Below are positions 1-64,000 of a stretch of DNA of 64,000 nt, piece after piece. The stretch comes from a virus, in IMG/VR virus record IMGVR_UViG_3300037840_000216, positions 1 to 64,000 of that record. One strand, written 5' to 3'. Numbering within the stretch: the stretch's first letter is position 1; each line of letters starts with the position of its first letter. The notes below the pieces were generated by a model. That model did not search any database. It saw nothing but the letters and a program-made list of their open reading frames with translations, and was not told the DNA's origin. The translations under genes were made by a program, and so were the position numbers.

Positions 1-1032
1 GAGGCCCACGAATGGCGGGGTCGTAGAGATGTTGGCCAACTGAGTGTCCGTGGTGACCGTTGCGATCAGAGAGCTTCCTCCGGTACTGAAGGCTGCACTG
101 ATACCGGTTGCGCCGCCGTGAGTGTGAACGCCATTTTTGGTCATCGGTACGGACGCATCAAAGCCCCCCGGTATGCGTTCATTATCGTGGTTGAGACTGG
201 TGATACCTATATACGCCGACTCCAGAAGGTTCTCGTGCCCTTCAAGAGTCAATCCCTGGACGAATGCATTCTGGCGCGAGCGGAGCGTACCGGTTTCGCC
301 GGCATATTCAAATTCGTGATTGTGCAGACCATCCGGCCCGATGACGTGATTGTGACCCGGTACGACGTGAGAATGGTTTAGAGCAGATGCTTCAATGTGG
401 TGCGCGTGCTCCAAATCAACCGATGGTGCTCCACCGGTTTCGCCGATGTGGCTGAGATTGGTACCTCGCAAAAAGCGTTCGCGTGTGTCCGGGATCTTTC
501 CTACAGTGAGCCCCCAGGCGTTCTCGATTTCGTTCCAGCTACGCCCGTCCATGACCTCCCAGAGATCACCCGGCTCTTCTTCCGGGGTAGCTTTGAACCA
601 GAGGAGGACCGTGCCCAATTTCAGGATGTTCGGGTCGAGCTTGTCGATGGTGATCGTCTCGTTGACGATGGTACGATCATCAACCACTTCGTCGTCAAGG
701 TGTTCGTTCTCGACCGCGTGTTCGGCGATGTTTTCCGACTCGACGCCTTTCTTGGCGATCTGAAGATGGCCAACCGCGCGCTGTGCAAGTAGGTAACGCC
801 AAATCGCGCCCGGCTTGATTGCAGAGGTACCGATAGGCAACCCAAGACCCAGCGAAGTCCAGTGTCCGCCGGTTTCTCCTTCCGGGCCTGAGGGTTCAAG
901 CGGTTCGCTAAGGCCGCCTTCGTGATCATGCACGTCGATGCGAACAAAGTTGTTCGCAAGCTCCGAGTGTTCGAAGTCGTCTTCCTCGCTGTCCCAAACG
1001 GTGAGCCCAAGGTTACTCGTTACGATGCTCAT
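1..1032 (-). CDS. Putative tail fibre/virion appendage protein (partial, runs off left edge)
   Basis: ATG at 1032 overlaps the upstream TGA (ATGA). Translates MSIVTSNLGLTVWDSEEDDFEHSELANNFVRIDVHDHEGG; the same frame is open at the window edge. Not in the ORF track because no stop lies in the window. Confidence 0.65.
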   Translation of the reverse strand, partial: MSIVTSNLGLTVWDSEEDDFEHSELANNFVRIDVHDHEGGLSEPLEPSGPEGETGGHWTSLGLGLPIGTSAIKPGAIWRYLLAQRAVGHLQIAKKGVESENIAEHAVENEHLDDEVVDDRTIVNETITIDKLDPNILKLGTVLLWFKATPEEEPGDLWEVMDGRSWNEIENAWGLTVGKIPDTRERFLRGTNLSHIGETGGAPSVDLEHAHHIEASALNHSHVVPGHNHVIGPDGLHNHEFEYAGETGTLRSRQNAFVQGLTLEGHENLLESAYIGITSLNHDNERIPGGFDASVPMTKNGVHTHGGATGISAAFSTGGSSLIATVTTDTQLANISTTPPFVGL

Positions 1033-1583
1033 CCGATCCTCCAGATCGAGAGGCGTCCGTGGGAGAATTTGACCGTAGCCGCTTCGTTGATAGCGCAGCC
1101 GATAGTAAGTTCGTCGCCCTCTTGGAGTTCGATGCGCGCGAAGTTGGTCGCCTTGAGATGCGATCCCGCCAAGGGGAACCGCACATCGAACAGTGGTGGG
1201 ATCGCTGCCGCAGAGCCGTTGACCCGGAGGGTCCCTTCGATATTGGGATGTTCGATCGTGGCTTCCGCGCGCAACTGGAGCCCGACCTCGTAGAAACCGG
1301 TCGCCGGAACGGTCAGTTTGGGTCCGCCCGCGAGGACTTTTTCTTCGCCCGCTTCAAGCGTGAGTTCACCACCTTCCGCCGAGTATTCAGGAAAGACCGA
1401 TGATGCGATCAGCGGGAATGAAACGGCTTCGTTCGCGATCCCCTCAGTGGGGATCAGCACGCCACGTCCGGGCGAATGGTCGTGTGCATCAACCTTGGCC
1501 CAGTTGTCCGCTAGCTGTTCGTGGTCGTAGGGATCGAGGAGAAGGTTCCACACCCTAAGGCTCATCTTGGCACTCGTTCGCAT
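1029..1583 (-). CDS. Putative virion fibre protein with C1q/TNF-like beta-sandwich C-terminus
   Basis: N-terminal VW..DPYDHEQLADNWAKVDAHDH motif shared with the downstream gene; C-terminal 'TVPATGFYEV...IELQEGDELTI' pattern. Confidence 0.55.
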   Translation of the reverse strand: MRTSAKMSLRVWNLLLDPYDHEQLADNWAKVDAHDHSPGRGVLIPTEGIANEAVSFPLIASSVFPEYSAEGGELTLEAGEEKVLAGGPKLTVPATGFYEVGLQLRAEATIEHPNIEGTLRVNGSAAAIPPLFDVRFPLAGSHLKATNFARIELQEGDELTIGCAINEAATVKFSHGRLSIWRIG

Positions 1584-1614
1584 CTCACTGGTTATAGGTC
1601 GCGAACTCGCTTAT

Positions 1615-1642
1615 GAAAAAACCCCCGCCGAAACGAGGGTCT
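1615..1642 (-). terminator. Intrinsic terminator after holin
   Basis: Minus strand GACCCTCG-TTTCGG-CGGGGGTT hairpin followed by T run. Confidence 0.6.
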
Positions 1643-1668
1643 TCTCTACTGCGCTACGTGGGAGCGCG

Positions 1669-1923
1669 TTATGCGCTTGGTGTGTTGCTAGAGGTGAACT
1701 TGTCGATCACTGATGCAACTACACCTACCCCAGCCACGATAGCGACCAGCGTTGTGCTGGTAATGCCGGTACCGGGGATAAGGGTCAGCACGAATGCTGC
1801 AACCGCTGCGGCGACAGTCGGGTTCTCCAGTTTCGTGAGATCCACGAGGACTTCATGAAGGGAGATTGCCGTCTTCTTGACGGTCGCTGTCACGGCTCCG
1901 GCGGCTGCTGTAACTGTGCTCAT
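1669..1923 (-). CDS. Putative holin
   Basis: 84 aa, two hydrophobic segments, AGGAGG RBS, directly downstream of endolysin. Confidence 0.6.
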   Translation of the reverse strand: MSTVTAAAGAVTATVKKTAISLHEVLVDLTKLENPTVAAAVAAFVLTLIPGTGITSTTLVAIVAGVGVVASVIDKFTSSNTPSA

Positions 1924-1969
1924 GTTCTTTCCTCCTATCGATAGAATGCTGCACGCTTAGTATAGCACG

Positions 1970-2731
1970 CTAAAGCAAGTAAGGTTCGCAGAGCGATACA
2001 TCATATATTTCGGCATGATCTTCATACTGCGTAGCATCAGAACCCGGCTCGATATGAGGCACACCCGTATAGTGAGCCGTCCACACCCTGTATTCTGAAC
2101 GTCGAATATCGTCTTTTGTAAGAGCATCAATAACTTGTGGCATTGTGCTTGTATTTGCGTATACCCAAGGAGTTTTCTCACCGCGCGCATGCTGTTTGCG
2201 CACCCAGGCCGGGGCTTCCGCAGGAGTTGCATTTCCTGTCTCTATGTCGAGCGCGTCTGCATCGGTCTGCGCATCTATTGAGATTGACAAAGCTTTAGCA
2301 TGCGGAAACCGCATAACGAGATCATCAAAAGTAGTAAATATACCGTTGACATAGCCGGCCACGGCTACCGCGTCATCCGGGATATGAGCTACCACAGTCG
2401 AGTCATACATCGTGAAGCGCTCAGGGGGCTTAGGAGCAGGCTTGGGCGGCGTTGGCGCTGGTTTGGGTGGCGCAGGAGGTACCGGGACATGTTTGGGCGG
2501 CGGGGAGGGCTTAGGGGACGGTTTCGCGGCTTCCAACTGTACCAATTCGCGTCTGCGTCGTGCATTGAGTGATTCTAGCCCGCGCAAACGGATCTTGAGC
2601 AAGACTATCTTTGTGCGCCAGCCGACAGGATGTTTGGCCTCAAGCTCATCAATCTGTTTACTTAGTTCGATGCCGTGCTGATGCGTCTCGTTGATCAACA
2701 CCTTTAGCTCATTGATTGTGACAGCCATCAA
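1970..2731 (-). CDS. Putative endolysin (GH25/DUF1906-like TIM-barrel) with N-terminal coiled coil and Pro-rich linker
   Basis: MYDS..VAGYVNG..LDIETG..WVYAN..VWTAHYTG..ATQY..YDVS motifs. Confidence 0.7.
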   Translation of the reverse strand: MMAVTINELKVLINETHQHGIELSKQIDELEAKHPVGWRTKIVLLKIRLRGLESLNARRRRELVQLEAAKPSPKPSPPPKHVPVPPAPPKPAPTPPKPAPKPPERFTMYDSTVVAHIPDDAVAVAGYVNGIFTTFDDLVMRFPHAKALSISIDAQTDADALDIETGNATPAEAPAWVRKQHARGEKTPWVYANTSTMPQVIDALTKDDIRRSEYRVWTAHYTGVPHIEPGSDATQYEDHAEIYDVSLCEPYLL

Positions 2732-2903
2732 TTACTTCCTCGTGATCGCATGACAGCGTCCGCAGATATCGAAACGAGCGTCATAGGAGTACCAACGATG
2801 TCCAAACAATCGGCAAATGAGCTTGTACATTTGGTAGAATCGACTTCCATGATGTCTCTACACATTATGGATAAGAAGTCGCGCCCGGAAAAGTATCGAA
2901 CAA

Positions 2904-2972
2904 TCGCAACGAGTGGAGTCGAACCACCATCTAGCCGATATGAGCGGCTTTGCCATCCGTAGGCTCGCTGCG
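2904..2972 (-). tRNA. tRNA-Met/Ile2 (CAT), compact D-arm
   Basis: CGCAGCG/CGTTGCG acceptor, AGCCG-CTCATAT-CGGCT, GGTGG-TTCGACT-CCACT. Confidence 0.7.
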
Positions 2973-3117
2973 TGGCTTTCGCGTACCGCTTGCACGGGAT
3001 AACCGCTACTCGTGTAATGCAAACATCAAGTCGTTCCCTGATCCGGGGTGCGACGACTTGCAAGGATGCTGCAAGTTAGGTTCTACCTGCTCTCTTGTGA
3101 AGAGTGTAGCTACCTGA

Positions 3118-3188
3118 AGCGAATAGTCGGAATCGAACCGACATCAGAACCTTGGAAGAGTCCTGTCATACCATTAGACCATACTCGC
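3118..3188 (-). tRNA. tRNA-Gly (TCC)
   Basis: Canonical cloverleaf, loop CTTCCAA. Confidence 0.9.
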
Positions 3189-3195
3189 AAAATTA

Positions 3196-3678
3196 CTACC
3201 GATTACGTCTAGACCAACGAGGCGGCAGTCTGAGCCGACGCCCGTAGGGCTCGGTGTACTGATACAGCCATTCGGCTGTCTGCCGCGTGGTCCCCTCAAG
3301 CGTTTGCTGAACCCGAGGGTTCTCCTTGTACAGCTTGAAGGTTTCGAATGTCACCTGCGTATGAAGATCGTCACGATCGACTACTGCGACGCCTAGCGCC
3401 GTCATCGACAGCGGGCGAATCTCTGTCCGACCCTCGTCAATAATGAGCTTGGTCTTGAATCCTCGCTCCTCGATGTATTTCTGGATCGTAATCAGATGAA
3501 CTTCGTCCTCTGCAAGCATTACAAGCTTGCAGTAGTGCAAACCTATCCTCCATTGCTCGACCGCCTTTGGATCGCTAATTAGATAAGCCTCTACCGCTGC
3601 ATGAGCAACCTGCGCAGACGCCTTTCCCGTACTCATACCCAAAGAACGATTCAAGAACAAATACATTGCAGGTCTCAT
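3196..3678 (-). CDS. pth2: Peptidyl-tRNA hydrolase type 2
   Basis: MSTGKASAQVAHAA, KLV, IIDEGRTEI..TALG signature motifs. Confidence 0.9.
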   Translation of the reverse strand: MRPAMYLFLNRSLGMSTGKASAQVAHAAVEAYLISDPKAVEQWRIGLHYCKLVMLAEDEVHLITIQKYIEERGFKTKLIIDEGRTEIRPLSMTALGVAVVDRDDLHTQVTFETFKLYKENPRVQQTLEGTTRQTAEWLYQYTEPYGRRLRLPPRWSRRNR

Positions 3679-3808
3679 AAACCTATCATTCCTATCTCTT
3701 CATGGCAGGCCATATCGCCTTCAGTATAACATAGTGCGCCGGCCCGGTTTGACCCAGACCCGCGCAAGGTAGCTCCAAATACAGGGCGCTACACCCAAGT
3801 TGGAGCTA

Positions 3809-3882
3809 AGCCTGCTCAGAGAATCGAACTCTGTCTAGTCTGGGTTACAAATCCAGTGCAGCACCATTTCTGCATAGCAGGC
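3809..3882 (-). tRNA. tRNA-Thr (TGT)
   Basis: Cloverleaf, loop TTTGTAA, G1-C72/C2-G71. Confidence 0.85.
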
Positions 3883-3887
3883 ACATT

Positions 3888-4149
3888 TTCAATTGCCCGT
3901 AAGCCGGGTTCTGTTTTAGCCGATCATCCATCTCAGGCTATACGCCTGGTCCCCACTTTACTAGGGACTGCCCTCTACCTGGACCGGCCGCGAGGGTCGA
4001 TCGCGCTTGAGGTTACACTCCGTCTCCGCAATGAGGTTCAGATGCCTTAGCTCCCTCCGTTGCATCAATATCTATGAGCATGTCGCCATGCCCGGAGTGG
4101 CCGGACTTTCCTCGTTGGGTTCGGCCAACGCGATCAGCCAGCAATTGAA
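3888..4149 (-). ncRNA. rnpB: RNase P RNA (minimal, ~262 nt)
   Basis: P1 TTCAATTGC/GCAATTGAA, P2 GCTGATC/GATCGGC, CR-I GAGGAAAGTCCGG, CR-IV GAGATGGATG, CR-V ACAGAACCCGGCTTA. Confidence 0.92.
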
Positions 4150-4150
4150 G

Positions 4151-4222
4151 AGCGGGATAGGGTAATCGAAACCCTGTCTGCTGATTGGCAACCAGCCGTA
4201 ATAGCCGTTATACTAATCCCGC
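4151..4222 (-). tRNA. tRNA-Gly (GCC)
   Basis: Cloverleaf, loop TTGCCAA. Confidence 0.9.
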
Positions 4223-4226
4223 AAAG

Positions 4227-4296
4227 AGCCCCGTGAGGAAGTCGAATCCTCGCAAGCAAGCTTCGAAGGCTCGCCGCCAAATCCGTTGGACAGGGC
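4227..4296 (-). tRNA. tRNA-Arg (TCG), non-canonical compact fold
   Basis: 7-bp acceptor, CCAA-CGGAT-TTGG D-arm, 6-bp anticodon stem, loop CTTCGAA. Confidence 0.75.
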
Positions 4297-4387
4297 AAAA
4301 CGAAAGCGGAGTTGATTAGAGCGTTCGGCCCGAACATTCTCTCCACGGCAGTCGGGCCACGCGATGTCGCTACCATATTTCGTTTCG

Positions 4388-4474
4388 TTGCGTTCTGTGG
4401 ATCGCGGCCACATCTCCCCGCCAAAATGCAGGGGCTCTATTCGGTTGCACCCAAGCATTTGAGCTAAGAACGCA
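4388..4474 (-). ncRNA. tRNA-like RNA with expanded D-loop and non-canonical T-loop
   Basis: TGCGTTCT/AGAACGCA stem, TAGCTC..GAGC D stem, T-arm GTGG-CCGCGAT-CCAC. Confidence 0.5.
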
Positions 4475-4475
4475 G

Positions 4476-4548
4476 TGGATCGCCTGGGACTCGAACCCAG
4501 ATCGTTCGGCTTAAGAGGCCGACATCTATCCAGTTGAATTAACGATCC
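4476..4548 (-). tRNA. tRNA-Lys (CTT)
   Basis: Cloverleaf, loop CTCTTAA. Confidence 0.9.
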
Positions 4549-4656
4549 ATAGTTTGTAGAGACTTCCTATCCATCACACTCTACCGTACACGGGCGTCAC
4601 CCCGCTCCCTAACGACAACACCTCACCTGGTACCACCAGGCGATCGTTTGTCTTAG

Positions 4657-4729
4657 TCTCCAATGTGGGACTCGAACCCACGACCTCTCGGTTCGCAACC
4701 GAGCGCTCTATCCGCTGAGCTAAAAGGAG
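4657..4729 (-). tRNA. tRNA-Arg (GCG)
   Basis: CTCGG-TTGCGAA-CCGAG; two T-T mismatches in acceptor stem. Confidence 0.75.
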
Positions 4730-4784
4730 TTGAAGAGTGACTATTCATCGCGGCCGCTCACCGCTGTTTCTGGCCGGAACCAGA

Positions 4785-5390
4785 TCATCTTGAAAACTTG
4801 CCTTCTTGCCAATCGTTCAAGAGCGTATACTCATACGAACTTGGATCACCACCAAGAACCAAGTCAAAAAGAACTGGGCGTACTTCTTTCAAGCTTTCGA
4901 TCAGGTGGTCTGCAATATTACACTCCGCATCTGTGAGATACGGAGCAATCGATTTATCGTCCTGGCCATCTCGGAGATGCAGCGTCCTGTGCCAGCCGGT
5001 ACAGGCCGGGATCGTGCAGTAGGACCTGGGAGCATAATTGATGTAATCTGGAAGCTCCAGCATCAACCATCTCGGCACGAAGTGGTGCCGCGTGATAGCA
5101 CCCTCACAGTCTGCCGAGTCCTCGTGGTAGCGACAGGCCAACGGACGCTGCGTGCTGAGAGCGCGAGCCTTCTTCTGCTCGATGATCTCATGAGGGATCA
5201 GCCCACTGTTATGGTTGAGCCGGTAGAGGACGGCGCGGGTGGAGAGGCGTTCATCGAGAAGATCATCGATATCCGCATCCTCCATTTCTGCGAGGACTTC
5301 TAGCTGCTCAACCGTTGCTTCTGAGTCGTAGGCATCAAACCAAAAGACCTCGCCAGTGAGGGGCTGGGTCCAATCTCGTGCTCGCGACAT
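4785..5390 (-). CDS. HNH-like endonuclease domain protein
   Basis: C..C..TRHHFVPR..CTIPACTGWHRTLH; start taken at MSRARDW (5390). Confidence 0.55.
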   Translation of the reverse strand: MSRARDWTQPLTGEVFWFDAYDSEATVEQLEVLAEMEDADIDDLLDERLSTRAVLYRLNHNSGLIPHEIIEQKKARALSTQRPLACRYHEDSADCEGAITRHHFVPRWLMLELPDYINYAPRSYCTIPACTGWHRTLHLRDGQDDKSIAPYLTDAECNIADHLIESLKEVRPVLFDLVLGGDPSSYEYTLLNDWQEGKFSR

Positions 5391-5574
5391 ACAAATAGTA
5401 TACACTACTTTGAGGTAGCCCGTGTGGGATTCGAACGAGTTAGAGAAGCTCGTATCGATGGTAACGTCCATCTCTCTTAACCTCGAAATGACGATACGTG
5501 TCATCGACATCTCTCGTAAGAATCAGGCAACCACCATCTCCGTAGACTTCTCTAACTCGTCAAATCTGACGAAG

Positions 5575-5646
5575 TAGCCCGATGGGTAATCGAAACCCAA
5601 TCTCCTGCATGAGGGGCAGGTATCCTAGCCGTTAGACGACCGGGCC
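5575..5646 (-). tRNA. tRNA-Glu (CTC)
   Basis: Cloverleaf, loop CCCTCAT. Confidence 0.85.
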
Positions 5647-5729
5647 ATATACGCCGAAAGCTCTCCACTCCTGGGCTTACCCTTAATGTTAGTCGCGAGG
5701 CAGGATTCGAACCTGCGCTCTTCGGCTAG

Positions 5730-5805
5730 TACTCCCGCCAGGAATCGAACCTGGGTGTACCGACTACCCTTTCTACTGGATATAAGCCAGAGGGGATACG
5801 GGAGC
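5730..5805 (-). tRNA. tRNA-Ile (TAT)-like with rearranged topology
   Basis: GCTCCCG/CGGGAGT acceptor, CTGG-CTTATAT-CCAG, canonical T-arm, no D-arm at the usual position. Confidence 0.6.
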
Positions 5806-5941
5806 ATGGTCCCTCCGAAGAGGGACGGACTCTACATGGTAGAGCCAACTGCTTGACAGCTTGTGCTGAGCAGTTTAGGAGTGTGTTCGGTGAACGTCTT
5901 ACCACCAAAGGTTGATTCTCGGCTGGCACTACTTGAGTAGG

Positions 5942-6229
5942 TTATTTCCAGTGAGCGTTTGATTCCAGTGAGCGTCTGAATGGTTTCTGGTTCCATTCTT
6001 CCCAGTACCACGGATACACATACGGTCTTGGTGGGGGCACCGGGTGGGGGCATGGATAGGGCTGAGGGACCGTGATCGGTCGTTTTGCGAACTCTGCCTT
6101 CAGTAGGCGGATACAGTCGTCCGTCGTCGGCTCCTTGCCGTGGTCACTCCAGGAGAGTCCACAGACGGAGCAAATCGTCGTAACGGCGACTGGCTCAGGC
6201 GTATTTACGGCTTTCTTGCGTGCGGCCAT
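5942..6229 (-). CDS. Hypothetical protein (CxxC, Pro-rich)
   Basis: 95-aa ORF overlapping the end of the upstream HTH gene. Confidence 0.55.
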   Translation of the reverse strand: MAARKKAVNTPEPVAVTTICSVCGLSWSDHGKEPTTDDCIRLLKAEFAKRPITVPQPYPCPHPVPPPRPYVYPWYWEEWNQKPFRRSLESNAHWK

Positions 6230-6464
6230 GATTGTCTACAGAGAGGCCCGAAGGCATTTCACCGCGATTGACACGTTTTTCAGTCATACCGCCCCAAACA
6301 TGCCCGCGTGCAGAATCGAGTGTTTTACCCGCTAACGTAGTAGACATATTGAGCATCTGACCTATCTGCGGAACCGTGTTGCCCTCGAAGTACAACTTGA
6401 AGGCATCGTATTCCGTCGCGTTGAGACAGTACACAGTTTCTATGTCTTGCCTCCCCATTTTCAT
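6195..6464 (-). CDS. HTH DNA-binding protein (LuxR/sigma-region-4-like)
   Basis: AAGGAGG RBS; LNATEYDAFKLYFEGNTVPQIGQMLNMS pattern. Confidence 0.65.
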   Translation of the reverse strand: MKMGRQDIETVYCLNATEYDAFKLYFEGNTVPQIGQMLNMSTTLAGKTLDSARGHVWGGMTEKRVNRGEMPSGLSVDNHGRTQESRKYA

Positions 6465-6498
6465 CCTCCTTTAGGATGTTGTTGGTTTGGTGATGCAG

Positions 6499-6571
6499 GG
6501 TGACCGACCGGATTCGAACCGGCATGGCGAGGTTCACAACCTCGAATCCTAACCGTTGGATGACGGCCACC
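6499..6571 (-). tRNA. tRNA-His (GTG)
   Basis: Cloverleaf with G-1, loop TTGTGAA. Confidence 0.9.
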
Positions 6572-6723
6572 ATGTTGCCCTGACGCCCTGACGGACGCCG
6601 AAATGCGGGCCACACCGACGAAACCCTACACAGCTAGCCCTTACTTGTCCGCCCGAGAGCGTAGTACAGTGGTGGGTTCACAGCCTGGCTGGACAGGCTC
6701 CAGCGTCTAGCCGCGTAGGGCGA

Positions 6724-6794
6724 CTGGGGATCAGGGATTCGAACCCCGATTGAGAGCTTCAAAGGCTCCGGTCTTGCCATTAGACGAATCCCCA
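6724..6794 (-). tRNA. tRNA-Gln (TTG)
   Basis: Cloverleaf, loop CTTTGAA. Confidence 0.9.
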
Positions 6795-6899
6795 ATGTTG
6801 ATGACCTTGCTCCCTCTAAGTGCGAGAACTCGGTCCTTCCCGTGACCCCGTGGCCTACGGGCAGGAAGGGGCGACGACGCCTTGGTCATCAAAGGCTAG

Positions 6900-6972
6900 C
6901 TGCGGGACAGGGCTTCGAACCCCGATCCCCGGCTTCAGAGGCCGGTCACTTGCCAATTAGTAAGATCCCGCA
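6900..6972 (-). tRNA. tRNA-Gln (CTG)
   Basis: Cloverleaf, loop CTCTGAA. Confidence 0.88.
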
Positions 6973-7019
6973 AAGGGTGCCACTTATCCGAGTGGCTTTA
7001 CTACTGTTGCTTTATAGCA

Positions 7020-7091
7020 TAGCGGACCCAAGAATTGAACTTGGCTCTCCTGGTTATGGGCCAGGAATGGTCACCAGACCACTTGACCGCG
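7020..7091 (-). tRNA. tRNA-Met (CAT), initiator-like
   Basis: Loop CCCATAA, unpaired C1:72. Confidence 0.8.
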
Positions 7092-7094
7092 CCG

Positions 7095-7433
7095 TTATTT
7101 GCGACTGTACGTGCGAATCGCATGACAATTCGCACAAACTACTTCACACTTCTTGATCTCTGCTTCGACTGTCTTGAGCCCCAGGCTTCGCCTGATCCCA
7201 TCAGCCACATTGAATGACTTTTGACCACGTACATGGTCAAACTGGAGAACAACCCAATTATCATTTCCACAGTCCGCACAAGAATGTGCTTCCTTGTATG
7301 CACGAACATGATTCCGCAAACGTTCTCGATTGGCGTCTGTATATACACGAGCCCGAGCCTTTACGGCGTCGCTATTTTTGCCATAGTGCTTGCGACCAGA
7401 TGCAGCCTTCTGTTCCTTTGTCTGTGCCATCAT
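7095..7433 (-). CDS. HNH endonuclease
   Basis: CADCG..LQFDHV..K..N..EIKKCEVVCANCH. Confidence 0.85.
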   Translation of the reverse strand: MMAQTKEQKAASGRKHYGKNSDAVKARARVYTDANRERLRNHVRAYKEAHSCADCGNDNWVVLQFDHVRGQKSFNVADGIRRSLGLKTVEAEIKKCEVVCANCHAIRTYSRK

Positions 7434-7463
7434 CCATTATTGTAACGGATAACCACGTTTTGA

Positions 7464-7502
7464 GGTTATGGGCCAACCGAGCTACCAATGCTCCACTCCG
7501 CG
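7464..7502 (-). pseudogene. 5' half of a tRNA-Met (CAT)
   Basis: CGCGGAG-TGGAGCATTGGTAGCTC-GGTTGGCCCATAACC, then no T-arm or 3' acceptor strand. Confidence 0.7.
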
Positions 7503-7642
7503 TCGTTATAAAGAGTACGTATGATATGGCAGTTAGCACAAACAACATCACACTTTGCAATACCACTTGACCGCACGGTGGCGCATCACTTCTGATACGT
7601 TATGGCCGAAAACGGTCTTTATGCATCATTTCTTATGCAGAG

Positions 7643-7725
7643 TACTCCCCCTCGGATTCGAACCGAGATGCCCTTTCGGGCGGCAGTTCTTGAAACTGCT
7701 ATGTCTACCATTCCATCAGGGAAGC
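7643..7725 (-). tRNA. tRNA-Leu (CAA)
   Basis: Type II cloverleaf. Confidence 0.9.
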
Positions 7726-7730
7726 ATGTT

Positions 7731-7764
7731 TATGATAATGCCTCATACACGCGAGGCAAATTTT
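7731..7764 (-). promoter_or_regulatory. Sigma-A-like promoter (TTGCCT-N16-TATCAT); second copy at 16295-16329
   Basis: 21-nt identical repeat placed just upstream of two tRNA-Leu genes. Confidence 0.55.
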
Positions 7765-7785
7765 TCCGCGACGGTACTTTCGTCA

Positions 7786-7858
7786 TAGGAATGCGGGGAG
7801 TCGAACCCCGATTACCTCCGTATCAGAGAGGCGTAATTGACCGTTATACTACACTCCA
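7786..7858 (-). tRNA. tRNA-Ile (GAT)
   Basis: Loop CTGATAC; 1:72 mismatch. Confidence 0.8.
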
Positions 7859-7859
7859 G

Positions 7860-7932
7860 TGGAACCAGGAGGAGTCGAACCCCCGTACTCCGGGCTTCAA
7901 CCGGATGCTCTGACCGACTGAGCTATAGTTCC
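7860..7932 (-). tRNA. tRNA-Phe (GAA)
   Basis: Canonical cloverleaf. Confidence 0.92.
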
Positions 7933-8106
7933 TTAGGTCCCTACGAGGAGAATATCAATCTCGTCCCGCAACTTAGGTAGCGAAGCTTCCCAAATACAGT
8001 CCAAGCATTTGTCTGAGCCGCGAAGGACACGATTTATACAACCCTCTTCGTTGCAGAGTCCGTGATAGTGTTTCATGAACTCAGGAATATCATCATCAAT
8101 GTACAT
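7933..8106 (-). CDS. Small putative zinc-finger protein (57 aa)
   Basis: MYIDDDIPEF..CNEEGC..KCLDC; below ORF-track cutoff. Confidence 0.4.
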   Translation of the reverse strand: MYIDDDIPEFMKHYHGLCNEEGCINRVLRGSDKCLDCIWEASLPKLRDEIDILLVGT

Positions 8107-8141
8107 CGCCTATTAGGCGACGGCGATAACGAATTTTCCAG

Positions 8142-8225
8142 CGGAAGGTGAAGGAGTCGAACCATCAGGACAAAGCCCTGGCCTAGTTTTCAAGACTAGT
8201 TGCGTCCCACGACGCGCCACCTTCC
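8142..8225 (-). tRNA. tRNA-Ser (TGA)
   Basis: Type II cloverleaf, G73. Confidence 0.88.
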
Positions 8226-8282
8226 AAAGCAGAGGCCCCGCCCGAGAGCCCTATTCGGGCCGGGGGCGGCTACCCCTTTGAG

Positions 8283-8354
8283 ACGCTAGTGCCGGAATCG
8301 AACCGGCCAAGAAACGCTTTGCAGGCGCACACATTACCACTCTGTCAACTAGCG
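8283..8354 (-). tRNA. tRNA-Cys (GCA)
   Basis: Loop CTGCAAA, U73. Confidence 0.85.
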
Positions 8355-8357
8355 AAG

Positions 8358-8429
8358 CTCTGGTGATAGGACTCGAACCTATAACCGTGACCTTAACAGG
8401 GTCCCGCGCTGCCATTGCGCCACACCAGA
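8358..8429 (-). tRNA. tRNA-Asn (GTT)
   Basis: Loop CTGTTAA. Confidence 0.88.
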
Positions 8430-8488
8430 ATAAAAACTCACGAGGTCCTTCGGGATTTCTGATACACTTTGGGGTTCCCCGTGAGTAG

Positions 8489-8574
8489 CGGAAAGAAAGG
8501 GAGTCGAACCCTTAGTGGACTGTTTACCCACGCCTCTTTAGCAAAGAGGTTGCGTCTCCAATTGCCGCCTTTCC
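8489..8574 (-). tRNA. tRNA-Ser (GCT)
   Basis: Type II cloverleaf, short D-arm. Confidence 0.82.
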
Positions 8575-8577
8575 AAA

Positions 8578-8650
8578 AGCCTTCGACGGGATTCGAGCCC
8601 GTAATCTCCAGTTTAGGAAACTGGCGTGATATCCTTTTCACTACGAAGGC
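8578..8650 (-). tRNA. tRNA-Arg (CCT)
   Basis: Loop TTCCTAA. Confidence 0.88.
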
Positions 8651-8662
8651 GCATCATTGTTA

Positions 8663-9106
8663 CTAACCTGACAATCCCAAACGTTTTCTCTCGACTCGAC
8701 AAGACTTACAATATGCACGGGGACCCTTATTTCCACTTGGCATTATCTTCAAACTAAAAGAATCCAATGGAAGTTCTTCTTTACAATGAGCACACCACCA
8801 CATACTCGGTTTAAGATCGTGTAGAGGGGGCTTACCTGGTGAAGAATGGGGTCGATTACACCGGCGATGAGAAAAAGCCAAATTATATTTATCCCAAAAT
8901 GCTTCAGCCCCATGGGTCTCCCATGGAACCTTATGCTCAATGCTTAGCTCGTCTACTGTATCAATAACTTCATTACACACAAAACATATATTGCGATTAG
9001 TCTCGCAGACGAGATCAAACAGAAGTCGTTGGCGCAACCTATGACAGGCCGTACTATAACTCATTCCTAGAATTTCATTCTTCTTTTCGTTACTTCGTGT
9101 AGCCAT
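8663..9106 (-). CDS. HNH endonuclease
   Basis: CFVC..LSIEHKVPW..NLAFSHRRCN plus C-terminal CxxC..CxxC. Confidence 0.85.
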   Translation of the reverse strand: MATRSNEKKNEILGMSYSTACHRLRQRLLFDLVCETNRNICFVCNEVIDTVDELSIEHKVPWETHGAEAFWDKYNLAFSHRRCNRPHSSPGKPPLHDLKPSMWWCAHCKEELPLDSFSLKIMPSGNKGPRAYCKSCRVERKRLGLSG

Positions 9107-9168
9107 CCATTTATTGGGGATTATATACTTGGCTAACCCAAGCTAACCACGCCTTCATGGGACGCCCC

Positions 9169-9366
9169 TTATTCATGGTGTTCTTCTTCGCCACGGTGGG
9201 TGAGTTCCTGGAGCCCTTCGTGAAACTGCTTGTCTTCAATGCTGCGCGTGTGTTCTTCGCACGCGACGCTAAGAGGATGGTCGCACGGGTTTTCGCCGCC
9301 TCCCCCGCATCCAGCTACGCCGCCAAGAAGGACGAGCGCCATAGCGAGTGTCGTTAGTCGCCTCAT
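9169..9366 (-). CDS. Small putative lipoprotein (IS passenger)
   Basis: MRRLTTLAMALVLLGGVAG|C lipobox. Confidence 0.6.
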   Translation of the reverse strand: MRRLTTLAMALVLLGGVAGCGGGGENPCDHPLSVACEEHTRSIEDKQFHEGLQELTHRGEEEHHE

Positions 9367-9449
9367 GGCTCGCTTATCGGCTCTGTCAAGCCCCGACTTG
9401 AGTTCGAGTCTATGGACCGTGCATGGCCTTGGACGCGATGGTGGCGCGC

Positions 9450-9716
9450 ATGGCCCCACGCACAGAGCCGCAGATTGCCCTTGGGCAAGCTATCCGCCAG
9501 ACCAGAACCGCTCGCGGGCTATCGCAGGAGGAGGTCGCCCATGCCGCTGATCTGCACCCCACCTGGATCAGCCACATCGAGGCCGGGAAGAACCCCGCTT
9601 GGGGCACCATCCGCCGTATCGCATCTGCTCTCGGCGTCGAGGTGTCCGAGCTAGCCCGACTGGCCGAGAAGATCGAAGCTCGGCCTGAGACTTGCGATCA
9701 TCGTGAAGCTGGCTAA
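9450..9716 (+). CDS. XRE-family HTH transcriptional regulator (IS passenger)
   Basis: GLSQEEVAHAADLHPTWISHIEAGKNP. Confidence 0.85.
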   Translation: MAPRTEPQIALGQAIRQTRTARGLSQEEVAHAADLHPTWISHIEAGKNPAWGTIRRIASALGVEVSELARLAEKIEARPETCDHREAG

Positions 9717-9987
9717 AGCTCTCGGAATCCCGCCAGCCAAGTTGCTGGACGGGATTCCATAGATCGGGGTCTCTACACTCGAAGGCGTCTCAAGCCAACA
9801 CGGAAGGAGGGAACCCTTTGCAAACCCTCTTGAGGACGCCGGAAAACCCCGGAGTCGGGGATAACCACGCCCATCCGGCTCCCGGCCGTCAGTCGGGCAG
9901 GACTTAGGGGAACTTGGGAAACGACGTGGCAAGTCGGCGGCAAGAGCAAGTCAAGTAGCAAGCCAGTAGGACCGTCGCGTGGTCTGC

Positions 9988-10170
9988 TCACCCGGCGGCA
10001 CCGCTGGCCTGGGGTGGACACCCTCCTAAGTCCTTTTCGGAATCCTTCGGCGGCTTCTTGGGCGCTGGAGGGATCGTCTTGGGATCAACCTCCAGGGCTG
10101 CCTTGATGGCATCCTCGAAGGGCAGCGGGATCGACAGCTTTTTGTCGGAGGGCTTGGGTTGATCGACCAT
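9988..10170 (-). CDS. Small hypothetical protein downstream of transposase
   Basis: GGAGG RBS; LSIPLPFEDAIKAALEVDP. Confidence 0.5.
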   Translation of the reverse strand: MVDQPKPSDKKLSIPLPFEDAIKAALEVDPKTIPPAPKKPPKDSEKDLGGCPPQASGAAG

Positions 10171-10411
10171 CGTGCCCTCCATTCTATCGTTCGTTGAGCG
10201 CCGGCTTAGATGCCCCGGTTAGTCCGACTTATGTTTCACTCTTTTGCTATTCACCAATACATAGTGACGGCCAAACAAGTGAATGTGGTAAGATGTGCTT
10301 GCACACGGTCAGCCGTGGCAACCTCCGCTTGTAAGAGAGGCACCACGACTGACCACCCGAGATTGATTCCAGTTGGACGGCCGTCGTATGGTCGCCGCTG
10401 GATCAATTTCG

Positions 10412-11347
10412 TCAAGTCGATTCGGAGCAGGAACTATAGCGCAGACGCTTTCCCTCTGCCTTCTCCAGGGCAAGCATCGTGCGAGCACCGTCAGTGTTGT
10501 AACGGAAGTCAAACTCGGAGAGATAACGGTGCAGGTGCTCAGCACTGACGTGGTGATAAACGCCGTTGATGCCACGCTTCAAGTTCGCGAAGTATCCCTC
10601 GGCTGAGTTCGTGTACACATCGCCTCGGGCATACTCTTTCTCACCGTGATCGACAATCTCGTGGCTTGCAAAGTCTTGATCTAGCCCCTGATATGAGCGA
10701 TGCTGGTCAGTCATCACGCGGGACTCACGTTCGACGTTCTCACGTACGGCTCCCTTGAGAGTCCTGCCAGTCACATCGGGGACAACCATTGAGCGAACGT
10801 TGCCCTTGCGTTCTACCAGCGAAATGACGGGGGTCTTGTCTATCCCTCCCGTGCCAGTGATTTTACGCTCACGGTCACCTTTGTGCATGTTCTTCGCCTT
10901 GCCACCCACGAATGTCTCATCGACCTCCACGATGCCGCTTAGACGGTCCTGAAAAGGACTCTGATCCATTGCGTGTCTGATGCGATGGAACATGAACCAA
11001 GCGGTCTTGTACGTGACTCCGATCGAGCGATGAAGCTGGTGAGCGCTCATGCCCTTCTTAGACGAGCAGAGTAGATAGAAGGCCAGCAGCCACTTGTTGA
11101 GCGGGATATGGCTCGATTCAAAGATCGTGCCGACCGTGACCGTGAACTGCTTACGGCAGGTCGCACACTTCCAGAGGCGACGTTTGGCTTTGCCTTTGAG
11201 CCTGTACGGCGTTCGATCATGCTCGCCGCAGTGGGGGCATACAGGACCATCCGGCCAGCGAATCCCCTCCAGAAGCTCGGCGGCTGCTTCTGGATCGGCG
11301 AAGTACGGCGCGAGATTAGCCAGGTTGAGAATCCGTTCTCCATCCAT
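10412..11347 (-). CDS. IS1595-family DDE transposase
   Basis: Zn ribbon CPHC..CATC, VEVDET, VMTD, TNSAEG, YLSEFDFRYN. Confidence 0.95.
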   Translation of the reverse strand: MDGERILNLANLAPYFADPEAAAELLEGIRWPDGPVCPHCGEHDRTPYRLKGKAKRRLWKCATCRKQFTVTVGTIFESSHIPLNKWLLAFYLLCSSKKGMSAHQLHRSIGVTYKTAWFMFHRIRHAMDQSPFQDRLSGIVEVDETFVGGKAKNMHKGDRERKITGTGGIDKTPVISLVERKGNVRSMVVPDVTGRTLKGAVRENVERESRVMTDQHRSYQGLDQDFASHEIVDHGEKEYARGDVYTNSAEGYFANLKRGINGVYHHVSAEHLHRYLSEFDFRYNTDGARTMLALEKAEGKRLRYSSCSEST

Positions 11348-11463
11348 GGTTCAGATTCTATTGATGGCGTCGGACGGAACTTTTGGGCGGAGCTATGGCG
11401 CAAAACTCGACTGTCCTACATCGCCCTACTGCCTGAGTCCTGCGCAAGCTACAATAGGCACTT

Positions 11464-11536
11464 GCACGGGTAGCTCAGTCAGTAGAGCGGAGGCTTGATA
11501 CCCCTCGCGTCGCGGGTGCAAATCCCGCCCCGTCTT
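11464..11536 (+). tRNA. tRNA-Ile (GAT)-like, degenerate, inside IS
   Basis: TAGCTCAGTCAGTAGAGC D-arm, loop TTGATAC, T-loop TGCAAAT, acceptor mismatches. Confidence 0.6.
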
Positions 11537-11639
11537 CAGGCCCCGGCTGCTTTGAGCGCCGGGGTCTTCTCGTTTCGCAGCCAGCTATGACTAACTGGGT
11601 TTGCGAAGTACATAATCCCCCAAAACAGGCAGGTGAAAT

Positions 11640-11748
11640 GCCCCCGTAGTTTAGTGGCAACGGACAACGCCCTCCCCAAGAGTGTCGGTGTCCTAAGAAC
11701 GTCGGTCTTTCAAGCCGAAGACGCGGGTTCGAATCTCCGTCGGGGGTA
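11640..11748 (+). tRNA. tRNA-Glu (TTC) with large D-loop insertion, inside IS
   Basis: GCCCCCG/CGGGGGT acceptor, TCGGT-CTTTCAA-GCCGA, GGTTCGAAT. Confidence 0.7.
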
Positions 11749-11845
11749 CTTTTGCTGTCCATAGGACATATCCTACCAAACTACTCTGGGTTTGTCAAGT
11801 GCCTAATCCCCCATTTATTCTATCAAGAAATGGACCTTATTGAAG

Positions 11846-12227
11846 TGGACCATGCGTGAGTCGAACACGCGTCTTGTTGTGATTGTCAATCTAGCTATCT
11901 AGCATCTTTGAAACAGGCTTGACCCGTCTCCACCACTCGGTTTACGTCCAAGAACGTACTGCTTTCGCGGGGTGACAGATATTACTCTATCTTGCTACCA
12001 TCATGCCTTTCTGTTCACAGGTAAACATGAGACCCGGCTCTAGCGACTAAGCTAGAGCGAGATGTGCCTCGCGTGCCGTAAAGCCACCGGAAACGGCAGA
12101 ACCGTCCTGGAAGCTCGCCGGGATAGCGAGGGTGTCATCATTGCCAGTTATGGCTTTTGAGATTTAGGTGTCTCGAACCGATGCACTAGAAGGACTCTCG
12201 GGCAACAATCGAATACCCATATGGCCC
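11846..12227 (-). ncRNA. ssrA: tmRNA
   Basis: GGGCCAT/ATGGTCC-A acceptor with G3.U70, T-arm GCGTG-TTCGACT-CACGC, ATAACT|GGC resume context, tag ending LALA*. Confidence 0.92.
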
Positions 12228-12355
12228 ATATTGCACTGCTCAAGGCGAGGGTCGCCCATTACTTGCTTGTCTTGGATCACACGACCCTCGCCAAGAAACA
12301 AGATACTGGATCACCACCTTTCTTATAGCAGTTGAACGTAGGATTTCTCCTACAA

Positions 12356-12427
12356 TGGACGATGGAGGATTCGAACCTCCAACCACTGCGTTGTCGCCGC
12401 AGCGCTCTCCCATTGAGCTAATCGTCC
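12356..12427 (-). tRNA. tRNA-Val (GAC)
   Basis: Cloverleaf, loop GCGACAA. Confidence 0.85.
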
Positions 12428-12492
12428 ATGCCGCCGTTCACCCGAAGGCTACTAAGCAAACATTCCCTTTCACCCGAAGGCTACTTTGGAAG

Positions 12493-12567
12493 TGCATCGT
12501 GAGGGATTCGAACCCCCGACGCCTGGCTTGTAACGCCAGCGCTCTGGCCATGCTGAGCTAACGATGC
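12493..12567 (-). tRNA. tRNA-Val (TAC)
   Basis: Cloverleaf, loop GTTACAA. Confidence 0.9.
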
Positions 12568-12646
12568 AAGTTGAGGGCGAGCTTATCGCCTCCTTCGTTT
12601 GGCAACCCCGTTGATTCCAGGACTCCAACTACCCTCGATATATCAG

Positions 12647-12718
12647 CGATCTCACGGGGAATCGAACCCCGACTTGCGCTTAGACAGAGCGCCGTGATAA
12701 CCGTTTCACTATAAGACC
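12647..12718 (-). tRNA. tRNA-Asp (GTC)
   Basis: Cloverleaf, G73. Confidence 0.9.
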
Positions 12719-12722
12719 AAAG

Positions 12723-12801
12723 CGGGAGTACAAGGAGTCGAACCTTGCTGTTACTTTCCAAGGGTTTTGGAGGCCCTTCGCTACTCCGGTAGCACACTCC
12801 C
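12723..12801 (-). tRNA. tRNA-Trp (CCA), short D-arm and long variable loop
   Basis: Loop CTCCAAA, canonical T-arm. Confidence 0.7.
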
Positions 12802-12993
12802 AGGCAAAACTAGAGCTTTCCTCCGACGAAGGTCACGGAGCAACTCTACCCTGAACTTTGAGAACCACTGCGGATCATCTAGGTCATGCGTCTCCATCAT
12901 CGCATGATTTGCGGCGGCGAATACCTGCGGACCTAGCTCTTCTTGCGTGAGGTCGCGGTTCAAGTACCTCAACGGTCGTAGTTCTGAGGCCAT
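12781..12993 (-). CDS. Hypothetical protein
   Basis: 70 aa, TG-n-TATAGT directly upstream; 3' end overlaps tRNA-Trp. Confidence 0.4.
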   Translation of the reverse strand: MASELRPLRYLNRDLTQEELGPQVFAAANHAMMETHDLDDPQWFSKFRVELLRDLRRRKALVLPGSVLPE

Positions 12994-13071
12994 GCGAACT
13001 ACTATATCAGATGGTGGCGATATTTCTGACCTTGGCTCTTACTATCGGGACGGTCAAGCGAGTACCATCTA

Positions 13072-13144
13072 AGCCAACAGGAGGAGTTGAACCTCCTTCT
13101 CCGGGTTACGAATCCGGTGCGTCACCACGCAACGCTTTGCTGGC
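13072..13144 (-). tRNA. tRNA-Thr (CGT)
   Basis: Loop TTCGTAA. Confidence 0.85.
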
Positions 13145-13539
13145 ACAAAAGACAAGCGCCGGACTTTCAACTTAGCTTCCCCAGATGCGAGTGCCGCTCG
13201 CTGAGGAGTGAGCCGTAAAACATCCACCAAACGTGTATAGGCATTTCTTGATAACGCCTGGCTTACACGAGTCTTTCTAGGAGGCTTCCGCGAAACTCGC
13301 ATTTTGGCTCTGTAGAGCCAAGTTTCCGAGCCGCGTTCAGGCCGATCCCTCAAGATCAGGGATCGACTACCCCTGAGAGTCGATCAACTGCGAAACGACC
13401 GGCGAAACCATAGATTTTGGCTTGCCTAAGCCAAAAATAAGGCTCGCCCAATCTTGATCGTGGTACTTCAAGGCCGCTCAGGGCGAACAGAAATAAGAGA
13501 TGAGCCGGGCGCAGCTTGCGACTGGCCCGGCTCGCTGAC

Positions 13540-13615
13540 ACCTCTGTAGCTCAACTGTGGCCAGAGCCCCCGGCATTCAACCGGGGAGATGTGGGTCCGA
13601 ATCCCACCAGAGGCA
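13540..13615 (+). tRNA. tRNA-like gene (TTC in anticodon position, A33), probably degenerate
   Basis: CCTCTG/CAGAGG, TAGCTCAA..AGAGC, loop CATTCAA, T-loop TCCGAAT. Confidence 0.55.
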
Positions 13616-13620
13616 TCAAG

Positions 13621-13905
13621 ATGGTGTCGCCAATTGGCAAAGGACTTCGATGGAACCCCGAATGGGGCTATTGGCTATGCCCCAAAGTTCCGTCCGATGG
13701 CCCGTGTAAACTTTGTCGTTCTGATCAAAGTGACCCCCGCGAGATTGGCGTCTCCGGGGGTCTGGCCCAAGGAGATGTTGGCTCCGTGGACTCACCCAAG
13801 GTAGCATCGCGCTCGGCTGCGGCCGAGCTTGGAAGACTGCTCGAATCGCCCGAGATCACAAAGCTGATCGCAGAGCTTGAGGCGACTCGCTGGACCGGAA
13901 GCTAG
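13621..13905 (+). CDS. Hypothetical protein (Cys-containing)
   Basis: ATG just after the + strand tRNA-like gene, followed by a long hairpin. Confidence 0.4.
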   Translation: MVSPIGKGLRWNPEWGYWLCPKVPSDGPCKLCRSDQSDPREIGVSGGLAQGDVGSVDSPKVASRSAAAELGRLLESPEITKLIAELEATRWTGS

Positions 13906-14035
13906 AATCCTCAGAGGGAGGTCCCGCATCGGCTGGCCTCGCGGCCTCAGAGTCGGCGAGTTACCGGACGGGACCTTCCTCTGAGGACTTTCGCAGTTCG
14001 TTTCGCCGGACCCTCCTAGGAGGAGCAACCCTCCA

Positions 14036-14108
14036 AGCCTACAGGCAGAATCGAACTGCCGACCTCTTCCATACCAAGGAAGCGCTCTATCAACTGAGCT
14101 ATGCAGGC
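14036..14108 (-). tRNA. tRNA-Thr (GGT)
   Basis: Canonical cloverleaf. Confidence 0.92.
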
Positions 14109-14355
14109 ACGAAGATCCGGCGTCATACTCACTGTCGTCACAGTATAGAGCAGCGGACGACCCGGACCATACAACAAACCCGTCTATGACGGGGCGCTCC
14201 GCCCGCTACCCTCTACCGGGGGCCGACTGAGCAATTGGGTGGGAGAGCAGGCCACGAACCCTGCGTACACCGTGCGAATAGGCGACTTGGGTGGCCGACA
14301 GTTCCGACAGCCCATATGCCACCGTCATTCCTGTCGATCTCCAGCGATCTCCCAA

Positions 14356-14429
14356 TCAGGGTAGCGGGCTTCGATCCCGCGACCTCTTCGCTCCGAACGA
14401 AGCGCGCTACCAAGCTGCGCCATACCCTG
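14356..14429 (-). tRNA. tRNA-Pro (CGG)
   Basis: Cloverleaf, loop TTCGGAG. Confidence 0.88.
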
Positions 14430-14518
14430 TGGTGGGGCTTGCCATCCGGCAGCTAACCGGTGCTCCCCTCTCCATGACGTTGATGTGCCAGGAGTGTCTA
14501 GGATGTGAACCCTATAGT

Positions 14519-14600
14519 GCGCCATGCGGGAATCGAACCCGCAACCCTTATTGCTCCTCTCCCGAATGGGCGGCTAGCCTGGGTCTACCTATGAATGGCG
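14519..14600 (-). ncRNA. tRNA-like RNA without a recognisable anticodon arm
   Basis: CGCCAT/ATGGCG stem plus perfect T-arm GCGGG-TTCGATT-CCCGC. Confidence 0.45.
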
Positions 14601-14601
14601 A

Positions 14602-14696
14602 TGCGCCAGATGGGATTCGAACCCACATTCGCTTGTGTGAAAAACAAGTGCTGTGGCCGGTTTTTGACGCCGACTCTACCGTTCAGCTACTAGCGC
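14602..14696 (-). tRNA. tRNA-Glu (TTC) with D-loop hairpin insertion
   Basis: CTTGT-TTTTCAC-ACAAG, canonical T-arm, D-loop ~30 nt. Confidence 0.7.
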
Positions 14697-14834
14697 TTGT
14701 GTGCGATCCGATTACTCTCTGGCGAAGTCCAGGTATCGGTTCTCTGTGTCCAAGTTACCTTCGATCTCCCACAGAGCAATTTGGCTCGCCCCTCGCACGG
14801 AGCAGAAGTTCGGCGCTTGCAAACGCCTCACAAG

Positions 14835-14905
14835 TCGGGGATGCAGGAATCGAACCTGCGCTTGAAGTATCCAAGACTCCGGTGATACCATTTCACTAAT
14901 CCCCG
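14835..14905 (-). tRNA. tRNA-Pro (TGG)
   Basis: Canonical cloverleaf. Confidence 0.9.
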
Positions 14906-14965
14906 TGACGCGCCCACGAGCCGAAGCTGAGGGCGCATGCGGAGAGTTGCCTCTCCGGGTCCTAC

Positions 14966-15502
14966 TTATTCCGAGTAGGTAAACGTCGCACTCGCCGGGC
15001 TCGTCCCGTTTGGAGTGGTAACGGTCACATCTACCGATGTTCCGTTTGTGCCTGCCGGTGAATCGACAGTGACCTCTGTCTCTGAGACGACAACGACGTT
15101 CGTTGCCTCCGCTGAGCCGAAGGCGACTGCGGTTGCTCCGGTGAGGGCAGTTCCCCACACCGTGACCGCAGTTCCGCCAACAGCCGTGCCGCTGGTCGGG
15201 CTCACTGCGGTGACGGTCGGTGCGACCGGCGGAGTTACAGCGTTGTTGAGTGCCGTTGTGTTGGCCTCAACCTGCGTAGTGTTGGTCTGGACAGCCGTCG
15301 TTGCCGCGTCTACCGCAGCCTGATCGGCGTCACTCGTGATTGCTGCGACCGCTGCCTCAACGGCAGTCGTGTTGGCCGCTACTGCGGACTCGTTAGCGGC
15401 AACTGCCGCTGTTAGTGCTTCGGTGTTTGCCACTAGTTTCCTCTGCTCTCGTAGTAGGTGCTCCAAAACCTCTAGAAGAGGCTCGTGGTGTCTGTATTCC
15501 AA
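14966..15502 (-). CDS. Ala-rich coiled-coil protein with IPT/TIG domain
   Basis: AAGGAGG-N5-TTG start; PTVTAVSPTSG..GGTAVTV.GT..VAFG..FTY. Confidence 0.8.
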   Translation of the reverse strand: MEYRHHEPLLEVLEHLLREQRKLVANTEALTAAVAANESAVAANTTAVEAAVAAITSDADQAAVDAATTAVQTNTTQVEANTTALNNAVTPPVAPTVTAVSPTSGTAVGGTAVTVWGTALTGATAVAFGSAEATNVVVVSETEVTVDSPAGTNGTSVDVTVTTPNGTSPASATFTYSE

Positions 15503-15528
15503 TAGACCCTCCTTAATTGGATGGGTAG

Positions 15529-15601
15529 TGGACCGCGTGGGAATCGAACCCCTTCTCCGCATTGCAAGTGCAGTGTGTGACCCATCACAACCGCGCAGCC
15601 C
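15529..15601 (-). tRNA. tRNA-Ala (TGC), atypical D/T arms
   Basis: G3.U70, loop CTTGCAA. Confidence 0.75.
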
Positions 15602-15613
15602 ATTTACTTCAGA

Positions 15614-15687
15614 TGCCCCCAGTCGGGTATGATCCGACATCCCAAGGTTAAAAGCCAAGTGCGTTCTCCATTTACGCTCATAGGGGC
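15614..15687 (-). tRNA. tRNA-Lys (TTT), degenerate
   Basis: Loop CTTTTAA; T-loop ATCATAC; anticodon-stem mismatches. Confidence 0.55.
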
Positions 15688-15801
15688 AGGCTCCCCAGAG
15701 CAGAGCGCCAGCGCTTCAAAGCGGCGGGCTCCACGCTTGCGATTACTCTGGGGTACTACAACTGCTTGCTGATGTTTGTGATAGCGGAGTCATGTCCGCA
15801 G

Positions 15802-15884
15802 TGCCGTCCGAGAGAGTCGAACTCTCATGCTCTTACGAGCGGCCGGTTCTAAGCCGACTGCGTATACCATTCCACCAGGACGGC
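15802..15884 (-). tRNA. tRNA-Leu (TAG)
   Basis: Type II cloverleaf. Confidence 0.9.
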
Positions 15885-16016
15885 ATGTCCTCCTGCTCTC
15901 GATGCAAGGAGGGGTACTTTTTCTGTATTCATTCTTCGACATCGAGAGCGTGCCGTCCCACCAACTCCCTGGCGGGTGGGCTAGAGCTGCCATCGGTCTT
16001 ACACCCTAAAGTCTTA

Positions 16017-16100
16017 TGCGCAGGGAGGGACTCGAACCCTCACGCCCTTGCGGGCACACGGATCTGAACCGTGCACGTCTACCAATTCCGACACCAGCGC
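16017..16100 (-). tRNA. tRNA-Leu (CAG)
   Basis: Type II cloverleaf. Confidence 0.9.
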
Positions 16101-16202
16101 AAGTAGTAGGGTCAGTCGAGAGGCGCAGCTTGTGTGATGCCATCTGCTCACCCAATCGACTGTAGAGGAGAAAGCATCACCGATCTCCCCGATTCCCTAC
16201 AG

Positions 16203-16287
16203 TACGCTGAGCGGGACTCGAACCCGCACGAGCTTTCGCTCATAACCTCCTCAAGGTTACATGCCTACCAAATTACATCACCAGCGC
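16203..16287 (-). tRNA. tRNA-Leu (GAG)
   Basis: Type II cloverleaf. Confidence 0.9.
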
Positions 16288-16405
16288 AAGTGATTATGCT
16301 AAACCTCGCATACACGCGAGGCAAATTTTCCAAAGAGAGATGGCGGCAATGATTTATGACCTTTGCTCTTACTATCGGGACGGTCAGGTGAGAGCCATCT
16401 CTAAG

Positions 16406-16485
16406 TGCCAGCGGTAGGAATCGAACCTACTTGGGCTACGCGCGACCGCTTTACAGGCGGCTTACAGTCCATCTGTGTCACTGGC
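16406..16485 (-). tRNA. tRNA-Tyr (GTA), short D-loop
   Basis: Loop CTGTAAA, long variable region. Confidence 0.8.
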
Positions 16486-16783
16486 ATATTCTAGCATCCG
16501 GGCGCGAACCCGAGGTTCCTAACTCGCTGGACTGCCCGCCTATGTAATGGGCTTGTCCCCTTAGCGAGGGGTCATCACAGGACCGGAGCTTTATAGGCGA
16601 CTCCCAAACTTCTGGGCCGGTGCTGCTGCGGAATCGATCGGAATGGCTACCGTACCGCTGGCAATGCTATGTTTCGACAGTATAGCAAACCATCTGCCTC
16701 CTGTCTAGAGGGTCTGTTGGGGCTCGAACCCAACCTAATCGGCGACCTGTTCGCCAGCCCTTTCTTGATATAGGTTCTAAGTA

Positions 16784-16852
16784 TGCCCCTCGTGGGAGTT
16801 GAACCCACCCTCAAAGATTAGAAGTCTTCGGCCTAGTTCCGCTAGGAAGGGC
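16784..16852 (-). tRNA. tRNA-Arg (TCT), non-canonical compact fold
   Basis: CTAG-CGGAA-CTAG D-arm, 6-bp anticodon stem, 3-nt variable loop. Confidence 0.75.
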
Positions 16853-16894
16853 TTATGCTGCTATGTCGTGCTGCGCCTACTATATCACACTCGA

Positions 16895-16927
16895 AACAAG
16901 AAGGGCTCCGATCTTTCGGAGCCCCTT
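16895..16927 (-). terminator. Intrinsic terminator upstream of the tRNA island
   Basis: GGGCTCCGA/TCGGAGCCC hairpin plus TTCTTGTTT. Confidence 0.6.
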
Positions 16928-17048
16928 AACTCGGCCTATGATTGGCTTCGTAGGGGGCTTAGCTCACAGCTTTGCCGTGTCCCATGTCTTCGTTCTGCTT
17001 AAGGAGATACATCATCTCACGTATTCTTGTGACGGACGCTGCCTAATT

Positions 17049-17381
17049 TCAAGTACCCGAGTGAAAAAGTTTGGGACGCGACTTCACGGAACAACAATCC
17101 TGATCTAGGTTAAAGGTCATCTCTTTGATCCTCGATTTCCACTCTAGGTGCCTGTCATGGCGGGCTTCTTGGTTTGCCGTGACCTTGCAGAGTTTATCCT
17201 TGACTCGTTCGATTGCTTGCGCTGGTGTTCTTCCGTAGCAAATGATCTGTTTGCCTCCTGTGCCCCAGTACTCGTAGGGTGTATTGAAATAAGCCGACTC
17301 CGCCTTCCACTTGTTACGGAATCGGCCAGAGGGCACGATCATAATCTTAATCCCCTCGTCGTAGAGCTTGTTGGTAATCAT
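17049..17381 (-). CDS. Hypothetical protein
   Basis: 110-aa ORF in a minus-strand gene string. Confidence 0.55.
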   Translation of the reverse strand: MITNKLYDEGIKIMIVPSGRFRNKWKAESAYFNTPYEYWGTGGKQIICYGRTPAQAIERVKDKLCKVTANQEARHDRHLEWKSRIKEMTFNLDQDCCSVKSRPKLFHSGT

Positions 17382-17423
17382 GACAGAACGGAAGATCCTA
17401 CTGGTACAGAGGTATCCAATGCG

Positions 17424-17933
17424 TTAGAACCCATCCCACTCAACCTCGCTCTCTTCCTCGTCAGGATACCTCACACTGAGGCTCTCAATCAACGACCATG
17501 AGGATGCGATTCCCAGTACATCAACTCCATTTGATCCACGCATCTGCTCAATCACATCTGTTGGAGTAGGGTCCTCTGGAGCATCGTCATCCGGCCAAAC
17601 CTCATTGACGGATAGCTCCACGTCAGGGAAGGAGATCACGAACTTGCGTTGACTTGTGTTGCCGGTCGGCTCCGTACCACCCATGATGCTCGCGCATAGC
17701 TCATCCAACGGATACTGCTCGTCACTCTCGGTAGGGGCAGTGAAGGTGGGCACTACGTATCCCTCTTGGACACTGCGCTCAACAGCATGGATGAGCTTGC
17801 TCATCGAGTTGATCAGTGCGCTCTCGACAGTGGTGAGCCTACGGCCAACTTCGGGAACGTAAGCCTCGCGCAACGCTTGCCGTGCCTCGGTGGTGAGACG
17901 TTTGGTGTCGATCGCGGTCGCGGATTCTTCCAT
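17424..17933 (-). CDS. Hypothetical protein
   Basis: 169 aa, leaderless start after TG-n-TATAAT. Confidence 0.65.
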   Translation of the reverse strand: MEESATAIDTKRLTTEARQALREAYVPEVGRRLTTVESALINSMSKLIHAVERSVQEGYVVPTFTAPTESDEQYPLDELCASIMGGTEPTGNTSQRKFVISFPDVELSVNEVWPDDDAPEDPTPTDVIEQMRGSNGVDVLGIASSWSLIESLSVRYPDEEESEVEWDGF

Positions 17934-17952
17934 TGGGGCTATTATAGCAAGC

Positions 17953-18159
17953 CTATCGCTTCGGCTTCTGAGAGGCGTAACGCACGGTCACGCCCTCCTC
18001 TTCAGCGAGCCTCTCCAAAGTATCTTCATCGATCGTCCCGACCATCCCAAGGGAGCCAAATGTTCCGTAGATAGGGAACACGGAGCACTGCCCATCGCTG
18101 TTGGACAAAACCGGAATGCGAATGGGGCCGATACGGAATTCATCGCCCCGGCGGATCAC
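17953..18159 (-). CDS. Hypothetical protein
   Basis: GTG start overlapping the upstream TGA. Confidence 0.45.
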   Translation of the reverse strand: MIRRGDEFRIGPIRIPVLSNSDGQCSVFPIYGTFGSLGMVGTIDEDTLERLAEEEGVTVRYASQKPKR

Positions 18160-18350
18160 TTGAGAGCCACCGTCTTCATGGTGGCGCTCTTCTCCCATCC
18201 GCCATCCTTACCGCGTGGGTGATCGATCGGCTTGCACTCGGCTAGCGGACGGCCCGGAGGAAAACGACGGTAAGCAGGATGGTAGCCGTGTTGTTCACGC
18301 TCCTGCTCCTTCGTCAGCTTTGGGGTAGCAGTAGGCGTCGCCTTCTTCAT
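18156..18350 (-). CDS. Hypothetical protein
   Basis: MKKATPTATPKL..., probably leaderless. Confidence 0.45.
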   Translation of the reverse strand: MKKATPTATPKLTKEQEREQHGYHPAYRRFPPGRPLAECKPIDHPRGKDGGWEKSATMKTVALK

Positions 18351-18573
18351 GTAGAGAAGTGTAGCAGAGATTAGACTCCGCAAGCACCCGACGACCTCCT
18401 TGTAGACAAGATAACGTGAGATTCGACAAGGACCAGAGGAGGTCCAGCACAAACTAGCAGGCTGGTTTGCTATACTCCCGGCCATGCCAACACAAACACG
18501 ACCCCAAAAGCTCACGAAGACCAAGACGGCTACACCAATCAGGGGTAGCGCACTCCAGCATCAAGGGAGCTTT

Positions 18574-19275
18574 ATGACGACCAAGCGAACCTACAAAACG
18601 CTCATCCAGGAGGGCAAAAACCTGGTTGCGCAGCTATCGCAACACCAATGGGAGCTAGGTGATCTCGCTCTTGAGGTATGCCCTCCTGACGGAACCAATC
18701 CTCACAACCACGACCTTCAAGAGTTCGCCGAAGAGATTGGGATTGGGTACAACTCGTTGAGGAGCTATCGCACTACGGCGGATGCTTGGCTACTTGCTAC
18801 GCGCGTAGCAAGTACGGCCTTCAATACTCACAAGATTCTTGCCTCCAATCCAAAGCGTACCAAGCTCATCAAGCCAGGGATGACGGCACTAGAAGCCGAA
18901 AACATCAGCCGCAAGGAACGCGGTCTGCTTCCAAAAACGAGAGAAAATTTCTCCGACGAAGCTCCTGAGGTTCCCTATAGCGATGACGGAAACAGTGGAG
19001 GGAGTTATGGGTTCGGCAATGGTTCTGAACGCAAACCCAAGGACCGCGATACACTCATCAAAGAGCTAGAGGATGAGCAAAAAGAAGAGCGTCTTGCCAT
19101 CGAGGCATCGCCCGAAGGAAAGGCCGCTCGACAAATCCAAGGACTTCTTCGAAAGGCCATCTCAACCCATGAGTCAAATCATGATGAGGCGATCGCCTTC
19201 TTCGAAAAGGCAGCTACGCTTCTAGCGCAGCACGCAGCCCTAACAATTCAGGTAACCGTCGAGTTGCCTGAGTAG
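18574..19275 (+). CDS. Putative DNA-binding protein (LmbU-like HTH region)
   Basis: QWELGDL..EFAEEIGIGYNSLRSYR..AW..FNTHKIL. Confidence 0.55.
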   Translation: MTTKRTYKTLIQEGKNLVAQLSQHQWELGDLALEVCPPDGTNPHNHDLQEFAEEIGIGYNSLRSYRTTADAWLLATRVASTAFNTHKILASNPKRTKLIKPGMTALEAENISRKERGLLPKTRENFSDEAPEVPYSDDGNSGGSYGFGNGSERKPKDRDTLIKELEDEQKEERLAIEASPEGKAARQIQGLLRKAISTHESNHDEAIAFFEKAATLLAQHAALTIQVTVELPE

Positions 19276-19291
19276 AAAGTAGGAAATCATC

Positions 19292-19876
19292 ATGTCGAGC
19301 TACAACGAAACACTATATAACGACGCCTCGGTCCTCGTTGAGGAGGGTGTCAAAGACGTACGTAGTGGAGATCGAGAGAAGCCCTATCGCACACTTCATG
19401 AGATAGCTATAGGGCTAGGTTTGATCCAATTGAAGACAACTACAGCGGAGAGAAATCGCATCATAGACAGACTACGCCTGACAATCCGTCATGGCCGTGT
19501 CGATGAGAATAACCTAAGCCCCATCGTCGGTCATGGTTATGTCGATGAGTTTAGTTGCCGCTGCTGGACAGCCGAGACGTTTCATCCCGATGAGGTTCTC
19601 GAAGGATGGCACGGACAAGGCAATGCAATTTCCGAGGGGACCTTCAAAAGACAAGATGAAGGTGTGGCCCTCATTGGGGATAGCGGTGCAAAGGCAGCCG
19701 TCGCGCAGAATGATCTGAATCGAAAAAAGCGCGAACAACTCGCTAAAGCAGCCCTCACACCAGCGCAACTGCGTAAAGCTCGTGGTCAGCATGGTCTAAA
19801 CACTCCGAATCAGAAAGAACTAGGTAAGTTCAAAGCCAAGAGCACTACACCAAAACGAACCGCAAAGTCAAACTAA
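19292..19876 (+). CDS. Hypothetical protein
   Basis: 194 aa, RBS, co-oriented with the previous gene, followed by hairpins. Confidence 0.65.
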   Translation: MSSYNETLYNDASVLVEEGVKDVRSGDREKPYRTLHEIAIGLGLIQLKTTTAERNRIIDRLRLTIRHGRVDENNLSPIVGHGYVDEFSCRCWTAETFHPDEVLEGWHGQGNAISEGTFKRQDEGVALIGDSGAKAAVAQNDLNRKKREQLAKAALTPAQLRKARGQHGLNTPNQKELGKFKAKSTTPKRTAKSN

Positions 19877-20093
19877 AACTATTCCTATCTCGCTTTCGCT
19901 CGATAGGAGTTAGGGTAGCACACACCTAATTGAGACGGGACCAATGATTGGTCCCGTTTTCATTTTCAGACTACGAGACATAGCTGCTGCCTCGGCTAAC
20001 GCTCGCGTGAGCACTCTCACGGAGACACTTGGCGCAGCGCATAGGGAAAGAACAGTGTGCGCGTGGTAGAAGACGTGGCCGGTGAGTACCCAA

Positions 20094-21803
20094 CTATATA
20101 CCGCACGCGCCACTTCGACACTGAGCGGTCCTAGCAGCATCCTCCTCAAACGTCACGCCCGTCTGTCCTAGCGCCTCCTCGTACGGGACGCCTACGAGCG
20201 GCTGACCAGCACGAGCGCCGTTCGGATACGTTGTCACGCCACGCAAACGCGGAAGGTAAGGATAGAGGGTATCAGCGAAGTCGCGAGCCTCTTGAGAGTC
20301 CGTGATCGGGTACGGCAGGTTGATCGTGGATGCGATGCCGTGATCAACGTACTCCTGAAGGTCAGCTTGGAACTCGATCCGGCGCTCGACGTTGTAGCTG
20401 AGCGCGTAGGCGTCCTCGATGTCCTCGTGATCCACGCCGCTCTCAATCAAGCGCTGCGCCGTGGGATCGATCACGTACTGGTGCTTCCACTTACCATCGG
20501 TGCTGTCTAGGAAGCGCCGCTTGTAAGCTACGCAGAAGATAGGCTCGGCGGAGGTCGTTGTCTCTCCGATGATGCCGATCGTTCCGTTCGGAGCAATCGC
20601 ACGAGTCTTGACGGGCCGACTGAGCTTGTGCTTGTCCGCCCATTCACCTGCGAGGTCTGTGGACTCCGCGTATGCCTCCAACCAGTCGCGTAGCTCGGGC
20701 ACCATTTCGTATCGGTAGCCACGCACAAGTAGCCACTCGTGCAGACCCATCAAGCCGAGCCCGAGACGACGGTTCTTCGCGCGGATCTCCTTCACCCTCT
20801 CGTATGGCACGTCTGAGTAGACGGTACCGGCGAGCAAGAAGAGAGTCGCTAGACGCACGACCTCTGCGAACTCCTCGCGGCTGTGAATGCGGGCCATGTT
20901 GATCGAGCCGAGGTTGCATACGTCCGAGTCGTCTTCCGATGTGATCTCGGTGCAAGCGTTTCGCAAGTTCTCGTTGACGTGCTCTCCGGTGTCGATGCTG
21001 AACCCAGGCTCGCCCGTCGCAACCATGTGCTCACAGGTGGTGTAGTAGACAGACTGGGCCAAGTCGTGCTGCGGATGGTTGGGGTCCTCGAACGCGAGGA
21101 AGAAGTCATCGTTCAAGATGACGGAGATGTTTGTCATGTCGAGTGGCGCGGGTGCTTCATCACCTTTCTCGACGGCTGCCTTCTTGGCTGCGACGATCTC
21201 CGGGGACCAGTCCTTGGCCTCGATCCATCTAAAGATGTCACCATGGTTCCAGTGAAGCCCAGCCCAGATGGCGGAGCGCCTGTGACCACCTTGCATAACG
21301 TGACGAGCGATCTCGTTGACCATCTTGGCAGGCGAGAGCGGTCCAGTTGCGAAGCCGCCAGTCTTCTGAATCAAAGTGCCGTAGGGGCGCACGTCTGAGT
21401 AAACAGCCCCAATGCCGCCACCAGAAGAGAGTGACATGATAGCCTTGTGAACCAGGTCCGCCCAACCCTCGCGCGAATCTTCACAACGAAGGAGAAAACA
21501 GTTGTTGATCTGATGGATAGTGCGGCCAGAGGAGGCTAGGTAGCGACCGCCGGGAATGAACTTGCGCTGGATGATCAATCGGACTAGAGCCTGAAACTCG
21601 GGGTCCTTGTCGGTGTAGTTGAGTGCCCCCAGTACGTGACGCACTACGCGATAAGCGGTGTCGGGCCAGACCTCGATCGGCTCTTCGTCCTCGTCCTTCC
21701 ATGAGTACTTGTCCATGTACTGCAACAAGGCCCACGGACCCATCTGTTCATCCTGCTCTTCAAAGTCGAAACCCGCCGTGGCGGGAAGTAGTGCTGCCTC
21801 CAT
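20094..21803 (-). CDS. nrdJ: Ribonucleotide reductase, probably class II (B12-dependent)
   Basis: FIPGGR, NNCF, NACTEI, CNLGSIN, RRLGLG, AIAPNGT, C-terminal C..GAC; no small subunit in window. Confidence 0.85.
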   Translation of the reverse strand: MEAALLPATAGFDFEEQDEQMGPWALLQYMDKYSWKDEDEEPIEVWPDTAYRVVRHVLGALNYTDKDPEFQALVRLIIQRKFIPGGRYLASSGRTIHQINNCFLLRCEDSREGWADLVHKAIMSLSSGGGIGAVYSDVRPYGTLIQKTGGFATGPLSPAKMVNEIARHVMQGGHRRSAIWAGLHWNHGDIFRWIEAKDWSPEIVAAKKAAVEKGDEAPAPLDMTNISVILNDDFFLAFEDPNHPQHDLAQSVYYTTCEHMVATGEPGFSIDTGEHVNENLRNACTEITSEDDSDVCNLGSINMARIHSREEFAEVVRLATLFLLAGTVYSDVPYERVKEIRAKNRRLGLGLMGLHEWLLVRGYRYEMVPELRDWLEAYAESTDLAGEWADKHKLSRPVKTRAIAPNGTIGIIGETTTSAEPIFCVAYKRRFLDSTDGKWKHQYVIDPTAQRLIESGVDHEDIEDAYALSYNVERRIEFQADLQEYVDHGIASTINLPYPITDSQEARDFADTLYPYLPRLRGVTTYPNGARAGQPLVGVPYEEALGQTGVTFEEDAARTAQCRSGACGI

Positions 21804-22072
21804 GTGATCCTATCTTATCGTTGTGTGGGTTACTGTTCGCTCAGCTTATCAGAGGAGTGGCAACCCAAGCTACTCGCAACCAAATAAAAATTCCCCCTCC
21901 CCCTCCCCCTCCTCTCTCCTCTCGCGCTCTTCTCTCTCCGACCCCCTCCCCAGTATAGCGTACACAGACAAACACTAAGTGTTTAGCAAAGGACTTGGGC
22001 CTGTTAGACACAGAAAACCGCCGAAGCACGCGCGAGCCCAAGTTGCTACCTCGCCGTGATAAACTTTCGCCG

Positions 22073-22384
22073 ATGTCGATCATCATGACTCAGCGATGTC
22101 TCTCTACCGAACCATGGTTCGAGATGTACGTGCCTTCCGCTACCGAACAGGGCAAGGAGTACCGTGTGTTGATGCCTTGGCCTGACGATGAAGTTGATGG
22201 TTTGGCCTGCGAATGTATGTCATTCGTCCATCGAGGGCACTGTCATCACCAGCAGATTGCCTTCGACTTGTTGTGTCGCTGGACCTCTTTTGAGGGTCCC
22301 GAGAAGCAGACTCGCGAGCAACGTCGCAACCGCATCTGCCCTCGTTGCGAGGGTAAGACTGTGGCCGAGGCTGAGTTCGAGTGA
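22073..22384 (+). CDS. SWIM zinc-finger protein
   Basis: CEC..F..RGHCHH plus CPRC. Confidence 0.75.
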   Translation: MSIIMTQRCLSTEPWFEMYVPSATEQGKEYRVLMPWPDDEVDGLACECMSFVHRGHCHHQQIAFDLLCRWTSFEGPEKQTREQRRNRICPRCEGKTVAEAEFE

Positions 22385-22408
22385 ACCTGAGTGATATGAT
22401 GGACGATC

Positions 22409-22981
22409 ATGACTAACAACCTCACTCAGATCACCAAGACGCTTGGCAGCGCACACCGAGCAAAGTCCACTGCAGAAAAGGAACTCAAGGAGTCACGAAC
22501 CAAGTTCTTCGATGCGGTCGATGAGGAGATCGTTGCCACCGAGACGCTCGCTCAGCAGACAGTTGACATCCCGGCCGATGTCGAGAGCGCAGAGGCGTAC
22601 GTCACGCAGTTCTACCCAGGCTGGAGAATCGTCGGGGACGAGCTAAAGAAGGGCACAGATTCAGCCCTCATCGAAGAGGACCCGGCTTTCAAGAAGTTCG
22701 TCTACGTCAACCACGACGACGGGTATGTCTACCGGCGCAACGTCTCTCAGGGCGGACCGTCCTTGGACAACGAGCGCCTCAAGGCAGAGAACCCGAAGCT
22801 CTGGAAGCGCATCACCGAAGAGAGGGTGCAACCGGCAACGAAAGTGCGCGTGCTCAAGGACCTAGAGGAAGTGGACAACAAGGATCTGGCAGCGATGCAA
22901 GAGTACTTCGTACCCGGCCCGATGACGGTCAAGCTCGACGCTCCTCGTAAAGCAAAGCCGGACGAGTTGGATGCGGCTTAG
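22409..22981 (+). CDS. Hypothetical protein
   Basis: 190 aa, coding-like composition. Confidence 0.75.
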   Translation: MTNNLTQITKTLGSAHRAKSTAEKELKESRTKFFDAVDEEIVATETLAQQTVDIPADVESAEAYVTQFYPGWRIVGDELKKGTDSALIEEDPAFKKFVYVNHDDGYVYRRNVSQGGPSLDNERLKAENPKLWKRITEERVQPATKVRVLKDLEEVDNKDLAAMQEYFVPGPMTVKLDAPRKAKPDELDAA

Positions 22982-23272
22982 ATGCGAACCACCACCCGAG
23001 CCAATTGGAGATTTTCTTTCACAATCTCAGACTTGGGACGATTGCTTGGAAAGTCTCCGGTCACTCTCCGAGGCTGGGATGATCGAGGACTGGTCGATAT
23101 CCCACGGGACCCTTCAGGGGACCGCAAGCTTGGATGTGCAGATATCCGTACGATTGCCGATCAAGCTTTCGAGCTTGGTCGTATCAATCGTCGCCGTGCC
23201 AATCTAGTGCATGCTACTATGACTCTCATAGAGCAGATCGAAGCAGAGAATAACTGGAGAGCAAAGGAATGA
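22982..23272 (+). CDS. MerR-like HTH protein
   Basis: FTISDLGRLLGKSPVTLRGWD..G..R..SGDR. Confidence 0.7.
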   Translation: MRTTTRANWRFSFTISDLGRLLGKSPVTLRGWDDRGLVDIPRDPSGDRKLGCADIRTIADQAFELGRINRRRANLVHATMTLIEQIEAENNWRAKE

Positions 23273-23481
23273 ACCCGCCTCGCATCAAGATCGTCAGCGA
23301 CGGTCACGCTTCAGGTACAAAAGCGTACGTGGAAGACGATGACGGCAAAATCACCTACATTCCAAATATAGTTAGAGCGTATTGGCATGTTCATGCAGGG
23401 TCCCCGGCACAAGCAACGCTAGATCTCATCAACGTCGAGGTAGACATCCTTGGCGAGAAGAATGAAACCAAAGATGACTGA
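23269..23481 (+). CDS. Hypothetical protein
   Basis: ATGA coupling with upstream gene. Confidence 0.6.
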   Translation: MNPPRIKIVSDGHASGTKAYVEDDDGKITYIPNIVRAYWHVHAGSPAQATLDLINVEVDILGEKNETKDD

Positions 23482-24118
23482 TCTGCGCATAGGAATTCTT
23501 GGAGCACCCGGAGCAGGCAAGAGCACTTTTGCCAAAGCTCTAGCCACCAAGCTACGGTCTGAGAAAGGCGGCGTCACACGTCAGACGGTCAAGGTCGTGG
23601 ATGGCTACATGGATAGCCTCATCAAGCGTACCGGCTATGCCTTCGACATCTTTGCCACCTACCCGCAGAACTATCAGATCCTCTTCGAGCGCTGGACCAG
23701 GGAACAAGAGGCTGAACATGCCGGGTGCGAGATACTGATCACGACCGGCTCACTCTACGAAACGATCCTCTACACGGCGCTTCGCGTCAACTCGGATATC
23801 GTGCTTAAAGAGGACTCCACTGTGCAGCTACAGGGACGCGCCGCCATGGAAATGCTTGGGGTCACGCAGTCACTCATCGCCACACACGATCTGCTACTAT
23901 TCTTGCCGTATGATGGCAATATACTCACTGAGAAGGGTCACTCGTACGATGTGGCCATCAATGAGAAGCTACCCGGCGTCGTCGCGGGGTACTTCCGCCC
24001 GCTCACAGAACTCACCGGCACAACGAAGAGGAAGGTAGCTGATGCCGTCCAAGCAATCCAAGCCATCGAACGTACCAAGTCCGCTCTCGCTGCGGCGGAT
24101 CAACAATCGGCAGTTTGA
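23474..24118 (+). CDS. P-loop nucleotide kinase-like protein
   Basis: IGILGAPGAGKST. Confidence 0.75.
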   Translation: MTDLRIGILGAPGAGKSTFAKALATKLRSEKGGVTRQTVKVVDGYMDSLIKRTGYAFDIFATYPQNYQILFERWTREQEAEHAGCEILITTGSLYETILYTALRVNSDIVLKEDSTVQLQGRAAMEMLGVTQSLIATHDLLLFLPYDGNILTEKGHSYDVAINEKLPGVVAGYFRPLTELTGTTKRKVADAVQAIQAIERTKSALAAADQQSAV

Positions 24119-24896
24119 CGAGATCGAATCGCTGATCAGGAAGTCGTCCTTGATCAAGCTCGGTCAGTGCCCGACGTGTGAAGCCAAGGCCGAACATGTT
24201 GCGGAGGCTCTGATCTGGCCGACTGACAGCACCTATTTCTACGACGACAAGGATCACCCCTGCAACTGCGCAGAACAAGAGACGCTATTCCGTCACTACA
24301 TGCTCGCGCGTATCCCTGAGGAGTACATGCGCCTCGGCGTAGATACCTATTGGGGGGATCCTGATGCAATGGCGGCGGCGCTCGCGTACATCGAGAACTG
24401 GCCTAAGCTACGCAGATACGGACTCGGCATCGGCTTCTATTCCAAGGCGCAAGGTACAGGTAAGACCTTCCTCGCGATGATGATTGCGCGCGAGCTAGTC
24501 AAGCAAGGCGAGTCGGTTCATTGTATCTTCTTCCGGCGCATGGTCGAAATCTACGATTTGGATGTGAAGGAACGCCGATTCGAAGAGGAGCGTATCCGCG
24601 ACTGCACAGTGCTCGTGTTGGACGAGGTAGCGCGTCCGGTGTCCGAGGCTCAGCGTGCCCTTTTTGCGGAGAAGTTCGAGGAGTTGATTAGGCATCGGAG
24701 CAACTACAACAAAGTCACGATCCTGACGACCAATATGGAGCCCGACGAGCTTGACACTATTTACCCACGTACATACTCACTACTCGCAGCCAAGGAGGAG
24801 TCGGTCTATGTCAACGGCACGGACGTACGCAAGGAGAACCTGAACAATCTCAACAAGGAACTCGCCCTGAACGGCGAAATCCGTACTATCATTTAG
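24042..24896 (+). CDS. DnaC/IstB-like helicase loader ATPase
   Basis: CxxC..CxC, GTGKT, VLVLDEV, TILTTN. Confidence 0.85.
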   Translation: MPSKQSKPSNVPSPLSLRRINNRQFDEIESLIRKSSLIKLGQCPTCEAKAEHVAEALIWPTDSTYFYDDKDHPCNCAEQETLFRHYMLARIPEEYMRLGVDTYWGDPDAMAAALAYIENWPKLRRYGLGIGFYSKAQGTGKTFLAMMIARELVKQGESVHCIFFRRMVEIYDLDVKERRFEEERIRDCTVLVLDEVARPVSEAQRALFAEKFEELIRHRSNYNKVTILTTNMEPDELDTIYPRTYSLLAAKEESVYVNGTDVRKENLNNLNKELALNGEIRTII

Positions 24897-24904
24897 GAGG
24901 CATC

Positions 24905-25432
24905 ATGTGGTTCGTAGTCAGTAAGAAACGTTATTACGAGCATCTTAACCAATGGGGTCTTGCAGAACGCAAACGACAAGCGAAAATAGGTGAGCTAGAA
25001 AAGACGATCGAAGACCAAGACGCACGCCCGCGCAGCACGGAACGAGAGAAGGTCTTGCAAGATCTGCAAGAAGCGTTCAACTTGATCCTTGGGTACCAGC
25101 GGGCGCTTACCATCGTCGGAGGGGCCGATCCTCAGATCTCCAAGGCTAACGCTCTGCTGGAGCGATACGGATTGCAAGGCGAGGCTAGCGCCTCATATTT
25201 GGGGTTCAAGCGCGTAGAGGGATTCAAAGAGCCGCGCGCTGAGGAGTCGCCGAAGCGACTTTCACCCGAGTGGTGGGCGCAAGAAGAGAAGCGCTGGGGC
25301 ACAGAGGCATACGGCAACGCCAACGTACGTATCGAGGCTGAGGCTATCGATGACGGCGATGACAAGGAGCCCGGTTATACCCGCGCGGTGGTGCGATTCG
25401 TGGACCTCGACGCAGAGCCCGACGCATCTTGA
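24905..25432 (+). CDS. Hypothetical protein
   Basis: AGGAGG RBS. Confidence 0.7.
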   Translation: MWFVVSKKRYYEHLNQWGLAERKRQAKIGELEKTIEDQDARPRSTEREKVLQDLQEAFNLILGYQRALTIVGGADPQISKANALLERYGLQGEASASYLGFKRVEGFKEPRAEESPKRLSPEWWAQEEKRWGTEAYGNANVRIEAEAIDDGDDKEPGYTRAVVRFVDLDAEPDAS

Positions 25433-25517
25433 CCTGCTACGATCAAGACCGCAATGGCTGTTGACCTAGACATAGAGCTTCTAAGTCACCTCGATGTTGT
25501 TCTAGTTGAGGTCTAAT

Positions 25518-26735
25518 ATGGCCGTAGATCTCGATGTCGAGTTGCTATCACATTTGCCAGATCCAGAGGCATGGGTTGTGCTCCGTGGTGAGAAATTCCG
25601 CGATGTCTTGATTGAGGATGATGCTGTTCGCACGATCTACCAGTGGGCGGACCAGCACTACCGGGAGCACAAACAGATAGCAACCTCGGCCGTTCTGGAT
25701 GAGGAGTTTGAGATCGATTTCACCACGCCGGAGACGGCCATTGGTGATCTGATCGATCGTATGCGCGAACGCTACATGAAAAACCAAGGCCGCGAGTCTG
25801 TGCGCGCCATTGGGGAGCAGTTCAAAGAGGACCCATCCGGCGTTCCCAAGCTGCTGCTCCAGAAGGGTAAGGAGCTAACCGATCTGCTCACTCGGCACGG
25901 GGAAATGTACGGCACCGGGGATTTTGACCGTACGCTTAAGGGATATTTGGACAAGGCAACCAAAGGACCAGGGCCAAGCCTTGGGTTTAAGACCTTGGAT
26001 GATTATTTTCATGGTCAAAGAGGAATTACCATTTATGCAGGTCCCCCAAAGCATTGGAAGTCGTGGTGTATGGTCAAGGGTGTAATTGAAAACGTCTTTC
26101 AAGGTACCTATCCGTGGCTTTACCCGCTAGAGCTTCCCGCTGAGGAAACGAACATGCGCCTGATCTGTATGATCTCGGACATCCCGTGGCACAAGTACAT
26201 CCACAACACCATCACGCGCGACGAGCAGAAGATGATGAGAGAGATAGCTAAAAACCTGGACGAAATGGGTATATATAAGATTGTCCAGCCACCACAGGGC
26301 GAACGTTCACCTGACGAGTTGATTGGGAAAGCGCAAGATGCCGGGGCAGGTTCAATTTGGGTCGATCAACTTCAGTACGTAGAGATCGGTGGTAAGTCGC
26401 TAGGGGCATGGAATGAGACGGGCAAGTATTGGGAGGTACTTGATCGTTCGCGTAATCTTACAGATGACATTTGTTTTGCTCATCAATTTAATCGCTCTGT
26501 AATAAATGCAGATAAAATGCCTTCGATTCAGCAACTAAAGGGCTCGTCCGCTATAGAGGAGACGGCAACTTTGGTTCTCGGTCTATGGGCTAGTAAAGAG
26601 ATGCGCAAGTCTAAGCGTTTTGAAATCGGTACTCTTGCCTCGCGTAACCATGACTTCTGTAACTGGGAAGTCGAAGTGGATCTGACGCGCCGCTGCAACT
26701 TCGAGATCGTCGGCGTGGTAGAGGACGATGAATGA
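25518..26735 (+). CDS. DnaB-like replicative helicase
   Basis: AGPPKHWKS, LEL, WVDQLQY, AHQFNR, LKGSSAIEETA. Confidence 0.85.
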   Translation: MAVDLDVELLSHLPDPEAWVVLRGEKFRDVLIEDDAVRTIYQWADQHYREHKQIATSAVLDEEFEIDFTTPETAIGDLIDRMRERYMKNQGRESVRAIGEQFKEDPSGVPKLLLQKGKELTDLLTRHGEMYGTGDFDRTLKGYLDKATKGPGPSLGFKTLDDYFHGQRGITIYAGPPKHWKSWCMVKGVIENVFQGTYPWLYPLELPAEETNMRLICMISDIPWHKYIHNTITRDEQKMMREIAKNLDEMGIYKIVQPPQGERSPDELIGKAQDAGAGSIWVDQLQYVEIGGKSLGAWNETGKYWEVLDRSRNLTDDICFAHQFNRSVINADKMPSIQQLKGSSAIEETATLVLGLWASKEMRKSKRFEIGTLASRNHDFCNWEVEVDLTRRCNFEIVGVVEDDE

Positions 26736-27009
26736 GGTCAGGATCACACGACGCAGGAGAGCGGTGGAAGACCCGTCTCCTATCCCTAGCTGGCTAGACA
26801 ACCCTGAGGAGATTGGGCCGTGTCCGTGTGGCAACCCTCCCGACGACGCCTGTATGTTGATCGAGGGCGACGCTCCGCTCAGTAGGTGGTTCCACATGGG
26901 GTGTTTGGACTTCCTGGAGAAAGAGATGGACGAGGAGGAAATCGAGGAAAAGCGCGCCTGGGAACACCATGTGAAACGCATGCAAGAAGGAGAGGACGAC
27001 GATGAGTAG
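26728..27009 (+). CDS. Hypothetical protein (Cys-rich)
   Basis: Overlaps both neighbours. Confidence 0.6.
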   Translation: MNEVRITRRRRAVEDPSPIPSWLDNPEEIGPCPCGNPPDDACMLIEGDAPLSRWFHMGCLDFLEKEMDEEEIEEKRAWEHHVKRMQEGEDDDE

Positions 27010-28102
27010 GCATAAACTGGAGTACCGAGACTTCGTAGATGCCATCGATCTTGACGTTTTCGAGGAGGCGATCGGATTTGAACCTCTAGAACATCGTAAC
27101 GGCGAGGATATCGGCTACTGTCCAGACTTTTGGGGCTTGCATAAGCATGGAGATACAACAGGCAAGTTCGCCATCAATCGCGAGAAGCGCGTCTACCATT
27201 GTTTTGTTTGTTCGGGAGGAACGCTTCTTTCATTGGCTATGGAGCATAACCAGATGGATGAAGAGACAGCGACCGAGTGGCTCTATCAGTTTGCCCATGG
27301 TGACACTCGTACCGACACTGAATTCGTGGATGACTTTATGAAACTGCTCGATGACTACGCGGAGAAGAAGGGTGACAGGATGCCCTACTTCAACGAGCAC
27401 GTTCTGAAACAGTTCGACGCGGCCTACCATGCGCTCGACCTGGATGGTGAGCCTATTTCTTGGTACGAGGAGCGTGGCATCTCCGAAGAGATTCAGCAGG
27501 CGTATCGTCTCTGTTACGGCGCGAACCACAAGAAGGTCGCTCCCATCCGGGGAGGAGAGAAGATCGCTGAGGACTACTTCGGGCCGTGCATTGCCTTCCC
27601 GCACTTCTGGGAGGGCCGACTGGTCGGATGGCAACATCGCTGGCTCAACCATGGCAAAGACACGCCCAAGTGGCTCCCCAAGTACACAAACACCAGCGAC
27701 TTCCCCAAAAAACAGACCCTCTACAACTACGATCGGGCGATCAAACATCCTGCTAGCCGAGTGGTGGTGGTGGAGTCATGCCCAACAGCAGGCTTCCTCG
27801 AAAGCATGAAAATCCCTGCCGTGGGTGCCTTCGGATCGGGGATTACCGAGGGACAGCTACGTCTCTTGCGCCGCTTTACGGAGGGAGTGATCTTCGCACC
27901 CGACAACGACAAGCCTGGTGTCAAGTTCGCCAACATCGGTCGCGCCTACCTAGAGCGCTACATTGACGTGACTGTGCTGAAGCCCGTGGAGCTAGGCGAG
28001 GGTGCCGATCTGGGCGACTATATGAAAACCGATGACCCCGTGGGCAATCTGTACGACCACTTGGAAACAGCCGTAGAGGACGATGTTTTCGGGATCTTCT
28101 GA
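27002..28102 (+). CDS. DNA primase (Zn finger + TOPRIM)
   Basis: CP..H..YHCFVC, VVVES, APDND..G, ADLGD. Confidence 0.9.
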   Translation: MSRHKLEYRDFVDAIDLDVFEEAIGFEPLEHRNGEDIGYCPDFWGLHKHGDTTGKFAINREKRVYHCFVCSGGTLLSLAMEHNQMDEETATEWLYQFAHGDTRTDTEFVDDFMKLLDDYAEKKGDRMPYFNEHVLKQFDAAYHALDLDGEPISWYEERGISEEIQQAYRLCYGANHKKVAPIRGGEKIAEDYFGPCIAFPHFWEGRLVGWQHRWLNHGKDTPKWLPKYTNTSDFPKKQTLYNYDRAIKHPASRVVVVESCPTAGFLESMKIPAVGAFGSGITEGQLRLLRRFTEGVIFAPDNDKPGVKFANIGRAYLERYIDVTVLKPVELGEGADLGDYMKTDDPVGNLYDHLETAVEDDVFGIF

Positions 28103-28115
28103 GAGCTAATAGGTG

Positions 28116-28274
28116 ATGGGATTTACGAAGACACAGAGTGTTGAGAAGGCGGAGGTCTTGACCCCCGATGAACATCAACATATCTTCCAGGGTCTTCGTA
28201 AACTGGGCAAGACCTCAGTAAAAGACCTTACTGAGGTCGAGCGTAAGCGTCTGCTAGACTCTCCATCAGAGTAA
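28116..28274 (+). CDS. Small hypothetical protein (52 aa)
   Basis: MGFTKTQSVEKAEVL...; fills the gap after primase. Confidence 0.45.
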   Translation: MGFTKTQSVEKAEVLTPDEHQHIFQGLRKLGKTSVKDLTEVERKRLLDSPSE

Positions 28275-28356
28275 TCTAGTTCGGTCCAGAAGGATCCTGC
28301 TACACTCATAACGACAACGGCAATCGGGCTATGCCCGGCCAAAGGAGAAAGACTAG

Positions 28357-29442
28357 ATGTCTGAAATTCGACGAGGTTCCGCAGCAATCCAGGACGCAGC
28401 TAAATCGTCCGACGGCGGTGAGTTCCGCCCCTTCCTTCCGTCGATCTACTGGAAGGATGACCAAGAGGAGCATTACGTCCTCTTCCTCAATGAGGTAGAT
28501 GACATGCCGCTCTTCGACATGATCCAGTATATTCCGACGGACAGCGGCTTCTTCCAGGAAACTGTGTCGAAGACCGACCCGTTCTTCGGAGAGCGCGGCG
28601 ATGGATTCGTGGACGATTGGGATGCCACCGTGCGCAAAACCAACGTCGCCATCGCAGTCGAGCTTGAGCCCATCGTGGAGATCGTGAACAAACGTCGCAA
28701 GCCGCGTGGCTTCGAGGTCAAGACAATCGAGTACGAGCGTCGTATCTTCGATGATGACGGCGAGGCTACTGGCGAGACAGAAGAAGTGACCGCTCCGGCT
28801 ATTGGGTATGTAGCCCAGAGCCCGAACAACTTCTTCAACCAGATCAGCAACTATGATGTCAACGAGTATCCGGTCACCGCGACGGCGCTGAAGATTACCC
28901 GCATTGGCAAGGACAAGTCCACGACCTACCAGCTTGTCGGTTATGACGAACTGCCGATCGATCTGTCCAATCTCGTCGGGTACATCGACGGCATCAGCTA
29001 CCTGGGCGACGAGCTAACCCCTCTCCTGGATGAGATCGAGGATCTTTCCCCGGAGGATGCGGCTCTTGCCATCGGCAAGAAGCTCCTTGACAAACGCGAA
29101 GAGGAGTTGATCGATGACGAGCGTTACCAGGAGTTGCTTGGTGGCGTCACGGAGTCGATGGACAAGTTCGGCAACAAGAAAAAGAAAAACAAGAAGGACA
29201 AAGACCCCCCGAGGAGCCGCGCTGCTTCGCGTCGTACGACGAAAGCGAAGGAGGCGGAGCCAGAGGACGCATCAGGAGATGAGCCGGGCGAGCCTGCATC
29301 TGACTCTGAGCCGACCGAGGAGGCGGAGTCTGCTCGCAAAGCGAAAGCGGCCAAAAAAGCAGCTTCGACTAAACAGACTCCTGAGACGCGCATGGCAGAG
29401 TTGCGCGCCAAGGCAGCCGAGAGAGCAGCAGCGCGAAAGTAA
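28357..29442 (+). CDS. Putative ssDNA-binding protein
   Basis: Position in replication module, KITRIG..STTY motif, charged low-complexity tail. Confidence 0.55.
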   Translation: MSEIRRGSAAIQDAAKSSDGGEFRPFLPSIYWKDDQEEHYVLFLNEVDDMPLFDMIQYIPTDSGFFQETVSKTDPFFGERGDGFVDDWDATVRKTNVAIAVELEPIVEIVNKRRKPRGFEVKTIEYERRIFDDDGEATGETEEVTAPAIGYVAQSPNNFFNQISNYDVNEYPVTATALKITRIGKDKSTTYQLVGYDELPIDLSNLVGYIDGISYLGDELTPLLDEIEDLSPEDAALAIGKKLLDKREEELIDDERYQELLGGVTESMDKFGNKKKKNKKDKDPPRSRAASRRTTKAKEAEPEDASGDEPGEPASDSEPTEEAESARKAKAAKKAASTKQTPETRMAELRAKAAERAAARK

Positions 29443-29447
29443 CGCGC

Positions 29448-29894
29448 GTGCTTGATCCGCAAGGACCATATGCCCTATTCACCGATGGGTCGGCCTATTA
29501 CAAAGACGGCTCCGGTGGATGGGCATATGTAATCATCGATCGTTTCGGAAACGAGGAGATTGGCTCTGGCTATGTCTCTGATACAACGAACAATCGTATG
29601 GAGATGCAGGCGTGGATCGAGGGCTTGAATCATTTGGTCGAGACTCTTGGTCCGTGCAGTGTCCTTGTCTACAGTGACAGCCAATACGTAGGAAACGGAG
29701 CTTTGCGTCTATATCCGTCGCCCGATATGGGACGATCAAAAAACCAGGATCTATGGATTGAGATCGATGAGGCCATTGACCAACACCAATCGGTAGAGTT
29801 CGTATGGGTCAAGGGACATCACGAGAGCCGTTACAATCAACTAGTTGATGAGCTAGCCGGAAACGCGAGACGTAATGGTATTCAAGAGATTTAG
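29448..29894 (+). CDS. rnhA: Ribonuclease HI
   Basis: FTDGS, GGWA, TTNNRME, SDSQYV, NQDLW, WVKGH, N..VDELA. Confidence 0.93.
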   Translation: MLDPQGPYALFTDGSAYYKDGSGGWAYVIIDRFGNEEIGSGYVSDTTNNRMEMQAWIEGLNHLVETLGPCSVLVYSDSQYVGNGALRLYPSPDMGRSKNQDLWIEIDEAIDQHQSVEFVWVKGHHESRYNQLVDELAGNARRNGIQEI

Positions 29895-30026
29895 ACGCAG
29901 ACGCATCGAACGAAAACTCTATTGGCTTAGGTGGGAGCAGGATCATTTTGAGTGGTACTGGCCTCCTTCTCGTATGCATACGGAATTGAAAATTCGCTCA
30001 CTCGAAGAACGATTGCTGCGATTTAT

Positions 30027-33000
30027 ATGAGCCTCCATGTACATAGCGAGTACTCCTCTCTTGATGGATGGTCCACGGTCGATGAGATCGCGGAGCGCAT
30101 GCTTGAGATCAAGTGCCCGTTCTGCGGATTGACCGATCACGGCGTAGTCGCGGGTCACATCGAGTTCGACAAAGCCATGCGCAGCCGTGGCCTCAACCCT
30201 GTGTTCGGGGCGGAGCTATACCACGGTGTGAAATTCGATGACCTCAAGAAAAACGAGCGCGACCAGGCGCACCTAATCGCCCTGGCCATGACCGACGAAG
30301 GTCTGCGCAACCTCTGGCGGCTGACCAACGCAACCTCTGATCGGGATCACTTCCATCACGTTGGGCGAGTCACCAACGATGACATCGTGAAGTACAAGGA
30401 GGGGATCATCTTCACGTCGGCGTGCCCGCTGGGGCTTGTGCCACAAGGTCTGCTCAAAGGCGACAGCACGATGCTCAACTGGTACCTCGACAATCTGGGA
30501 GACAATTTCCGCATGGAGATCACCACGTACCCCGGCGATGTCGAGTGGCGCGACTCAGACTCGGAGGACGATGAGGATGTGATTGTCACCCCGCGCCTCA
30601 TCAACGAACTTGTCGTGGATGCTGCGCAGGAGCGCGGTGTCAAGATCACATATGGAGACGACGGCCACTATGCCCGCCCGGACCAGTACGAGGAGCACGA
30701 TATGTACATCGCTGCGCAGACACGGCAGTCGATCTACACGCCGGTCGAGGATCGCAAGATGTGGCACCCGCCTGGAGCCCTGTGCATCAAGGACGAGAAG
30801 ACCGTACGCGAGAACCTTGGCTATCTGCCTGAGTCCGTGGTCGATGAGGCTATCGCTAACACGTACGAGATCGGCGAAGCCGCTGACGCCCACCTACCAG
30901 ACGTAGGTAAAGCGCACATGCCGCTCTTCGTGCCGGGCGACTGCCCGTGGCTCGATGACCCAGAGGAGGACGTAGCTGCGCTCTTCACACGGCTCGTGTC
31001 GGAAGGCATCGAACGGATCTACGCTGGTACGGAGCACGAGGCAGAGGCCGTGGAGAAAGCCATCCACGAGATGGAAGTCCTCATGGAGGACCACCTGGAG
31101 CACTACTTCCTCCTGGCATGGGACGTGATCCAGTTCTGCAAAATGGAAGGGATCAACGTCGGGCCGGGACGAGGGTCGTCTGCCGGTGCGATCGTAGCCT
31201 ACGCGCTCGGTATCACCGACGTGGACCCCCTGCACTACGACTTGTACTTCGAGCGTTTCTGGAACAAGGGGCGCACCGACGGTTTCCCCGACATCGATAC
31301 TGACTTCGCCAAGTCACGACGCGGCGAGATCCTTGACTACCTGATCGATCGCATCGGCTATGAGCGCGTGTGCTCCATCGGCACCATCACTCGCATGAAG
31401 CCTGTGGCTGTCATCGAGAAGCTAGCGATGGCATGCGAGATCGATCATGTGGAAATGGAGCAACTGAAGAAGATCGTCAAGCAAACCAAGGACATCGAAA
31501 TCCACGGCCACGAACAGATCGGTTGGAGCCCTGAGTTCGAGCCTGACAAGGTGATCTACGTCAATAGCTCCACGGAGATGAACCCCGAGGGTGACAAAGT
31601 AGGAGAAGAAATCGATGAGTGGATCGGCTTTGATCAACATCAAGCTCGATCAAAGCGTGCCAAGTTCGTGGCGATGTGTGAACACGCCTGCTCCCGCAAC
31701 AGCAACTACGGCATCCACGCATCGGGCATCGTGGTTGCAGACATCGATCTTTCCGACTACGCTCCAGCTTACCGTCGCGGAGGCAAGGACGGTATCCCGG
31801 CCACGCAGTTCCCCATGTCCACAGTCGAGAAGCGCATGCTCCTCAAGCTTGATGTCCTGGGGCTCAAGACGCTCGATACGCTAGCCGAGTGGGACAAACT
31901 CATGAAGGCCAAAGGCGTCGAGACTGAGTGGTCGGGCCTCGACCTTCAGGACCACCCCGAGGAGATGTGGGACCTACTAGAGGAAGGGTTTGTCTCCGGC
32001 GTCTTCCAGGTCGAGACACCATTGGGTAAGAAACTCGCCGAAAAACTGAAACCACGCTCCATCGAGGAGCTAGCAGTCCTGGGCTCCTTGAACCGACCTG
32101 GCCCGCAGCGCGATGGTGTGCCGAACCGTTACATCGCCCGCATGGAGGGGCGCAGCGAGATCACCTATCCGCACCCGATGCTGGAACAGATCCTCAAACC
32201 GACATACGGACTCTTTGTGTACCAGGAGCAGATCATCAGGTTCATGGGTGCCCTTGGGTACTCGCTAGGCGACGCGGATGCCGTGCGAAAGATCCTGGGA
32301 AAGAAGCACCCGGAGAAGCTGAGTGAAATCTTCGACGGCTTCAACGAGTGGGATAAAAAGGGCTTCCTCGCTGTCGCGATGGAGAAAGGATTCACCAAGG
32401 AGTCAGCGACAGAGGTCTGGAAAGGCATCGAAGGGTTCGCTAGCTACTCGTTCAACAAGAGTCACGCCGTCGCCTACGCGATCATTGGGTTCCGTTGCCT
32501 ATACGCTAAGTACTACGGACCTCAAGAGTTCTACATCGCCTGCATACGCACCGTGGACAAGCAGAAGCGCGCGGAACTCACCCCCGAATACATCAAGGAG
32601 GCTAGGCGTGCCGGAATCAAGGTGCTGCCGCCCGACATCCGTTACTCTCAGGCTCAGGTGGACGTGCATGACGGCAATATCTACTTCGGATTCGGGGATG
32701 TCAAGGGCGTTGGCACAAGCGGAGAGTACTTGGTCACGCTGCGCGACGAGGAGCAGTTCGAGATCGAATCACCCGATGAGTTCGAGGAGATGTTGAAGTG
32801 CTACAACGACATCGAACTGGCCCGCAAGAAGCAAGCACAGGCAAAGGGCGAACCCTTCCCCGCAACCTGGAAGTCACCGAAACAACTACTCAACGAGAAA
32901 AAGCTCTCGCTGATCCACGCCGCCGGGGCCTGGGACGAACTGGAAGAAACCGCTGTAGACCTCAAGACCAAGCAGAAATGCGAGCTTGAGCTACTGAGCG

Positions 33001-33431
33001 TGATCCTCACCGACAACACAGAGGAGATATTGGCTGATCACGAGGAAGAGCTTGAACAGTGCTCGTCGTGGGATCAGGCGGTCATGTCGTGGGAGGACAA
33101 AGAGGATGACCCTGACCAGCACATCGATTGGACATACGAGGACACTGGCGAGGAGGTTCCTATGGCCAAGCGCTACAGGGACTATCGTCTACCTGGTATC
33201 ATCACAGGAGTCAAACCGACGAAGGTCAGGGCTACCGGAAAGGCGATGGGCATCATCACTATCGAGCACGGCAGGCACGAGTTGTCGTTCGCTTGCTTCT
33301 CCAACAAGTGGCCCTCTAACAAGTTCATGTTCAAGCCACACAACGTCGGGATCTTCACGATCCGGCAATCCGCCCCCACCGACAAGCGTGGCGACGGTTA
33401 TCACTTTGAGGCCGGGCGACTGCTAACATGA
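30027..33431 (+). CDS. dnaE: DNA polymerase III alpha subunit
   Basis: LHVHSEYS..DG PHP domain, GPGRGSSAG, PDIDTDF, YSFNKSHA. Confidence 0.95.
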   Translation: MSLHVHSEYSSLDGWSTVDEIAERMLEIKCPFCGLTDHGVVAGHIEFDKAMRSRGLNPVFGAELYHGVKFDDLKKNERDQAHLIALAMTDEGLRNLWRLTNATSDRDHFHHVGRVTNDDIVKYKEGIIFTSACPLGLVPQGLLKGDSTMLNWYLDNLGDNFRMEITTYPGDVEWRDSDSEDDEDVIVTPRLINELVVDAAQERGVKITYGDDGHYARPDQYEEHDMYIAAQTRQSIYTPVEDRKMWHPPGALCIKDEKTVRENLGYLPESVVDEAIANTYEIGEAADAHLPDVGKAHMPLFVPGDCPWLDDPEEDVAALFTRLVSEGIERIYAGTEHEAEAVEKAIHEMEVLMEDHLEHYFLLAWDVIQFCKMEGINVGPGRGSSAGAIVAYALGITDVDPLHYDLYFERFWNKGRTDGFPDIDTDFAKSRRGEILDYLIDRIGYERVCSIGTITRMKPVAVIEKLAMACEIDHVEMEQLKKIVKQTKDIEIHGHEQIGWSPEFEPDKVIYVNSSTEMNPEGDKVGEEIDEWIGFDQHQARSKRAKFVAMCEHACSRNSNYGIHASGIVVADIDLSDYAPAYRRGGKDGIPATQFPMSTVEKRMLLKLDVLGLKTLDTLAEWDKLMKAKGVETEWSGLDLQDHPEEMWDLLEEGFVSGVFQVETPLGKKLAEKLKPRSIEELAVLGSLNRPGPQRDGVPNRYIARMEGRSEITYPHPMLEQILKPTYGLFVYQEQIIRFMGALGYSLGDADAVRKILGKKHPEKLSEIFDGFNEWDKKGFLAVAMEKGFTKESATEVWKGIEGFASYSFNKSHAVAYAIIGFRCLYAKYYGPQEFYIACIRTVDKQKRAELTPEYIKEARRAGIKVLPPDIRYSQAQVDVHDGNIYFGFGDVKGVGTSGEYLVTLRDEEQFEIESPDEFEEMLKCYNDIELARKKQAQAKGEPFPATWKSPKQLLNEKKLSLIHAAGAWDELEETAVDLKTKQKCELELLSVILTDNTEEILADHEEELEQCSSWDQAVMSWEDKEDDPDQHIDWTYEDTGEEVPMAKRYRDYRLPGIITGVKPTKVRATGKAMGIITIEHGRHELSFACFSNKWPSNKFMFKPHNVGIFTIRQSAPTDKRGDGYHFEAGRLLT

Positions 33432-33661
33432 AGGATATGTTGAGGATATTCGTATTGCACTCAAACGGTACATGGACAGTTGATCATCCGCGCCTAAGCG
33501 ATGTACAGACGCCCCCCGAGGTCGTTGAAAAGAAAGAGCTTGATCAAGTGTTGGATGTTTTGTATCAAATGCAACACACGGCTAACTGGACCTTTTCGCC
33601 TAAAAGTAAACTCGTCGAGCGCGCTGAAGCTATTCTTCGAAAGTACAAAAGACTCAAATGA
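33428..33661 (+). CDS. Hypothetical protein
   Basis: ATGA-coupled both sides. Confidence 0.55.
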   Translation: MKDMLRIFVLHSNGTWTVDHPRLSDVQTPPEVVEKKELDQVLDVLYQMQHTANWTFSPKSKLVERAEAILRKYKRLK

Positions 33662-34749
33662 GTAAGCAAACGCAACGAAAAAAGCTAGATGCAATGAAGA
33701 CGAGCGCCATCAGAAACTACGGGCCACGCTCTGCCGCCTTTGGAAGCGAGCACTATGTCTTCAACGCTGTGTCCACGGGCTCCCTCATGCTGGACTACAA
33801 GCTCGGCACCGGGGGCGTCATCTATGGCGGTCTGGTTGAGGTCTTTGGAGCCAACGGACTCGGTAAGAGTAGCGCCCTTCTCTACGGCACGCTCGCCAAT
33901 GTACAGAAGGAAGAAAAGCTCGCGGCCTTGATCGCAACGGAGCCTATCTTCGACAAGAAGTGGGCAGCCAAGCTCGGGCTCGATCCCGACTTCCTCCTCA
34001 TCCTCAGGCCGGAAAACGCGCAAGAGGCATTCGACATGATGCGCGATCTGACGTTCAACACCGATATCGACTTCATCGGTATGGACTCGCTCGGCGCGAT
34101 GGGTAATGAATCGAGCCAGAAAGAGGGCGGTAGGCCAAAGGCGTACGGCATCTCTGGCGAGGTCACGTCTGGGCTCAACGACATCATGCCTCGGGTGTAC
34201 AAGGCCAACAAGGGGATCATGGTCATCAACCAGCAACGCCAGGCTGGGTCCGCGAACGGCAACACCTTCTACGAGTCACCCGGTGGAGAGGCCCTGAAGC
34301 ACCACGCCTGGGTGCGCATCCAGGTCAAGCCTGGGGCGAAGAAATACCAGGTCAAGATAGATGGTGAGGACGTGCTTGCCGGTCGAGAACTGAAGTGTAC
34401 CTTCAAGAAGCCAAGCAAGGTGTCACACCTACTTGGCAAGGCGGCGGAGTTTGACTTCTACACGGTCGAACACCCAGACTTCGAAAACCTGATCGGCATC
34501 GACCAGGTGGGCGACTATGTGAAAGTGGCCAAGGTCACAGGTGTCTTCAAATCACAGGGCTCGTGGCTCGAACATCCCGTGTTCCCCAAAGGGAAAATCC
34601 AGGGCATTCCCAAGGCACGCAAATTCTTCACCAAAGAGCCCGAGGCGATGGAGGCTGTGCGCAAAGATGTGATGAGCGTTATGGTTCAGCAAGAGCTTGA
34701 GGCTCAAGAGAAGTCTGGTCCTCCAACTGACGAGGAGCAGAGCGACTGA
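33658..34749 (+). CDS. recA: RecA/UvsX-like recombinase
   Basis: STGS..LD..LG.GG, EVFGANGLGKS, MDSL, INQ, SPGGEALKH. Confidence 0.9.
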   Translation: MSKQTQRKKLDAMKTSAIRNYGPRSAAFGSEHYVFNAVSTGSLMLDYKLGTGGVIYGGLVEVFGANGLGKSSALLYGTLANVQKEEKLAALIATEPIFDKKWAAKLGLDPDFLLILRPENAQEAFDMMRDLTFNTDIDFIGMDSLGAMGNESSQKEGGRPKAYGISGEVTSGLNDIMPRVYKANKGIMVINQQRQAGSANGNTFYESPGGEALKHHAWVRIQVKPGAKKYQVKIDGEDVLAGRELKCTFKKPSKVSHLLGKAAEFDFYTVEHPDFENLIGIDQVGDYVKVAKVTGVFKSQGSWLEHPVFPKGKIQGIPKARKFFTKEPEAMEAVRKDVMSVMVQQELEAQEKSGPPTDEEQSD

Positions 34750-34861
34750 TGCTGGGAATCAAGCTTTGGTATACGCCTGGCCCTAACGGTTGCATGCGAT
34801 GCGGTGCCCAAACGCGGCTGGCATCACCGGGCTTCTTTACGATGCAACTGTGGTGCGAAAA

Positions 34862-35245
34862 ATGCTTGCTCGAAACGGGGCGAGCGCGATAGCACGTCGA
34901 GGATCGAGCAAGCGCCTCTCCGTAGAACAAGAGCACGCCATTGCTCATATCTACGGAGGCACTGTATCTCCTTCCTCGGGCGGGGCCGCTCATGACTACG
35001 GCGATGTAAGGTGTCCGGGGCTCCTGATAGAGTGTAAGGTCACGATGCAAGAGAAACGCCCCAAGATCCTGAAAGAGTTCGAGAAGATCGCTGCCGAGGC
35101 ATGGGCGGAGGGACGGGACCCTGCGCTCGCGCTGCGTTACTTCGCTCCCGAGAGCATCCTCGCCAACACCGATGGCTGGGTAGACCTCATAGTCCGACGT
35201 GTAGCTGATGATCATCCGCTTGCGCCAGGAGGTGAAGTCGAATGA
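34862..35245 (+). CDS. PD-(D/E)XK Holliday-junction-resolvase-like nuclease
   Basis: E..IA..SSGG..GDV..LIECK. Confidence 0.65.
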   Translation: MLARNGASAIARRGSSKRLSVEQEHAIAHIYGGTVSPSSGGAAHDYGDVRCPGLLIECKVTMQEKRPKILKEFEKIAAEAWAEGRDPALALRYFAPESILANTDGWVDLIVRRVADDHPLAPGGEVE

Positions 35246-36036
35246 TGAAGCTTGACAAAACTCAGATCACCAAAAACCTCAGCAAGAAGTATAAGTACGT
35301 TCCCTATCTGGAGAAGGCGATTGCCACCTTCGAAGATGATTGGCAGTTCGTCTACACCGAAAAGGAACACGACCTATACTGGCACCCTTCCGGTCACTGC
35401 ATGCCACCTGCGACGGAGCTATACGCCATTGCGCAGGAGCAAGCAGAGCGCGAGAACATCTCGGGGTCGGTGCGCAAGGCTTTCCAGGTCGGCCACTTCT
35501 GGCATCAGTGGCTCCAGTACATTACCCTGCACAAGCTGGAGTTCTGCACCCCAGAGGCTATCGAGCGCCGCGTCCTGCGTAGCTGGGGAGGCAAGGAAGT
35601 TGCCAAGGTAGAAATCACCGAGGCAGGTCTGTCGGCAGGTGACTGGAAGCCTGCTCCCTTCCACGCTGTGGCAGGATCGGGTGATGTGGCTCCGCTGGAA
35701 GCTCCCGGCTGGACTGGCATTGTGGACTACAAGACCATGAACGCCAATAGCTTTGCGCAACAGAGGATTCCCGAGCGCTTCAACGCTAAGTATGAGTGTC
35801 AGATCAACATCTACATGGACCTCTTTGATCAGGCGCAGGCGATCATCTTGCCGATCAATAAGGACACAGGTGATTTCAAGGAGTTTTTGTACGAGCGCAA
35901 CCAAGACTTGATCGACACTATCTACGAGAAGTGGGAATTCGTGAGCGCATGCATTTCGGCTGAATCTGCACCTACAATAGATGATGACGGATTCTTCGAT
36001 ATCGATTCTCTCCTCACAGGACCAGTCTCAACGTGA
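35242..36036 (+). CDS. RecB/Cas4-like PD-(D/E)XK exonuclease
   Basis: HPS..C, G..WH, GSGD, VDYKT, QINIYM. Confidence 0.75.
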   Translation: MMKLDKTQITKNLSKKYKYVPYLEKAIATFEDDWQFVYTEKEHDLYWHPSGHCMPPATELYAIAQEQAERENISGSVRKAFQVGHFWHQWLQYITLHKLEFCTPEAIERRVLRSWGGKEVAKVEITEAGLSAGDWKPAPFHAVAGSGDVAPLEAPGWTGIVDYKTMNANSFAQQRIPERFNAKYECQINIYMDLFDQAQAIILPINKDTGDFKEFLYERNQDLIDTIYEKWEFVSACISAESAPTIDDDGFFDIDSLLTGPVST

Positions 36037-36526
36037 GTGTCTGATCAAAGATTGTCCGCGCCCTGCCGTTGCTAAAGGATATTGTGGATCGCATTATGCA
36101 CGTCTACGGCAGGGACGTAATCTTGAGAATCCTCCGTTGCCCTCTTACGAGCCTCGAACATGTTCGGTCGAGGATTGTGAGTGGCCTTGTTACTGCCGGG
36201 ACCTATGTCAACGCCATCATCGCAAATGGCTGACCTACGGTGATCCGTGCGGCGGAAAGCAATATCGCCAACGTGGCACGGGTAGCTACTACAGTGGTGG
36301 ATATATTCGTATCGGCCAGCGCGGTCAACATCAACTCATCATGGAAGAAATACTAGGCCGCGCCCTGTATCCCGGTGAGACCGTTCATCACAAAAATGGC
36401 ATCAAGGATGATAACGATCCTGATAATCTAGAGCTACGGGCAAAAAATCATGGTCAAGGACAGACTATTCCTGATTTGCTAAAATGGGCACGTACAATCA
36501 TTGAACGTTACGAGGCGACAACGTGA
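35981..36526 (+). CDS. HNH homing endonuclease
   Basis: Two Cys/His repeats, HQLIME..GR..ETVHHKNGIKDDNDPDNLEL. Confidence 0.9.
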   Translation: MMTDSSISILSSQDQSQRECLIKDCPRPAVAKGYCGSHYARLRQGRNLENPPLPSYEPRTCSVEDCEWPCYCRDLCQRHHRKWLTYGDPCGGKQYRQRGTGSYYSGGYIRIGQRGQHQLIMEEILGRALYPGETVHHKNGIKDDNDPDNLELRAKNHGQGQTIPDLLKWARTIIERYEATT

Positions 36527-36658
36527 AAACGCATATCGATTATCTCAGCAAAGACGAAGAGAGCTACCTTCAAAAGTTGAAGGCTATCGCATACTTTTCT
36601 GTCAATCTAAAGGCTTTCGGTCGGGCATGTCGCACTCTTGCCGACATGATCGAGATTC

Positions 36659-37204
36659 ATGAACGTATTGGCCATTGATCCCGGTGCCACGCGGGCCGGA
36701 TGGGCTGTTCTCGGCATTCCCGGCACAGATGGTCAAGCCACGTACGTGGCCTCCGGCGTGGTACATCACCCTCGCCTACCCAAGCAGGCGTTCCAGGACT
36801 ACCGAATGGAACTGACGGAGCACTGGATAGAAGAGTCCTTCAGCCTGATGGAGGAGTACAAACCTAGCGTATTGATCTCTGAGACAGTACCCTCTCGTGG
36901 CCCGGAGATCATGGATCAGTTGTACCTAGCCAATGTGCAGATCACCGTGCTTCACACAATCGCTCTGTCGTATGGGGTAAAAGTTGAGCAGGTGTCGGCT
37001 CGCACAGTGCAATCCAAAATGGCGCTGCGCAAGAAAGATGTGAAAGTGACTAAACCTCAGGTGCGCAACGGTGTACTCTCTTACTTCCCCGAGTTGGAGC
37101 CGCGCCTAAAGACCAAGGGTAAGCAGGTATTTGAGGAGTCAGATGCCTTGGCTATCGGCCTGTGGTTTTGTAACTGCTATAATGTCACAGTGAAATGGTC
37201 GTAG
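36659..37204 (+). CDS. ruvC: RuvC-like Holliday junction resolvase
   Basis: VLAIDPG..GWA, ISE, ESDALAI. Confidence 0.85.
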   Translation: MNVLAIDPGATRAGWAVLGIPGTDGQATYVASGVVHHPRLPKQAFQDYRMELTEHWIEESFSLMEEYKPSVLISETVPSRGPEIMDQLYLANVQITVLHTIALSYGVKVEQVSARTVQSKMALRKKDVKVTKPQVRNGVLSYFPELEPRLKTKGKQVFEESDALAIGLWFCNCYNVTVKWS

Positions 37205-37587
37205 CAACCAAAAAGACAAACAAACCGACAGCGCCAATTCCGCTGCATCGTATCCTGCGTGAGGTCCTAAGACACTACACGGAGTACCGTGAACTAGTAA
37301 ATCAGGACGGGCGGGCGCATATTATCGATTACGGCTACTGGGTCTATAACGAGGACGGGACTAGGAAGCAAAAAGAGGAAGTATCGATCTCGTTCTGGGA
37401 TCTACATGAGGGACTCAAAGAGTTGGCTCCCCGCAAGCGCGAGGCGATCTTCTACAACGTCATCCTTGACATGAAGCAAAAGGATGTTGCGAAGATCATG
37501 GGCATAACCACTGTGAGTGTTGGTCAGTACGTGGAGGCAGGCACCATACAGCTAGCAAAGCAGTACTTTGCGGAGCGGGCGGGCTAA
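37195..37587 (+). CDS. Sigma-70 region-4 HTH protein
   Basis: LAPRKREAI..MKQKDVAKIMGITTVSV. Confidence 0.75.
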   Translation: MVVATKKTNKPTAPIPLHRILREVLRHYTEYRELVNQDGRAHIIDYGYWVYNEDGTRKQKEEVSISFWDLHEGLKELAPRKREAIFYNVILDMKQKDVAKIMGITTVSVGQYVEAGTIQLAKQYFAERAG

Positions 37588-38165
37588 TGGGATATGACGA
37601 CGCTGATCCAGAGCCGGCCGAGGAGGACGAAGACCTCCTGCTGGAAGAGGAGGGAGAGCAACAGTTTCGACCCGATGGCAAATACGCATCGGAAGAGCTA
37701 GTGGCCTTCGCCGACAAGATCCTGCGCGAGGACTCGAACCGCGAGCTTTGCCGCAAATGCAAAGAGAAAGACAAACGCGACGACTTTCTGCCATATGGGG
37801 AGGAGACAGGCATGATTGAGTCGGCCCCTCAGTACATGTCTGATGGCGAGCCACTTCTTGATGATGAGGGGAACCAGTTGTATCTCGACTTCCCCGAACT
37901 CAAGTGCGAGAAAGGGCATCGGTGGTTCCAAGGGGAGGGACAGCGACGAGACATCCGGGGGCCTAATCCAATCCTCTTCGAGAGCCATCTGTACAACCGC
38001 AAACGTCGAGAGATCTACGTGGAGAGCGGCGTACCAGATCCGGCATTTACTATGGATCGACACGGACGACCTACACACGGACTATACAACAGATCGCACC
38101 CAGATGGTAGAAAGATTAACACAAAAGATCAACGGGCTCGGAATGGCGCATCATATTATAGATAA
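37587..38165 (+). CDS. Hypothetical protein
   Basis: TAATG coupling; CxxC..C..H. Confidence 0.75.
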   Translation: MGYDDADPEPAEEDEDLLLEEEGEQQFRPDGKYASEELVAFADKILREDSNRELCRKCKEKDKRDDFLPYGEETGMIESAPQYMSDGEPLLDDEGNQLYLDFPELKCEKGHRWFQGEGQRRDIRGPNPILFESHLYNRKRREIYVESGVPDPAFTMDRHGRPTHGLYNRSHPDGRKINTKDQRARNGASYYR

Positions 38166-38243
38166 AGGTTATCATAATGGACGGTATCGAGGAGCGCACG
38201 GTGCTATCATGGGATGTTATCGAAGAACTGAAACGAGAAGCCG

Positions 38244-38729
38244 ATGAGTAAACAAGCTACTACCGATAGTCCGTTTACCATGACACCGCAACGGTGGTAT
38301 GACCTGATGGTTGAGGTGGGTATTACCCGCGAGGATGTCGAGCCAACTTGGGAAAACCACACAGAGAGAATTGTCGCTGCTCATCTCGTTGGGCCGACGA
38401 TCATTCCCCCTCAAGAGAGGGATGATTTCCTGATCATCCTGCCTCCGGGTTTCGAGTTGCCCGAGGATGAATGGCTTGAGATCGAGAAGCTGTTTGGAGT
38501 CGAACGCATTCTAAAGGGATCAACGGTCGTAGGTTGGGTTAACTTGATCAGAGATGATGGCGACGAGCATCCGAACACTCTACGTATCGGCCAGTTGGTC
38601 GGTACGCGCGCTTGCCACAAAGCGAATGTGGACTATGATGGCATCGTGAATGACTACAACATCAATTGGGATCGTCTGGATAACGATCGCGTCCTGGACG
38701 AACAACCGTGGGGTGTTGAGCCCAGATGA
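38244..38729 (+). CDS. Hypothetical protein
   Basis: 161-aa ORF. Confidence 0.7.
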   Translation: MSKQATTDSPFTMTPQRWYDLMVEVGITREDVEPTWENHTERIVAAHLVGPTIIPPQERDDFLIILPPGFELPEDEWLEIEKLFGVERILKGSTVVGWVNLIRDDGDEHPNTLRIGQLVGTRACHKANVDYDGIVNDYNINWDRLDNDRVLDEQPWGVEPR

Positions 38730-39519
38730 ACGCAGGCTAGTCATGGATGAGATCGAAGCTCAAGAATTGGGGGTGTCTGATGAGGAGCGCAGGAAGCGCA
38801 AACGCATCCTGGATAAGCGCTCGGGCGCTGATCTCAAGAAGCGCTGGGAGCAAGGTGACCGCGCCGAATTGGAGGAGAGGCAGAAGGACGCGGCCCCTCC
38901 AGTTATCGTTGAGCCTCGGTGTCACGTATGCCAGAGTCCGTATCGCGAATTCATTGAGGAATCCCTGGTCAAAGGGCATGCCTACTCGCGCATCGCGAGG
39001 CAGATCCCGGCCGATGAGAACGGGCAGCAGATCGACAGACGCTCGATCTCCAACCATCTCAAGGAACACATGGATCTCCAGCGCACGGCGATCCGCGAGG
39101 AGCTTGAGGAGGAGGCCAGGGCTATCCAGCAGAATGTAGAAGAGGGCTCGCTAGGTGCGAAAACCGATCGCGGGATCTTGAAGGTCCTGGTGGCCAAAGG
39201 ATTCGATGATGTCCTCAACGGCGTCTCGACTGTCGAACCTAAGGATCTCATCCAGATCATCAAGCTTCTGAATGAACTGAACAGCGATGCCTCCAACACG
39301 CGCGCTGAGGAGAACGAGATTGCCCTACGTACCTTCGTGCGCGCGATTGAAAACGTCTGCTCAGTCGAGATGATCAAGCAGATCGTGGCCGAGGCAGAAC
39401 GTATCCGCAACATGGACGATGTTGAGTTCGCCATGGAAGGCATCATCATCCGAGACGATCGTGCGGTGGTCAAAGCACCGCCGTTGGAACTAGAGGCCAG
39501 CGTTGCCGAGGTTGTCTGA
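38716..39519 (+). CDS. Hypothetical protein with Zn-finger/HTH region
   Basis: RCHVC..SRIA..ISNHLKEH. Confidence 0.7.
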   Translation: MSPDERRLVMDEIEAQELGVSDEERRKRKRILDKRSGADLKKRWEQGDRAELEERQKDAAPPVIVEPRCHVCQSPYREFIEESLVKGHAYSRIARQIPADENGQQIDRRSISNHLKEHMDLQRTAIREELEEEARAIQQNVEEGSLGAKTDRGILKVLVAKGFDDVLNGVSTVEPKDLIQIIKLLNELNSDASNTRAEENEIALRTFVRAIENVCSVEMIKQIVAEAERIRNMDDVEFAMEGIIIRDDRAVVKAPPLELEASVAEVV

Positions 39520-39638
39520 TCGTCTATACTGTAGAGTATGGCCTCGAAAAGAGCTTTTCAGGAAGGCGAACGGTTTGGTAGTTGGACCTTTTTGCGAGAA
39601 TTTGAAATTTACCTTGGTCGGGTGGCAAAGTATCGATC

Positions 39639-41582
39639 ATGAAATATCACCTCCTTACTGATGGGCTACTTGATAAAATCGAAATGCTTTCTCGGGATGA
39701 GCAAGAGCGATGGCTTTTCTTGTCCGAGAGCGAGGAGTTCAAAGGCCGTTGGGAAGTAAAAGGAATTTGGCCAACTTGGTTTTTTGACCTGGAGTCTATT
39801 GTGGGCCATTTCCGTACGGTTTCGCCCGCCCGTCTAAAGGATTTCATTGAGGCGTGTGACGATTATTATCAAATAGTTTTTGAGACCCCACCAGAGTCAA
39901 TTTTGACAATATATGAAGATCTACAGAACCCACCGCCTTTTGCGTTGAACTCAAATCTACCCAACACCATTCACGGGATGTTTCCGTGGCAAGTAGAAGG
40001 CTTCAATCGGCTGATCAAAGATGAATCACTCGGGGCCGGTCTAGCGATCTGGGCCACGGGGGCTGGAAAGACTGCGTTTCTTGCTTCAGCTATCAAGTGG
40101 CATGAAACCGAGGGTCATCCATATGATCTCGCCTTGGTGGTAGTGAAGAAGAATAACAAGATTGATATGCAGCGAAAGCTCAAAGCGCTTGCTAATCTCG
40201 ATTCGTTTGTAGTGATAGGAACACCCACTAAACGCAATGCTGTCTATGACGAAATGTCTGCTCGTCTAGAGGCAAAGGAAAAAGTCATCCTCGTTACCAA
40301 TTATGAGAACTTTCGTCAAGACGACGAGGCATTCAAGTGGCTGATGGAAGATCGGGACTGCTTGATCCTGTGGGATGAGATGCCTACGCGCCTGAGCAAC
40401 CGTACCACACAAGTTTACGAGGCTGTGCAAAAGTGCCTTTGGAAGACCTTCCAGCCGCGCACAGGGCTCCCGACGCCTAGACCTAGCTGGATGCGTCAAT
40501 GGATGCTAACAGCCACTCCGATCGAGAATAGTCCTGAAGGTCTTTTCAACCAAATTAGATTGCTAGATCCGACGCTTCTCGGTACTGTTGGGCAATTTGA
40601 GTCCAATTACGTAGTCAATCGCAATCCCATTTCACACAAGCCGGAACGATGGGGACGGCTTGATAAGCTAGAGGGAAAGATTGAGTTCATGACACATCGC
40701 GTAAGTTTGGCCGATCCAGAAGTGGCTAAGTTGTTCCCCGAGGTCATGGAGGACACACTGATCATCGATTGGGACCCACGGGATCGCGCCATCTACGACA
40801 TGCTTGCCACAAATGCTGTCAAGATCCTCGAAGAAGAATCAGAGTCAGAAGAATTCAACGTGTTGGCGCTCATTCAAGTAATGCAGATGATGTGTGATGC
40901 GCCTTCAATGATCGGAAAGTCGGCAGAGAACCACAAAGAGTTCAAGAAAGTCCTCGCAGAGCTAGGGGGAGAAGAAGATGACATGCCGCGTCTTATGAAG
41001 GGATCGGAGATTGCTGTACGCCTGGTCGAAACGCTGCGGAAAGCGCCAACCGATGAGCGACACACTAAGTTTGAGACACTCAAAGAAATCCTCACCGAGA
41101 AACATCCCGATGACAAGGTGCTTGTATACATGACTTGGGCCTCTTATGGTTTTGAGCCGATGGAAAAGAAGCTCAACGAGTGGGGCATCAGCTATGTCGC
41201 TTACGCGGGCACAGACAAACAACGCCAGGCGGCTAAGGATGCCTTTCGTGCCGACCCTGACATTCGGGTCTTCCTATCCAGCGATAAGGGTTCGGATAGC
41301 ATCGACCTCCCCGAGGCGGCTGTAGGCGTGCATTTCAATCAGCCCTGGACCTGGACTCGAAAGCAGCAGAGGGAGGGCAGGAACAACCGGGTCGATAGCT
41401 TGCTCCCGACTACGTTTTGGTACTCGTTGACGATGGCAGGCTCAGTGGAGGATCGCAAGCAGGAAATACTAGCGACTAAGCGTGGCTATCACGAGGCTCT
41501 CTTCGATGGCAAAGCCGCAGAGGACGCGATGGCCTCTAAGCTTTCACGCGAGGATTTGGTCTGGATTTTGACCGGCTCTTGA
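39639..41582 (+). CDS. SNF2-like (SF2) DNA helicase
   Basis: PWQ, TGAGKT, WDEM, LTATPIEN, SSDKGSDSIDL, PW..QREGR..R. Confidence 0.88.
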   Translation: MKYHLLTDGLLDKIEMLSRDEQERWLFLSESEEFKGRWEVKGIWPTWFFDLESIVGHFRTVSPARLKDFIEACDDYYQIVFETPPESILTIYEDLQNPPPFALNSNLPNTIHGMFPWQVEGFNRLIKDESLGAGLAIWATGAGKTAFLASAIKWHETEGHPYDLALVVVKKNNKIDMQRKLKALANLDSFVVIGTPTKRNAVYDEMSARLEAKEKVILVTNYENFRQDDEAFKWLMEDRDCLILWDEMPTRLSNRTTQVYEAVQKCLWKTFQPRTGLPTPRPSWMRQWMLTATPIENSPEGLFNQIRLLDPTLLGTVGQFESNYVVNRNPISHKPERWGRLDKLEGKIEFMTHRVSLADPEVAKLFPEVMEDTLIIDWDPRDRAIYDMLATNAVKILEEESESEEFNVLALIQVMQMMCDAPSMIGKSAENHKEFKKVLAELGGEEDDMPRLMKGSEIAVRLVETLRKAPTDERHTKFETLKEILTEKHPDDKVLVYMTWASYGFEPMEKKLNEWGISYVAYAGTDKQRQAAKDAFRADPDIRVFLSSDKGSDSIDLPEAAVGVHFNQPWTWTRKQQREGRNNRVDSLLPTTFWYSLTMAGSVEDRKQEILATKRGYHEALFDGKAAEDAMASKLSREDLVWILTGS

Positions 41583-41848
41583 TAGCCTGCTATACTCAAA
41601 CTTCGTAGACGAGAGCTAGGAGATGTGCGCTGACTCTGGAAGTCGGCAGCATCCAAAGCCAAACATACAGACAAGAGGTATCGTAATGAATATCGTTCTA
41701 GAGATAAAGGGGACCCCTGGGGTCTAAATCCGGGACGCCACCTTGGCGCTTCCCCTTCCGTGAAGCAACTGGCCACGAGCCGCGCTACCAGCCGCAAAGC
41801 AAGGGAGCGCGGCTCGTGGGGTTTTACGTCGTCCCCAGCCCCAGCTAC

Positions 41849-42075
41849 GGCATGCAGGGCTCGGTTTGGCAGGCAGGGCGGAGCAGGGTTCGGTTGGGTC
41901 TGGTGAGGCTTGGCGGGCTTGGCTGGGCTGAGTAGGGTTGGGCTCGGTAGGGTTTGGCAGGCTTGGTTGGCGTGGTAAGGTCTGGTTAGGCACGGCGCGG
42001 TTCGGCATAGTTAGGCAGGCGAGGCAAAGCGGTGTTCGGTGAGGCTCGGTATGGCGAGGCTTGGTTTAGTGAGGC
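41849..42075 (+). repeat. Array of ~41 GGY-NN pentamers punctuated by GGC(A/G)GGC junctions; candidate guide-RNA array
   Basis: Direct parse, e.g. GGC-GA GGC-AA AGC-GG TGT-TC GGT-GA GGC-TC GGT-AT GGC-GA GGC-TT GGT-TT AGT-GA; junctions at 41868, 41912, 41956, 42014. Confidence 0.9.
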
Positions 42076-43040
42076 GATTTGCCAAGAAGACCGAGAAGAG
42101 CTTCAATGAGGCGTCGATAGTGCCACGTTGGTCTTGCATCGCTAGAGACAGACATCTCGGTTGCGTGAGCAAAGCGGTGTGTGATTCGAGTTGCTTTATC
42201 GACCTCATAGAAGGGCGAAGGTTCCGGGTAAGGCATTGCGGGTCCAATCGTAGCCAATAGTCGTTGACGCGATTGCCCTTCACTAACGACTTCGACGGGC
42301 AGCGATGGGGCTCGGACCAAGGATCGATTAGGATCGGTAGCGTGGCGCACCATGTTGCGAGTGCGGATGGGGACATCGTCTGAGAGGCTCGTGTCTGTAG
42401 TCGAGCGGAAGAAGTGGGTGAGGATTGTCGCCCGGTCTGCGGACAGAGCTTTCTCTTCCTCTTCGCGTATGGGCTCCCCCGCACGAGCGATCCAGACGCG
42501 CGTCGGCGTGCCCTCCACGGTCAGTGCGAAGTCCCCCGACGCCTCAGCTTCTTTCCGTTTCGGAGGCGTTTCGGTGTTGACTCCACGGATGCGTGGGTAG
42601 GTGTAGCCGAAGTCCACGAAGACGAGGCTGAGCGTCTTCGAGGTTGACCACTCCCGCCCGAGGGAATCGAGCACAGTCAGGCTGATCTCTGTATCCGGGT
42701 CGGCGACCTCGTAGGTGTGCGTGACGGTCGGTCCGTGTCCGACATGTCCGTCCCCGAAGTCCCAACGGTACTCCAGGATGGTGACGCCCGGAGGCGGCTG
42801 AACGTGGGGCTGGACTTTGGATTCGACTTCGAATGGTTCCGCGTGGAACTCGACAGCGAGGAACACCGGGGTCGTGCCCCAGGCGTAGCGGTAGTCGCTG
42901 CCTTTGTCACTCGGCAGTGGAGGGTACGGATAGGTGTCGCCGTCGTACGTGGCGCTGCCTAGAGGGCCTGCCTGTTCGAAGTAGAAGTCTACGGTGACCG
43001 GAAGGGCGGGGCGGTTTGGATCGTTGACAATGGAGGTCAT
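42066..43040 (-). CDS. PKD-domain virion protein
   Basis: YRWDFGDG..GPTVTHTY..LTVLD. Confidence 0.75.
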   Translation of the reverse strand: MTSIVNDPNRPALPVTVDFYFEQAGPLGSATYDGDTYPYPPLPSDKGSDYRYAWGTTPVFLAVEFHAEPFEVESKVQPHVQPPPGVTILEYRWDFGDGHVGHGPTVTHTYEVADPDTEISLTVLDSLGREWSTSKTLSLVFVDFGYTYPRIRGVNTETPPKRKEAEASGDFALTVEGTPTRVWIARAGEPIREEEEKALSADRATILTHFFRSTTDTSLSDDVPIRTRNMVRHATDPNRSLVRAPSLPVEVVSEGQSRQRLLATIGPAMPYPEPSPFYEVDKATRITHRFAHATEMSVSSDARPTWHYRRLIEALLGLLGKSPH

Positions 43041-45556
43041 TAGAACACCGCGATGTTGTGGGTGGCGTGGTTGCGTAGGCCGTTGCGGTCAATCGTAATC
43101 AGCGTGACGGCGTATTCGCCGGGGAGCGAGTAGGTGTGTTCTTCCTGAAGGCTGTTGCCCACCGAAAACGCACCATCGCCAAAGTTCCATTCGCGTGTGA
43201 CGATGGCTCCGGTGCCAGGGGTCGATTCGTCGGTGAACTTGAAGGACCTCGCTTCGATCCCTTTCGATTTGAATTGCGCATCCGGGGGAATCAGATCCTC
43301 AAGACGTTCCTCTGGCCACACGAGCCGCCCAAGGGAGGCGTAGCGAGGTACGATCTTTGGTGTCTTGATGGTGGCGTTCTGGCGCAGCGCTCGGGCGCGT
43401 AGCTGAAGTTCCTTGCCACGAGGCTGGAGCAGGATGCCCTTGCGGTTGACGTTGACGATCTCGCGGAAGTCCGTCCACGGTGCGTAGTTGCTGTCCCATG
43501 GGTCGCTGACGGTCGAGCGAGCGCTCCACTGCACGACACGCTCAAAGATGGACACGCTGTCGATCCACCAGGTAGAAGCGATCTCGGTGGGCTGAAGGAT
43601 CTGAACCTGGTAGTTGCCTGTCTGGAGGATCTCTTCTTCCGGCACTCGAATGATGATCTCCTGCCACTGGTTCGTTTCGAGTTCTGGCGTCGGCAGCGGG
43701 ATGATGGTGCCTTCGCTGCTCACGAGGCGCACCGCTATGTTTGGGAACTGTCTCTGGTCGAAGGTGGTGAAGCCTTTGCTCGGGAAGGTGCCTTTGCTCG
43801 GGAAGGTGCGGTGGCGGCTTGGGAAAGTCGGGCGGTGTTTGTCTTCGATGGTTTCCACGGTGCGTGGTTCGCCCGCGTACCAGATGAAGAACTTGATCTC
43901 TGCCTGCTCGAAGTTGCTGAAGTTGATAAAGTCGGTCGTGAGCCCGACGTTGTGTTCAGTGCCATTGGTGTCCACCCGGAAGCTTTCAGCGGTGAGCGCG
44001 CGCGACTTGTCGCGCGAGAGCGTGATGCCTTTAGCCGACGCCGGGGTGATCTTGAAGCCCTGGTTCCAGAGTTCTTCGTTGCCGGTGTAGCTCGCGAAGA
44101 GTTGGGCTCCATCCACGGGCGTAAAGCTGGTGAGAGGAGCGGACTGATACTCGGCGAAGACGACACCGCGCGGTCGGATCGAGCCGACGTAGGCATCGGG
44201 GTCAGGTAGGTATGCCTTCCAGCCAACGCGCCCCTGGCGGCGGCGGAAGACACCATCGTCGTTGACCAGCGTCGTGTCGAAGATCGGTGTCTGTTCTACG
44301 GACTTGTCGGGGGCAAGCTTATAGATGCGCACGCGGGCTCCCGAATCTTCGAGCGAGCAGGTCATGAGGTATTCGGTGTTGTCGAGCAGTTCAGGGAGAG
44401 CATTCGGGCCGTGGTCGGGGAAGACGTAGCCGGGGCTCACCGAGTTGTTCATGATCAGCTTTCGTTTGCCTTCGCCCCATTGTAGAGTGAAGGTGATCCA
44501 ACTCTCCTCAATGGGGTTGGCCACAGGTAGACGCTCTAGGTCTTTCATCTTCTCCAGGTGGTCGAAGCGCGACATGGGCTGTTTGTCGAATTCGCCTACG
44601 GTGCGGGGGACGAACTCTTCGGTGCCGAGGTCAGGCTGCGGGTGCCCATCAAGCTCGGACTGTGTGGTCCCGATGAGGTCAAGCTGCGTCTGGAAGATTA
44701 GCGGCTCCTCGCGCATGTAGAAGACGAGTTCGTTCAGGTGTAGCTGTGAGCCAGGGTTGAAGACGAGGCCGAACTCGGCATCGACCGGCTTGGGGTCGTT
44801 GTAGCCAGGTAGGAGGTCTGACTTCCACATGATGCCCTGTTCGAGCAGCGGGCCGCTCGTCACGTCTCCGTCGAGCGGGTTGGGCTGGCGCAGCATGCCG
44901 TTGAAATTGTCGTAGTCCACCGTGGACACCACCCATCCAGGATTGCCTGGCGTGGGAGCGAGGATGAGCTTAATGCCCATGACGCCCATGTCGGTTTCTT
45001 CCCCTTCGTTGCACACGATGGTGAAGCGCACTCCGGTGATGGCTTCGAGGTCGATTTCGTTCTGCTGCAACGCCGCGCGTTCGATGACGAACTGACTGTC
45101 TCCTTCGATCAGCGCTTTGAGGCTCTCCGAGAACGAGAGGGTCGCGGTGACTGCGGTGTTCGAGCAGTGGCCTGCCGGGTCGGACGTGATTTTGATCCTG
45201 CTCTGGACGATGTTGATCGCCGGGAGGTTGAAATCGGGGAGCGCGAATGTGAAGAGGTCCGTGTCCGCAAAGCCGGTGAGCAGATCGACTGGGTGGTCCG
45301 GCGTGGCTGATTCTGTTTCCGTCGTGCCCTTGCATTCCAGAACGAGCGTTGGGAAGTAGTGGAGCGACGAGCGGTAGGTGAATGTGCCCTCGGTCCAAGC
45401 CTCGCCCGAGGTCGGCACGAACGTGCGCAGATCAACGTGCCGCTGGAACGGCAACTGATCTTTGGTTTCCACTTCGAACGAGTCGTAGTACATCCACGCT
45501 CGCTCTGTGAACTCCTCGCCTAGAGGAACATTGGATCTTTCGCGTTCAAGTGCCAT
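43040..45556 (-). CDS. Minor tail/baseplate protein with C-terminal PKD domain
   Basis: FTDES..WNFGDG..HTY..PGEYAVTL. Confidence 0.75.
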   Translation of the reverse strand: MALERERSNVPLGEEFTERAWMYYDSFEVETKDQLPFQRHVDLRTFVPTSGEAWTEGTFTYRSSLHYFPTLVLECKGTTETESATPDHPVDLLTGFADTDLFTFALPDFNLPAINIVQSRIKITSDPAGHCSNTAVTATLSFSESLKALIEGDSQFVIERAALQQNEIDLEAITGVRFTIVCNEGEETDMGVMGIKLILAPTPGNPGWVVSTVDYDNFNGMLRQPNPLDGDVTSGPLLEQGIMWKSDLLPGYNDPKPVDAEFGLVFNPGSQLHLNELVFYMREEPLIFQTQLDLIGTTQSELDGHPQPDLGTEEFVPRTVGEFDKQPMSRFDHLEKMKDLERLPVANPIEESWITFTLQWGEGKRKLIMNNSVSPGYVFPDHGPNALPELLDNTEYLMTCSLEDSGARVRIYKLAPDKSVEQTPIFDTTLVNDDGVFRRRQGRVGWKAYLPDPDAYVGSIRPRGVVFAEYQSAPLTSFTPVDGAQLFASYTGNEELWNQGFKITPASAKGITLSRDKSRALTAESFRVDTNGTEHNVGLTTDFINFSNFEQAEIKFFIWYAGEPRTVETIEDKHRPTFPSRHRTFPSKGTFPSKGFTTFDQRQFPNIAVRLVSSEGTIIPLPTPELETNQWQEIIIRVPEEEILQTGNYQVQILQPTEIASTWWIDSVSIFERVVQWSARSTVSDPWDSNYAPWTDFREIVNVNRKGILLQPRGKELQLRARALRQNATIKTPKIVPRYASLGRLVWPEERLEDLIPPDAQFKSKGIEARSFKFTDESTPGTGAIVTREWNFGDGAFSVGNSLQEEHTYSLPGEYAVTLITIDRNGLRNHATHNIAVF

Positions 45557-45557
45557 C

Positions 45558-47948
45558 TTAGTATGCGAACCAGGTGCTTTCTTCGCCGTAGACAATTCCG
45601 TTATTTTCGACCGGGTAAGTTTCGACGTTGAAGTCGCTTAGCAACGTATTGGTATCGTCCGTGCCAGTCTCCTCGTAGATGCTAGTGTCAGCCGCGACCG
45701 AGAACTGGCTGCGCAGGAAGGCCAGTTCTTTGAGGCCTGCGAAATACGCGCGGTCGGATTCGAACTTGGCTTTCGCTTCCTTGTATTCGTGGCGGCAAGT
45801 AACCCAGAAGTACATGACCGGCGTCGATTCATCCAGCACGAGAGCCTGCCGGTTGAGGCCGGAGACGGCGATGCTCGTGTTGCCTCGGAACTGAGGTTCT
45901 CCCTCGACCGGGTAGCTAACTGCGTTTTCAGCATTCTGGGCGGCGCGCGCCCCGAGGAGCGTGGTGGGGCTGGAGCGAGCAGCCGGTGGCTTGAGGAAGG
46001 TGTTGATCTGGAGTTCGATCTGACGTAGCGTTTCCGGGTCCACGCGGTTGGCCGCAGGCGGGGCGACGGTTGGCGTCGGGGTTGGATGTTCTGGCGTGGA
46101 CGGTCCCTGGATCAGGTCGTTGAGGATCGGCTGGTATGCCAGTTCGAGCGCGTCGTAGATGACACCGACTCGCTTGGCCGTGAAGGACGGCACGGAGATT
46201 TCCGCGAGGAAGGGCAGCGCCACCCAGTCCGGGAAGAGCTTGTAGCTCGTCGGCTTCTGGTAGTCGCCTGGTTCGTACGGGCGAGCCTGAAGGTGGCTGA
46301 ACTCGATCTTGACGAACTTAGCAGTGATCGGTTCCGGCAACACGTAGGTCGTCTTGACGCTAGTGATGTAGGATTGCGGAACGTGGATCCAGAGCTTCTG
46401 TTCCCACTCTTCTTCGGTCATCGGTTCCGTGCCTTCGCTGCCGGTCAGGTCGTTGGTGTAGTAGATGTTGAACGCCACGCCAGGAGTGAGCGGGTCGATG
46501 ATGATGCTGTCGATGACCACGGCGTTGTCTTCGATTTCGGGTTCGATCAGTTCGACGGAGCCAGAACGGCCCTTCTGGTTTTCCCACTTGGCGCTTGCCT
46601 CGTCCCCATCGACGTAGGCTGTCGTTTTGGTGCCGGACTGAGCCTGAGCCCCATCGATGTAGAAGATCCGTGCGTGTGTCTCGTTGGCCAGCGTACGAAC
46701 GGCGACGGTGGACTGGCCGGTGGAGATGGGGCTTGCGAGCGTCACAGAGAACCGCTGCCATTCGGCAGTGAGCGTGACGACTTCTTCCGCTTTACCCACG
46801 GTGTCGTCGCCGACTTCCAGAACGACATCGTAGGTGCCCGTGTTGCTCCGTGCCCACACGGAGAAGGTGGTTGGTTTCGCGACGGCGATGTTGACCTGAG
46901 CGTACACGCCTTCGGGGTAGTGGAAGCGGTCGCTACCGTGTTCGGCGGTGTGGACTTCGAGAGAGTTGACACCCTTCTCGGCGGTCGGCGTGTTGACGAC
47001 TTTGATGACGCACTGGCTTTCGAACTCTACGTCGAAGCGCAGCACGGCCTCCAACTTCTGAACGAAGGAACCTGAGGATGGTTCTTCCACGGCGGGCTGT
47101 TCGGGCTCCACGAACTCTTCGAAGTCTGATGAAGTCTGCCACCCGAACGGCTGACCTCCCACGATGTCGTACTCGAAGCTCGGATTGAGCAGTTGGTTGA
47201 CGACTCCGTAGGTCGGCGTCTCGGGGAACTGGCGCAGGTCGGAGTAGTGGCTGGTGACCGCGAACTGGGACGGTTGTGGTGCTGAGAGCCAGTATCCGAC
47301 GTTGGTGTTCGCTCCGACCGGAGCTTCCGCATCCGAGTGAACAGTGACCGCGCGGTAGGGATTACCCAGGAAGTCCGTGCCGCCGTCTGCTACGAGCCCC
47401 AGGAGCCGGAAGGCCAGGGACGCAGGCGCAGCTTCTTTGCCCGCGAGAGGGGTGCTGCCATCGCTCTGGACGGCTTCTACGAACCCAGGCAGCGGGTTAG
47501 GCTGAGCATAGTAAAGCTTCTCCACGCCGGACACCACGGTAATGCCGATGCGTAGCTCGGAGACGTTCGTGGTCATGCTCACGTCCACCGGGATTTCCTC
47601 GTCCAGGATGGCATCGATCCAGATGCGTTCGCCTTCGGCCTGAGCCCCTACTGCGGTGCCCTTGGCGAGGATCTCCCAGGCGGTGTCCCCGAAGTTGTGT
47701 TGTTCGATGGTGAAGTTGATTGTGACGGGCGCTTCGGCGCTCGGGAAAGCGGCGTCTTCCGTGACCTCCACTAGAAGCTGGAAGCCCGAGATGCCAGGGA
47801 AGCGAGTTTGTCCCGCTTTGACTCCACGCAGGTAGTCTTCCGGTAGGCGGAACTGTTGGTAGTAGGTTTCGTCAGGCGTGAGCGAGGCAGTGACGACATT
47901 CTGGTCGATCACTACTCCGCTGTATTCGGCGCATACGTTGCTCATCAC
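45558..47948 (-). CDS. Minor tail protein with carbohydrate-binding-like domain
   Basis: NQLLNPSFE..TFSVWAR..EWQRFSVT..FYIDGAQ..YVDGD. Confidence 0.7.
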   Translation of the reverse strand: MMSNVCAEYSGVVIDQNVVTASLTPDETYYQQFRLPEDYLRGVKAGQTRFPGISGFQLLVEVTEDAAFPSAEAPVTINFTIEQHNFGDTAWEILAKGTAVGAQAEGERIWIDAILDEEIPVDVSMTTNVSELRIGITVVSGVEKLYYAQPNPLPGFVEAVQSDGSTPLAGKEAAPASLAFRLLGLVADGGTDFLGNPYRAVTVHSDAEAPVGANTNVGYWLSAPQPSQFAVTSHYSDLRQFPETPTYGVVNQLLNPSFEYDIVGGQPFGWQTSSDFEEFVEPEQPAVEEPSSGSFVQKLEAVLRFDVEFESQCVIKVVNTPTAEKGVNSLEVHTAEHGSDRFHYPEGVYAQVNIAVAKPTTFSVWARSNTGTYDVVLEVGDDTVGKAEEVVTLTAEWQRFSVTLASPISTGQSTVAVRTLANETHARIFYIDGAQAQSGTKTTAYVDGDEASAKWENQKGRSGSVELIEPEIEDNAVVIDSIIIDPLTPGVAFNIYYTNDLTGSEGTEPMTEEEWEQKLWIHVPQSYITSVKTTYVLPEPITAKFVKIEFSHLQARPYEPGDYQKPTSYKLFPDWVALPFLAEISVPSFTAKRVGVIYDALELAYQPILNDLIQGPSTPEHPTPTPTVAPPAANRVDPETLRQIELQINTFLKPPAARSSPTTLLGARAAQNAENAVSYPVEGEPQFRGNTSIAVSGLNRQALVLDESTPVMYFWVTCRHEYKEAKAKFESDRAYFAGLKELAFLRSQFSVAADTSIYEETGTDDTNTLLSDFNVETYPVENNGIVYGEESTWFAY

Positions 47949-47969
47949 AAGTTACCGTGCCGAAGTTGC

Positions 47970-49904
47970 CTAAGGCGCTACGTTCCGCCCGATGCGCAGG
48001 TTCCTAACCTCGATGCTGTAAGGAAACGTCAAGCCCCCCGGTTTGCGCGCGAATTCGAAGCGCAAGAAGCGCGTGTAGATCATGGCTCCCAGAGACGTGC
48101 CGACGTTGAGCGTGACCAGGGTCCACTGGTTGACGTTGTGGGCGTCGTAGGACAGGCTGAGGGTAGATGGAGCATCCACTTCGCTCTGGATGGTGACGGG
48201 AATGAAGCGCTTGTCGGGAGCCGCGTCGAGCAGGTCGTAGTCCACGCCGATGGTGAACGGCTTTTGGGTCGCTTCGAACGTGATGAAGTTGACAGCCTGG
48301 ACCGTACCGAAGTCGATCTCCAGGAAGTCGGTACCTTCGAGGCGCTCGTTCGAGGACCAGAACGGAGCCGTTTCCGGTGGGGCTCCATGGATCTCGGTGA
48401 GCGTCTGATAGACCGCAGGGTAGACAGAGTTGACCAGCGGTTCTGGTCCGACCTTGGTGGTCAAGAGTTCTGGTGGGTTGACCGCCGCGTCGAGCGCGGT
48501 GAATTCCTCCAACGGGCTCTGGAAGGTGGCGAGGAACGGGTACTGTGCCTGCTGTTCCTTCGAGAACGGGCCGACGTGTTCGTCCGGTGCGTTATCTTCG
48601 GTGTAGGCGGTGGCTGCTGGAATGTTGTGGAAGTTAACGTAGTTGGCATGCCCACCGTCAAGCGCCATCGGTGCCTCGTTCTCGACGCCTGGTTCGATCC
48701 AGGTGGTCGAGCTAACCGGAGGCCACGGGAGCCCTCGCTTGCCAGTGACGTAGCGTAGAACCTGAATGAATTCGGAGTCGGCGAAAACTTCGCTCGGGAT
48801 CTGACGTTTGGTCGTGCCAGGTGCTTTGCCTGGTGTCAGGATCGCGGTAACCGGCTTGATATTGTCGATGGCGACCTGAGCGAAGTACCAGTCTTCGGTC
48901 GGGATCACCGCGTCCTCGCCGTCTGCGCTCACGCCGACTTGTTCGACGGTCACTTCGACCTCGCACAGTTTTTCTTCATCGTCGGCGAGGAGGTTCTTCG
49001 TGACAAGGAACTGCGGCATGGGCCTGTCGGCCAGTTCACCAGTGAAGCTGATAACCAATGGGTTGCCAGGGAAGGGTCCACCTGTAACCGATACGTTGCG
49101 ATCCCCTATGACCGGAACGAGTTCGAGCGCTTCGGTCAGTTGGCCAAAGTCTACGTCGAAGGGTAGCGGCGCGGTAGTAGTGGTGTTCTGGACTTCTTCT
49201 TTGCCGCCGCCCGGACCCAACGGCATTGTGAGTTGGAAGGTCCCTTCGATGGGGTTACCTTCCTCTACGGAGATCGTCTGCTGTGCGCTCTGAGGGTGCT
49301 CCTGGCGAGGCAGGAGGATGATCTCCTCGGTGGAGTGGGTCAGGCCGATGCGCTGGATGCCCTGCGGGTCGTCGGAGTACTGGTCGTATAGCGCGTGATA
49401 GTTCTCCACGATTTCGACATCCCGGTTGAGTGCGGACTTGGCAGCAAGCTCGATCCCGAGGATCGTACCTCCGGCACGGACGGCCTTAAGGTAGTTGATC
49501 GCGCGGTTCTTGTAGGACGAGTCGGATTCACGGATGGCCTCTGCTTGTTCGTGATCGAGCAGTCCTTCCGTGTCATCAGTGTATGTCTCGAACGCCAGGC
49601 GGGCGAAGGAGAACGGTTCCGCGTAGAAAGAATCAAGTTCAGTTGTGCGTAGGCCGTTGTTTTCCACGTTCAGGCGAGCGATGAGGTAGTTCTGCTTGAG
49701 GGTGCCGAGGCCAGCCGGACCAAGCAGAGCGTACATGAGCGCGACCAGGTTCGAGTCGAGCGACTTGTTGTACAGCGATTCCGGGAAGGCATCGAGGTAG
49801 CTGACGGGATGTTTCGGTCCGCCCAGAGGCTCAATGAATACCTGCTGGTTGATGACCGTCGTAATGTCAGGTGTTTCAACTGTTGTGCCGATGGGTTCAG
49901 CCAT
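47970..49904 (-). CDS. Putative baseplate wedge/tail protein
   Basis: Follows baseplate J; YKNR..YLKAV..GGT..GIE pattern. Confidence 0.65.
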   Translation of the reverse strand: MAEPIGTTVETPDITTVINQQVFIEPLGGPKHPVSYLDAFPESLYNKSLDSNLVALMYALLGPAGLGTLKQNYLIARLNVENNGLRTTELDSFYAEPFSFARLAFETYTDDTEGLLDHEQAEAIRESDSSYKNRAINYLKAVRAGGTILGIELAAKSALNRDVEIVENYHALYDQYSDDPQGIQRIGLTHSTEEIILLPRQEHPQSAQQTISVEEGNPIEGTFQLTMPLGPGGGKEEVQNTTTTAPLPFDVDFGQLTEALELVPVIGDRNVSVTGGPFPGNPLVISFTGELADRPMPQFLVTKNLLADDEEKLCEVEVTVEQVGVSADGEDAVIPTEDWYFAQVAIDNIKPVTAILTPGKAPGTTKRQIPSEVFADSEFIQVLRYVTGKRGLPWPPVSSTTWIEPGVENEAPMALDGGHANYVNFHNIPAATAYTEDNAPDEHVGPFSKEQQAQYPFLATFQSPLEEFTALDAAVNPPELLTTKVGPEPLVNSVYPAVYQTLTEIHGAPPETAPFWSSNERLEGTDFLEIDFGTVQAVNFITFEATQKPFTIGVDYDLLDAAPDKRFIPVTIQSEVDAPSTLSLSYDAHNVNQWTLVTLNVGTSLGAMIYTRFLRFEFARKPGGLTFPYSIEVRNLRIGRNVAP

Positions 49905-49948
49905 TACGTTCCCCTTTGTTCCAGATCTGCTGCACTTCCTTGTTTCAT

Positions 49949-52633
49949 TTAGCTCTTCTCCCACACGTTCTGGGCGCGAGACTTGATGATCAGGCCCGGG
50001 ACGGTATCTCCTTCCTGCATCCCAGTCGGCAGCGCAGGAAGCTCGTCGTCGCGCAGGAAGAAGTCAGAGTCGAAGGTGTATTCTCCACCGGCCAGCGGTT
50101 TGTCCAACGGGTCAGCCGGGTAGATCACGGTCGGGAGAACTCGTTTGCCGGTGGCTGCGTACGTAATGCGGAAGGAGCGGATCGGTTCGGTGACGCCCAC
50201 GTTCGAGCGTTTGTCCTCGGTGACGGTGACGGTCGCAGCGCCCAAGACTTTGTTGATTTCTTCCTCCAGCTTAGCTGCCGTTGTGCCTTCTTCGATGGGC
50301 TCAATTTCTTCCGTTTTTTCGGAGCCCCCTTTTCCGTACACAAGCTGGTAGGCTCCACGTTCCGGGTTGCCGACAACGTAGAGAGCTTGGATCTCTTCGT
50401 TGGGGGTGTTGCCCCACTGCACGCGGTCGAGGAAGACCCCCTCCAACGGCTTGCCGTGGATGTCAGTCTGCTGCACGCGAACGAGGTTGGGATCGTTTGG
50501 TACATCGTTGGACCAACGCACATTCTGCACGCCTGCGACGTTGTGGATCTGCGCGAGCAGATCGGAGAGGCGTACGACGTTGCCGAAGGACTGGTTGGCG
50601 AAGAACTGCGAGATCGCTTCCTGGATGGCATTGTTCACCGTGGACGGCGTAGCCTGCGGTGAGTAGACTACGGTGATGTTGAGCTTGAAGTAGCGGATCT
50701 TGGCACGGTGGGCGAGCACGTCGGTGGTGACCTGACGGTTGGCCTCTAGCGCAGCTTGGAGGTCTTCGATGTTCTGGTCGTAGAAGTACGGTTCGACTTC
50801 AACGAGTTCCGGGCTTTCGTGTTCGGCGAACGTTTTGCCGGTGTACACAGGCTCTTCTTTTTCAGGTGTCGGCACGCCTTCTCCGGCTCCGCCTTTGTCT
50901 CCCTTGATGGTGGCGCTCCACTCGATGCCATCGCGTGCTCGCACGGTGCCGAAGTAGGTTGACGTGTCATGTACAAGCCAGTAGTGGACCCCGAGATAGT
51001 ATTTGTCCGACCCGATGTTGATCTGGCCAGGGATCTTCAGGACGGGCTCGGCAAAGAGGGTGGTAAGAATGTTGCCTTCGAGCGGGCGCTTGGTCGGGTT
51101 CCCGTCGCGGCGGTAGTTCTCGTAGTAGTACATGCTCGTCGGGTCGTCCACGAACTCTTGGGCGCTACCCGAGAGCAGGCAAGAGAAGATCGTGCTCGTG
51201 GACTGTTCGTTTGTACCGTCGATGTAGATATCGACTGCGTTGGTGACGTTGTGCAGAATGCTATTGCGTGAGGCCGCTGATGTGTAGGCGTATTCGAAGA
51301 GCACGATGTCTTCTGGTGAGAGGGCGGCGATAGCCCCTGGTTCTGCACCGAGGAAGACGTTGATGAAGGTGACGTTTGGCTGGTTTTTGCCGGTGATGCT
51401 CGTGCGGGGGTCCGGGCCTACACCGTCGATCATCGCGCGTAGGGTGTCGCCCTGTAGCAGCGGCGGGTAATTGAAGTTGAAGTCCACGTCTTCGCGAAAG
51501 AAGAATTTACTGATGCCCGACGTGATGTCCGAGACAAAGACCGGCAGCCCTTTCCAAATTTCCTTAGCGAACGGATTGGTCGAGAGAGCGGTCGTCCACT
51601 TGTTGTGGAGCGTTTCGCGTACCGCTTCGGGGTCGCCGATAAAGACCCATCCGTCTACGACTTCGCTCGACAGCGCTTTCGAGATTTCGATTTCGGTCGG
51701 GGACAGGATGCCGATGACCGTGCCGGATGAGGCTAGGGTCGGGCTGTCTTCTGATTTGTAGACCTCGACCGGGACGCCCGTTTCGATCCCGATGGTGGAC
51801 GGGATCGTTACGATTTTGCTGAAGTTCGCGCCAGAGCCACGCACCATGAACGGGGATGGATAGCCGGGGTAGGATTCGCCGCCGCCGAAGGGGTAGAGGG
51901 TCGTGTCGTCCTGGAAGGGGACCTGGATATACTCCTGGTATTTGGAGATCGGCCCGATGACGTTCGCCTTGGTGCTAAAGGCGGTCGCCACAGAGAGTGC
52001 GAGGAACTGATCTTCAGTGCCCGCAAGGTTCCTGAAGACGGTGTTCTTGAAGCGCGTCTTGAGACTGTTGTCGTCTTCCTGGTCGGTACCCCCGGTCGTC
52101 GCAGCGGGGTTGGTGACGGCGGTGATACCGAGGACCGGCGCAAAGGACATGATCGTAACGGCTTCAGCTGGGACGTTGCCGATGGAGCCAGGGCTTTTTG
52201 CCTTGATCGGGACGAGTTCCGTTTCGGTTTCGCCAGCGTGCAACGTGATGGATGAGGTCGTGACGAATTCAGGCAGAATGCCATCGGTTGCCGTCGAGAC
52301 GTGGGACTTGAGAATAATTCCTGAGGGAATGACGATATTCGTGGGTGACGGTGTGTTGCGCGAGAACTTGACGAAGCCTGTGGCGTTTGTGGCCACCTGG
52401 CGTTCGAAGCCGAAGAGCGCCATGAAGTTAGTCAGGTTCGCCCCGAACTTGCTGTCCACGTTCAGCGCTTCGGCGAGGCCGATCAGGTCGATGGAGCTTT
52501 CCGCTAGCGCTCCGGCCACGGTGTCCAGGATGAGACGCTCCGGCGTACCGACTTCAGCGGAGATCGTAGGCTTGAGCAGCCGAAGCTGCGCCACCATCTG
52601 TTCCGCGATCTGGGTCTGACTGAGGGCTGCCAT
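49949..52633 (-). CDS. Baseplate J-like protein
   Basis: L..F..ER..AT.ATG.V.F, G.IGNVPA, VTNPAATTGGTDQEDD..L..R. Confidence 0.9.
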   Translation of the reverse strand: MAALSQTQIAEQMVAQLRLLKPTISAEVGTPERLILDTVAGALAESSIDLIGLAEALNVDSKFGANLTNFMALFGFERQVATNATGFVKFSRNTPSPTNIVIPSGIILKSHVSTATDGILPEFVTTSSITLHAGETETELVPIKAKSPGSIGNVPAEAVTIMSFAPVLGITAVTNPAATTGGTDQEDDNSLKTRFKNTVFRNLAGTEDQFLALSVATAFSTKANVIGPISKYQEYIQVPFQDDTTLYPFGGGESYPGYPSPFMVRGSGANFSKIVTIPSTIGIETGVPVEVYKSEDSPTLASSGTVIGILSPTEIEISKALSSEVVDGWVFIGDPEAVRETLHNKWTTALSTNPFAKEIWKGLPVFVSDITSGISKFFFREDVDFNFNYPPLLQGDTLRAMIDGVGPDPRTSITGKNQPNVTFINVFLGAEPGAIAALSPEDIVLFEYAYTSAASRNSILHNVTNAVDIYIDGTNEQSTSTIFSCLLSGSAQEFVDDPTSMYYYENYRRDGNPTKRPLEGNILTTLFAEPVLKIPGQINIGSDKYYLGVHYWLVHDTSTYFGTVRARDGIEWSATIKGDKGGAGEGVPTPEKEEPVYTGKTFAEHESPELVEVEPYFYDQNIEDLQAALEANRQVTTDVLAHRAKIRYFKLNITVVYSPQATPSTVNNAIQEAISQFFANQSFGNVVRLSDLLAQIHNVAGVQNVRWSNDVPNDPNLVRVQQTDIHGKPLEGVFLDRVQWGNTPNEEIQALYVVGNPERGAYQLVYGKGGSEKTEEIEPIEEGTTAAKLEEEINKVLGAATVTVTEDKRSNVGVTEPIRSFRITYAATGKRVLPTVIYPADPLDKPLAGGEYTFDSDFFLRDDELPALPTGMQEGDTVPGLIIKSRAQNVWEKS

Positions 52634-53085
52634 TAGGTGCTCATCGGGATGTTGAGTTCGATGCTATCATTGCCGATTTCAAGTTGGAGCGTGCAGAGCA
52701 GGTGGTCTTCTGCCTGCACGAACTTGATGCTCAAGACCTGGAGCAAGATCTCTCCGGGAGTGAGCGTTGGCTTGCCGAATCGTACGGCGTCAGATTCGTT
52801 ACGTGCAATCTGCTGCGCCTGGTAGTTCTGGCACAAGCGCGTAAGCTCTGAGCGGATGAGGGCGGCGGCATGCTGGAAGTCTTTCGACCCAATGATCTGG
52901 ACCTCCGGGTTGATTAGGTCTTCCTCCAGGATCGAGCCGAATTCAGGATGCAGTTCCTCGAACCCAAGGGGGGTCAGAATGGCGCACACAAGGTCCTGCT
53001 GGAGCTTCGCAGCGTCCACCACGGTACCGAGGGAAGTTCCGCTCAGCCCCAGGTCGCCGTTCTTGAGTGCAAGTGAGAAGCTCAT
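52633..53085 (-). CDS. gp25/W-like baseplate protein
   Basis: KLQQDL..ILTPLG..HPEFGS.L. Confidence 0.75.
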   Translation of the reverse strand: MSFSLALKNGDLGLSGTSLGTVVDAAKLQQDLVCAILTPLGFEELHPEFGSILEEDLINPEVQIIGSKDFQHAAALIRSELTRLCQNYQAQQIARNESDAVRFGKPTLTPGEILLQVLSIKFVQAEDHLLCTLQLEIGNDSIELNIPMST

Positions 53086-53156
53086 CGCCTTAGTCGTCCA
53101 GGTATTCGATTTCGCACTGTGAGCAAATATTCATCGCCTATTACCCCATCGTTTGC

Positions 53157-54002
53157 CTATAGCAACTTCGCCTGTTGACGTAGCTCTTGATGCCACTCGG
53201 GCTCTTGTTTGGGATTCGATCCAGTTTCGAGCCACTCGCGGTAGTCGTCCATGCGGTCCCGCTGATCAAGGCGCACACCAAAGTAGCTCTGACCATTGAA
53301 CTCCTGCCAGTGAAACCCGCCCAGAGCCAGCACTCGCTGCGCGTGGGCATCTTCTGGCTCCGCCGTGATGATCTTGACCCCGAGGGTACGCCACCAGGAC
53401 GGCCTGCGGATCAGCGCTTGGTAGAAGCCTTGGCCTCGGTACTCGGGTTCCACTTCCAGCTTGTCATAGTGGGCGCGTTCAGCATCAAGGTGCAGCCGGA
53501 GTCCAGCGACTCTCTTGCCTTGGTTCGTCCAGACGGTTTCAACCACGGTAGATCCCTCCGGGTGGATGCGTTCTGCTACCGCCGCCTTCGTACCAGGAAA
53601 GGCGGTACTAAGATCCATGCGGTCGGCAAAAGCCGTTGCAGTGCCAGGTCCATGCAAAGCGTCGAGATGCTCGCCGGTCCTCACATGAAAGTGGGCTTCG
53701 GGATCAACTTCTTCCTTGGCTTCTACCATGTTGAAGGCAAAGACTGTATTGCGGACCTCGTTGATGATCGAGGCAAGCATCGATAGTGCTTCTTCTATTT
53801 CTTTAGTGCTTTTGGCTTTGCCCGCACTAGCCTGCGGAAACCATGGCACGCGCAGCCCGTTGGGTACTTCGGTGACGGTGCCCTCCTTGTTCTGAAGGAT
53901 GCGACCCGAGGACGCGGAGATAACAGCATCCCCTGGTTTCACCTGAGGGACTTTGACAAGGTTCCAAGGACCTTCGCCACCTGGTTCAGGGTTATTCGAC
54001 AT
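53157..54002 (-). CDS. Hypothetical protein with C-terminal GNAT-like fold
   Basis: LEVEPEYRGQGFY acetyl-CoA-binding-like motif, ..LGGF. Confidence 0.55.
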   Translation of the reverse strand: MSNNPEPGGEGPWNLVKVPQVKPGDAVISASSGRILQNKEGTVTEVPNGLRVPWFPQASAGKAKSTKEIEEALSMLASIINEVRNTVFAFNMVEAKEEVDPEAHFHVRTGEHLDALHGPGTATAFADRMDLSTAFPGTKAAVAERIHPEGSTVVETVWTNQGKRVAGLRLHLDAERAHYDKLEVEPEYRGQGFYQALIRRPSWWRTLGVKIITAEPEDAHAQRVLALGGFHWQEFNGQSYFGVRLDQRDRMDDYREWLETGSNPKQEPEWHQELRQQAKLL

Positions 54003-54010
54003 TAGCTGAT

Positions 54011-54325
54011 TTATTCTTGTAGTTCATAGTACTTACCCTTGTGTTTCACTATAGCGCCTGCAAGGTATTCACCATCGGGTTTCCAGTCTTCGATGGCAGG
54101 GTCCTTCTGCTCGTAGACACCAGTGAGGTACCACGAACCGTTTTCTTCGGTAACCATCCACCGCTCGCCCGGCACGGGCCAACGAAACGTGGGCGAGTAG
54201 TGGTAGGAGTTGATGGAGATAACCTCGCCGTTACGTGTTTCCGCTTCGATGGTGTTCGTGATCGGTTCGCAGGTAAGGATCTTGACACCCTGTTTCAACT
54301 GCATGTTCATGTGGTCAGTGAGCAT
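54011..54325 (-). CDS. Putative baseplate spike-like OB-fold protein
   Basis: WPVPGERWMV..W.L; position after hub. Confidence 0.5.
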   Translation of the reverse strand: MLTDHMNMQLKQGVKILTCEPITNTIEAETRNGEVISINSYHYSPTFRWPVPGERWMVTEENGSWYLTGVYEQKDPAIEDWKPDGEYLAGAIVKHKGKYYELQE

Positions 54326-54347
54326 TAGTGGGCCTGTCCGGTCGGCG

Positions 54348-57197
54348 TTAGGTGGACTTTGGTGGGTGGGCCGGTCGCGGTTTCGGAGCAGCAACGTTCT
54401 TGGCTCCTTCTTCTCGGACGGGCTCGATAAGAGCGTCCACCATGTTCGGCGGAAGCTGATCGTAGCCACTGACGACGGGAGCTTTGCTGTTCGGATGCAG
54501 CACCGATGGCGCGATGAGCTTGGCCACCGTTGTGTAGCCGTTCGTGGTGTCCCAGTTGTGAACCACTTCTTCGATGAACATCTGGAGCCCGTGCTCAGGG
54601 AAGCCGACCTTGCCGCCAGGGAACAACTCGGGCATAAAGGTGAAGGTGAACGGAGTTTCGAACTGGCGGGACCAGCCGAGGAGGAACTGTTGGTAGGCGA
54701 GCAGGCACTCGTAGATTGTGCTGGTGACCAGAGGGTATTCTTCGCGTAGCACGCGAGGTCCGTAGCGCTTGAGGAATTCGACTGCCTCCTTGCTGTTCAT
54801 GAGCGCAGAGACGCCGGGGCGCTTCAGGTTAATGCCTTCCTGTTCGAGGTTGAAGAGAATCCCTTCGGAGTCCATGGCTTCGAAGATCGTCATGACCCCG
54901 GCCTTTTGCTCGATCACCAACGGGTTGCTCTGCGGACTCGCCGGGTAGATCGGGTTGCCGAGGGAGAAGACGTGCGTGACGAGGTTTTCGTCGTTGAGAT
55001 CGATGCCGCCATCGAGAACCTCGATGTCGTAGATCAGCCAGTAGGCGTCGTGGTGTCCGAATTCGCCGAAGTAGTCCGGGTAGAAGGCAAAGAAGTCACC
55101 GTTCGGTAGGGACTGGAAACTGCGCAGCGATGCCTGACAGACTTGCTGTACGAAGTTCATGAGTGGCTTCGCATTCATGAGCGCCTTCTGCCCGCCAAAG
55201 AGGAACGCCTCGGCTCGTTCCTCGGCGCTCGGGAGACTGATGTTGGAAGCAAATGCCGCCGCCGTGGCCTGGCTCAGGATCGATCCTTCAGGCGAGCCCT
55301 TGCCCACGTTGCCCGGTCCTCCGGTTTCTCCTTCGGTACCTGCGAGCGCCGGAGCAGGTTCACCCGTGTAGGGTTCTTCGAGTTCGGCAGTCTTTAGGTG
55401 CAGTGATTCGTACTGGCCTTCTGCTGACGGCCACTTCGTCGGGTCTTCGCTGCCCCATCCTGCGCCGCCCTTCGGATTATTGTTCCAGCCCGTGCTGAAG
55501 TAGCGCCCGTTGATCGTCATCCACTCGTGCGATGAGTTCCAGTAGACCGAGACGCCGTTGCCTTTGGCAGGCGCAGGACCCGGTTCACCGATGCGCCCGT
55601 AGACGTGGCCCATTTCGCCGGAGGTCCCGAAAGACGAGCCGGTCGGTACGAAGCCTCCTGCTGCAAGGACGGCCATGACGGAGCCGGAGCAGTCGAAACC
55701 GTTGACCAGCGCACCGCCTGACTCGGTTTCTGTGCCCATACTCGGGGTACCGACGTGGGGGTGCCCGCCACCGAACGAGTAGGGGTAGTTCTTATTGCTG
55801 ATTTCAGAAGCGCGGGTGATCATCGCTTCAAGGCGGGAGGTCTGTCCGCTACCGGACTTGCCTTTACCTTCGGTCGAGTTGCGCTGTGTTTCTTCTGGTT
55901 CTTCTGGGCCGCCCTTGAGCGGAGCACCACCTTCCTTCGGCGGATACTGCGTCACGAGGCGCTTGGCCTTGGCGAGGTTGGTGGTCCAGTTCGCCTTGTA
56001 GGCTTCCTTACCAGGCTGCTGCGTCGTGGTCGCCCATTCTTCCCAGTTACCTTCAGTCTTCAGGTTCGGTTTTTCGACAGCGCGCATGACCGCTGCCTTG
56101 CAGAACGCTTCCGTCGCCTTGCCCGTGTCGCGAGCGTCTTCTGGGTAGTTCACTTTGATGCCGGGGTACGGTTCGTCCGACGTGAACTGGAACCAGCCCG
56201 TGGCGTTAGCACTGTTGGTTCCTTCGATCTCACTCTGGTTGAAACCCTCCTCGCACAGAGCCGTGCAGATGACGAACTCGGGCGGTAGGTTCTGCCGGGT
56301 CGCACAGCGCGTCATCGTTTCCACGATTTCCTTGACGTTGCTCAGGTTGCCAGTCGGTTCGCCTTTGCCTTCACCACCGCCTGGTCCTCCGCCCTGGCCG
56401 TGCGAGCTAGTGCCAATGGCTGCGGCCCAGAACTTATTGATGCCTTCCTGTGCCGCTTTGTCGTTCTGTTCGAAATCATTCCACAGCTTGTTGATCAGCT
56501 TGGGCACCGATGCTGGGACGTTCTCGATCCAAATCTTCTCGTCCTGCCAGTCGCCGACGAAGAAGAGGATGGCCCAGAGTAGGTTGGCAAACGACCCGTC
56601 GTTGGACGAGTACTTGCCATCTTTTTCGAGTCCAAAGGGAACGCCGTTAGAGCTTTTCTGGAAACCTTCCTGTCCGGCCTTCGCCTTCCATTCGACCTCT
56701 TCCACGCCTTCTTCTTGGGCCGCCTGTCCACCGATGCCAGCCGTCTCTCCTAGCGGGCCGATACCAGCTTCGCCGGTCCCCGTGGGGATACCCTGAATCC
56801 ACCCGAAGTGCTTGAGTAGCGCGAGCGTGTACGGCTGTGCAAGCTGGTACCAGGTGTAGAGCAGTTTCTTGAGCGTGCAGGACGCTTCAAGCGTGATCGG
56901 GCCAGGGCGGAACTGGTAGTACGGTGTCTTGTCGAGGAAGCCCGTGAAGACCTGGACCGGGTGGCCAGGGGTGCGCTCCAGGAAGATGGTAATCGGGTCC
57001 ATCGGATGAAAGGCGGCTTCGCCCGGTCGCGTGAAGATGCGGTCGGGGTTGCGCAGCGTAAGTTTTGCCGTGGACACCTGGTTGAGCAAACGCTTGACTT
57101 CTCCGGCCACTACGTATTCGGAGATGTCCATGATTTCTTCGCGCGTGTTCTTGATGTACACGTATGCCTTCGGGCTATATACGAGGCGCTCTGCCAT
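54348..57197 (-). CDS. Baseplate hub / tail-associated lysin with NlpC/P60 peptidase
   Basis: YPYSFGGGH..GFDCSG..H; C-terminal TFMPELFPG..IEEVVHNWD. Confidence 0.85.
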   Translation of the reverse strand: MAERLVYSPKAYVYIKNTREEIMDISEYVVAGEVKRLLNQVSTAKLTLRNPDRIFTRPGEAAFHPMDPITIFLERTPGHPVQVFTGFLDKTPYYQFRPGPITLEASCTLKKLLYTWYQLAQPYTLALLKHFGWIQGIPTGTGEAGIGPLGETAGIGGQAAQEEGVEEVEWKAKAGQEGFQKSSNGVPFGLEKDGKYSSNDGSFANLLWAILFFVGDWQDEKIWIENVPASVPKLINKLWNDFEQNDKAAQEGINKFWAAAIGTSSHGQGGGPGGGEGKGEPTGNLSNVKEIVETMTRCATRQNLPPEFVICTALCEEGFNQSEIEGTNSANATGWFQFTSDEPYPGIKVNYPEDARDTGKATEAFCKAAVMRAVEKPNLKTEGNWEEWATTTQQPGKEAYKANWTTNLAKAKRLVTQYPPKEGGAPLKGGPEEPEETQRNSTEGKGKSGSGQTSRLEAMITRASEISNKNYPYSFGGGHPHVGTPSMGTETESGGALVNGFDCSGSVMAVLAAGGFVPTGSSFGTSGEMGHVYGRIGEPGPAPAKGNGVSVYWNSSHEWMTINGRYFSTGWNNNPKGGAGWGSEDPTKWPSAEGQYESLHLKTAELEEPYTGEPAPALAGTEGETGGPGNVGKGSPEGSILSQATAAAFASNISLPSAEERAEAFLFGGQKALMNAKPLMNFVQQVCQASLRSFQSLPNGDFFAFYPDYFGEFGHHDAYWLIYDIEVLDGGIDLNDENLVTHVFSLGNPIYPASPQSNPLVIEQKAGVMTIFEAMDSEGILFNLEQEGINLKRPGVSALMNSKEAVEFLKRYGPRVLREEYPLVTSTIYECLLAYQQFLLGWSRQFETPFTFTFMPELFPGGKVGFPEHGLQMFIEEVVHNWDTTNGYTTVAKLIAPSVLHPNSKAPVVSGYDQLPPNMVDALIEPVREEGAKNVAAPKPRPAHPPKST

Positions 57198-57970
57198 TAG
57201 CCAAACGGACCTCCTCCGGGGAGTGGCGGGATGAGTTCGTTGGGTTCTTCAGGTTCGCTCGGCTGTGCCGGAGGTGTGCTGGTTGGCTTAGAGTTCTTGG
57301 CCGTTTCTTCTTGGAAGACCGGCACGAACGGAGTCGTGAGTCCCTGAAGGATGCTGATCCAGCTTGCCTGCTCGTTTTCGTAGACGCTCGCTTCGACATC
57401 TTCGTAGAGGCCCTCGAAGGAGCGCGCGACCGTGAACGGAAATTCGAAGATCGGTGCGTATTCTCCTGCCTTGTACCGGCGCTGGATGCGCGGCGCGAAT
57501 CCCTGCACACAGGTTCGTTTGTGCGGACCTCTCATGATCGGATTGTTGAGTTTAAAGCCTCCACCCTTGACCTCTAGCTGCGTCGTGTTGTTCGCTGCGT
57601 TCTTGACGGCTCGCACTTGTGCCTGGTGAATGAACTCAACAAGCACTCCGTAGTCCCCCTGGTCAAGGCATTGAGCTTTGATTTTGAGCGACGGCAAGAT
57701 GATGTTGTTGGCGTAGAAGTCGCGCGTTAGACGGCCCTGCGATGTGTTACCGCTAAGTCCGAGATCGAGGGTCATCTCCGATACGAAGAATTCGACCTTG
57801 TGCTCGCCATCGCAGAGGATCGCGTTGGCGCGTTCGAACGCGGCTTTGCGTCGAGCTTCGCTAATGCGCGTAGCCCGAATGTCGTACGCTTGCTGCGTCT
57901 CGGGAACGACCCCGGCTTCCGACGTAGGCACGTAAACTGGAAGCGCAGCGCTGTTGTATTCAGATGGCAT
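57197..57970 (-). CDS. Putative tail/baseplate protein
   Basis: Coupled gene in tail operon. Confidence 0.65.
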   Translation of the reverse strand: MPSEYNSAALPVYVPTSEAGVVPETQQAYDIRATRISEARRKAAFERANAILCDGEHKVEFFVSEMTLDLGLSGNTSQGRLTRDFYANNIILPSLKIKAQCLDQGDYGVLVEFIHQAQVRAVKNAANNTTQLEVKGGGFKLNNPIMRGPHKRTCVQGFAPRIQRRYKAGEYAPIFEFPFTVARSFEGLYEDVEASVYENEQASWISILQGLTTPFVPVFQEETAKNSKPTSTPPAQPSEPEEPNELIPPLPGGGPFG

Positions 57971-58755
57971 TACGCCTTCTTCGTTTCGTTGGTCTTGACC
58001 GTGGAGCCCGGTAGCGTTTCTTCACTCTCTTTGCCGCCACCTTCGTTGCCGAAGTTCGGCTTGGCTCCTATGGCTGTCTCGGTTTCGAAGAAGCTGTCGT
58101 TGAGGTACGACGGCAACAGTGAGTTGTAGTAGTCGCCGATCTTGGTGACACCTTCCGCTGCTTGCTTGGCTGTCGCCGCCACGAATTCGTCGCCAAGGAA
58201 CGTGCCGGGGGCGATGAACGGGTTCTGTCCGGGGTCGCCGGACTCCGGGGAGATGAGCCCTTTGAGACTGAACTGTTCTTTGTTGACCAGTTCTTGTGTG
58301 ATGAGATCCTTCAGCTTGGACACGTCCGGCGTTTTGTCAACGACGTGCGCCTTTAGGCTCCATTTTGGAGCAACCAACTCGGTAGCGTATGTGAAGCCAG
58401 GCGCTTCCTTTGGCTGGATTTCGAAGACCCATCCTCGGTGACCGTATTCCATGATCATCGGGATCTGTGTGTATTTGTCCTGGTCGGCTGCCTCGCTGCC
58501 CTGTGTGGCTACGGTGAAGTACTTCATGAAGAACGAGTAGATCGCCTCCGTCTCTTCGTACGTGTGCGCGGTGCCTTCGACTTCAAGGTCATCGATGTAG
58601 ACGCTGAGGATCTGCACGACTTCGCCGCCGTAGGTCGGGAACGACGCGGTGTTGAGCGCGTACGCCCAGGCGATTTCATCGATGCCCGTCGTGACGATCA
58701 ACGGCACACCGTTGTTCACTAGCTCGTGGTGGAAGAGAAGCTGTGTTGCAGACAT
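57970..58755 (-). CDS. Putative tail tube initiator-like protein
   Basis: Follows tape measure; WAY.LNT..PTYGGEVVQILSV. Confidence 0.6.
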   Translation of the reverse strand: MSATQLLFHHELVNNGVPLIVTTGIDEIAWAYALNTASFPTYGGEVVQILSVYIDDLEVEGTAHTYEETEAIYSFFMKYFTVATQGSEAADQDKYTQIPMIMEYGHRGWVFEIQPKEAPGFTYATELVAPKWSLKAHVVDKTPDVSKLKDLITQELVNKEQFSLKGLISPESGDPGQNPFIAPGTFLGDEFVAATAKQAAEGVTKIGDYYNSLLPSYLNDSFFETETAIGAKPNFGNEGGGKESEETLPGSTVKTNETKKA

Positions 58756-58757
58756 CT

Positions 58758-61010
58758 CTAACCTTTAGAAGGAGGGAAATAGGCTTCATTTCTGTGAGCC
58801 TGTTCAAATAGCTTCTTATTTGCTTGGACTTCTCCTGGCAGACCCGTACTTGGTTGCGCCGCCTGGCTGGCCGTAGACTTGCCTCCCGCATTGGCTTCTT
58901 CCTTAGGAGACTTTGCATTCGGGAATTGAAGTTTGAACCACTTTTCGGCATTAGGACTTAGCACGATTTCAGCCTTTGCTTCTTCTGACCTTTCCGGTTT
59001 CACTTCGGCGATCTTGGAGAGAGCTGCGGTGATGTTCTTGACCTGCTTTTCAGGCGATTCCATCATCCACTGCTTGAGTTCTCCGTGCTTCTCTAGGCCA
59101 GCTTCTTTGGCTCGTTCATAGAGGCCGCCCTTACCCGCTAGTGCTTCAACAACATGATCTTCCTGGTTGACGTTGAGAGTTCCTTCACCCGCCGCCCCGC
59201 GCTTTGCCTTTATCAAGGCTGTTTCTTTGCGGCCAAGGTCTTCCATCTGACCTTCGTTTAGCTTTCCATATTCACCTTCGCCTTGTTTTTCACCTTCCTT
59301 TTTGAGTTTTTGTAGATGCGCAATTTCTGGCTCAAGCTTGAAAACCGCATGGGTATTTTTTCCATATGCCTCATTTTCATGACGCTTCTGTGAAATAAAT
59401 GCGCTCAGTTGATTGGCTTTGTGCTGTGCGCTCGCGGCGGCTTCCATGTGCGGCCCGATCTGGAGCATGCGCTTCATGTATTCCGTCGTCAGGTTCGGTT
59501 CAAGCTGGTGCATCATCGCGAGCTTGGCCGCTTCGGCGGAGATCGTTTCCGTTTCACCGTATTTGTTTGTCGTCGTGACTGCTTTGCCTGGGCCTGCGAT
59601 TTCCGCAAGCTGCCTGACGGCGGCGTAGGCGTTAGTCGATGACTGATTACCGGTCATAGATGTGATCTGCCACGGCAGCACGCCTTTCTGTGCGGCCTGT
59701 ACTTTGCCGAACGTACCTTCGTTCGCAGCCTGGGTGAGAAGCGGGTTGATGCCCGTGTTCTTCCAGATTTCGTTGTAGGCATGCGCGCCGTGGATCATGG
59801 TCGAGCCGCCCTCAACGGTCTTGGCCGCGAAGTCTTCCATGCCCTGCGTCACTTCTTCGAGCGTTTTGTGCAAGACCTTCACCGCTTCAGGAAGCTGTTC
59901 GAGCGTCTTCGTGAGTTCTTGCGGTGTCGCCTGACCTAGCTTGAGCGCGTTTGTCCACGAGCCAAGTTGCTCAATGGAAGTTGGGCTGTTAAAGCCCATC
60001 TTGACGAGCGGTTCGAGTGTCTGCGCGAGTGTCTCTTGCTGGCCACCAACGGTGAAGCCAAGCGCGCCCCCGCTGCGCTGGTTGGTCCAGCCCTGTGAGG
60101 CCAACGCCTGGCGTAGGTTGCTGGCTTCTCCGAGCCCGATGCCCGTGCCACCAAACGCCGCTTCGGCGGCATTCACGACGGTGCCAAGACCTTGTTTGGC
60201 GGCAGGGCTTGTGAATGCAGCGATCGGGTTCGGAATGCCAAGGATGTGGCTCGCGCCAAAGACACCTTCGCCCTGTGGCGTGTAACCCAAAGAGGCTCCC
60301 ATGTGGGACGCGCCAAAGCCGATGTCGAGCATGGGCTGGAATATCTTTTTGTGAAGCAGGCTGGCTTCGGCGATCCTAGATGCTCCGCCTTCAAATCTCT
60401 GAGCTAGGTTGCTCGCCGCGAGCGGTCCCTGCTGCTGCTGCCATTCCTCGGGGCTCAGTGGTTCTTCTTCGTTCGAGAGCGCTTCAGAGGCGTAGCTACC
60501 GTACTGTTTCGTTGCCCTTCGTCCTGCTGCCCGTGCGGCCTCACGAAGGAGCGTGTCAACCTGCCACTCACCGAATTGGGGGATCTTGAAGCCTTCCTTG
60601 GCAATTGTGGACGCTTCTTGGTTTGTCCGTCCGGCAATCGGGCTCCCTGCGTCGGGCGCTAGGCCTTCGTATCCCGGACGTGCTGCTCCCTGCTGACCCA
60701 AGAATCGTTTCCACGCTGAGTCGGCCTTTTCCGGCGTCGAGCTATCCGGGCTCAACTGGCCTGGCTCGGCAGTCCCGATGGTCGCTCCCGGTCCCGCCTG
60801 CGAGATGAACTTTCTAAGGAGGTCAGAGGGGTCGCGTTCTTCAAGGCCAAGATCGCTAGCTCGTTTCTTCTGGATGAGCGCAAGCTCCATCGTGGGAGCA
60901 GTAAGTGCCTGGATATGTTCGTCCAGTTGGAGCATCACAACCCGCAACTGATCATTTGCGCGTCGTTGTGACTGTGCGGGGTCGAGATCGTCGTTGGTTG
61001 CCATCGACAA
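58758..61010 (-). CDS. Tape measure protein
   Basis: Long Ala/Gly-rich helical protein after tail chaperones. Confidence 0.7.
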   Translation of the reverse strand: MSMATNDDLDPAQSQRRANDQLRVVMLQLDEHIQALTAPTMELALIQKKRASDLGLEERDPSDLLRKFISQAGPGATIGTAEPGQLSPDSSTPEKADSAWKRFLGQQGAARPGYEGLAPDAGSPIAGRTNQEASTIAKEGFKIPQFGEWQVDTLLREAARAAGRRATKQYGSYASEALSNEEEPLSPEEWQQQQGPLAASNLAQRFEGGASRIAEASLLHKKIFQPMLDIGFGASHMGASLGYTPQGEGVFGASHILGIPNPIAAFTSPAAKQGLGTVVNAAEAAFGGTGIGLGEASNLRQALASQGWTNQRSGGALGFTVGGQQETLAQTLEPLVKMGFNSPTSIEQLGSWTNALKLGQATPQELTKTLEQLPEAVKVLHKTLEEVTQGMEDFAAKTVEGGSTMIHGAHAYNEIWKNTGINPLLTQAANEGTFGKVQAAQKGVLPWQITSMTGNQSSTNAYAAVRQLAEIAGPGKAVTTTNKYGETETISAEAAKLAMMHQLEPNLTTEYMKRMLQIGPHMEAAASAQHKANQLSAFISQKRHENEAYGKNTHAVFKLEPEIAHLQKLKKEGEKQGEGEYGKLNEGQMEDLGRKETALIKAKRGAAGEGTLNVNQEDHVVEALAGKGGLYERAKEAGLEKHGELKQWMMESPEKQVKNITAALSKIAEVKPERSEEAKAEIVLSPNAEKWFKLQFPNAKSPKEEANAGGKSTASQAAQPSTGLPGEVQANKKLFEQAHRNEAYFPPSKG

Positions 61011-61071
61011 TTACGCTGCGTTCGACGCTATTTCGCTTGACTGGAGGCGGTTGATGCCGTATACTACAGGT

Positions 61072-61311
61072 ATGGGACAAGTCGCCATCGTCATCTTCTT
61101 CCTCGGATGCATCGCTTGTGTCGCGTGCGCGGGATGGCTAACCTGGATGTTCGTGTCGCAGACCATCGCCGAACTAAAAGACCCCGGCTGCTTCTCGTTG
61201 TTCCCGGTCGGTACCTCGCAGCACTCACGACCGATTCACCCGATTGGTCAGACGTACCAAGAACGCCAGGAATGGGACGGCCCTCGGGCCGAAGGCAAGA
61301 ACTGGCTCTAG
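61072..61311 (+). CDS. Small membrane protein, antisense to tail operon
   Basis: TTGACT-N17-TATACT (61037-61065), leaderless ATG, N-terminal TM helix. Confidence 0.65.
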   Translation: MGQVAIVIFFLGCIACVACAGWLTWMFVSQTIAELKDPGCFSLFPVGTSQHSRPIHPIGQTYQERQEWDGPRAEGKNWL

Positions 61312-61404
61312 CCGACTCACGCAGAGCGTATGGATACAATTTGATCGACTCGGAGGAGAGGGAGCACAAGGTTCATCGCACGTATCAACAGAGCAGGGCA
61401 CCCT

Positions 61405-62195
61405 TTATCCCTTGGGAGCATACTGATTTGTCCAACCGTCCTCCTCCCATTCGCGGATCATCTCCTCGAACTCCTCCTCCGTCGTCGGCATCTTGATGAC
61501 GACGCCAGGGCTCTCTTCGACCATCTGGTCCTCTCCGTAGACCTTCTTCCACATCTCGGGGTTGGTGATGAACATCGACCGTTCGAGATCGACCTGATCG
61601 TTGTCTTCCGCGATTCGGTTTTCCTCCTTGTGCAGGCACAGGAGAAGCTCGGCTTGAAAGTCGCTTAGGGCTGGATAACCGAATCGGTCGGCGCGCCCAA
61701 AGTATCCGGCTCTGTCAAGGAATCGGGCGAGGGCTGCGAAGGGACCCGGTTCCTCTCTGAGAAATCCTGCAATTCTCGAATCCCATCGAGGGCCTCCCTC
61801 TCTAGCTCCAAGTACCGCGCGTAGAGGAACGCGAGCGTGGGCTGGTACCACTGCTTGGTGACCCAGTTGAGCCGGGTGCGGGCGAAGTCGTTCAAATCAG
61901 GTCCGACCGGGGGACAGAAGTCGTCCACGGTATCCACGGACTGGAGCGCGAGGGCGACCTGAGCGTTGGCCCAGACCTCTCCCTCGGAGATGGACCCGCG
62001 CCAGGGCTGGACCACCATCGAGACAGCCGCCTTCTCGGACGGATAGAGGGTGCGCATGCGGAACGTGTGACCGCAAAACTCGACCTCCTTTTCCAGGTGG
62101 CCGATATATGTGAGCCCGCGCACGGCGAACCGGACTTGCTCTGTGAACAGGGCGAACGGATCGGTCTGCTTGGGTGCTGCCTCCTGCTCTGCCAT
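61405..62195 (-). CDS. Tail assembly chaperone (61665-62195) with probable -1 frameshift extension to 61405
   Basis: Between tube and tape measure; overlapping -1 ORF; G-GAT-TTC at 61767-61761. Confidence 0.65.
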
Positions 62196-62236
62196 GATAC
62201 CTCCTATGCCCGGTCAAGGGCCTTGACTGACTTGGG

Positions 62237-62908
62237 TTACAGCGGGTTGTCGCGGATCTTGAACCCGAGGCTAGGGTTACCGTTACGGGTCATGTAGCGG
62301 TAGTTGATCGTGATCTGCTTCAGGACTTCCATGGTGCCGATGGCGATCTGCTCGCCGTCCTGTACGTTCGTGATAACGCAGCCATGGTACTCCTCCGTGT
62401 ACGGCGTGACCGGGGAGCCCGCAGGACCCGACGCGCCGAGGGGACGGATGATCTTGACGACTTCGGTCTGGGATGGGCTGGCCTGCGCCTGGCGGATGAA
62501 GATGTCCACAATGTCCACCGCGCCCATGAAGAGTCCGCCGTTGTTCGGGCCGGTGAGTTTGAAGTTGGTGCTCTGGTTTTCAGGCGTTTCAGATCCGAAC
62601 GGGCCGTTCTTCGCGCCGAGGCTGAGCCCCAGTCGGTCCCAGACCTTGGAGGCGACTCCGCCTGAGCCGAACAACTCGAACATGTTCAGGACGATCTGTC
62701 CCGGTCCTGCTGCGGCTGGCGTGATGATCTCGATGGGGTACGGCTCATCCAACGGCTGGATGGCTGACATGCCTCCGCCGACCGGCTGCGGTGACGTGTG
62801 ACTTGCCTGCTGGCAGAAGGTAATCGGCTGACCTCCGAACGTGAAGATCGTGAAGCCGGAACCGCCTACGCGGACTCTTGAAGTAAATGTGGGATCTGTA
62901 CCTGCCAT
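62237..62908 (-). CDS. Tail tube protein
   Basis: Follows sheath; YHGCVIT..DGE..I..M..K.IT..Y. Confidence 0.75.
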   Translation of the reverse strand: MAGTDPTFTSRVRVGGSGFTIFTFGGQPITFCQQASHTSPQPVGGGMSAIQPLDEPYPIEIITPAAAGPGQIVLNMFELFGSGGVASKVWDRLGLSLGAKNGPFGSETPENQSTNFKLTGPNNGGLFMGAVDIVDIFIRQAQASPSQTEVVKIIRPLGASGPAGSPVTPYTEEYHGCVITNVQDGEQIAIGTMEVLKQITINYRYMTRNGNPSLGFKIRDNPL

Positions 62909-63000
62909 TAGATTGTATTCCACCCATAGGTTTCATTGCGCTCTTCGTTATGACACTTCCAGCGTTGCTGTGCTTTTGTAGTTGAGAGTGCCATCGACTA

Positions 63001-64000
63001 TTACCCAAGCGTTTCGCTCTGTGAGTTTTCTGCAATCGAGACGGTCTGTGACGAGAGGTCCAGGCTGAACGCGATGTCGATGTTGTTAAGGGTGAAGGCC
63101 GGGCGGTAACTGAAGCTTGCCGTGATCGTGGTCGGTTCGGTAGTGGCCAGAGCAACGACCGGGGTCGCAAAGTCCACGATGTTGCCCGCTGACTGGAGGG
63201 CGCTGAGCACTCCGACGATGGCAGAGCGCACGATGATCGGTGAGTTGCCATCTGCGATGATCTGACCGATGATCTGGTTTTCGAGAGTTTCCTTGACCGA
63301 TTCGATCATCAGGAACTTCGCACGAATCACAGATACCTCGGAGCGCGAGGCACCGTGATTCGTGTCTAGCGTGATCGCGTGATTGCAGCGAATCTGGCCA
63401 TTCTGGATCTGTTCGATGACCATGAGTCCTTCTTCAGCATCTTCGTTCTTCTGCGTGGTGGTCTTGAGCGTTTTGACCTTGGTGAATCCAGTGATACCCT
63501 TGCGTGTAAGTGACGAAGCGACCGGGCGAGAGGCCATAGCCCCGGCAACGGCAGCTGCGAGGTACTGAGCCCCGACCGATGATTCGCTACCTTCGATGAG
63601 CGAGATGCCGACGTTGTTGATGTTGAGCAGGACGTTGTGAGATGCCAATGCACCACCCGCGTATGAGCGGATTTCCTGAGCGTGTTTGTAGATTTTCGCT
63701 GTGAGCGCTTCGCCGGTTGTGCCGTCCTCACCAAAGACACCGAAAATGAACTTCTCTTCGACTTCTCGTTTCTGCTCGTAGCCAAGGAATTCTTTGAAGA
63801 TCGCGGTGATGATGCCGTCGTTGACTTTACCTTCGGCGTTACCCTGGCCAATGATAGGCACGATCAGATCGATGGCCTGCACGATGTCGAGGCCTTTGAG
63901 GGTCTTGCCCCAGGTGGTCGGTTCTGCGACCGCGAGAGGCATTGGCTGTTCCGCGTTGATGATGAAACCGTTTTCGTCATATTCCGGTTCTGTGCCGCTG
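63001..64000 (-). CDS. Tail sheath protein (partial, starts beyond window)
   Basis: YLAAAVAG..SLTRKGITGF..GLMVIE..HAIT..E.SVIR..YRPAF.LN.I. Confidence 0.88.
   Translation of the reverse strand, partial: SGTEPEYDENGFIINAEQPMPLAVAEPTTWGKTLKGLDIVQAIDLIVPIIGQGNAEGKVNDGIITAIFKEFLGYEQKREVEEKFIFGVFGEDGTTGEALTAKIYKHAQEIRSYAGGALASHNVLLNINNVGISLIEGSESSVGAQYLAAAVAGAMASRPVASSLTRKGITGFTKVKTLKTTTQKNEDAEEGLMVIEQIQNGQIRCNHAITLDTNHGASRSEVSVIRAKFLMIESVKETLENQIIGQIIADGNSPIIVRSAIVGVLSALQSAGNIVDFATPVVALATTEPTTITASFSYRPAFTLNNIDIAFSLDLSSQTVSIAENSQSETLG

Follow-up and report, generated by a model that had tools for sequence, protein, structure and literature searches.

The locus and its phage context

The DNA analysed here, referred to as the window, comprises 64,000 nucleotides and corresponds to the start of an IMG/VR virus record of 84,467 bases, for which CheckV estimates a completeness of 53%. 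Eight out of ten large ORFs matched PHROG families, with matches to a DnaE-like DNA polymerase (E 4.4e-232), baseplate wedge and virion structural proteins, ribonucleotide reductase and helicases. The source contig is a phage fragment and stems from an uncultured soil phage. A close cultured relative was not found by DNA polymerase comparison: all 1,419 matching records showed less than 60% identity, and the best cultured matches (about 30% identity) came from Gordonia and Mycobacterium phages.

Of the 35 tRNA genes that ARAGORN predicted between positions 2904 and 16852, 33 lie on the minus strand. Several are separated by only 0 to 3 nt (e.g. 7858/7859, 8354/8357 and 8574/8578). The Rfam tRNA threshold was reached by 27 of the 35, so most potential substrates in the array look ordinary. 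The genes relevant to this work are the following:

4150-4222 (start at 4150/4151), minus strand: tRNA-Gly(GCC), abutting the 5' end of the putative ribozyme gene with a spacer of 0-1 nt
3884-4149, minus strand: predicted RNase P RNA gene, 266 nt; RF00010 match with 64.8 bits, E 2.8e-19, model positions 1-367
3809-3882, minus strand: tRNA-Thr(UGU), starting 1 nt past the Rfam match and 5 nt past P1
3196-3678, minus strand: peptidyl-tRNA hydrolase gene (PTH2; PF01981, 69.8 bits), the syntenic marker used for finding relatives

RNase P RNA is the ribozyme that trims the 5' end of new tRNAs. The initial annotation had placed a gene for it inside the phage tRNA array at positions 3888-4149. The location was upheld, with tRNA-Gly(GCC) and tRNA-Thr(UGU) as its neighbours; the start given there falls 4 nt inside the Rfam match, position 3888 being the last pair of P1. 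A promoter and terminator scan of region 2800-5700 returned counts equal to those of shuffled sequences. A DNA contig from a second soil study covers positions 3703-4455 with 0 differences. As it matches letter for letter, the allele present in the window is not an assembly accident.

Detection of an RNase P RNA gene

Infernal comparison with Rfam models, the check suggested along with the initial annotation, was performed on region 3600-4500 in E-value mode. The minus strand of 3884-4149 was matched by RF00010 (RNaseP_bact_a), and the alignment runs through all 367 model positions, which bears out the RNase P RNA claim from end to end. It was the single RF00010 match in the whole record in this mode. 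As cmscan keeps the best match of a clan and drops weaker same-clan matches from its output, RF00010 is the best clan match of this RNA. At Rfam gathering thresholds, 27 matches were obtained in the window, all of them tRNA and none RNase P. The gathering threshold of RF00010 is 100 bits, and a scan at curated thresholds therefore misses the window RNA. Judged by the E-value, the RNA is a homologue of RF00010 despite its sub-threshold score.

Folding of the minus strand gave a z score of -3.06, with 0 of 200 shuffled sequences as good; for the plus strand the z score was -1.65, and 12 of 200 shuffles were as good. The element is real and located on the minus strand, as these data confirm. The window RNA and two further phage P RNAs were compared by blastn with 50,697 GenBank phage records, and no match was obtained. 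This null result speaks to the absence of close relatives only, because short conserved blocks cannot reach significance in such a search.

The catalytic domain

Positions of the RNA are numbered such that RNA position i corresponds to window position 4150 - i. The catalytic domain comprises the following elements, all on the minus strand:

4140-4149 (RNA 1-10): P1 5' strand, pairing with 3888-3897; 10 of 10 pairs standard
4132-4139 (RNA 11-18): P2 5' strand, pairing with 3918-3925; supported by covariation
4113-4130 (RNA 20-25 with 32-37): P3 hairpin; 95% of cells paired, 5 of 6 pairs compensatory
4100-4113: CR-I with the P4 5' strand (4101-4108, RNA 42-49; bulged U at 4105, U45); identical to the Rfam consensus
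4093-4099 (RNA 51-57): 5' strand CACUCCG of a continuous P5/P7 helix, pairing with 4016-4022; supported by covariation
4016-4022 (RNA 128-134): P5/P7 3' strand CGGAGUG; covariation, standard pairs
4009-4015: J5/15 (UAA) and P15 5' strand (4009-4012, RNA 138-141); aligned to model GCAAggcc
3989-4005 (RNA 145-161): P16/17-like hairpin; standard pairs in the window
3972-3979: L15 GGU (3977-3979, RNA 171-173) and P15 3' strand (3972-3975, RNA 175-178); from the Rfam alignment and a regular expression
3949-3968 (RNA 182-201): P18-like hairpin with GUAAAG loop; from the fold, standard pairs
3934-3948 (RNA 202-216): second hairpin between P15 and CR-IV; from the fold, standard pairs
3926-3933 (RNA 217-224): CR-IV (J18/2); aligned to model AGAugAAUG
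3918-3925 (RNA 225-232): P2 3' strand; covariation, standard pairs
3900-3914 (RNA 236-250): CR-V with the P4 3' strand (3901-3907, RNA 243-249); identical to the Rfam consensus
3888-3897 (RNA 253-262): P1 3' strand, followed by a 5-nt tail (3883-3887) and tRNA-Thr

All 12 nested helices of the model and P4 consist entirely of Watson-Crick or G-U pairs in the window RNA. The catalytic core was aligned to RF00010 at high posterior probability and with consensus letters, and CR-IV agrees with the model consensus save for one weakly conserved position. The core signatures originally claimed (P1-P4, CR-I, CR-IV, CR-V and a GGUA in the P15 region) were all recovered when the minus strand was read.

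The loop L15 carries the GGU that reads the 3' end of tRNA. This GGU is kept in 11 of 11 clade sequences. Standard P15 pairs were found by regular expression in 10 of the 11; the eleventh (L141) was a mis-hit of the regular expression, and P15 pairs by eye. In the minimum free energy fold, GAGGG pairs with a different CCCUC; this was rejected, and the P15 of the Rfam alignment, which covariation supports, was retained. The P16/17-like hairpin aligns poorly among the relatives and was not confirmed by covariation. Two hairpins between P15 and CR-IV are seen by eye in the relatives as well. As judged from the alignment, the type A catalytic half of the molecule is intact, comprising P1-P5, P15 with GGU, CR-I, CR-IV and CR-V.

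A miniature specificity domain

The P5/P7 helix encloses exactly 70 nt, in line with the initial annotation, which had described a specificity domain (S-domain) of about 70 nt with no obvious P13 or P14; neither helix is present. A canonical specificity domain (P7-P14 with CR-II and CR-III) was not found in the window RNA. Its place is taken by a single GNRA hairpin together with a short composite helix and a stub of 2 bp, and in the Rfam alignment about 140 positions of the RF00010 model are replaced by 72 unaligned nucleotides. The domain is composed of the following elements, again on the minus strand:

4023-4092 (RNA 58-127): reduced specificity domain, 70 nt; unaligned by Infernal
4077-4092 (RNA 58-73): hairpin with GCGA (GNRA) loop, equivalent of P8 or P9; supported by covariation
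4027-4064: conserved core of the domain; supported by covariation and by comparison of stub lengths
4060-4064 with 4027-4031 (RNA 86-90 with 119-123): outer helix of the core; by eye, in three relatives only
4054-4057 with 4033-4036 (RNA 93-96 with 114-117): GAGG/CCUC helix of the core; supported by covariation
inside the core helix: GGGAG, then a 2-bp stub with UAAG loop (4044-4051), then UGAACC

In the GNRA hairpin, 77% of cells are paired and 5 of 6 pairs are compensatory; the corresponding loops of the relatives read GAAA, GCGA or GCUAA. A single-stranded stretch connects this hairpin to the composite helix. The core helix (GNGG/CCNC in the clade) and the stub are paired in 95% and 100% of cells, respectively, with an exchange between A-U, C-G and U-A at the variable position.

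The core GGNGGGAG ... ACC was invariant in seven relatives found through their proteins (six distinct sequences). Four additional members (L177-L180) were found with a motif containing GGNGGGAG, and invariance of the motif in these is by construction. The insert between GGGAG and ACC is shortest in the window RNA and L141 (11 nt). Five relatives have an insert of 12-18 nt, three have one of 51-53 nt, and that of L122 is about 158 nt long; the stub insert of L179 was read by eye owing to a mis-hit of the regular expression. The flanks are fixed throughout the clade, and the insert of the hairpin ranges from 11 to 158 nt. The combination of an invariant core with covarying helices argues for retained function rather than simple loss, and on these grounds the small specificity domain is regarded as miniaturised, not deleted.

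A length-variable hairpin between short conserved strands within a helix resembles P12 with CR-II and CR-III in RNase P RNAs lacking P13 and P14. By position and length variability, we tentatively take the core to represent P10/P11/P12 with CR-II/CR-III; Infernal left the domain unaligned both in the window RNA and in the longer relative L139. Given that canonical CR-II/CR-III, P13 and P14 are not recognisable, recognition of the tRNA elbow may be impaired.

Relatives and synteny

Related phages were fetched via the Pth2-like protein (14 loci) and the DNA polymerase (4 loci), and 17 records were searched with RF00010. Matches of 286-354 nt, all under the gathering score, were obtained in seven of the 17, among them each of the four records with a completeness of 90% or more. 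The Pth2 proteins of these diverged phages are only 47-75% identical. The order tRNA-Gly(GCC), P RNA, tRNA-Thr(UGU), tRNA-Gly(UCC), tRNA-Met is common to the window and the relatives L138, L139 and L141. Two further relatives (L122 and L124) were negative with RF00010, yet have their tRNAs in the same order, with 370-490 nt left between them at this place, and each gap contains a P RNA homologue recognisable by eye. In L122 about 158 nt are inserted in the stub. In L124 CR-I and CR-V are altered and the core motif is absent, which implies that some lineages may be able to do without the gene or may be losing it.

The four members L177-L180 were added by a motif scan. Sizes in the clade range from 266 to 496 nt, with the window RNA being the shortest (272-496 nt in the others). 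Some members have a changed P4/CR-I sequence, and in L140, L142-L144 and L180 the RNA is found without any tRNA within 1.5 kb.

Scanning of genome contigs with the clade motif returned at least 120 loci, most of which lack CR-V within 520 nt and were dismissed as chance matches in coding DNA; a few (L212, L223 and L244) have a short CR-V distance. A metagenome scan with the stub motif produced one locus, which is coding DNA without tRNA or CR-I and was likewise considered a chance match.

Covariation

For covariation analysis, ten clade sequences were aligned with MAFFT. L143, which is identical to L142, the 496-nt L179, and L122 and L124, which were found later, are not part of the alignment. 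RNAalifold predicted 46 pairs, 31 of them compensatory. In a named structure consisting of P1, P2, P3, the P4 pseudoknot, P5/7, the GNRA hairpin, the GNGG/CCNC helix and the stub, 35 of 48 pairs showed changes on both sides, in a small sample (n = 10) from which the structure was itself partly derived. Covariation among homologues, whose absence was to count against the claim in the initial annotation, is thus present.

Standard pairs were formed in 89.5% of 476 cells, as compared with 66.3 ± 1.5% after shuffling, and none of 500 shuffles reached the observed value, in a control that ignores relatedness among the clade sequences. Sliding the 3' partners by one to three columns lowered pairing to 28-40%. 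Among individual helices, all ten pairs of P1 were changed on both sides within the clade. P2 was paired in 98.6% of cells with compensatory changes in 6 of 7 counted pairs, and P5/P7 in 96.7% with 4 of 6. P4, modelled as a pseudoknot, was 100% paired in the ten sequences, and 3 of its 7 pairs were compensatory.

Taken together with the Rfam alignment, these patterns identify the predicted RNA as homologous to bacterial type A RNase P RNA; it is encoded by a phage, and its miniature specificity domain is particular to the clade.

Protein partner and expression

The gene for the RNase P protein, rnpA, had been reported as missing from the window, and this absence extends further: no PF00825 (RnpA) match was obtained in the whole 84-kb record or in five relatives, four of which are at least 99% complete. 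As a control, PF00825 was detected in 10 of 14 reference genomes. From the absence of an RnpA gene in the phage we infer that RnpA of the host is used. Five of ten ORFs tested near the array have no Pfam match.

The only RNA library matching the phage was a soil metatranscriptome. Other stretches of the array are matched exactly by its contigs, for which carry-over of DNA is possible. Positions 3502-4503 were covered at low depth only, with a loose end at 3933, and nothing there shows the P RNA itself. The loose end looks similar to the conserved RNase P segment of other organisms.

Proposed function and alternative explanations

We consider it likely, with a probability of roughly 0.7, that the gene encodes a functional catalytic RNase P RNA subunit that descends from type A and has a miniaturised specificity domain. 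A role in 5' maturation of tRNA is likely. According to this model, the RNA would be made as part of a polycistronic tRNA transcript. Its 5' end would arise when the upstream tRNA is processed at its 3' end, and its 3' end when RNase P cuts at the start of the downstream tRNA; by the latter step, the ribozyme would help in its own release. The RNA would then fold and bind the RnpA protein of the host, and the holoenzyme would cleave the 5' leaders of the 35 tightly packed pre-tRNAs of the phage, thereby supplying extra RNase P capacity during infection. The miniature S-domain, with its GNRA hairpin, its core of GGNGGGAG and UGAACC, and its P12-like variable hairpin, may still aid folding or substrate docking. 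Relaxed specificity for non-canonical tRNAs, as put forward in the initial annotation, is speculation.

A more far-reaching version of the model, which we regard as tentative, holds that the RNAs of the clade form a distinct structural class of RNase P RNA. They would combine a type A catalytic domain with a new compact docking module (the core of GGNGGGAG and UGAACC with its length-variable hairpin). Such an RNA might be partly self-excised from a tRNA-Gly/P RNA/tRNA-Thr precursor and form, with host RnpA, a hybrid holoenzyme tuned to a dense, CCA-less tRNA array. If so, phage tRNAs would mature regardless of how much P RNA the host provides.

Alternatively, the RNA might serve as a sponge or regulator, with its protein-binding domain titrating or redirecting host RnpA, or might bind pre-tRNAs, while being a poor or inactive catalyst. 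The S-domain is indeed far from canonical, the clade lacks RnpA and must compete for that of the host, and there is a viral precedent in the RNase P-like RNA of camelpox virus, for which a lack of pre-tRNA cleavage in vitro and a possible decoy function are described (PMC3001073). We nevertheless consider this unlikely, as a protein-binding surface alone would suffice for such a role, whereas consensus-like CR-I, CR-IV and CR-V together with GGU in 11 of 11 sequences form the pattern expected for catalysis and 3'-end binding; the position between tRNAs also fits a role in processing. The lack of PF00825 in the record and the five relatives, the many ORFs near the array without an assigned family and the changed P4/CR-I of some clade members would also agree with an active ribozyme that works without host RnpA, either alone or with an unrecognised phage protein. 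Bacterial RnpA binds the type A catalytic domain. As this very part is conserved here and no candidate partner was identified, independence of host RnpA appears rather improbable.

The possibility that the gene is a host rnpB that was captured, lost its function and is undergoing deletion draws on the window RNA being the shortest of the clade and on the degraded appearance of CR-I and CR-V in L124. It is very unlikely in view of the compensatory changes in 35 of 48 pairs, a catalytic core that is invariant across phages whose Pth2 proteins have diverged to 47-75% identity, and the presence of the gene in all four near-complete relatives. Finally, host DNA or an assembly chimera within the viral bin was considered, since full-size P RNAs sit at the ends of some IMG/VR contigs that resemble host flanks, and a CR-I to CR-V distance of 273 recurs, mostly near the ends of fetched loci. 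The gene, in contrast, lies 3.9 kb into an 84-kb phage record with phage tRNAs and Pth2 on both sides, and the same junctions occur in related phages and in the contig of the second study, which makes a chimeric origin hardly conceivable.

RNase P RNA is commonly regarded as a housekeeping ribozyme confined to cells and organelles. With a conserved viral copy, the translation-related genes of large phages (tRNAs, tmRNA, Pth2) would be joined by a catalytic RNA, and the clade would supply natural experiments in minimisation of the S-domain, with 266-496 nt around a fixed core. There is also a blind spot of annotation, in that such genes fall under the Rfam threshold and a copy in the cultured phage DLP6 (see below) has remained unannotated in GenBank. 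If active with heterologous RnpA, compact ribozymes of this kind might be useful for processing of tRNA arrays in vitro.

Comparison with known systems

With bacterial type A RNA (rnpB, RF00010), the phage RNA shares the full catalytic domain, P15 with the GGU of L15 and a P18-like hairpin. It differs in size (266 nt against a model of 367 positions) and in its sub-threshold score, in an S-domain of 70 nt with a 2-bp P12-like stub and without P13/P14, and in the location of its gene between tRNA genes with no partner rnpA gene.

Drastic reduction of the S-domain is shared with the archaeal type T RNAs (Thermoproteaceae/Pyrobaculum). These lack nearly the whole S-domain and are still catalytically active (PMC7191817). 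However, type T is archaeal and cellular and represents the sole RNase P RNA of the organism, whereas the phage RNA has a bacterial type A catalytic domain; its best clan match is RF00010, L15 with GGU is present and a small S-domain is kept, which sets it apart from type T. Some CPR genomes encode P RNAs without P12, P13, P14 and P18 that are detected only under Rfam thresholds, and in the same source only tRNAs and a tmRNA are given as detected in megaphages (PMC8172020). The reduced P RNAs of CPR and of Mycoplasma fermentans are the only, essential copies of these organisms; the phage RNA, in contrast, is an accessory copy carried by a virus and would work alongside the RNase P of the host.

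The camelpox/orthopoxvirus RNA is likewise virus-encoded and of RNase P-like secondary structure, and is reported to be inactive on pre-tRNA in vitro (PMC3001073). It originates from a eukaryotic virus without tRNA arrays, whereas CR-I and CR-V of the phage RNA are identical to the consensus. Theta (HDV-like) ribozymes are phage-encoded and associated with viral tRNA genes (PMC10879173). They are small, self-cleaving and of another fold, whereas RNase P acts in trans.

Scans of IMG/VR with core motifs uncovered further small P RNAs that lie between phage tRNA genes or adjacent to them. RF00010 matched 16 of 26 other viral records, 15 of the matches measuring 209-356 nt (most of them 209-302 nt) and the sixteenth 496 nt; three of the 16 exceeded the gathering threshold. 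A search of L182 with RF00010 gave no match. The S-domains of L165-L167 and L173 presumably keep CR-II/CR-III-like motifs, as we read them, and the small phage P RNAs of L168-L172 have other S-domain remnants. The window RNA groups with these miniature P RNAs of phage arrays by its viral contig, tRNA array, RF00010 homology and length well below 350 nt.

No description of a phage-encoded RNase P RNA was found in the full-text literature, subscription journals lying outside the coverage. A cultured example is provided by Stenotrophomonas phage DLP6 (KU682439.2), in which positions 105774-106022 gave an RF00010 match of 249 nt (54.7 bits, E 3.3e-17). This P RNA occupies an unannotated gap of the GenBank record, 3 nt upstream of tRNA-Arg(CCG), and a term search of the DLP6 genome paper (PMC5349666) found neither RNase P nor ribozyme. 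As compared with the other miniature P RNAs of phages, the clade of the window RNA is distinguished by its own GGNGGGAG ... ACC core and by a series of sizes from 266 to 496 nt.

Variation of the RNase P RNA among related phages

In a variant of P4, the helix formed by the conserved regions CR-I and CR-V, CR-I reads GAGGAAGUUCGGGG and CR-V reads ACAGAACCCCGGCUA, with compensatory changes that preserve the helix. This variant is recurrent in part of the clade of the window's phage (L140, L142-L144 and L180), and in these members no tRNA gene was found within 1.5 kb of the RNase P RNA. In the records G004, G006 and G007, the tRNA clusters are located close to the Pth2 gene, some kilobases from the RNase P RNA. 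The variant P4 was also found in unrelated phage RNase P RNAs (L306, L309 and L311); one unrelated RNA with this P4 is nearly full-size and is encoded on a 300-kb contig.

Two related viral contigs carry divergent homologues at the syntenic position:

L122, 17640-18120: RNase P RNA homologue, P12-like stub enlarged by an insert of about 158 nt
L124, 17713-18085: RNase P RNA homologue, CR-I and CR-V with additional bases

The insert of the L122 homologue begins with AUG, and the RNA was not detected by the RF00010 model at E ≤ 0.01. The core GGNGGGAG is absent from the L124 homologue; this copy may be degenerating or may have diverged strongly.

Other features of the tRNA array

The array in the window includes three further features:

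10412-11347 (-): IS1595-family transposase (DDE_Tnp_IS1595, 153.5 bits)
11843-12227 (-): sub-threshold tmRNA (RF00023, 34 bits, E 1.7e-11, full model span)
12722-12801 (-): 80-nt tRNA gene, called tRNA-Trp(CCA) by ARAGORN

The tmRNA match is below the RF00023 gathering score of 47 bits and was called neither by ARAGORN nor by the default Rfam scan. In the relatives L120-L122, ARAGORN placed a tmRNA after tRNA-Val(GAC), which is the equivalent position, and one RNA-library contig was identical to window positions 11845-12319. The transposase gene interrupts the array between the tmRNA and tRNA-Arg(CCU); no corresponding gap is present in the arrays of relatives. For the 80-nt tRNA gene, the best model was tRNA-Sec (RF01852), with a sub-threshold score of 38.9 bits (gathering score 47).

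Small RNase P RNAs in other phages

The cultured Stenotrophomonas phage DLP6 (L302/L303) contains an unannotated RF00010 match:

KU682439.2, 105774-106022: RF00010 match, 249 nt, 54.7 bits

A tRNA-Arg(CCG) gene begins 3 nt downstream, and a term search of the DLP6 genome paper (PMC5349666) found no mention of the element. RF00010 matches of 209-243 nt were located among tRNA genes in six loci (L168-L173; IMG/VR records G033-G036, G040 and G041). Compared with the window's clade, the latter RNAs are even smaller, and their S-domain remnants are of another kind.

What the first reader, a model, noticed from the sequence alone, without database searches (positions are those of the whole stretch)
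41283..42075. Array block D spells a gapped target in the adjacent helicase gene, skipping every wobble base
Seen: block D (42018-42072) NN = GA AA GG TC GA TC AT GA TT TT GA. The helicase motif-V region 41283-41315 reads GAT AAG GGT TCG GAT AGC ATC GAC CTC CCC GAG (DKGSDSIDLPE), whose codon positions 1-2 are GA AA GG TC GA AG AT GA CT CC GA. Eight of 11 dinucleotides are identical. Two of the three differences are synonymous codon-family swaps (Ser TCN vs AGC; Leu TTR vs CTC), and both TT mismatches are U.G-compatible. A rough hand estimate of >=8/11 by chance is ~4e-8 per position, and the hit lies ~700 bp away. Inference: the code is NN-x-NN-x, insensitive to third-position changes and aimed at the homologous helicase of related competing phages. 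This phage would evade it by Ser/Leu recoding, or else it autoregulates.
Basis: partly seen in the sequence, partly recalled or inferred. Interest (0 to 1): 0.95.

Follow-up and report, generated by a model that had tools for sequence, protein, structure and literature searches.

The report
Orphan VIPR guide array targeting helicase
This soil phage carries a guide-RNA array of the recently described VIPR system but no VIPR protein gene, and its last guide spells, skipping every third base, a conserved helicase motif as sibling phages encode it; it is a good new example of a known system.

Summary
Block D (42018-42072) and helicase codons 41283-41315 share 8 of 11 dinucleotides in the NN-x register.

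The array (41849-42077) is a VIPR vrRNA array, a kind described in three 2026 bioRxiv preprints. These report GGY/NN pentamers whose NN bases pair with DNA while skipping one base, usually the codon wobble base. They also report orphan arrays in vipr-less phages.

The raw self match is weak: 17/22 bases, P = 0.03-0.10. The guide-target relation is still not chance:
- At codon-family level block D fits DKGSDSIDLPE at 10/11, reached by 0 of 1000 shuffles and 0 of 126 foreign guides.
- Sibling phages match better, at 19/22 or 20/22 (0 of 2000 permuted guides).
- Whole sibling records show only the helicase site at up to 3 mismatches.

Caveats:
- No vipr gene lies in the 84-kb record, which is 53% complete.
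- Blocks A-C have no target.
- The Pro codon mismatches everywhere.
- "Escape by Ser recoding" is indistinguishable from background.

This is a new member of a known kind. This scan had already noted VIPR arrays on other DNA (643 notes).

The parts
39639..41582 (+). SNF2-family helicase gene (647 aa), conserved in all sibling phages
   Evidence: ORF; translation; Pfam Helicase_C 6.2e-13 and SNF2-rel_dom 4.3e-08; siblings at 71-82% identity
41283..41315 (+). Self copy of the site spelled by block D (DKGSDSIDLPE). NN-x register in frame, with the skipped base at the codon third position. 17/22 informative bases (0.77)
41568..41596 (+). Promoter-like site TTGACC-17-TATACT with TG extension (10/12), pointing into the insert
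   Evidence: consensus scan only: 1 found against 0.3 expected
41686..41727 (+). 13-codon ORF MNIVLEIKGTPGV* behind an AGAGGT Shine-Dalgarno-like motif. It resembles the first strand of Vipr proteins. A possible vipr remnant, not significant
   Evidence: best tblastn 26.6 bits against up to 35.8 bits in about 200 random control regions
41767..41823 (+). Strong hairpin (14-bp main stem 41773-41786 / 41806-41819) followed by TTTT, between the promoter-like site and the array
   Evidence: -35.7 kcal/mol, z = -3.2
41849..42077 (+). VIPR-type vrRNA array: 47 units, 85% canonical GGY, 87% 5-nt units. It is cut by 4-nt units GGCA (41849, 41868, 41956, 42014), GGCG (41912) and GGTT (41965). Sub-blocks: A 41872-41911, B 41916-41955, C 41969-42013
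   Evidence: (unique in the 84-kb record)
42018..42077 (+). NN = GA AA GG TC GA TC AT GA TT TT GA GA. 3 of 12 scaffolds are non-canonical (AGC, TGT, AGT)
42066..43040 (-). Convergent PKD-domain gene, syntenic in siblings. Its last four codons overlap the end of block D. It marks the right edge of the roughly 483-bp lineage-specific insert (41583-42065)

Best explanation
The G-rich 5-nt-periodic tract is an orphan (vipr-less) VIPR vrRNA array of the 'staggered' GGCA-delimited kind. It was inserted, in this lineage only, between the SNF2 helicase gene and the convergent PKD-domain gene.

In VIPR, as published, Vipr protomers polymerise along the vrRNA and bury each GGY. They present each NN to pair with two bases of one DNA strand while one target base per unit is flipped out. 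The result is binding and transcriptional silencing of a gapped target that usually sits in codon register.

Block D is a guide whose code spells the invariant helicase block DKGSDSIDLPE as sibling phages encode it (0.86-0.91 identity). Its match to the carrier's own copy is lower (0.77).

Shown here:
- the array anatomy;
- membership of the array class through its association with Vipr genes elsewhere;
- the non-chance guide-to-helicase relation;
- the absence of vipr and vap genes in the held record.

Inferred, not shown:
- that the RNA is made;
- that a Vipr protein is supplied from the unsequenced half of the genome, a co-infecting phage or a prophage;
- that binding silences rivals' helicase;
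- that 0.77 spares self.

The array may equally be a recent relic of a lost VIPR locus.
For: 1. Class.
- 82 of the 120 fetched loci carry, beside the array, an ORF matching my profile of array neighbours at E<1e-5, and 80 of these cover >=60% of it.
- These ORFs are phrog_4652. Their profile hits PDB 36pp_D 'SUSP1 Vipr protein' at E = 5.5e-32.
- An AlphaFold model of one member has pLDDT 84.8.
- The published definition (9-16 YNNGG units, 1-nt skip, wobble register, staggered arrays) is.

2. Anatomy. GGCA is the commonest 4-nt unit in 53 foreign arrays, with 131 occurrences. The same unit delimits the blocks here.

3. Target.
- Codon-family fit is 10/11, against 0 of 1000 shuffles and 0 of 126 foreign guides.
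- Siblings score 19/22 (L001-type, L124, L126, L127, L128) and 20/22 (L139).
- 0 of 2000 base-permuted guides reach 20/22 on the same 74.7 kb, and the maximum over 200 Markov surrogates is 18.
- At up to 3 mismatches, block D hits once each in 4 of 5 whole sibling records, including one complete 170-kb genome. Every hit is at the helicase site, and the reversed control gives 0.
- The 18-base pattern found 6 IMG/VR stretches: 5 are this helicase and 1 is unrelated.
- The third positions differ freely among siblings while the NN bases are kept.

4. Orphan status. There is no phrog_4652 or phrog_15946 match at E<=10 in the 84-kb record and no hit with my profile. VIPR-null phages with solo vrRNAs whose self score is below their non-self score are in print.

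5. The insert is lineage-specific. None of the 13 sibling contigs has an array or vipr in the fetched flanks. None of 5 whole records has either, and 2 of those are 100% complete.
Against: - No Vipr protein gene lies in the held record, and the two complete sibling genomes have none either. No effector is in sight.
- The self match alone is weak (P about 0.03-0.10).
- The Pro codon (CC against guide TT) mismatches in all 13 sibling contigs. No perfect target was found.
- Blocks A, B and C, and joined A+B or extended C, have no hit above shuffles in the own genome or the sibling loci. Block C has none at up to 3 mismatches in 5 sibling records.
- Block C's single exact IMG/VR hit is out of codon register in an unrelated 45% GC contig, at about the number I estimate for chance.
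- 3 of block D's 12 scaffolds are non-canonical, and one (TGT) lacks GG.
- A strong hairpin with a T-run lies between the only promoter-like site and the array.
- 4 of the 9 protein-retrieved sibling contigs score only 17/22, the same as self.
Confidence: 0.8

Rival explanations
1. Relic. The guide-target relation is historical. The vipr-vap genes were deleted and the array is decaying without function. On this view the TT TT of units 9-10 are C-to-T decay from an ancestral CT CC that matched siblings perfectly.
For: - No vipr or vap gene.
- All three base differences to L001-type targets are T in the guide against C in the target.
- Block D has 9 of 12 canonical scaffolds, against a median of 0.90 in 53 foreign arrays.
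- There are 1-nt slips (GGCG, GGTT) inside otherwise regular runs.
- A possible vipr start remnant is present.
Against: - The whole-array figures (85% canonical GGY, 87% 5-nt units) lie inside the 10-90% range of foreign arrays.
- Orphan arrays are reported as functional 'guns for hire'.
- The same sequence flanks the array in a second soil metagenome of another study, so the form is circulating.
- The record is only 53% complete.
Confidence: 0.35
2. Chance resemblance. Block D is a VIPR guide with some other, unknown target. The helicase match arises from codon-like NN composition: GA occurs four times and TC twice.
For: - Base-level self match is P = 0.03-0.10, and 17 of 126 foreign guides do as well.
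- 9 of 175 arbitrary windows reach 8/11 somewhere in the genome.
- Better scores in siblings partly follow from common Ser and Leu family switching.
Against: - Composition-preserving shuffles never reach the codon-family fit (0 of 1000) or the sibling score (0 of 2000).
- Foreign natural guides reach at most 8/11.
- The register is in frame.
- There is a single hit per whole sibling record, with a zero control.
Confidence: 0.08
3. Autoregulation. The array's RNA, with a Vipr protein, tunes the carrier's own helicase through the imperfect 0.77 site.
For: The site lies 703 bp upstream, on the same strand sense. U.G-tolerant counting gives 20/22 on self (D11 own site by the wobble rule).
Against: - No Vipr gene is present.
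- The preprints report no self hits >=0.8, and that broken NN pairing abolishes silencing.
- With wobble allowed, the self score is not above shuffles (30 of 300).
- Siblings without the array keep the same helicase.
Confidence: 0.04
4. Not a guide array at all. The tract is a DNA- or RNA-level element such as a Rho-dependent terminator (its minus-strand RNA is C-rich), a G-quadruplex or R-loop tract, or a decayed pentanucleotide microsatellite.
For: - The tract lies between convergent genes.
- The plus strand is 47% G and 16% C, so the minus-strand RNA would be C-rich and G-poor.
Against: - The same GGY-NN architecture sits beside Vipr genes in 82 of 120 loci.
- GG is conserved while NN is free.
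- It shows the GGCA boundaries typical of the class.
- Siblings do without the tract.
Confidence: 0.03

Closest known systems
VIPR systems (Vipr RAMP protein + vrRNA). bioRxiv 10.64898/2026.04.26.720920 (sections 4, 10, 18, 20, 26, 27 read) and 10.64898/2026.04.26.720927 (abstract and section 6 read)
   Same: Tandem GGY/NN pentamers. Guides of 9-16 units. NN bases spell a target with a one-base skip falling on codon third positions. The target lies in a competing phage. Identity is >=0.8 to non-self and <0.8 to self. 'Staggered' arrays lack separate tails.
   Different: There is no vipr and no vap gene at the locus or in the held 84 kb. The reference systems are from E. coli phage SUSP1 and a Pseudomonas prophage, whereas this is a tRNA-rich soil phage of a roughly 168-170-kb lineage. 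The best target found is 20/22, not perfect.
Solo/orphan vrRNAs of VIPR-null phages and satellites. bioRxiv 10.64898/2026.10.15.759431 (abstract and sections 8, 17, 25, 26, 29 read)
   Same: A phage that has vrRNAs but no vipr-vap. The self score is lower than the score on rivals. The implied use is of someone else's Vipr protein.
   Different: - The published orphans carry 1-2 vrRNAs in Enterobacteriaceae phages and are assigned to vipr genes, other vrRNAs or satellites. Here there are about 4 guide blocks and the target is an essential helicase of sibling phages that themselves lack VIPR.
- A clean deletion scar relative to a VIPR+ relative could not be shown, because no VIPR+ relative was found.
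Class 1 CRISPR (Cas7 backbone with crRNA)
   Same: RAMP protomers tile a guide RNA, and thumbs interrupt pairing periodically. This is stated in the preprints and was not tested here.
   Different: The interruption is 3 guide bases and 1 target base per 5-nt unit, instead of every sixth position. There are no repeat-spacer units, no adaptation genes and no PAM.
Orphan CRISPR arrays and phage RNA anti-CRISPRs (recalled, from no call)
   Same: Guide-like RNA genes carried without the effector, acting through another element's protein.
   Different: This is a different protein family and a different code. It is an analogy only.

Membership tests
VIPR vrRNA array | Tandem 5-nt units GGY+NN, at least 4 units, guides of 9-16 units | tested here: met
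   47 units, 85% canonical GGY, 87% 5-nt. Block D has 12 units in register.
VIPR vrRNA array | The same architecture co-occurs with Vipr (RAMP) genes elsewhere | tested here: met
   82 of 120 pattern-found loci have a Vipr-like ORF. They are phrog_4652. Their profile hits PDB 36pp_D, SUSP1 Vipr, at E = 5.5e-32.
VIPR system (complete) | vipr gene at the locus | tested here: not met
   No match at E<=10 in the 84-kb record. Only a non-significant 13-codon look-alike is present. The record is 53% complete.
VIPR system (complete) | vap accessory gene | tested here: not met
   phrog_15946, the common array neighbour in my loci, is absent from the record. Other vap families were not searched.
VIPR vrRNA array | Natural target obeying the 1-nt skip rule at >=80% NN identity, with self <80% | tested here: met
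   Siblings score 19/22 and 20/22, self 17/22. This holds for block D only.
VIPR vrRNA array | Skipped base falls on the codon wobble position | tested here: met
   The site is in frame with ORF 39639-41582. Third positions vary among siblings.
VIPR vrRNA array | Conserved 3' tail/pseudoknot (type II) or staggered boundaries | tested here: inconclusive
   No repeated tail was seen. GGCA boundaries match the commonest 4-nt unit of foreign arrays. Of fig. S18 only the legend was seen, and supplements are closed.
VIPR vrRNA array | vrRNA expressed, bound by Vipr, and binds or represses its target | not testable with these tools
   No RNA holder is listed. Only DNA contigs were laid.
Solo vrRNA of a VIPR-null phage | vipr-vap deletion relative to VIPR+ relatives | tested here: inconclusive
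   None of the 13 sibling contigs has any VIPR in the fetched flanks, and neither do the 5 whole sibling records searched, so there is no VIPR+ reference. The remnant is not significant.

The most novel reading that the evidence does not exclude
A VIPR-null soil phage keeps a multi-guide orphan array in order to borrow a third party's Vipr protein, from a prophage or a co-infecting phage. It turns that protein against the essential SNF2 helicase of its own sibling phages. Self is spared by the only kind of synonymous change the gapped code can see: a switch between the two serine codon families (TCN to AGC) in the middle of the target. That would make sixfold-degenerate codons the arena of VIPR escape and self/non-self discrimination between near-identical phages.
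Probability: 0.15. Interest if true: 0.6.

Novelty: new member of a known kind. Interest (0 to 1): 0.35.

Why it matters

It extends the orphan-vrRNA phenomenon, described for Enterobacteriaceae phages, to a large tRNA-rich soil phage. The predicted target class is an invariant motif of an essential helicase shared by carrier and rivals. The VIPR sections I read do not list that class; supplementary target tables were not seen.

It also gives a natural allelic series for testing how many mismatches, and which kind, VIPR tolerates:
- L139, TCA/TTG, 20/22;
- L001-type, TCC/CTC, 19/22;
- own and L134, AGC/CTC, 17/22;
- L002-type, AGC at the other Ser codon, 17/22.

The series would also test whether rU.dG pairs count. 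None of this changes the known mechanism.

Tried and rejected
- Rfam scan of 40500-43500 at E<=1 gave only a chance miRNA-like match. An Rfam scan of four foreign array loci found no ribozyme in the arrays.
- blastn of 39639-43040 against the phage collection gave no match.
- Coding hypothesis for the tract (Pro-rich minus-strand ORF P0003; pentapeptide repeats in any frame). There was no Pfam hit. Frames are open only because of composition, and arrays elsewhere are intergenic. Rejected.
- My first reading was a Rho-terminator, G-quadruplex or decayed microsatellite. I dropped it.
- vipr remnant. tblastn of 82 Vipr-like ORFs on 41560-41870 gave at most 26.6 bits, against up to 35.8 bits on about 200 random control regions. 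The remnant is not shown.
- Targets for blocks A, B, C, joined A+B and extended C. Nothing rose above shuffles. Block C has no hit at up to 3 mismatches in 5 sibling records. Its one exact IMG/VR hit is out of register in an unrelated contig.
- Blocks A and B were not scanned in collections. By my estimate 16 informative bases would give tens of chance hits.
- Ser-recoding as escape. 8 of 18 invariant Ser columns, 22 of 39 Leu and 8 of 24 Arg columns mix codon families among 8 helicases. In the tree, L134 (AGC) is sister to L139 (TCA). No special signal.
- Sequencing runs. No RNA holder is listed. Two soil DNA runs from two studies hold the stretch, and one may be the source. Laid contigs were identical, and in the second run none covered 41860-42035. 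This gives no information on expression or variants.
- I made no fold search of model mb8261ba7e8b3, because the sequence hit to the solved Vipr protein answered the question.
- Supplementary files of the three preprints (target tables, figs S17-S22) were closed. They may already list soil-phage orphans or helicase targets.
Full report
**Observation**

The window is a tRNA-rich phage record with 35 tRNA genes and GC 0.56. It is an 84,467-bp IMG/VR record that CheckV rates 53% complete.

ORF 39639-41582 (+) is an SNF2-family helicase. A convergent PKD-domain gene ends at 42066.

Between them lies a G-rich tract with the strongest 5-nt GG periodicity and the highest G content of the whole record.

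Block D (42018-42072) gives NN = GA AA GG TC GA TC AT GA TT TT GA. Codons 41283-41315, in frame, give GA AA GG TC GA AG AT GA CT CC GA. That is 8 of 11 dinucleotides, or 17 of 22 bases.

**What the tract is**

Their arrays are 40-1546 nt long.
- The arrays are intergenic. Most follow a plus-sense gene of about 200 aa at a gap of 1-50 nt.
- These neighbours cluster together and are phrog_4652. They carry a C-terminal GxGDxRPxxGxF loop.
- A profile of 15 of them hits the solved 'SUSP1 Vipr protein' (PDB 36pp_D) at E = 5.5e-32. One member folds confidently, with pLDDT 84.8.
- With my own profile, 82 of the 120 loci hold such an ORF at E<1e-5.

A literature search then found bioRxiv 10.64898/2026.04.26.720920. 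It defines VIPR as follows:
- a Vipr RAMP protein;
- vrRNAs made of 9-16 YNNGG repeats;
- NN bases that recognise double-stranded DNA with a one-base skip, which usually falls on codon wobble positions;
- targets in competing phages;
- a working threshold of >=80% NN identity, with no self hits above it;
- array variants, including 'staggered' arrays.

A structural companion preprint shows Vipr protomers burying GGY and flipping out one target base per unit. A third preprint, from October 2026, describes hundreds of vipr-less phages carrying solo vrRNAs. Their self scores are below their scores on rivals.

**Anatomy here**

A dynamic-programming parse gives 47 units. 4-nt units cut the run: GGCA at 41849, 41868, 41956 and 42014, GGCG at 41912 and GGTT at 41965.

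GGCA is also by far the commonest 4-nt unit in 53 foreign arrays, with 131 occurrences. That fits the staggered architecture.

Block D begins right after a GGCA and runs 12 units to the array end. Its limits are therefore natural, not chosen.

Other features:
- The whole array is 85% canonical GGY, within the foreign range of 0.79-0.94.
- Block D has 9 of 12 canonical scaffolds.
- A promoter-like site (10/12, TG-extended) sits at 41568-41596.
- A strong hairpin with a T-run sits at 41767-41823.

**No effector**

No phrog_4652 or phrog_15946 match exists in the record at E<=10, and my profile finds nothing either.

The 13-codon ORF at 41686-41727 looks like a Vipr N-terminus. However, tblastn scores on this region are below those on random control regions.

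The insert (about 41583-42065) is lineage-specific. In all 13 sibling contigs the helicase is followed by no array in the fetched flank, and in the three read directly (L001-L003) the convergent gene follows the helicase with little or no spacer. Five whole sibling records, two of them complete at 168-170 kb, have neither vipr nor arrays.

**Is the helicase match real?**

Taken alone, the self match is weak.
- 17/22 is reached by 30 of 300 dinucleotide shuffles.
- It is reached by 3.15% of 2000 base permutations.
- It is reached by 17 of 126 natural guides from other phages.
- 9 of 175 arbitrary windows get 8/11 somewhere in the genome.

Three things change the picture.

First, at the level a wobble-blind code addresses (codon families), block D fits DKGSDSIDLPE at 10 of 11 positions. 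The maximum in 1000 shuffles is 9 (2 cases), and the maximum over 126 foreign guides is 8.

Second, siblings match better than self. Among the 9 contigs retrieved by protein similarity:
- one scores 10/11, or 20/22 (L139, with TCA and TTG);
- four score 9/11, or 19/22 (L001, L135-L137);
- four score 8/11 (L002, L003, L134, L138).

Four further contigs (L124, L126-L128) score 9/11. They were found with a pattern that demanded units 1-8 and 11, so they are biased.

On the same 74.7 kb of sibling loci, 0 of 2000 permuted guides reach 20/22 and one reaches 19. 200 Markov surrogates reach at most 18.

Third, specificity is high. At up to 3 mismatches, block D hits once each in 4 of 5 whole sibling records, always at this site. 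The reversed control gives none. The IMG/VR-wide 18-base pattern returned five helicase homologues and one unrelated stretch.

The siblings differ freely at the skipped positions (GAT/GAC, GGT/GGA/GGG, TCG/TCA/TCC and so on), while the NN bases stay fixed.

**What is not supported**

- The Pro codon (CC against TT) mismatches in every sibling, so no perfect target exists in what I searched. All guide-versus-L001 differences are T against C. That fits either rU.dG tolerance (22/22 with wobble, 0 of 300 shuffles) or C-to-T decay of a once-perfect guide.
- The idea that the carrier escaped by recoding Ser to AGC is compatible with the data but not distinguishable from background. 8 of 18 invariant Ser columns mix families. 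The array-less L134 shares AGC, while its sister L139 has TCA.
- Blocks A-C have no identifiable target.
- Expression could not be examined.

**Verdict**

The finding is real and correctly decoded, but the system has been in print since April 2026 and orphan arrays since October 2026. This scan has already logged 643 VIPR-type notes in at least 423 genomes, including a solo array spelling a neighbouring gene as rivals carry it.

This is a new member of a known kind. It has a useful natural allelic series for mismatch testing, and a predicted target class (a sibling phages' essential helicase motif) that I did not see in the sections of the preprints I read.

Noticed in passing
L139:3919-4854 (metagenome contig ODAK010000158.1): The closest sibling's SNF2 helicase carries an in-frame insert of about 312 aa between residues about 306 and 304 of the window's protein. 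It shows Intein_splicing similarity below Pfam's cut-off (29.6 against 35.8 bits). The window's copy has no such insert.
   Followed up: partly
L019:3257-3739, L056:1371-1898(-), L077:2439-2930, L087:4657-5109(-) and others: A second conserved array neighbour is phrog_15946, of unknown function, with motif FEWND..A...R..QAR. It lies downstream of many arrays: 27 loci at E<1e-3 with my profile. It is probably one of the published vap accessory genes. I did not test which.
   Followed up: partly
L005:3968-4575, L045:2145-2427, L092 (flipped orientation) 4830-5542, L048 (flipped orientation) 6597-7271: Some foreign arrays are interrupted by repeated non-pentamer modules of about 30-60 nt, for example one ending TTTTTCAGGC in L005. 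These are possibly vrRNA tails. Rfam found no ribozyme in them.
   Followed up: partly
window 41686-41727 and 41790-41830: A short ORF MNIVLEIKGTPGV* behind a Shine-Dalgarno-like AGAGGT, and a frame reading ..RERGSWGF.., resemble the first strand and the G-loop end of Vipr proteins. Neither is statistically significant.
   Followed up: yes
window 2904-16852: 35 tRNA genes lie in a 14-kb island, mostly on the minus strand. The cumulative GC skew has its minimum near 22 kb, and the AT skew flips at the 42-kb strand switch.
   Followed up: no
control genomes: phrog_4652 (Vipr-like) rings in Caulobacter vibrioides and Thermotoga maritima. phrog_15946 rings in Caulobacter vibrioides, Thermus thermophilus and Deinococcus radiodurans. 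These are presumably prophage or chromosomal VIPR loci.
   Followed up: no
window 42066-42077: The last two to three units of block D overlap the last four codons (KSPH) and the stop codon of the convergent PKD-domain gene. The insert may therefore have remodelled that gene's C-terminus.
   Followed up: no

What the first reader, a model, noticed from the sequence alone, without database searches (positions are those of the whole stretch)
41849..42075. GGY-NN pentamer array: candidate non-contiguous guide-RNA locus
Seen: ~230 bp of constant GGY (sometimes AGY/TGY) triplets alternate with free NN dinucleotides. GGC(A/G)GGC junctions at 41868, 41912, 41956 and 42014 (spacing 44, 44, 58) cut it into blocks. 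NN strings: A = ag gg ag tc tg ct ga tt; B = tt tg tg ag tg tc ag tt; C = tt (t) gt aa ct ta ac gc tc at ta; D = ga aa gg tc ga tc at ga tt tt ga. An extended -10 (TGCTATACT, ~41588-41596) and a strong hairpin (41774-41819) precede it. A fixed scaffold with variable information positions is unlike a slippage microsatellite. Inference: each block is a guide RNA coated by a repeating protein that binds GGY and displays NN. From memory (not verifiable here), this matches recently reported phage RAMP/Cas7-like 'VIPR' systems with GGY/NN RNAs.
Basis: partly seen in the sequence, partly recalled or inferred. Interest (0 to 1): 0.95.

Follow-up and report, generated by a model that had tools for sequence, protein, structure and literature searches.

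The report
Stand-alone VIPR guide-RNA array in phage
This five-base repeat is very probably a set of guide RNAs for the recently described CRISPR-like VIPR silencing system, carried by a large soil phage without a visible VIPR protein gene, and one guide spells the core of the helicase gene of rival sister phages.

Summary
At 41846-42074 (+ strand) lie 47 head-to-tail units. 41 have five bases; all 41 start with a pyrimidine and end in G, and 35 are perfect YNNGG. The two middle bases are nearly random. Nothing else in the 84,467-base record resembles it.

VIPR is real and in print as three 2026 bioRxiv preprints. The array uses the same grammar, blocks of 8-11 units split by a four-base slip (GGCAGGC), as arrays next to Vipr genes in Gordonia phages Ecliptus and UmaThurman and Mycobacterium phage Saal. 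It has its own promoter.

Read with the published skip-one-base rule, the first eight units of block D match 16 of 16 letters of SNF2 helicase motif V in sister phages, with the wobble bases skipped. The phage's own copy, 737 bases upstream, matches 14 of 16 because one serine codon is AGC.

I found no Vipr gene, but the record is about half a genome. Blocks A-C have no credible target, and there is no RNA evidence.

Verdict: a new member of a known kind, a solo staggered vrRNA array. The scan has noted similar cases in at least 17 other genomes.

The parts
39639..41582 (+). SNF2-family DNA helicase gene (647 aa), last gene of the + strand replication module. Its homologues in sister phages carry the site that block D spells.
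   Evidence: Pfam Helicase_C, SNF2-rel_dom and ResIII; phrog_62 DNA helicase, 8e-59; 71-76% identical homologues in three IMG/VR contigs.
41283..41314 (+). The phage's own copy of the block D site, in frame and coding DKGSDSIDLPE (helicase motif V region). It matches 14 of 16 (first 8 units) or 17 of 22 (11 units) guide letters. The sixth codon is Ser AGC, where 7 of the 11 distinct sister-phage versions of this site have TCN at both serines.
   Evidence: site starts at frame offset 0 of the gene.
41568..41596 (+). Promoter-like site with an extended -10, overlapping the helicase stop codon. It would start a transcript near 41603 that runs into the array.
   Evidence: 10 of 12, TG present; 1 site found, 0.3 expected; same 9-mer at three other sites; the sequence before each shows these are places upstream of genes.
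41603..41845 (+). Structured leader of about 240 bases. It holds a 13-codon mini-ORF (41686-41727) and a 14-bp perfect hairpin (41774-41819) followed by GGTTTT.
   Evidence: Fold -101.1 kcal/mol, z -2.5, 2 of 200 shuffles as stable. No Rfam family at E<=1 in 41000-42600. No other IMG/VR contig has the hairpin arms.
41846..41873 (+). Array head ('block 0'): 4 five-base units and two four-base slips. Too short to search with.
41874..41917 (+). Block A: 8 units plus the slip CGGG (44 bases). No credible target found.
41918..41961 (+). Block B: 8 units plus the slip CAGG (44 bases). No credible target found.
41962..42019 (+). Block C: one unit, slip TTGG, 9 units, slip CAGG (58 bases). No credible target found.
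42020..42059 (+). Block D, units 1-8: guide whose 16 NN letters match helicase motif V of sister phages perfectly under the skip-one rule.
42060..42086 (+). Block D, units 9-11 plus 12 further bases: possible 3' terminal hairpin. The CTTGG unit pairs with CCAAG at 42082-42086. Units 9-10 do not match the target in any of the 11 distinct sister-phage versions of the site, apart from the two letters of unit 9 in L037.
   Evidence: z -2.07, 8 of 200 shuffles as stable: weak. Similar end hairpins in Ecliptus and Saal arrays, not in UmaThurman.

Best explanation
The tract is a staggered array of VIPR guide RNAs (vrRNAs) of the type that accompanies Vipr genes in phages of actinobacteria. It sits here as a roughly 480-base cassette with its own promoter, between the helicase gene and the convergent tail-fibre genes of a large soil phage.

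Inferred mechanism, taken from the published SUSP1 and P. fulva work. The + strand is transcribed from 41568-41596. Vipr protomers bind one GGY each, and the four-base slips (GGCAGGC) break the five-base register and so delimit separate guides. Each filament displays its NN pairs and binds double-stranded DNA that matches NN-x-NN-x, silencing it.

Shown here: block D spells codon positions 1-2 of the conserved motif V of the SNF2 helicase, as 7 of the 11 distinct sister-phage versions of the site carry it. The phage's own allele, 737 bases away, differs in one whole NN unit (Ser AGC instead of TCN). So block D is most likely a weapon against co-infecting relatives, kept next to a resistant allele.

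The Vipr protein is not encoded in the 84 kb held. It must come from the unsequenced half of the genome or in trans, for example from a resident prophage or a rival, as described for solo vrRNAs.
For: (1) Form. 41 of 41 five-base units have Y at position 1 and G at position 5, and the NN positions are near maximum entropy. The array is unique in the record and beyond shuffles.

(2) Same grammar as Vipr-linked arrays. A blastn search with 41583-42066 (leader and array), whose matching part (41848-42007) lies inside the array, hits an unannotated gap in Gordonia phage Ecliptus, directly after a 209-aa gene. That protein matches SUSP1 Vipr (phmmer 4e-10; hhalign 95% against the actinophage-only profile). 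It keeps the H, R, D/E-W-R residues that the cryo-EM paper names as GGY contacts. Its model (pLDDT 80) matches Csm3/Cas7 chains, including 6IFN_E, with 89 matches at E<=0.001. The Ecliptus, UmaThurman and Saal arrays are also contiguous and are split by CAGG (Ecliptus once by CTGG) into blocks of 8-11 units for the most part (one of 23 and one of 7 in UmaThurman); ours has blocks of 8, 8, 9 and 11.

(3) Own promoter.

(4) Target. D8 scores 16/16 in G002, L002, L007, L008 and L009, and 0 of 200 shuffled guides reach that in any of them. D11 scores 19/22 (86%) there, above the published 80% line. In IMG/VR, 5 of 6 exact hits to the 18-letter pattern are this helicase. In metagenomes, 7 of 11 helicase homologues are 16/16 and L037 is 20/22. 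The skipped bases fall on codon position 3 and vary between contigs, while the NN letters do not. Skips of 0, 2 and 3 bases give no such match.

(5) The cassette is an insertion. G001 has at most about 95 bases between the same two genes. 0 of 5 related records searched whole (2 of them complete) and 0 of 11 metagenome loci have an array.
Against: No Vipr or vap homologue was found in the record by phmmer, phrog_4652 or the A1 profile. By hhalign, the best of 85 ORFs of 90 aa or more scores 8%. The two complete relatives have none either.

There is no RNA evidence. Blocks A, B and C have no target above shuffled guides in the phage's own genome, in G001 and G002, in the loci L002, L007, L008 and L009, or in four Vipr loci. 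Their IMG/VR hits look like chance.

If block D is an 8-unit guide, the phage's own gene matches 87.5%, above the published 80% line, so self-discrimination rests on one mismatched unit whose effect is untested.

The AGC codon is shared by the array-less relatives L038 and L061. It was therefore not necessarily selected in this phage. A hairpin plus GGTTTT lies between the promoter and the array and could stop transcription.
Confidence: 0.8

Rival explanations
1. It is part of a complete VIPR system. The phage has its own vipr (and vap) gene in the roughly 84 kb that the record lacks, and this is an outlying array of that system rather than a truly solo one.
For: CheckV completeness is 53%. 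The record aligns collinearly with only 23.5-102.4 kb of the 167.9-kb relative G001. Other notes of this scan describe lone guides 20-30 kb from a Vipr gene in other phages (unchecked).
Against: Both complete relatives lack Vipr and arrays, so a vipr gene would be a second insertion. In the three Vipr+ actinophages examined, the array directly adjoins vipr.
Confidence: 0.35
2. It is a decaying remnant, left after loss of vipr-vap (as in the SUSP1-like deletion lineage) or copied in by recombination, and is no longer used.
For: No Vipr gene found. 6 of 41 five-base units depart from GG at position 4. Three blocks have no target. There is an extra slip (TTGG) inside block C.
Against: Position 1 (Y) and position 5 (G) are intact in 41 of 41 units. 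There is a consensus-like promoter. Block D's guide is still letter-perfect against living relatives. The Vipr-linked arrays show similar degeneracy, with 34 of 38, 54 of 60 and 41 of 43 perfect units.
Confidence: 0.1
3. Block D regulates the phage's own helicase (a timed shut-off of early genes) rather than attacking relatives.
For: The best match of D in the phage's own genome is its own helicase, at 14/16 or 17/22, and it lies only 737 bases away.
Against: Relatives match better than self (16/16 against 14/16). The own-genome score is reached by 6 of 200 (D8) and 9 of 200 (D11) shuffled guides. The published systems show self-matches lower than non-self matches.
Confidence: 0.07
4. It is not a guide at all: a G-rich structural repeat (two-tetrad G-quadruplex tract, recombination or terminator element between convergent operons), or a proline-rich ORF on the - strand.
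For: GG every five bases could form G-quadruplexes. A 94-aa ORF (41724-42008, -) overlaps it. The tract lies where two convergent gene blocks meet.
Against: None of these explains the pyrimidine at position 1, the shared GGCAGGC punctuation with Vipr-linked arrays, or the 16/16 codon-phased match. A period of 5 is incompatible with coding, and the ORF's translation is low-complexity.
Confidence: 0.03

Closest known systems
Solo (orphan) vrRNAs of VIPR-null SUSP1-family phages and F5 satellites (bioRxiv 10.64898/2026.10.15.759431; abstract, sections 8 and 17 and passages read)
   Same: A GGY/NN array on a phage with no Vipr hit on the contig, which is the paper's own definition of solo. The target is wobble-aligned in the core of an essential gene. 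The self-match is lower than the non-self match.
   Different: The published cases are single guides with a pseudoknot tail in Enterobacteriaceae phages. They lie at the site of a vipr-vap1 deletion and aim at vipr, other vrRNAs or satellites. Here a four-to-five-block tail-less staggered array sits in a large soil phage (nearest cultured relatives infect actinobacteria, at most 26% identity). It is aimed at the helicase of sister phages and sits beside the phage's own variant allele.
Staggered vrRNA arrays of VIPR systems (bioRxiv 10.64898/2026.04.26.720920, legend of fig. S18 read; figure not held)
   Same: Contiguous guides without spacers or tails, each starting where the last ends, with a one-base overlap. 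The four-base slip here is a shift of one base in the five-base register.
   Different: I could not see the figure or learn which VIPR type it shows. Cutting at GGCAGGC is my inference.
Vipr-linked arrays of Gordonia phages Ecliptus and UmaThurman and Mycobacterium phage Saal (GenBank OP820472, NC_031249, NC_023580)
   Same: The same YNNGG units, the same CAGG slip, and mostly blocks of 8-11 units, on the coding strand of the neighbouring early genes. The stretch 41848-42007, inside the array, aligns with the Ecliptus array at 68.5%.
   Different: Those arrays touch a vipr gene and a conserved downstream gene. Ours has neither. Instead it has a 240-base structured leader with its own promoter.
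Type II VIPR of Escherichia phage SUSP1 (KT454805)
   Same: GGY/NN units and the skip-one rule. The locus as I read it has one array upstream and three downstream of a 195-aa and a 146-aa gene, as the paper describes.
   Different: SUSP1 guides are separate units of about 100 bases, each with a conserved 3' tail, and they lie next to vipr-vap1.

Membership tests
VIPR vrRNA | Tandem YNNGG (GGY/NN) pentamers, at least 4 units, with GGY fixed and NN variable | tested here: met
   41 five-base units: Y 41/41, G at position 5 41/41, G at position 4 35/41. NN entropy 1.72 and 1.99 bits. Beyond shuffles.
VIPR vrRNA | Natural target under the 1-nt skip rule with at least 80% NN match, skip bases on codon position 3 | tested here: met
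   Block D only: 19/22 (86%), and 16/16 over units 1-8, in helicase genes of sister phages, in frame. 0 of 200 shuffled guides reach it. Blocks A-C: not met.
VIPR vrRNA | No self-target at or above 80% NN match on the source contig | tested here: inconclusive
   The phage's own helicase scores 17/22 = 77% if block D has 11 units, and 14/16 = 87.5% if it has 8.
VIPR vrRNA | Transcribed, processed to unit-length RNAs and bound by Vipr | not testable with these tools
   Promoter-like site only. No RNA run listed.
Complete VIPR system | vipr gene (RAMP homologue) beside the array | tested here: not met
   No hit with SUSP1 or Ecliptus Vipr, phrog_4652 or profile A1. hhalign gives at most 8% over 85 ORFs, against 95% for the control. 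Only 53% of the genome is held.
Complete VIPR system | vap accessory gene next to vipr | tested here: not met
   SUSP1 vap1 and the Ecliptus genes flanking the array give no hit at E<0.09 in the six-frame translation. The adjacent SNF2 helicase is conserved in array-less relatives, so it is not a vap.
Solo (orphan) vrRNA locus | [quoted passage not shown] | tested here: met
   No Vipr in the record. The array lies 41.8 kb from one end of the record and 22.4 kb from the other.
Staggered array of actinophage-type VIPR | Contiguous blocks separated by a one-base register shift (four-base unit CAGG, read as GGCAGGC) | tested here: met
   Slips at 41870, 41958 and 42016 (CAGG) and 41914 (CGGG). The same CAGG slips occur in the Ecliptus (3, plus one CTGG), UmaThurman (6) and Saal (5) arrays.
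Type II (SUSP1-like) vrRNA | Conserved 3' tail with pseudoknot after each repeat tract | tested here: not met
   There are no tails between blocks. Only a weak hairpin follows the last block.

The most novel reading that the evidence does not exclude
Guide and antidote travel as one unit. A phage lineage gained a promoter-driven solo guide array right next to the gene it targets in its relatives, while its own allele of that gene carries a serine codon-family switch (TCN to AGY). That is the only synonymous way to change the two letters a VIPR guide reads. Tight linkage (737 bases) would make this a poison-antidote pair. It would spread through recombination among co-infecting sister phages and would run on a Vipr protein supplied by someone else. 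Serine and leucine codon-family switches would then be the general escape route from a code said to prevent mutational escape.
Probability: 0.3. Interest if true: 0.7.

Novelty: new member of a known kind. Interest (0 to 1): 0.45.

Why it matters
It extends solo VIPR guides from coliphages to a large, tRNA-rich soil phage, and extends the staggered array type to a locus without Vipr.

It also gives a concrete, testable guide-target pair. An eight-unit guide faces a helicase catalytic motif for which nature supplies both matched (TCN/TCN) and one-unit-mismatched (AGY) alleles. That pair can measure how much a single mismatched NN unit protects, which decides whether such guides tell self from kin.

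The placement of the guide beside the resistant allele recurs in unchecked notes of this scan on other genomes. It is not mentioned in the main text of the third VIPR preprint. My word search of the first for other terms did not bear on it, and I did not search the second for it. If general, it is a new rule of phage-phage conflict.

Tried and rejected
Targets for blocks A, B and C. There is nothing above shuffled guides in the phage's own genome, in G001 and G002, in the loci L002, L007, L008 and L009, or in four Vipr loci.
- Block C gave one exact IMG/VR hit, in a 45% GC contig and not wobble-aligned, which equals the chance expectation.
- Block A gave 6 hits in unrelated contigs. The one apparent wobble-aligned pair (L075, L077) lies in a frame whose translation looks non-coding.
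60 of these 80 sit in one register that puts G at codon position 1 of low-GC contigs. That is a codon-bias artefact.

The other note's claim of DnaB matches for blocks A and B was rejected: best 10-11 of 16, reached by 489 and 238 of 500 shuffled guides.

A perfect 22/22 target for block D has no match in IMG/VR. The best is 20/22, in L037. An 18/22 match at G001:40445 is antisense to a gene and was judged chance.

Vipr candidates. The two-gene unit 18484-19876 is absent from G001 and G002 and has the same -10 motif. It has no Pfam or PHROG family apart from a weak DUF2786 hit. The Atlas gives DUF6192/ParB-HTH-like neighbours for the 263-aa protein and a poor model (pLDDT 0.43) for the 194-aa one. 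I did not fold them myself.

No Rfam family, hammerhead included, was found in 41000-42600.

Leader hairpin: no other IMG/VR contig carries it.

Sequencing runs: two soil DNA runs hold the stretch (one may be the source) and no RNA holder is listed. In the second run no contig covers 41828-42062, so nothing can be said about NN variation.

Helicase tree. The AGC-at-unit-6 rows do not form a clean clade; L038 pairs with the TCA row L037 at 89/87. Most forks are open, so the number of serine switches is unresolved. L008 (140 aa) was left out as too short.

Terminal hairpins are not more stable than shuffles in 3 of 4 arrays.

Supplementary files of the preprints (type tables, fig. S17-S18 data) were closed. 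They may already list actinophage VIPR types or solo arrays.

Full report
WHAT IS THERE

The window is the first 64 kb of an 84,467-base IMG/VR phage record that CheckV rates 53% complete. Genes on the + strand up to 41582 are a replication and recombination module: DnaB-like, polymerase-sized, RecA/UvsX, nucleases, sigma factor, SNF2 helicase. From 42066 onward the - strand carries tail and virion genes. The finding lies in the 483-base gap where the two blocks converge.

The gap contains, in order:
- a sigma-70-like promoter with an extended -10 (41568-41596, 10 of 12);
- a structured leader with a 14-bp hairpin;
- 229 bases of five-base repeats at 41846-42074.

My dynamic-programming parse gives 47 units: 41 of five bases and six of four bases. 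Position 1 is always a pyrimidine and position 5 is always G. Position 4 is G in 35 of 41. Positions 2-3 are close to random, at 1.72 and 1.99 bits. In-phase counts reach 7 of 8 only here, while 50 shuffles reach 4 or 5. No other place in the record exceeds 4.

THE LITERATURE IS REAL

Two full-text searches find three bioRxiv preprints of 2026.
- 10.64898/2026.04.26.720920: Results, Methods sections 18, 20, 26 and 27, and passages read.
- 10.64898/2026.04.26.720927: outline and passages read.
- 10.64898/2026.10.15.759431: outline, sections 8 and 17, and passages read.

They describe Vipr, a minimal RAMP protein of phages. Vipr polymerises on vrRNAs made of YNNGG units, hides each GGY and pairs the NN letters with DNA while skipping every third base. 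They report natural targets that are wobble-aligned in essential genes of competing elements. They also describe seven types, including 'staggered arrays' in which one guide ends where the next begins with a one-base overlap, and solo vrRNAs on phages and satellites that lack vipr.

COMPARISON WITH VIPR-LINKED ARRAYS

I read the SUSP1 locus from GenBank. It has a 195-aa and a 146-aa gene with one array upstream and three downstream, as the paper describes. The 195-aa protein has H17, E71, M72, R138, C173, D177, W178 and R179, which the cryo-EM paper names as contacts. It has V, not T, at position 175.

A blastn search with 41583-42066 (the leader and the array) against 50,697 phage records gave one hit. 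The matching part, 41848-42007, lies inside the array, and the hit is an unannotated gap in Gordonia phage Ecliptus. The gene just before that gap (209 aa) is a Vipr homologue:
- phmmer against SUSP1 Vipr gives 4e-10;
- hhalign of SUSP1 Vipr against the actinophage-only profile gives 95%;
- the contact residues are conserved;
- the AlphaFold model (pLDDT 80, pTM 0.77) matches Csm3/Cas7 chains, with 89 matches at E<=0.001.

The family is large: 4,634 proteins at E<=0.001. Among cultured phages it occurs in 27 Mycobacterium, 5 Gordonia and 1 Pseudomonas records.

The arrays next to it in Ecliptus, UmaThurman and Saal are contiguous YNNGG tracts cut by the same four-base unit CAGG (Ecliptus once by CTGG). 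Most blocks have 8-11 units; UmaThurman also has one of 23 and one of 7. Ours has CAGG three times and CGGG once, with blocks of 8, 8, 9 and 11. This shared punctuation is the strongest evidence of kind. A four-base unit shifts the five-base register by one, which fits the 'one-base overlap' in the fig. S18 legend. I could not see the figure.

THE TARGET

I scanned every start on both strands with the NN pairs joined by 0-3 wildcards.

Only block D with one wildcard gave a coherent result. Its best match is the same homologous site of the SNF2 helicase gene in four sequences:
- the phage's own genome: 17/22 at 41283;
- L002: 19/22;
- L003 and L004: 17/22.

The site is in frame and the skipped base is codon position 3. 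It codes DKGSDSIDLPE within FLSSDKGSDSIDLPEAAVG, which I take from general knowledge of SF2 helicases to be the motif V region.

Units 1-8 match 16/16 in G002, L002, L007, L008 and L009. In each of these, 0 of 200 shuffled guides reach that score. An exact IMG/VR scan with the 18 matching letters returned 6 stretches, of which 5 are this helicase.

Degenerate scans for the motif returned 7 of 7 helicase homologues in IMG/VR. In metagenomes they returned 37 stretches. Eleven of these carry the helicase motif and 26 are unrelated chance matches.

Over all 11 distinct non-own site sequences, 7 are 16/16. Two have Ser AGY at unit 4 (the G001 type, and L054). Two have Ser AGC at unit 6 (L038, L061), as the phage itself does. 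Skipped bases differ at almost every position between contigs, while the read letters differ only through the serine switches and one Leu CT/TT change.

Units 9-10 never match, apart from the two letters of unit 9 in L037. Units 9-11 can instead pair with downstream bases into a small end hairpin (weak). So the working guide is probably eight units, like blocks A and B.

WHAT THIS DOES NOT SHOW

No Vipr or vap homologue is in the 84 kb. The record corresponds to 23.5-102.4 kb of the complete 167.9-kb relative G001. About 23 kb on one side and 65 kb on the other are therefore missing. Both complete relatives lack Vipr and arrays.

The cassette is an insertion. G001 has at most about 95 bases between the same two genes. 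None of 11 metagenome loci has an array.

[quoted passage not shown] Whether the phage truly lacks vipr is open.

The AGC allele is shared with the array-less relatives L038 and L061, the closest at DNA level (74-75%). The tree is too weak to count switches. So the recoding may have preceded the guide rather than followed it.

If the guide has eight units, the phage's own gene still matches 87.5%. The preprints give no mismatch tolerance in the passages I read (one search found no 'mismatch' in the cryo-EM paper).

Blocks A-C have no credible targets. No RNA data exist.

MECHANISM AND RIVALS

- Best reading (0.8): a VIPR guide array of the actinophage staggered type, with block D aimed at the helicase of sister phages. 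Vipr is supplied from the missing half of the genome or in trans. Loading, cutting at the slips and silencing are inferred from the SUSP1 and P. fulva work, not shown here.
- Within that reading, 'own vipr elsewhere' (about 0.35) and 'truly solo' cannot be separated.
- Remnant (0.1), self-regulation (0.07) and non-guide repeat (0.03) are less likely, for the reasons given under rival explanations.

The closeness of guide and variant allele (737 bases in a genome of about 168 kb) would arise by chance roughly once in a hundred if placement were random. That figure is my estimate, not a test. It suggests selection for linkage, and it is the boldest reading that the data allow.

NOVELTY

The kind is in print, including staggered arrays, solo vrRNAs, wobble-aligned targeting of catalytic cores, and self-matches lower than non-self matches. 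Three things are new here:
- the host range (a large soil phage whose nearest cultured relatives, at 26% identity or less, infect actinobacteria);
- a multi-block staggered array standing alone behind its own promoter;
- the helicase target with natural serine-switch alleles.

Word searches of two of the preprints' main texts found nothing on these points. The third preprint has no relevant passage for 'adjacent', 'neighbouring', 'linkage', 'helicase' or 'Mycobacteri'. The first has none for 'Mycobacteri', 'Gordonia', 'Actinomycet', 'Actinobacteri' or 'orphan'. The second was not searched for these words. The supplements were closed and may hold such cases.

This scan already holds 18 similar notes from at least 17 other genomes, several describing a guide beside a recoded target (unchecked by me). 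So this is one more instance of a recurring pattern.

Noticed in passing
L022:3146-3469 (Gordonia phage UmaThurman NC_031249, gene 40): The CDS annotated as hypothetical protein gp40 coincides with the 324-base YNNGG array directly after the Vipr homologue gp39. It is very probably a vrRNA array mis-called as a gene.
   Followed up: partly
window 18484-19876: A two-gene unit (263 aa, DUF6192/ParB-HTH-like by the Atlas; 194 aa, no relatives) is absent from both complete sister phages. It sits behind the same 9-base extended -10 motif as the array. Function unknown; no sign of a RAMP fold.
   Followed up: partly
window 10412-11347 (-): An IS1595/ISXO2-type transposase gene (Pfam 5.8e-45) lies inside the phage's tRNA island and is absent from G001 and G002. 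It looks like an insertion sequence resident in a phage genome.
   Followed up: no
window 35981-36526 (+): An HNH endonuclease gene is wedged into the replication module. Its only homologue in G001 lies at the far end of that genome (166.9-167.4 kb), as expected of a mobile homing endonuclease.
   Followed up: no
window 41686-41727 (+): A 13-codon mini-ORF with a Shine-Dalgarno-like AAGAGGT lies in the leader between the promoter and the array. It is followed by nested stems and could be a leader peptide or nothing.
   Followed up: no
window 42060-42086; L020:6171-6198; L023:2334-2351: Three of the four arrays compared end in a hairpin whose 5' arm is the last CTTGG-type unit and whose 3' arm is the downstream CCAAG. 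Saal's has a GCAA loop. UmaThurman shows none. The hairpins are not more stable than shuffles, so this is only a lead for a shared 3' end signal.
   Followed up: partly
window 41712-41724 (-): A weak terminator-like site for the - strand lies beyond the array. Late tail-fibre transcripts may therefore read through the array in antisense.
   Followed up: no
L079-L158 (IMG/VR hits of the block B pattern): A 16-letter gapped guide rich in T and G found more than 120 exact matches. 60 of the 80 examined sit in the register that puts G at codon position 1. Codon periodicity alone can therefore fake wobble-phased 'targets' for some guides, a caution for target calling.
   Followed up: yes
window 41283-41314 and homologous sites in L003, L038, L048, L054, L061: Both serines of the invariant DKGSDSID motif switch between the TCN and AGY codon families in different sister phages. 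This is the only synonymous change visible to a skip-one guide. The tree is too weak to count events.
   Followed up: partly
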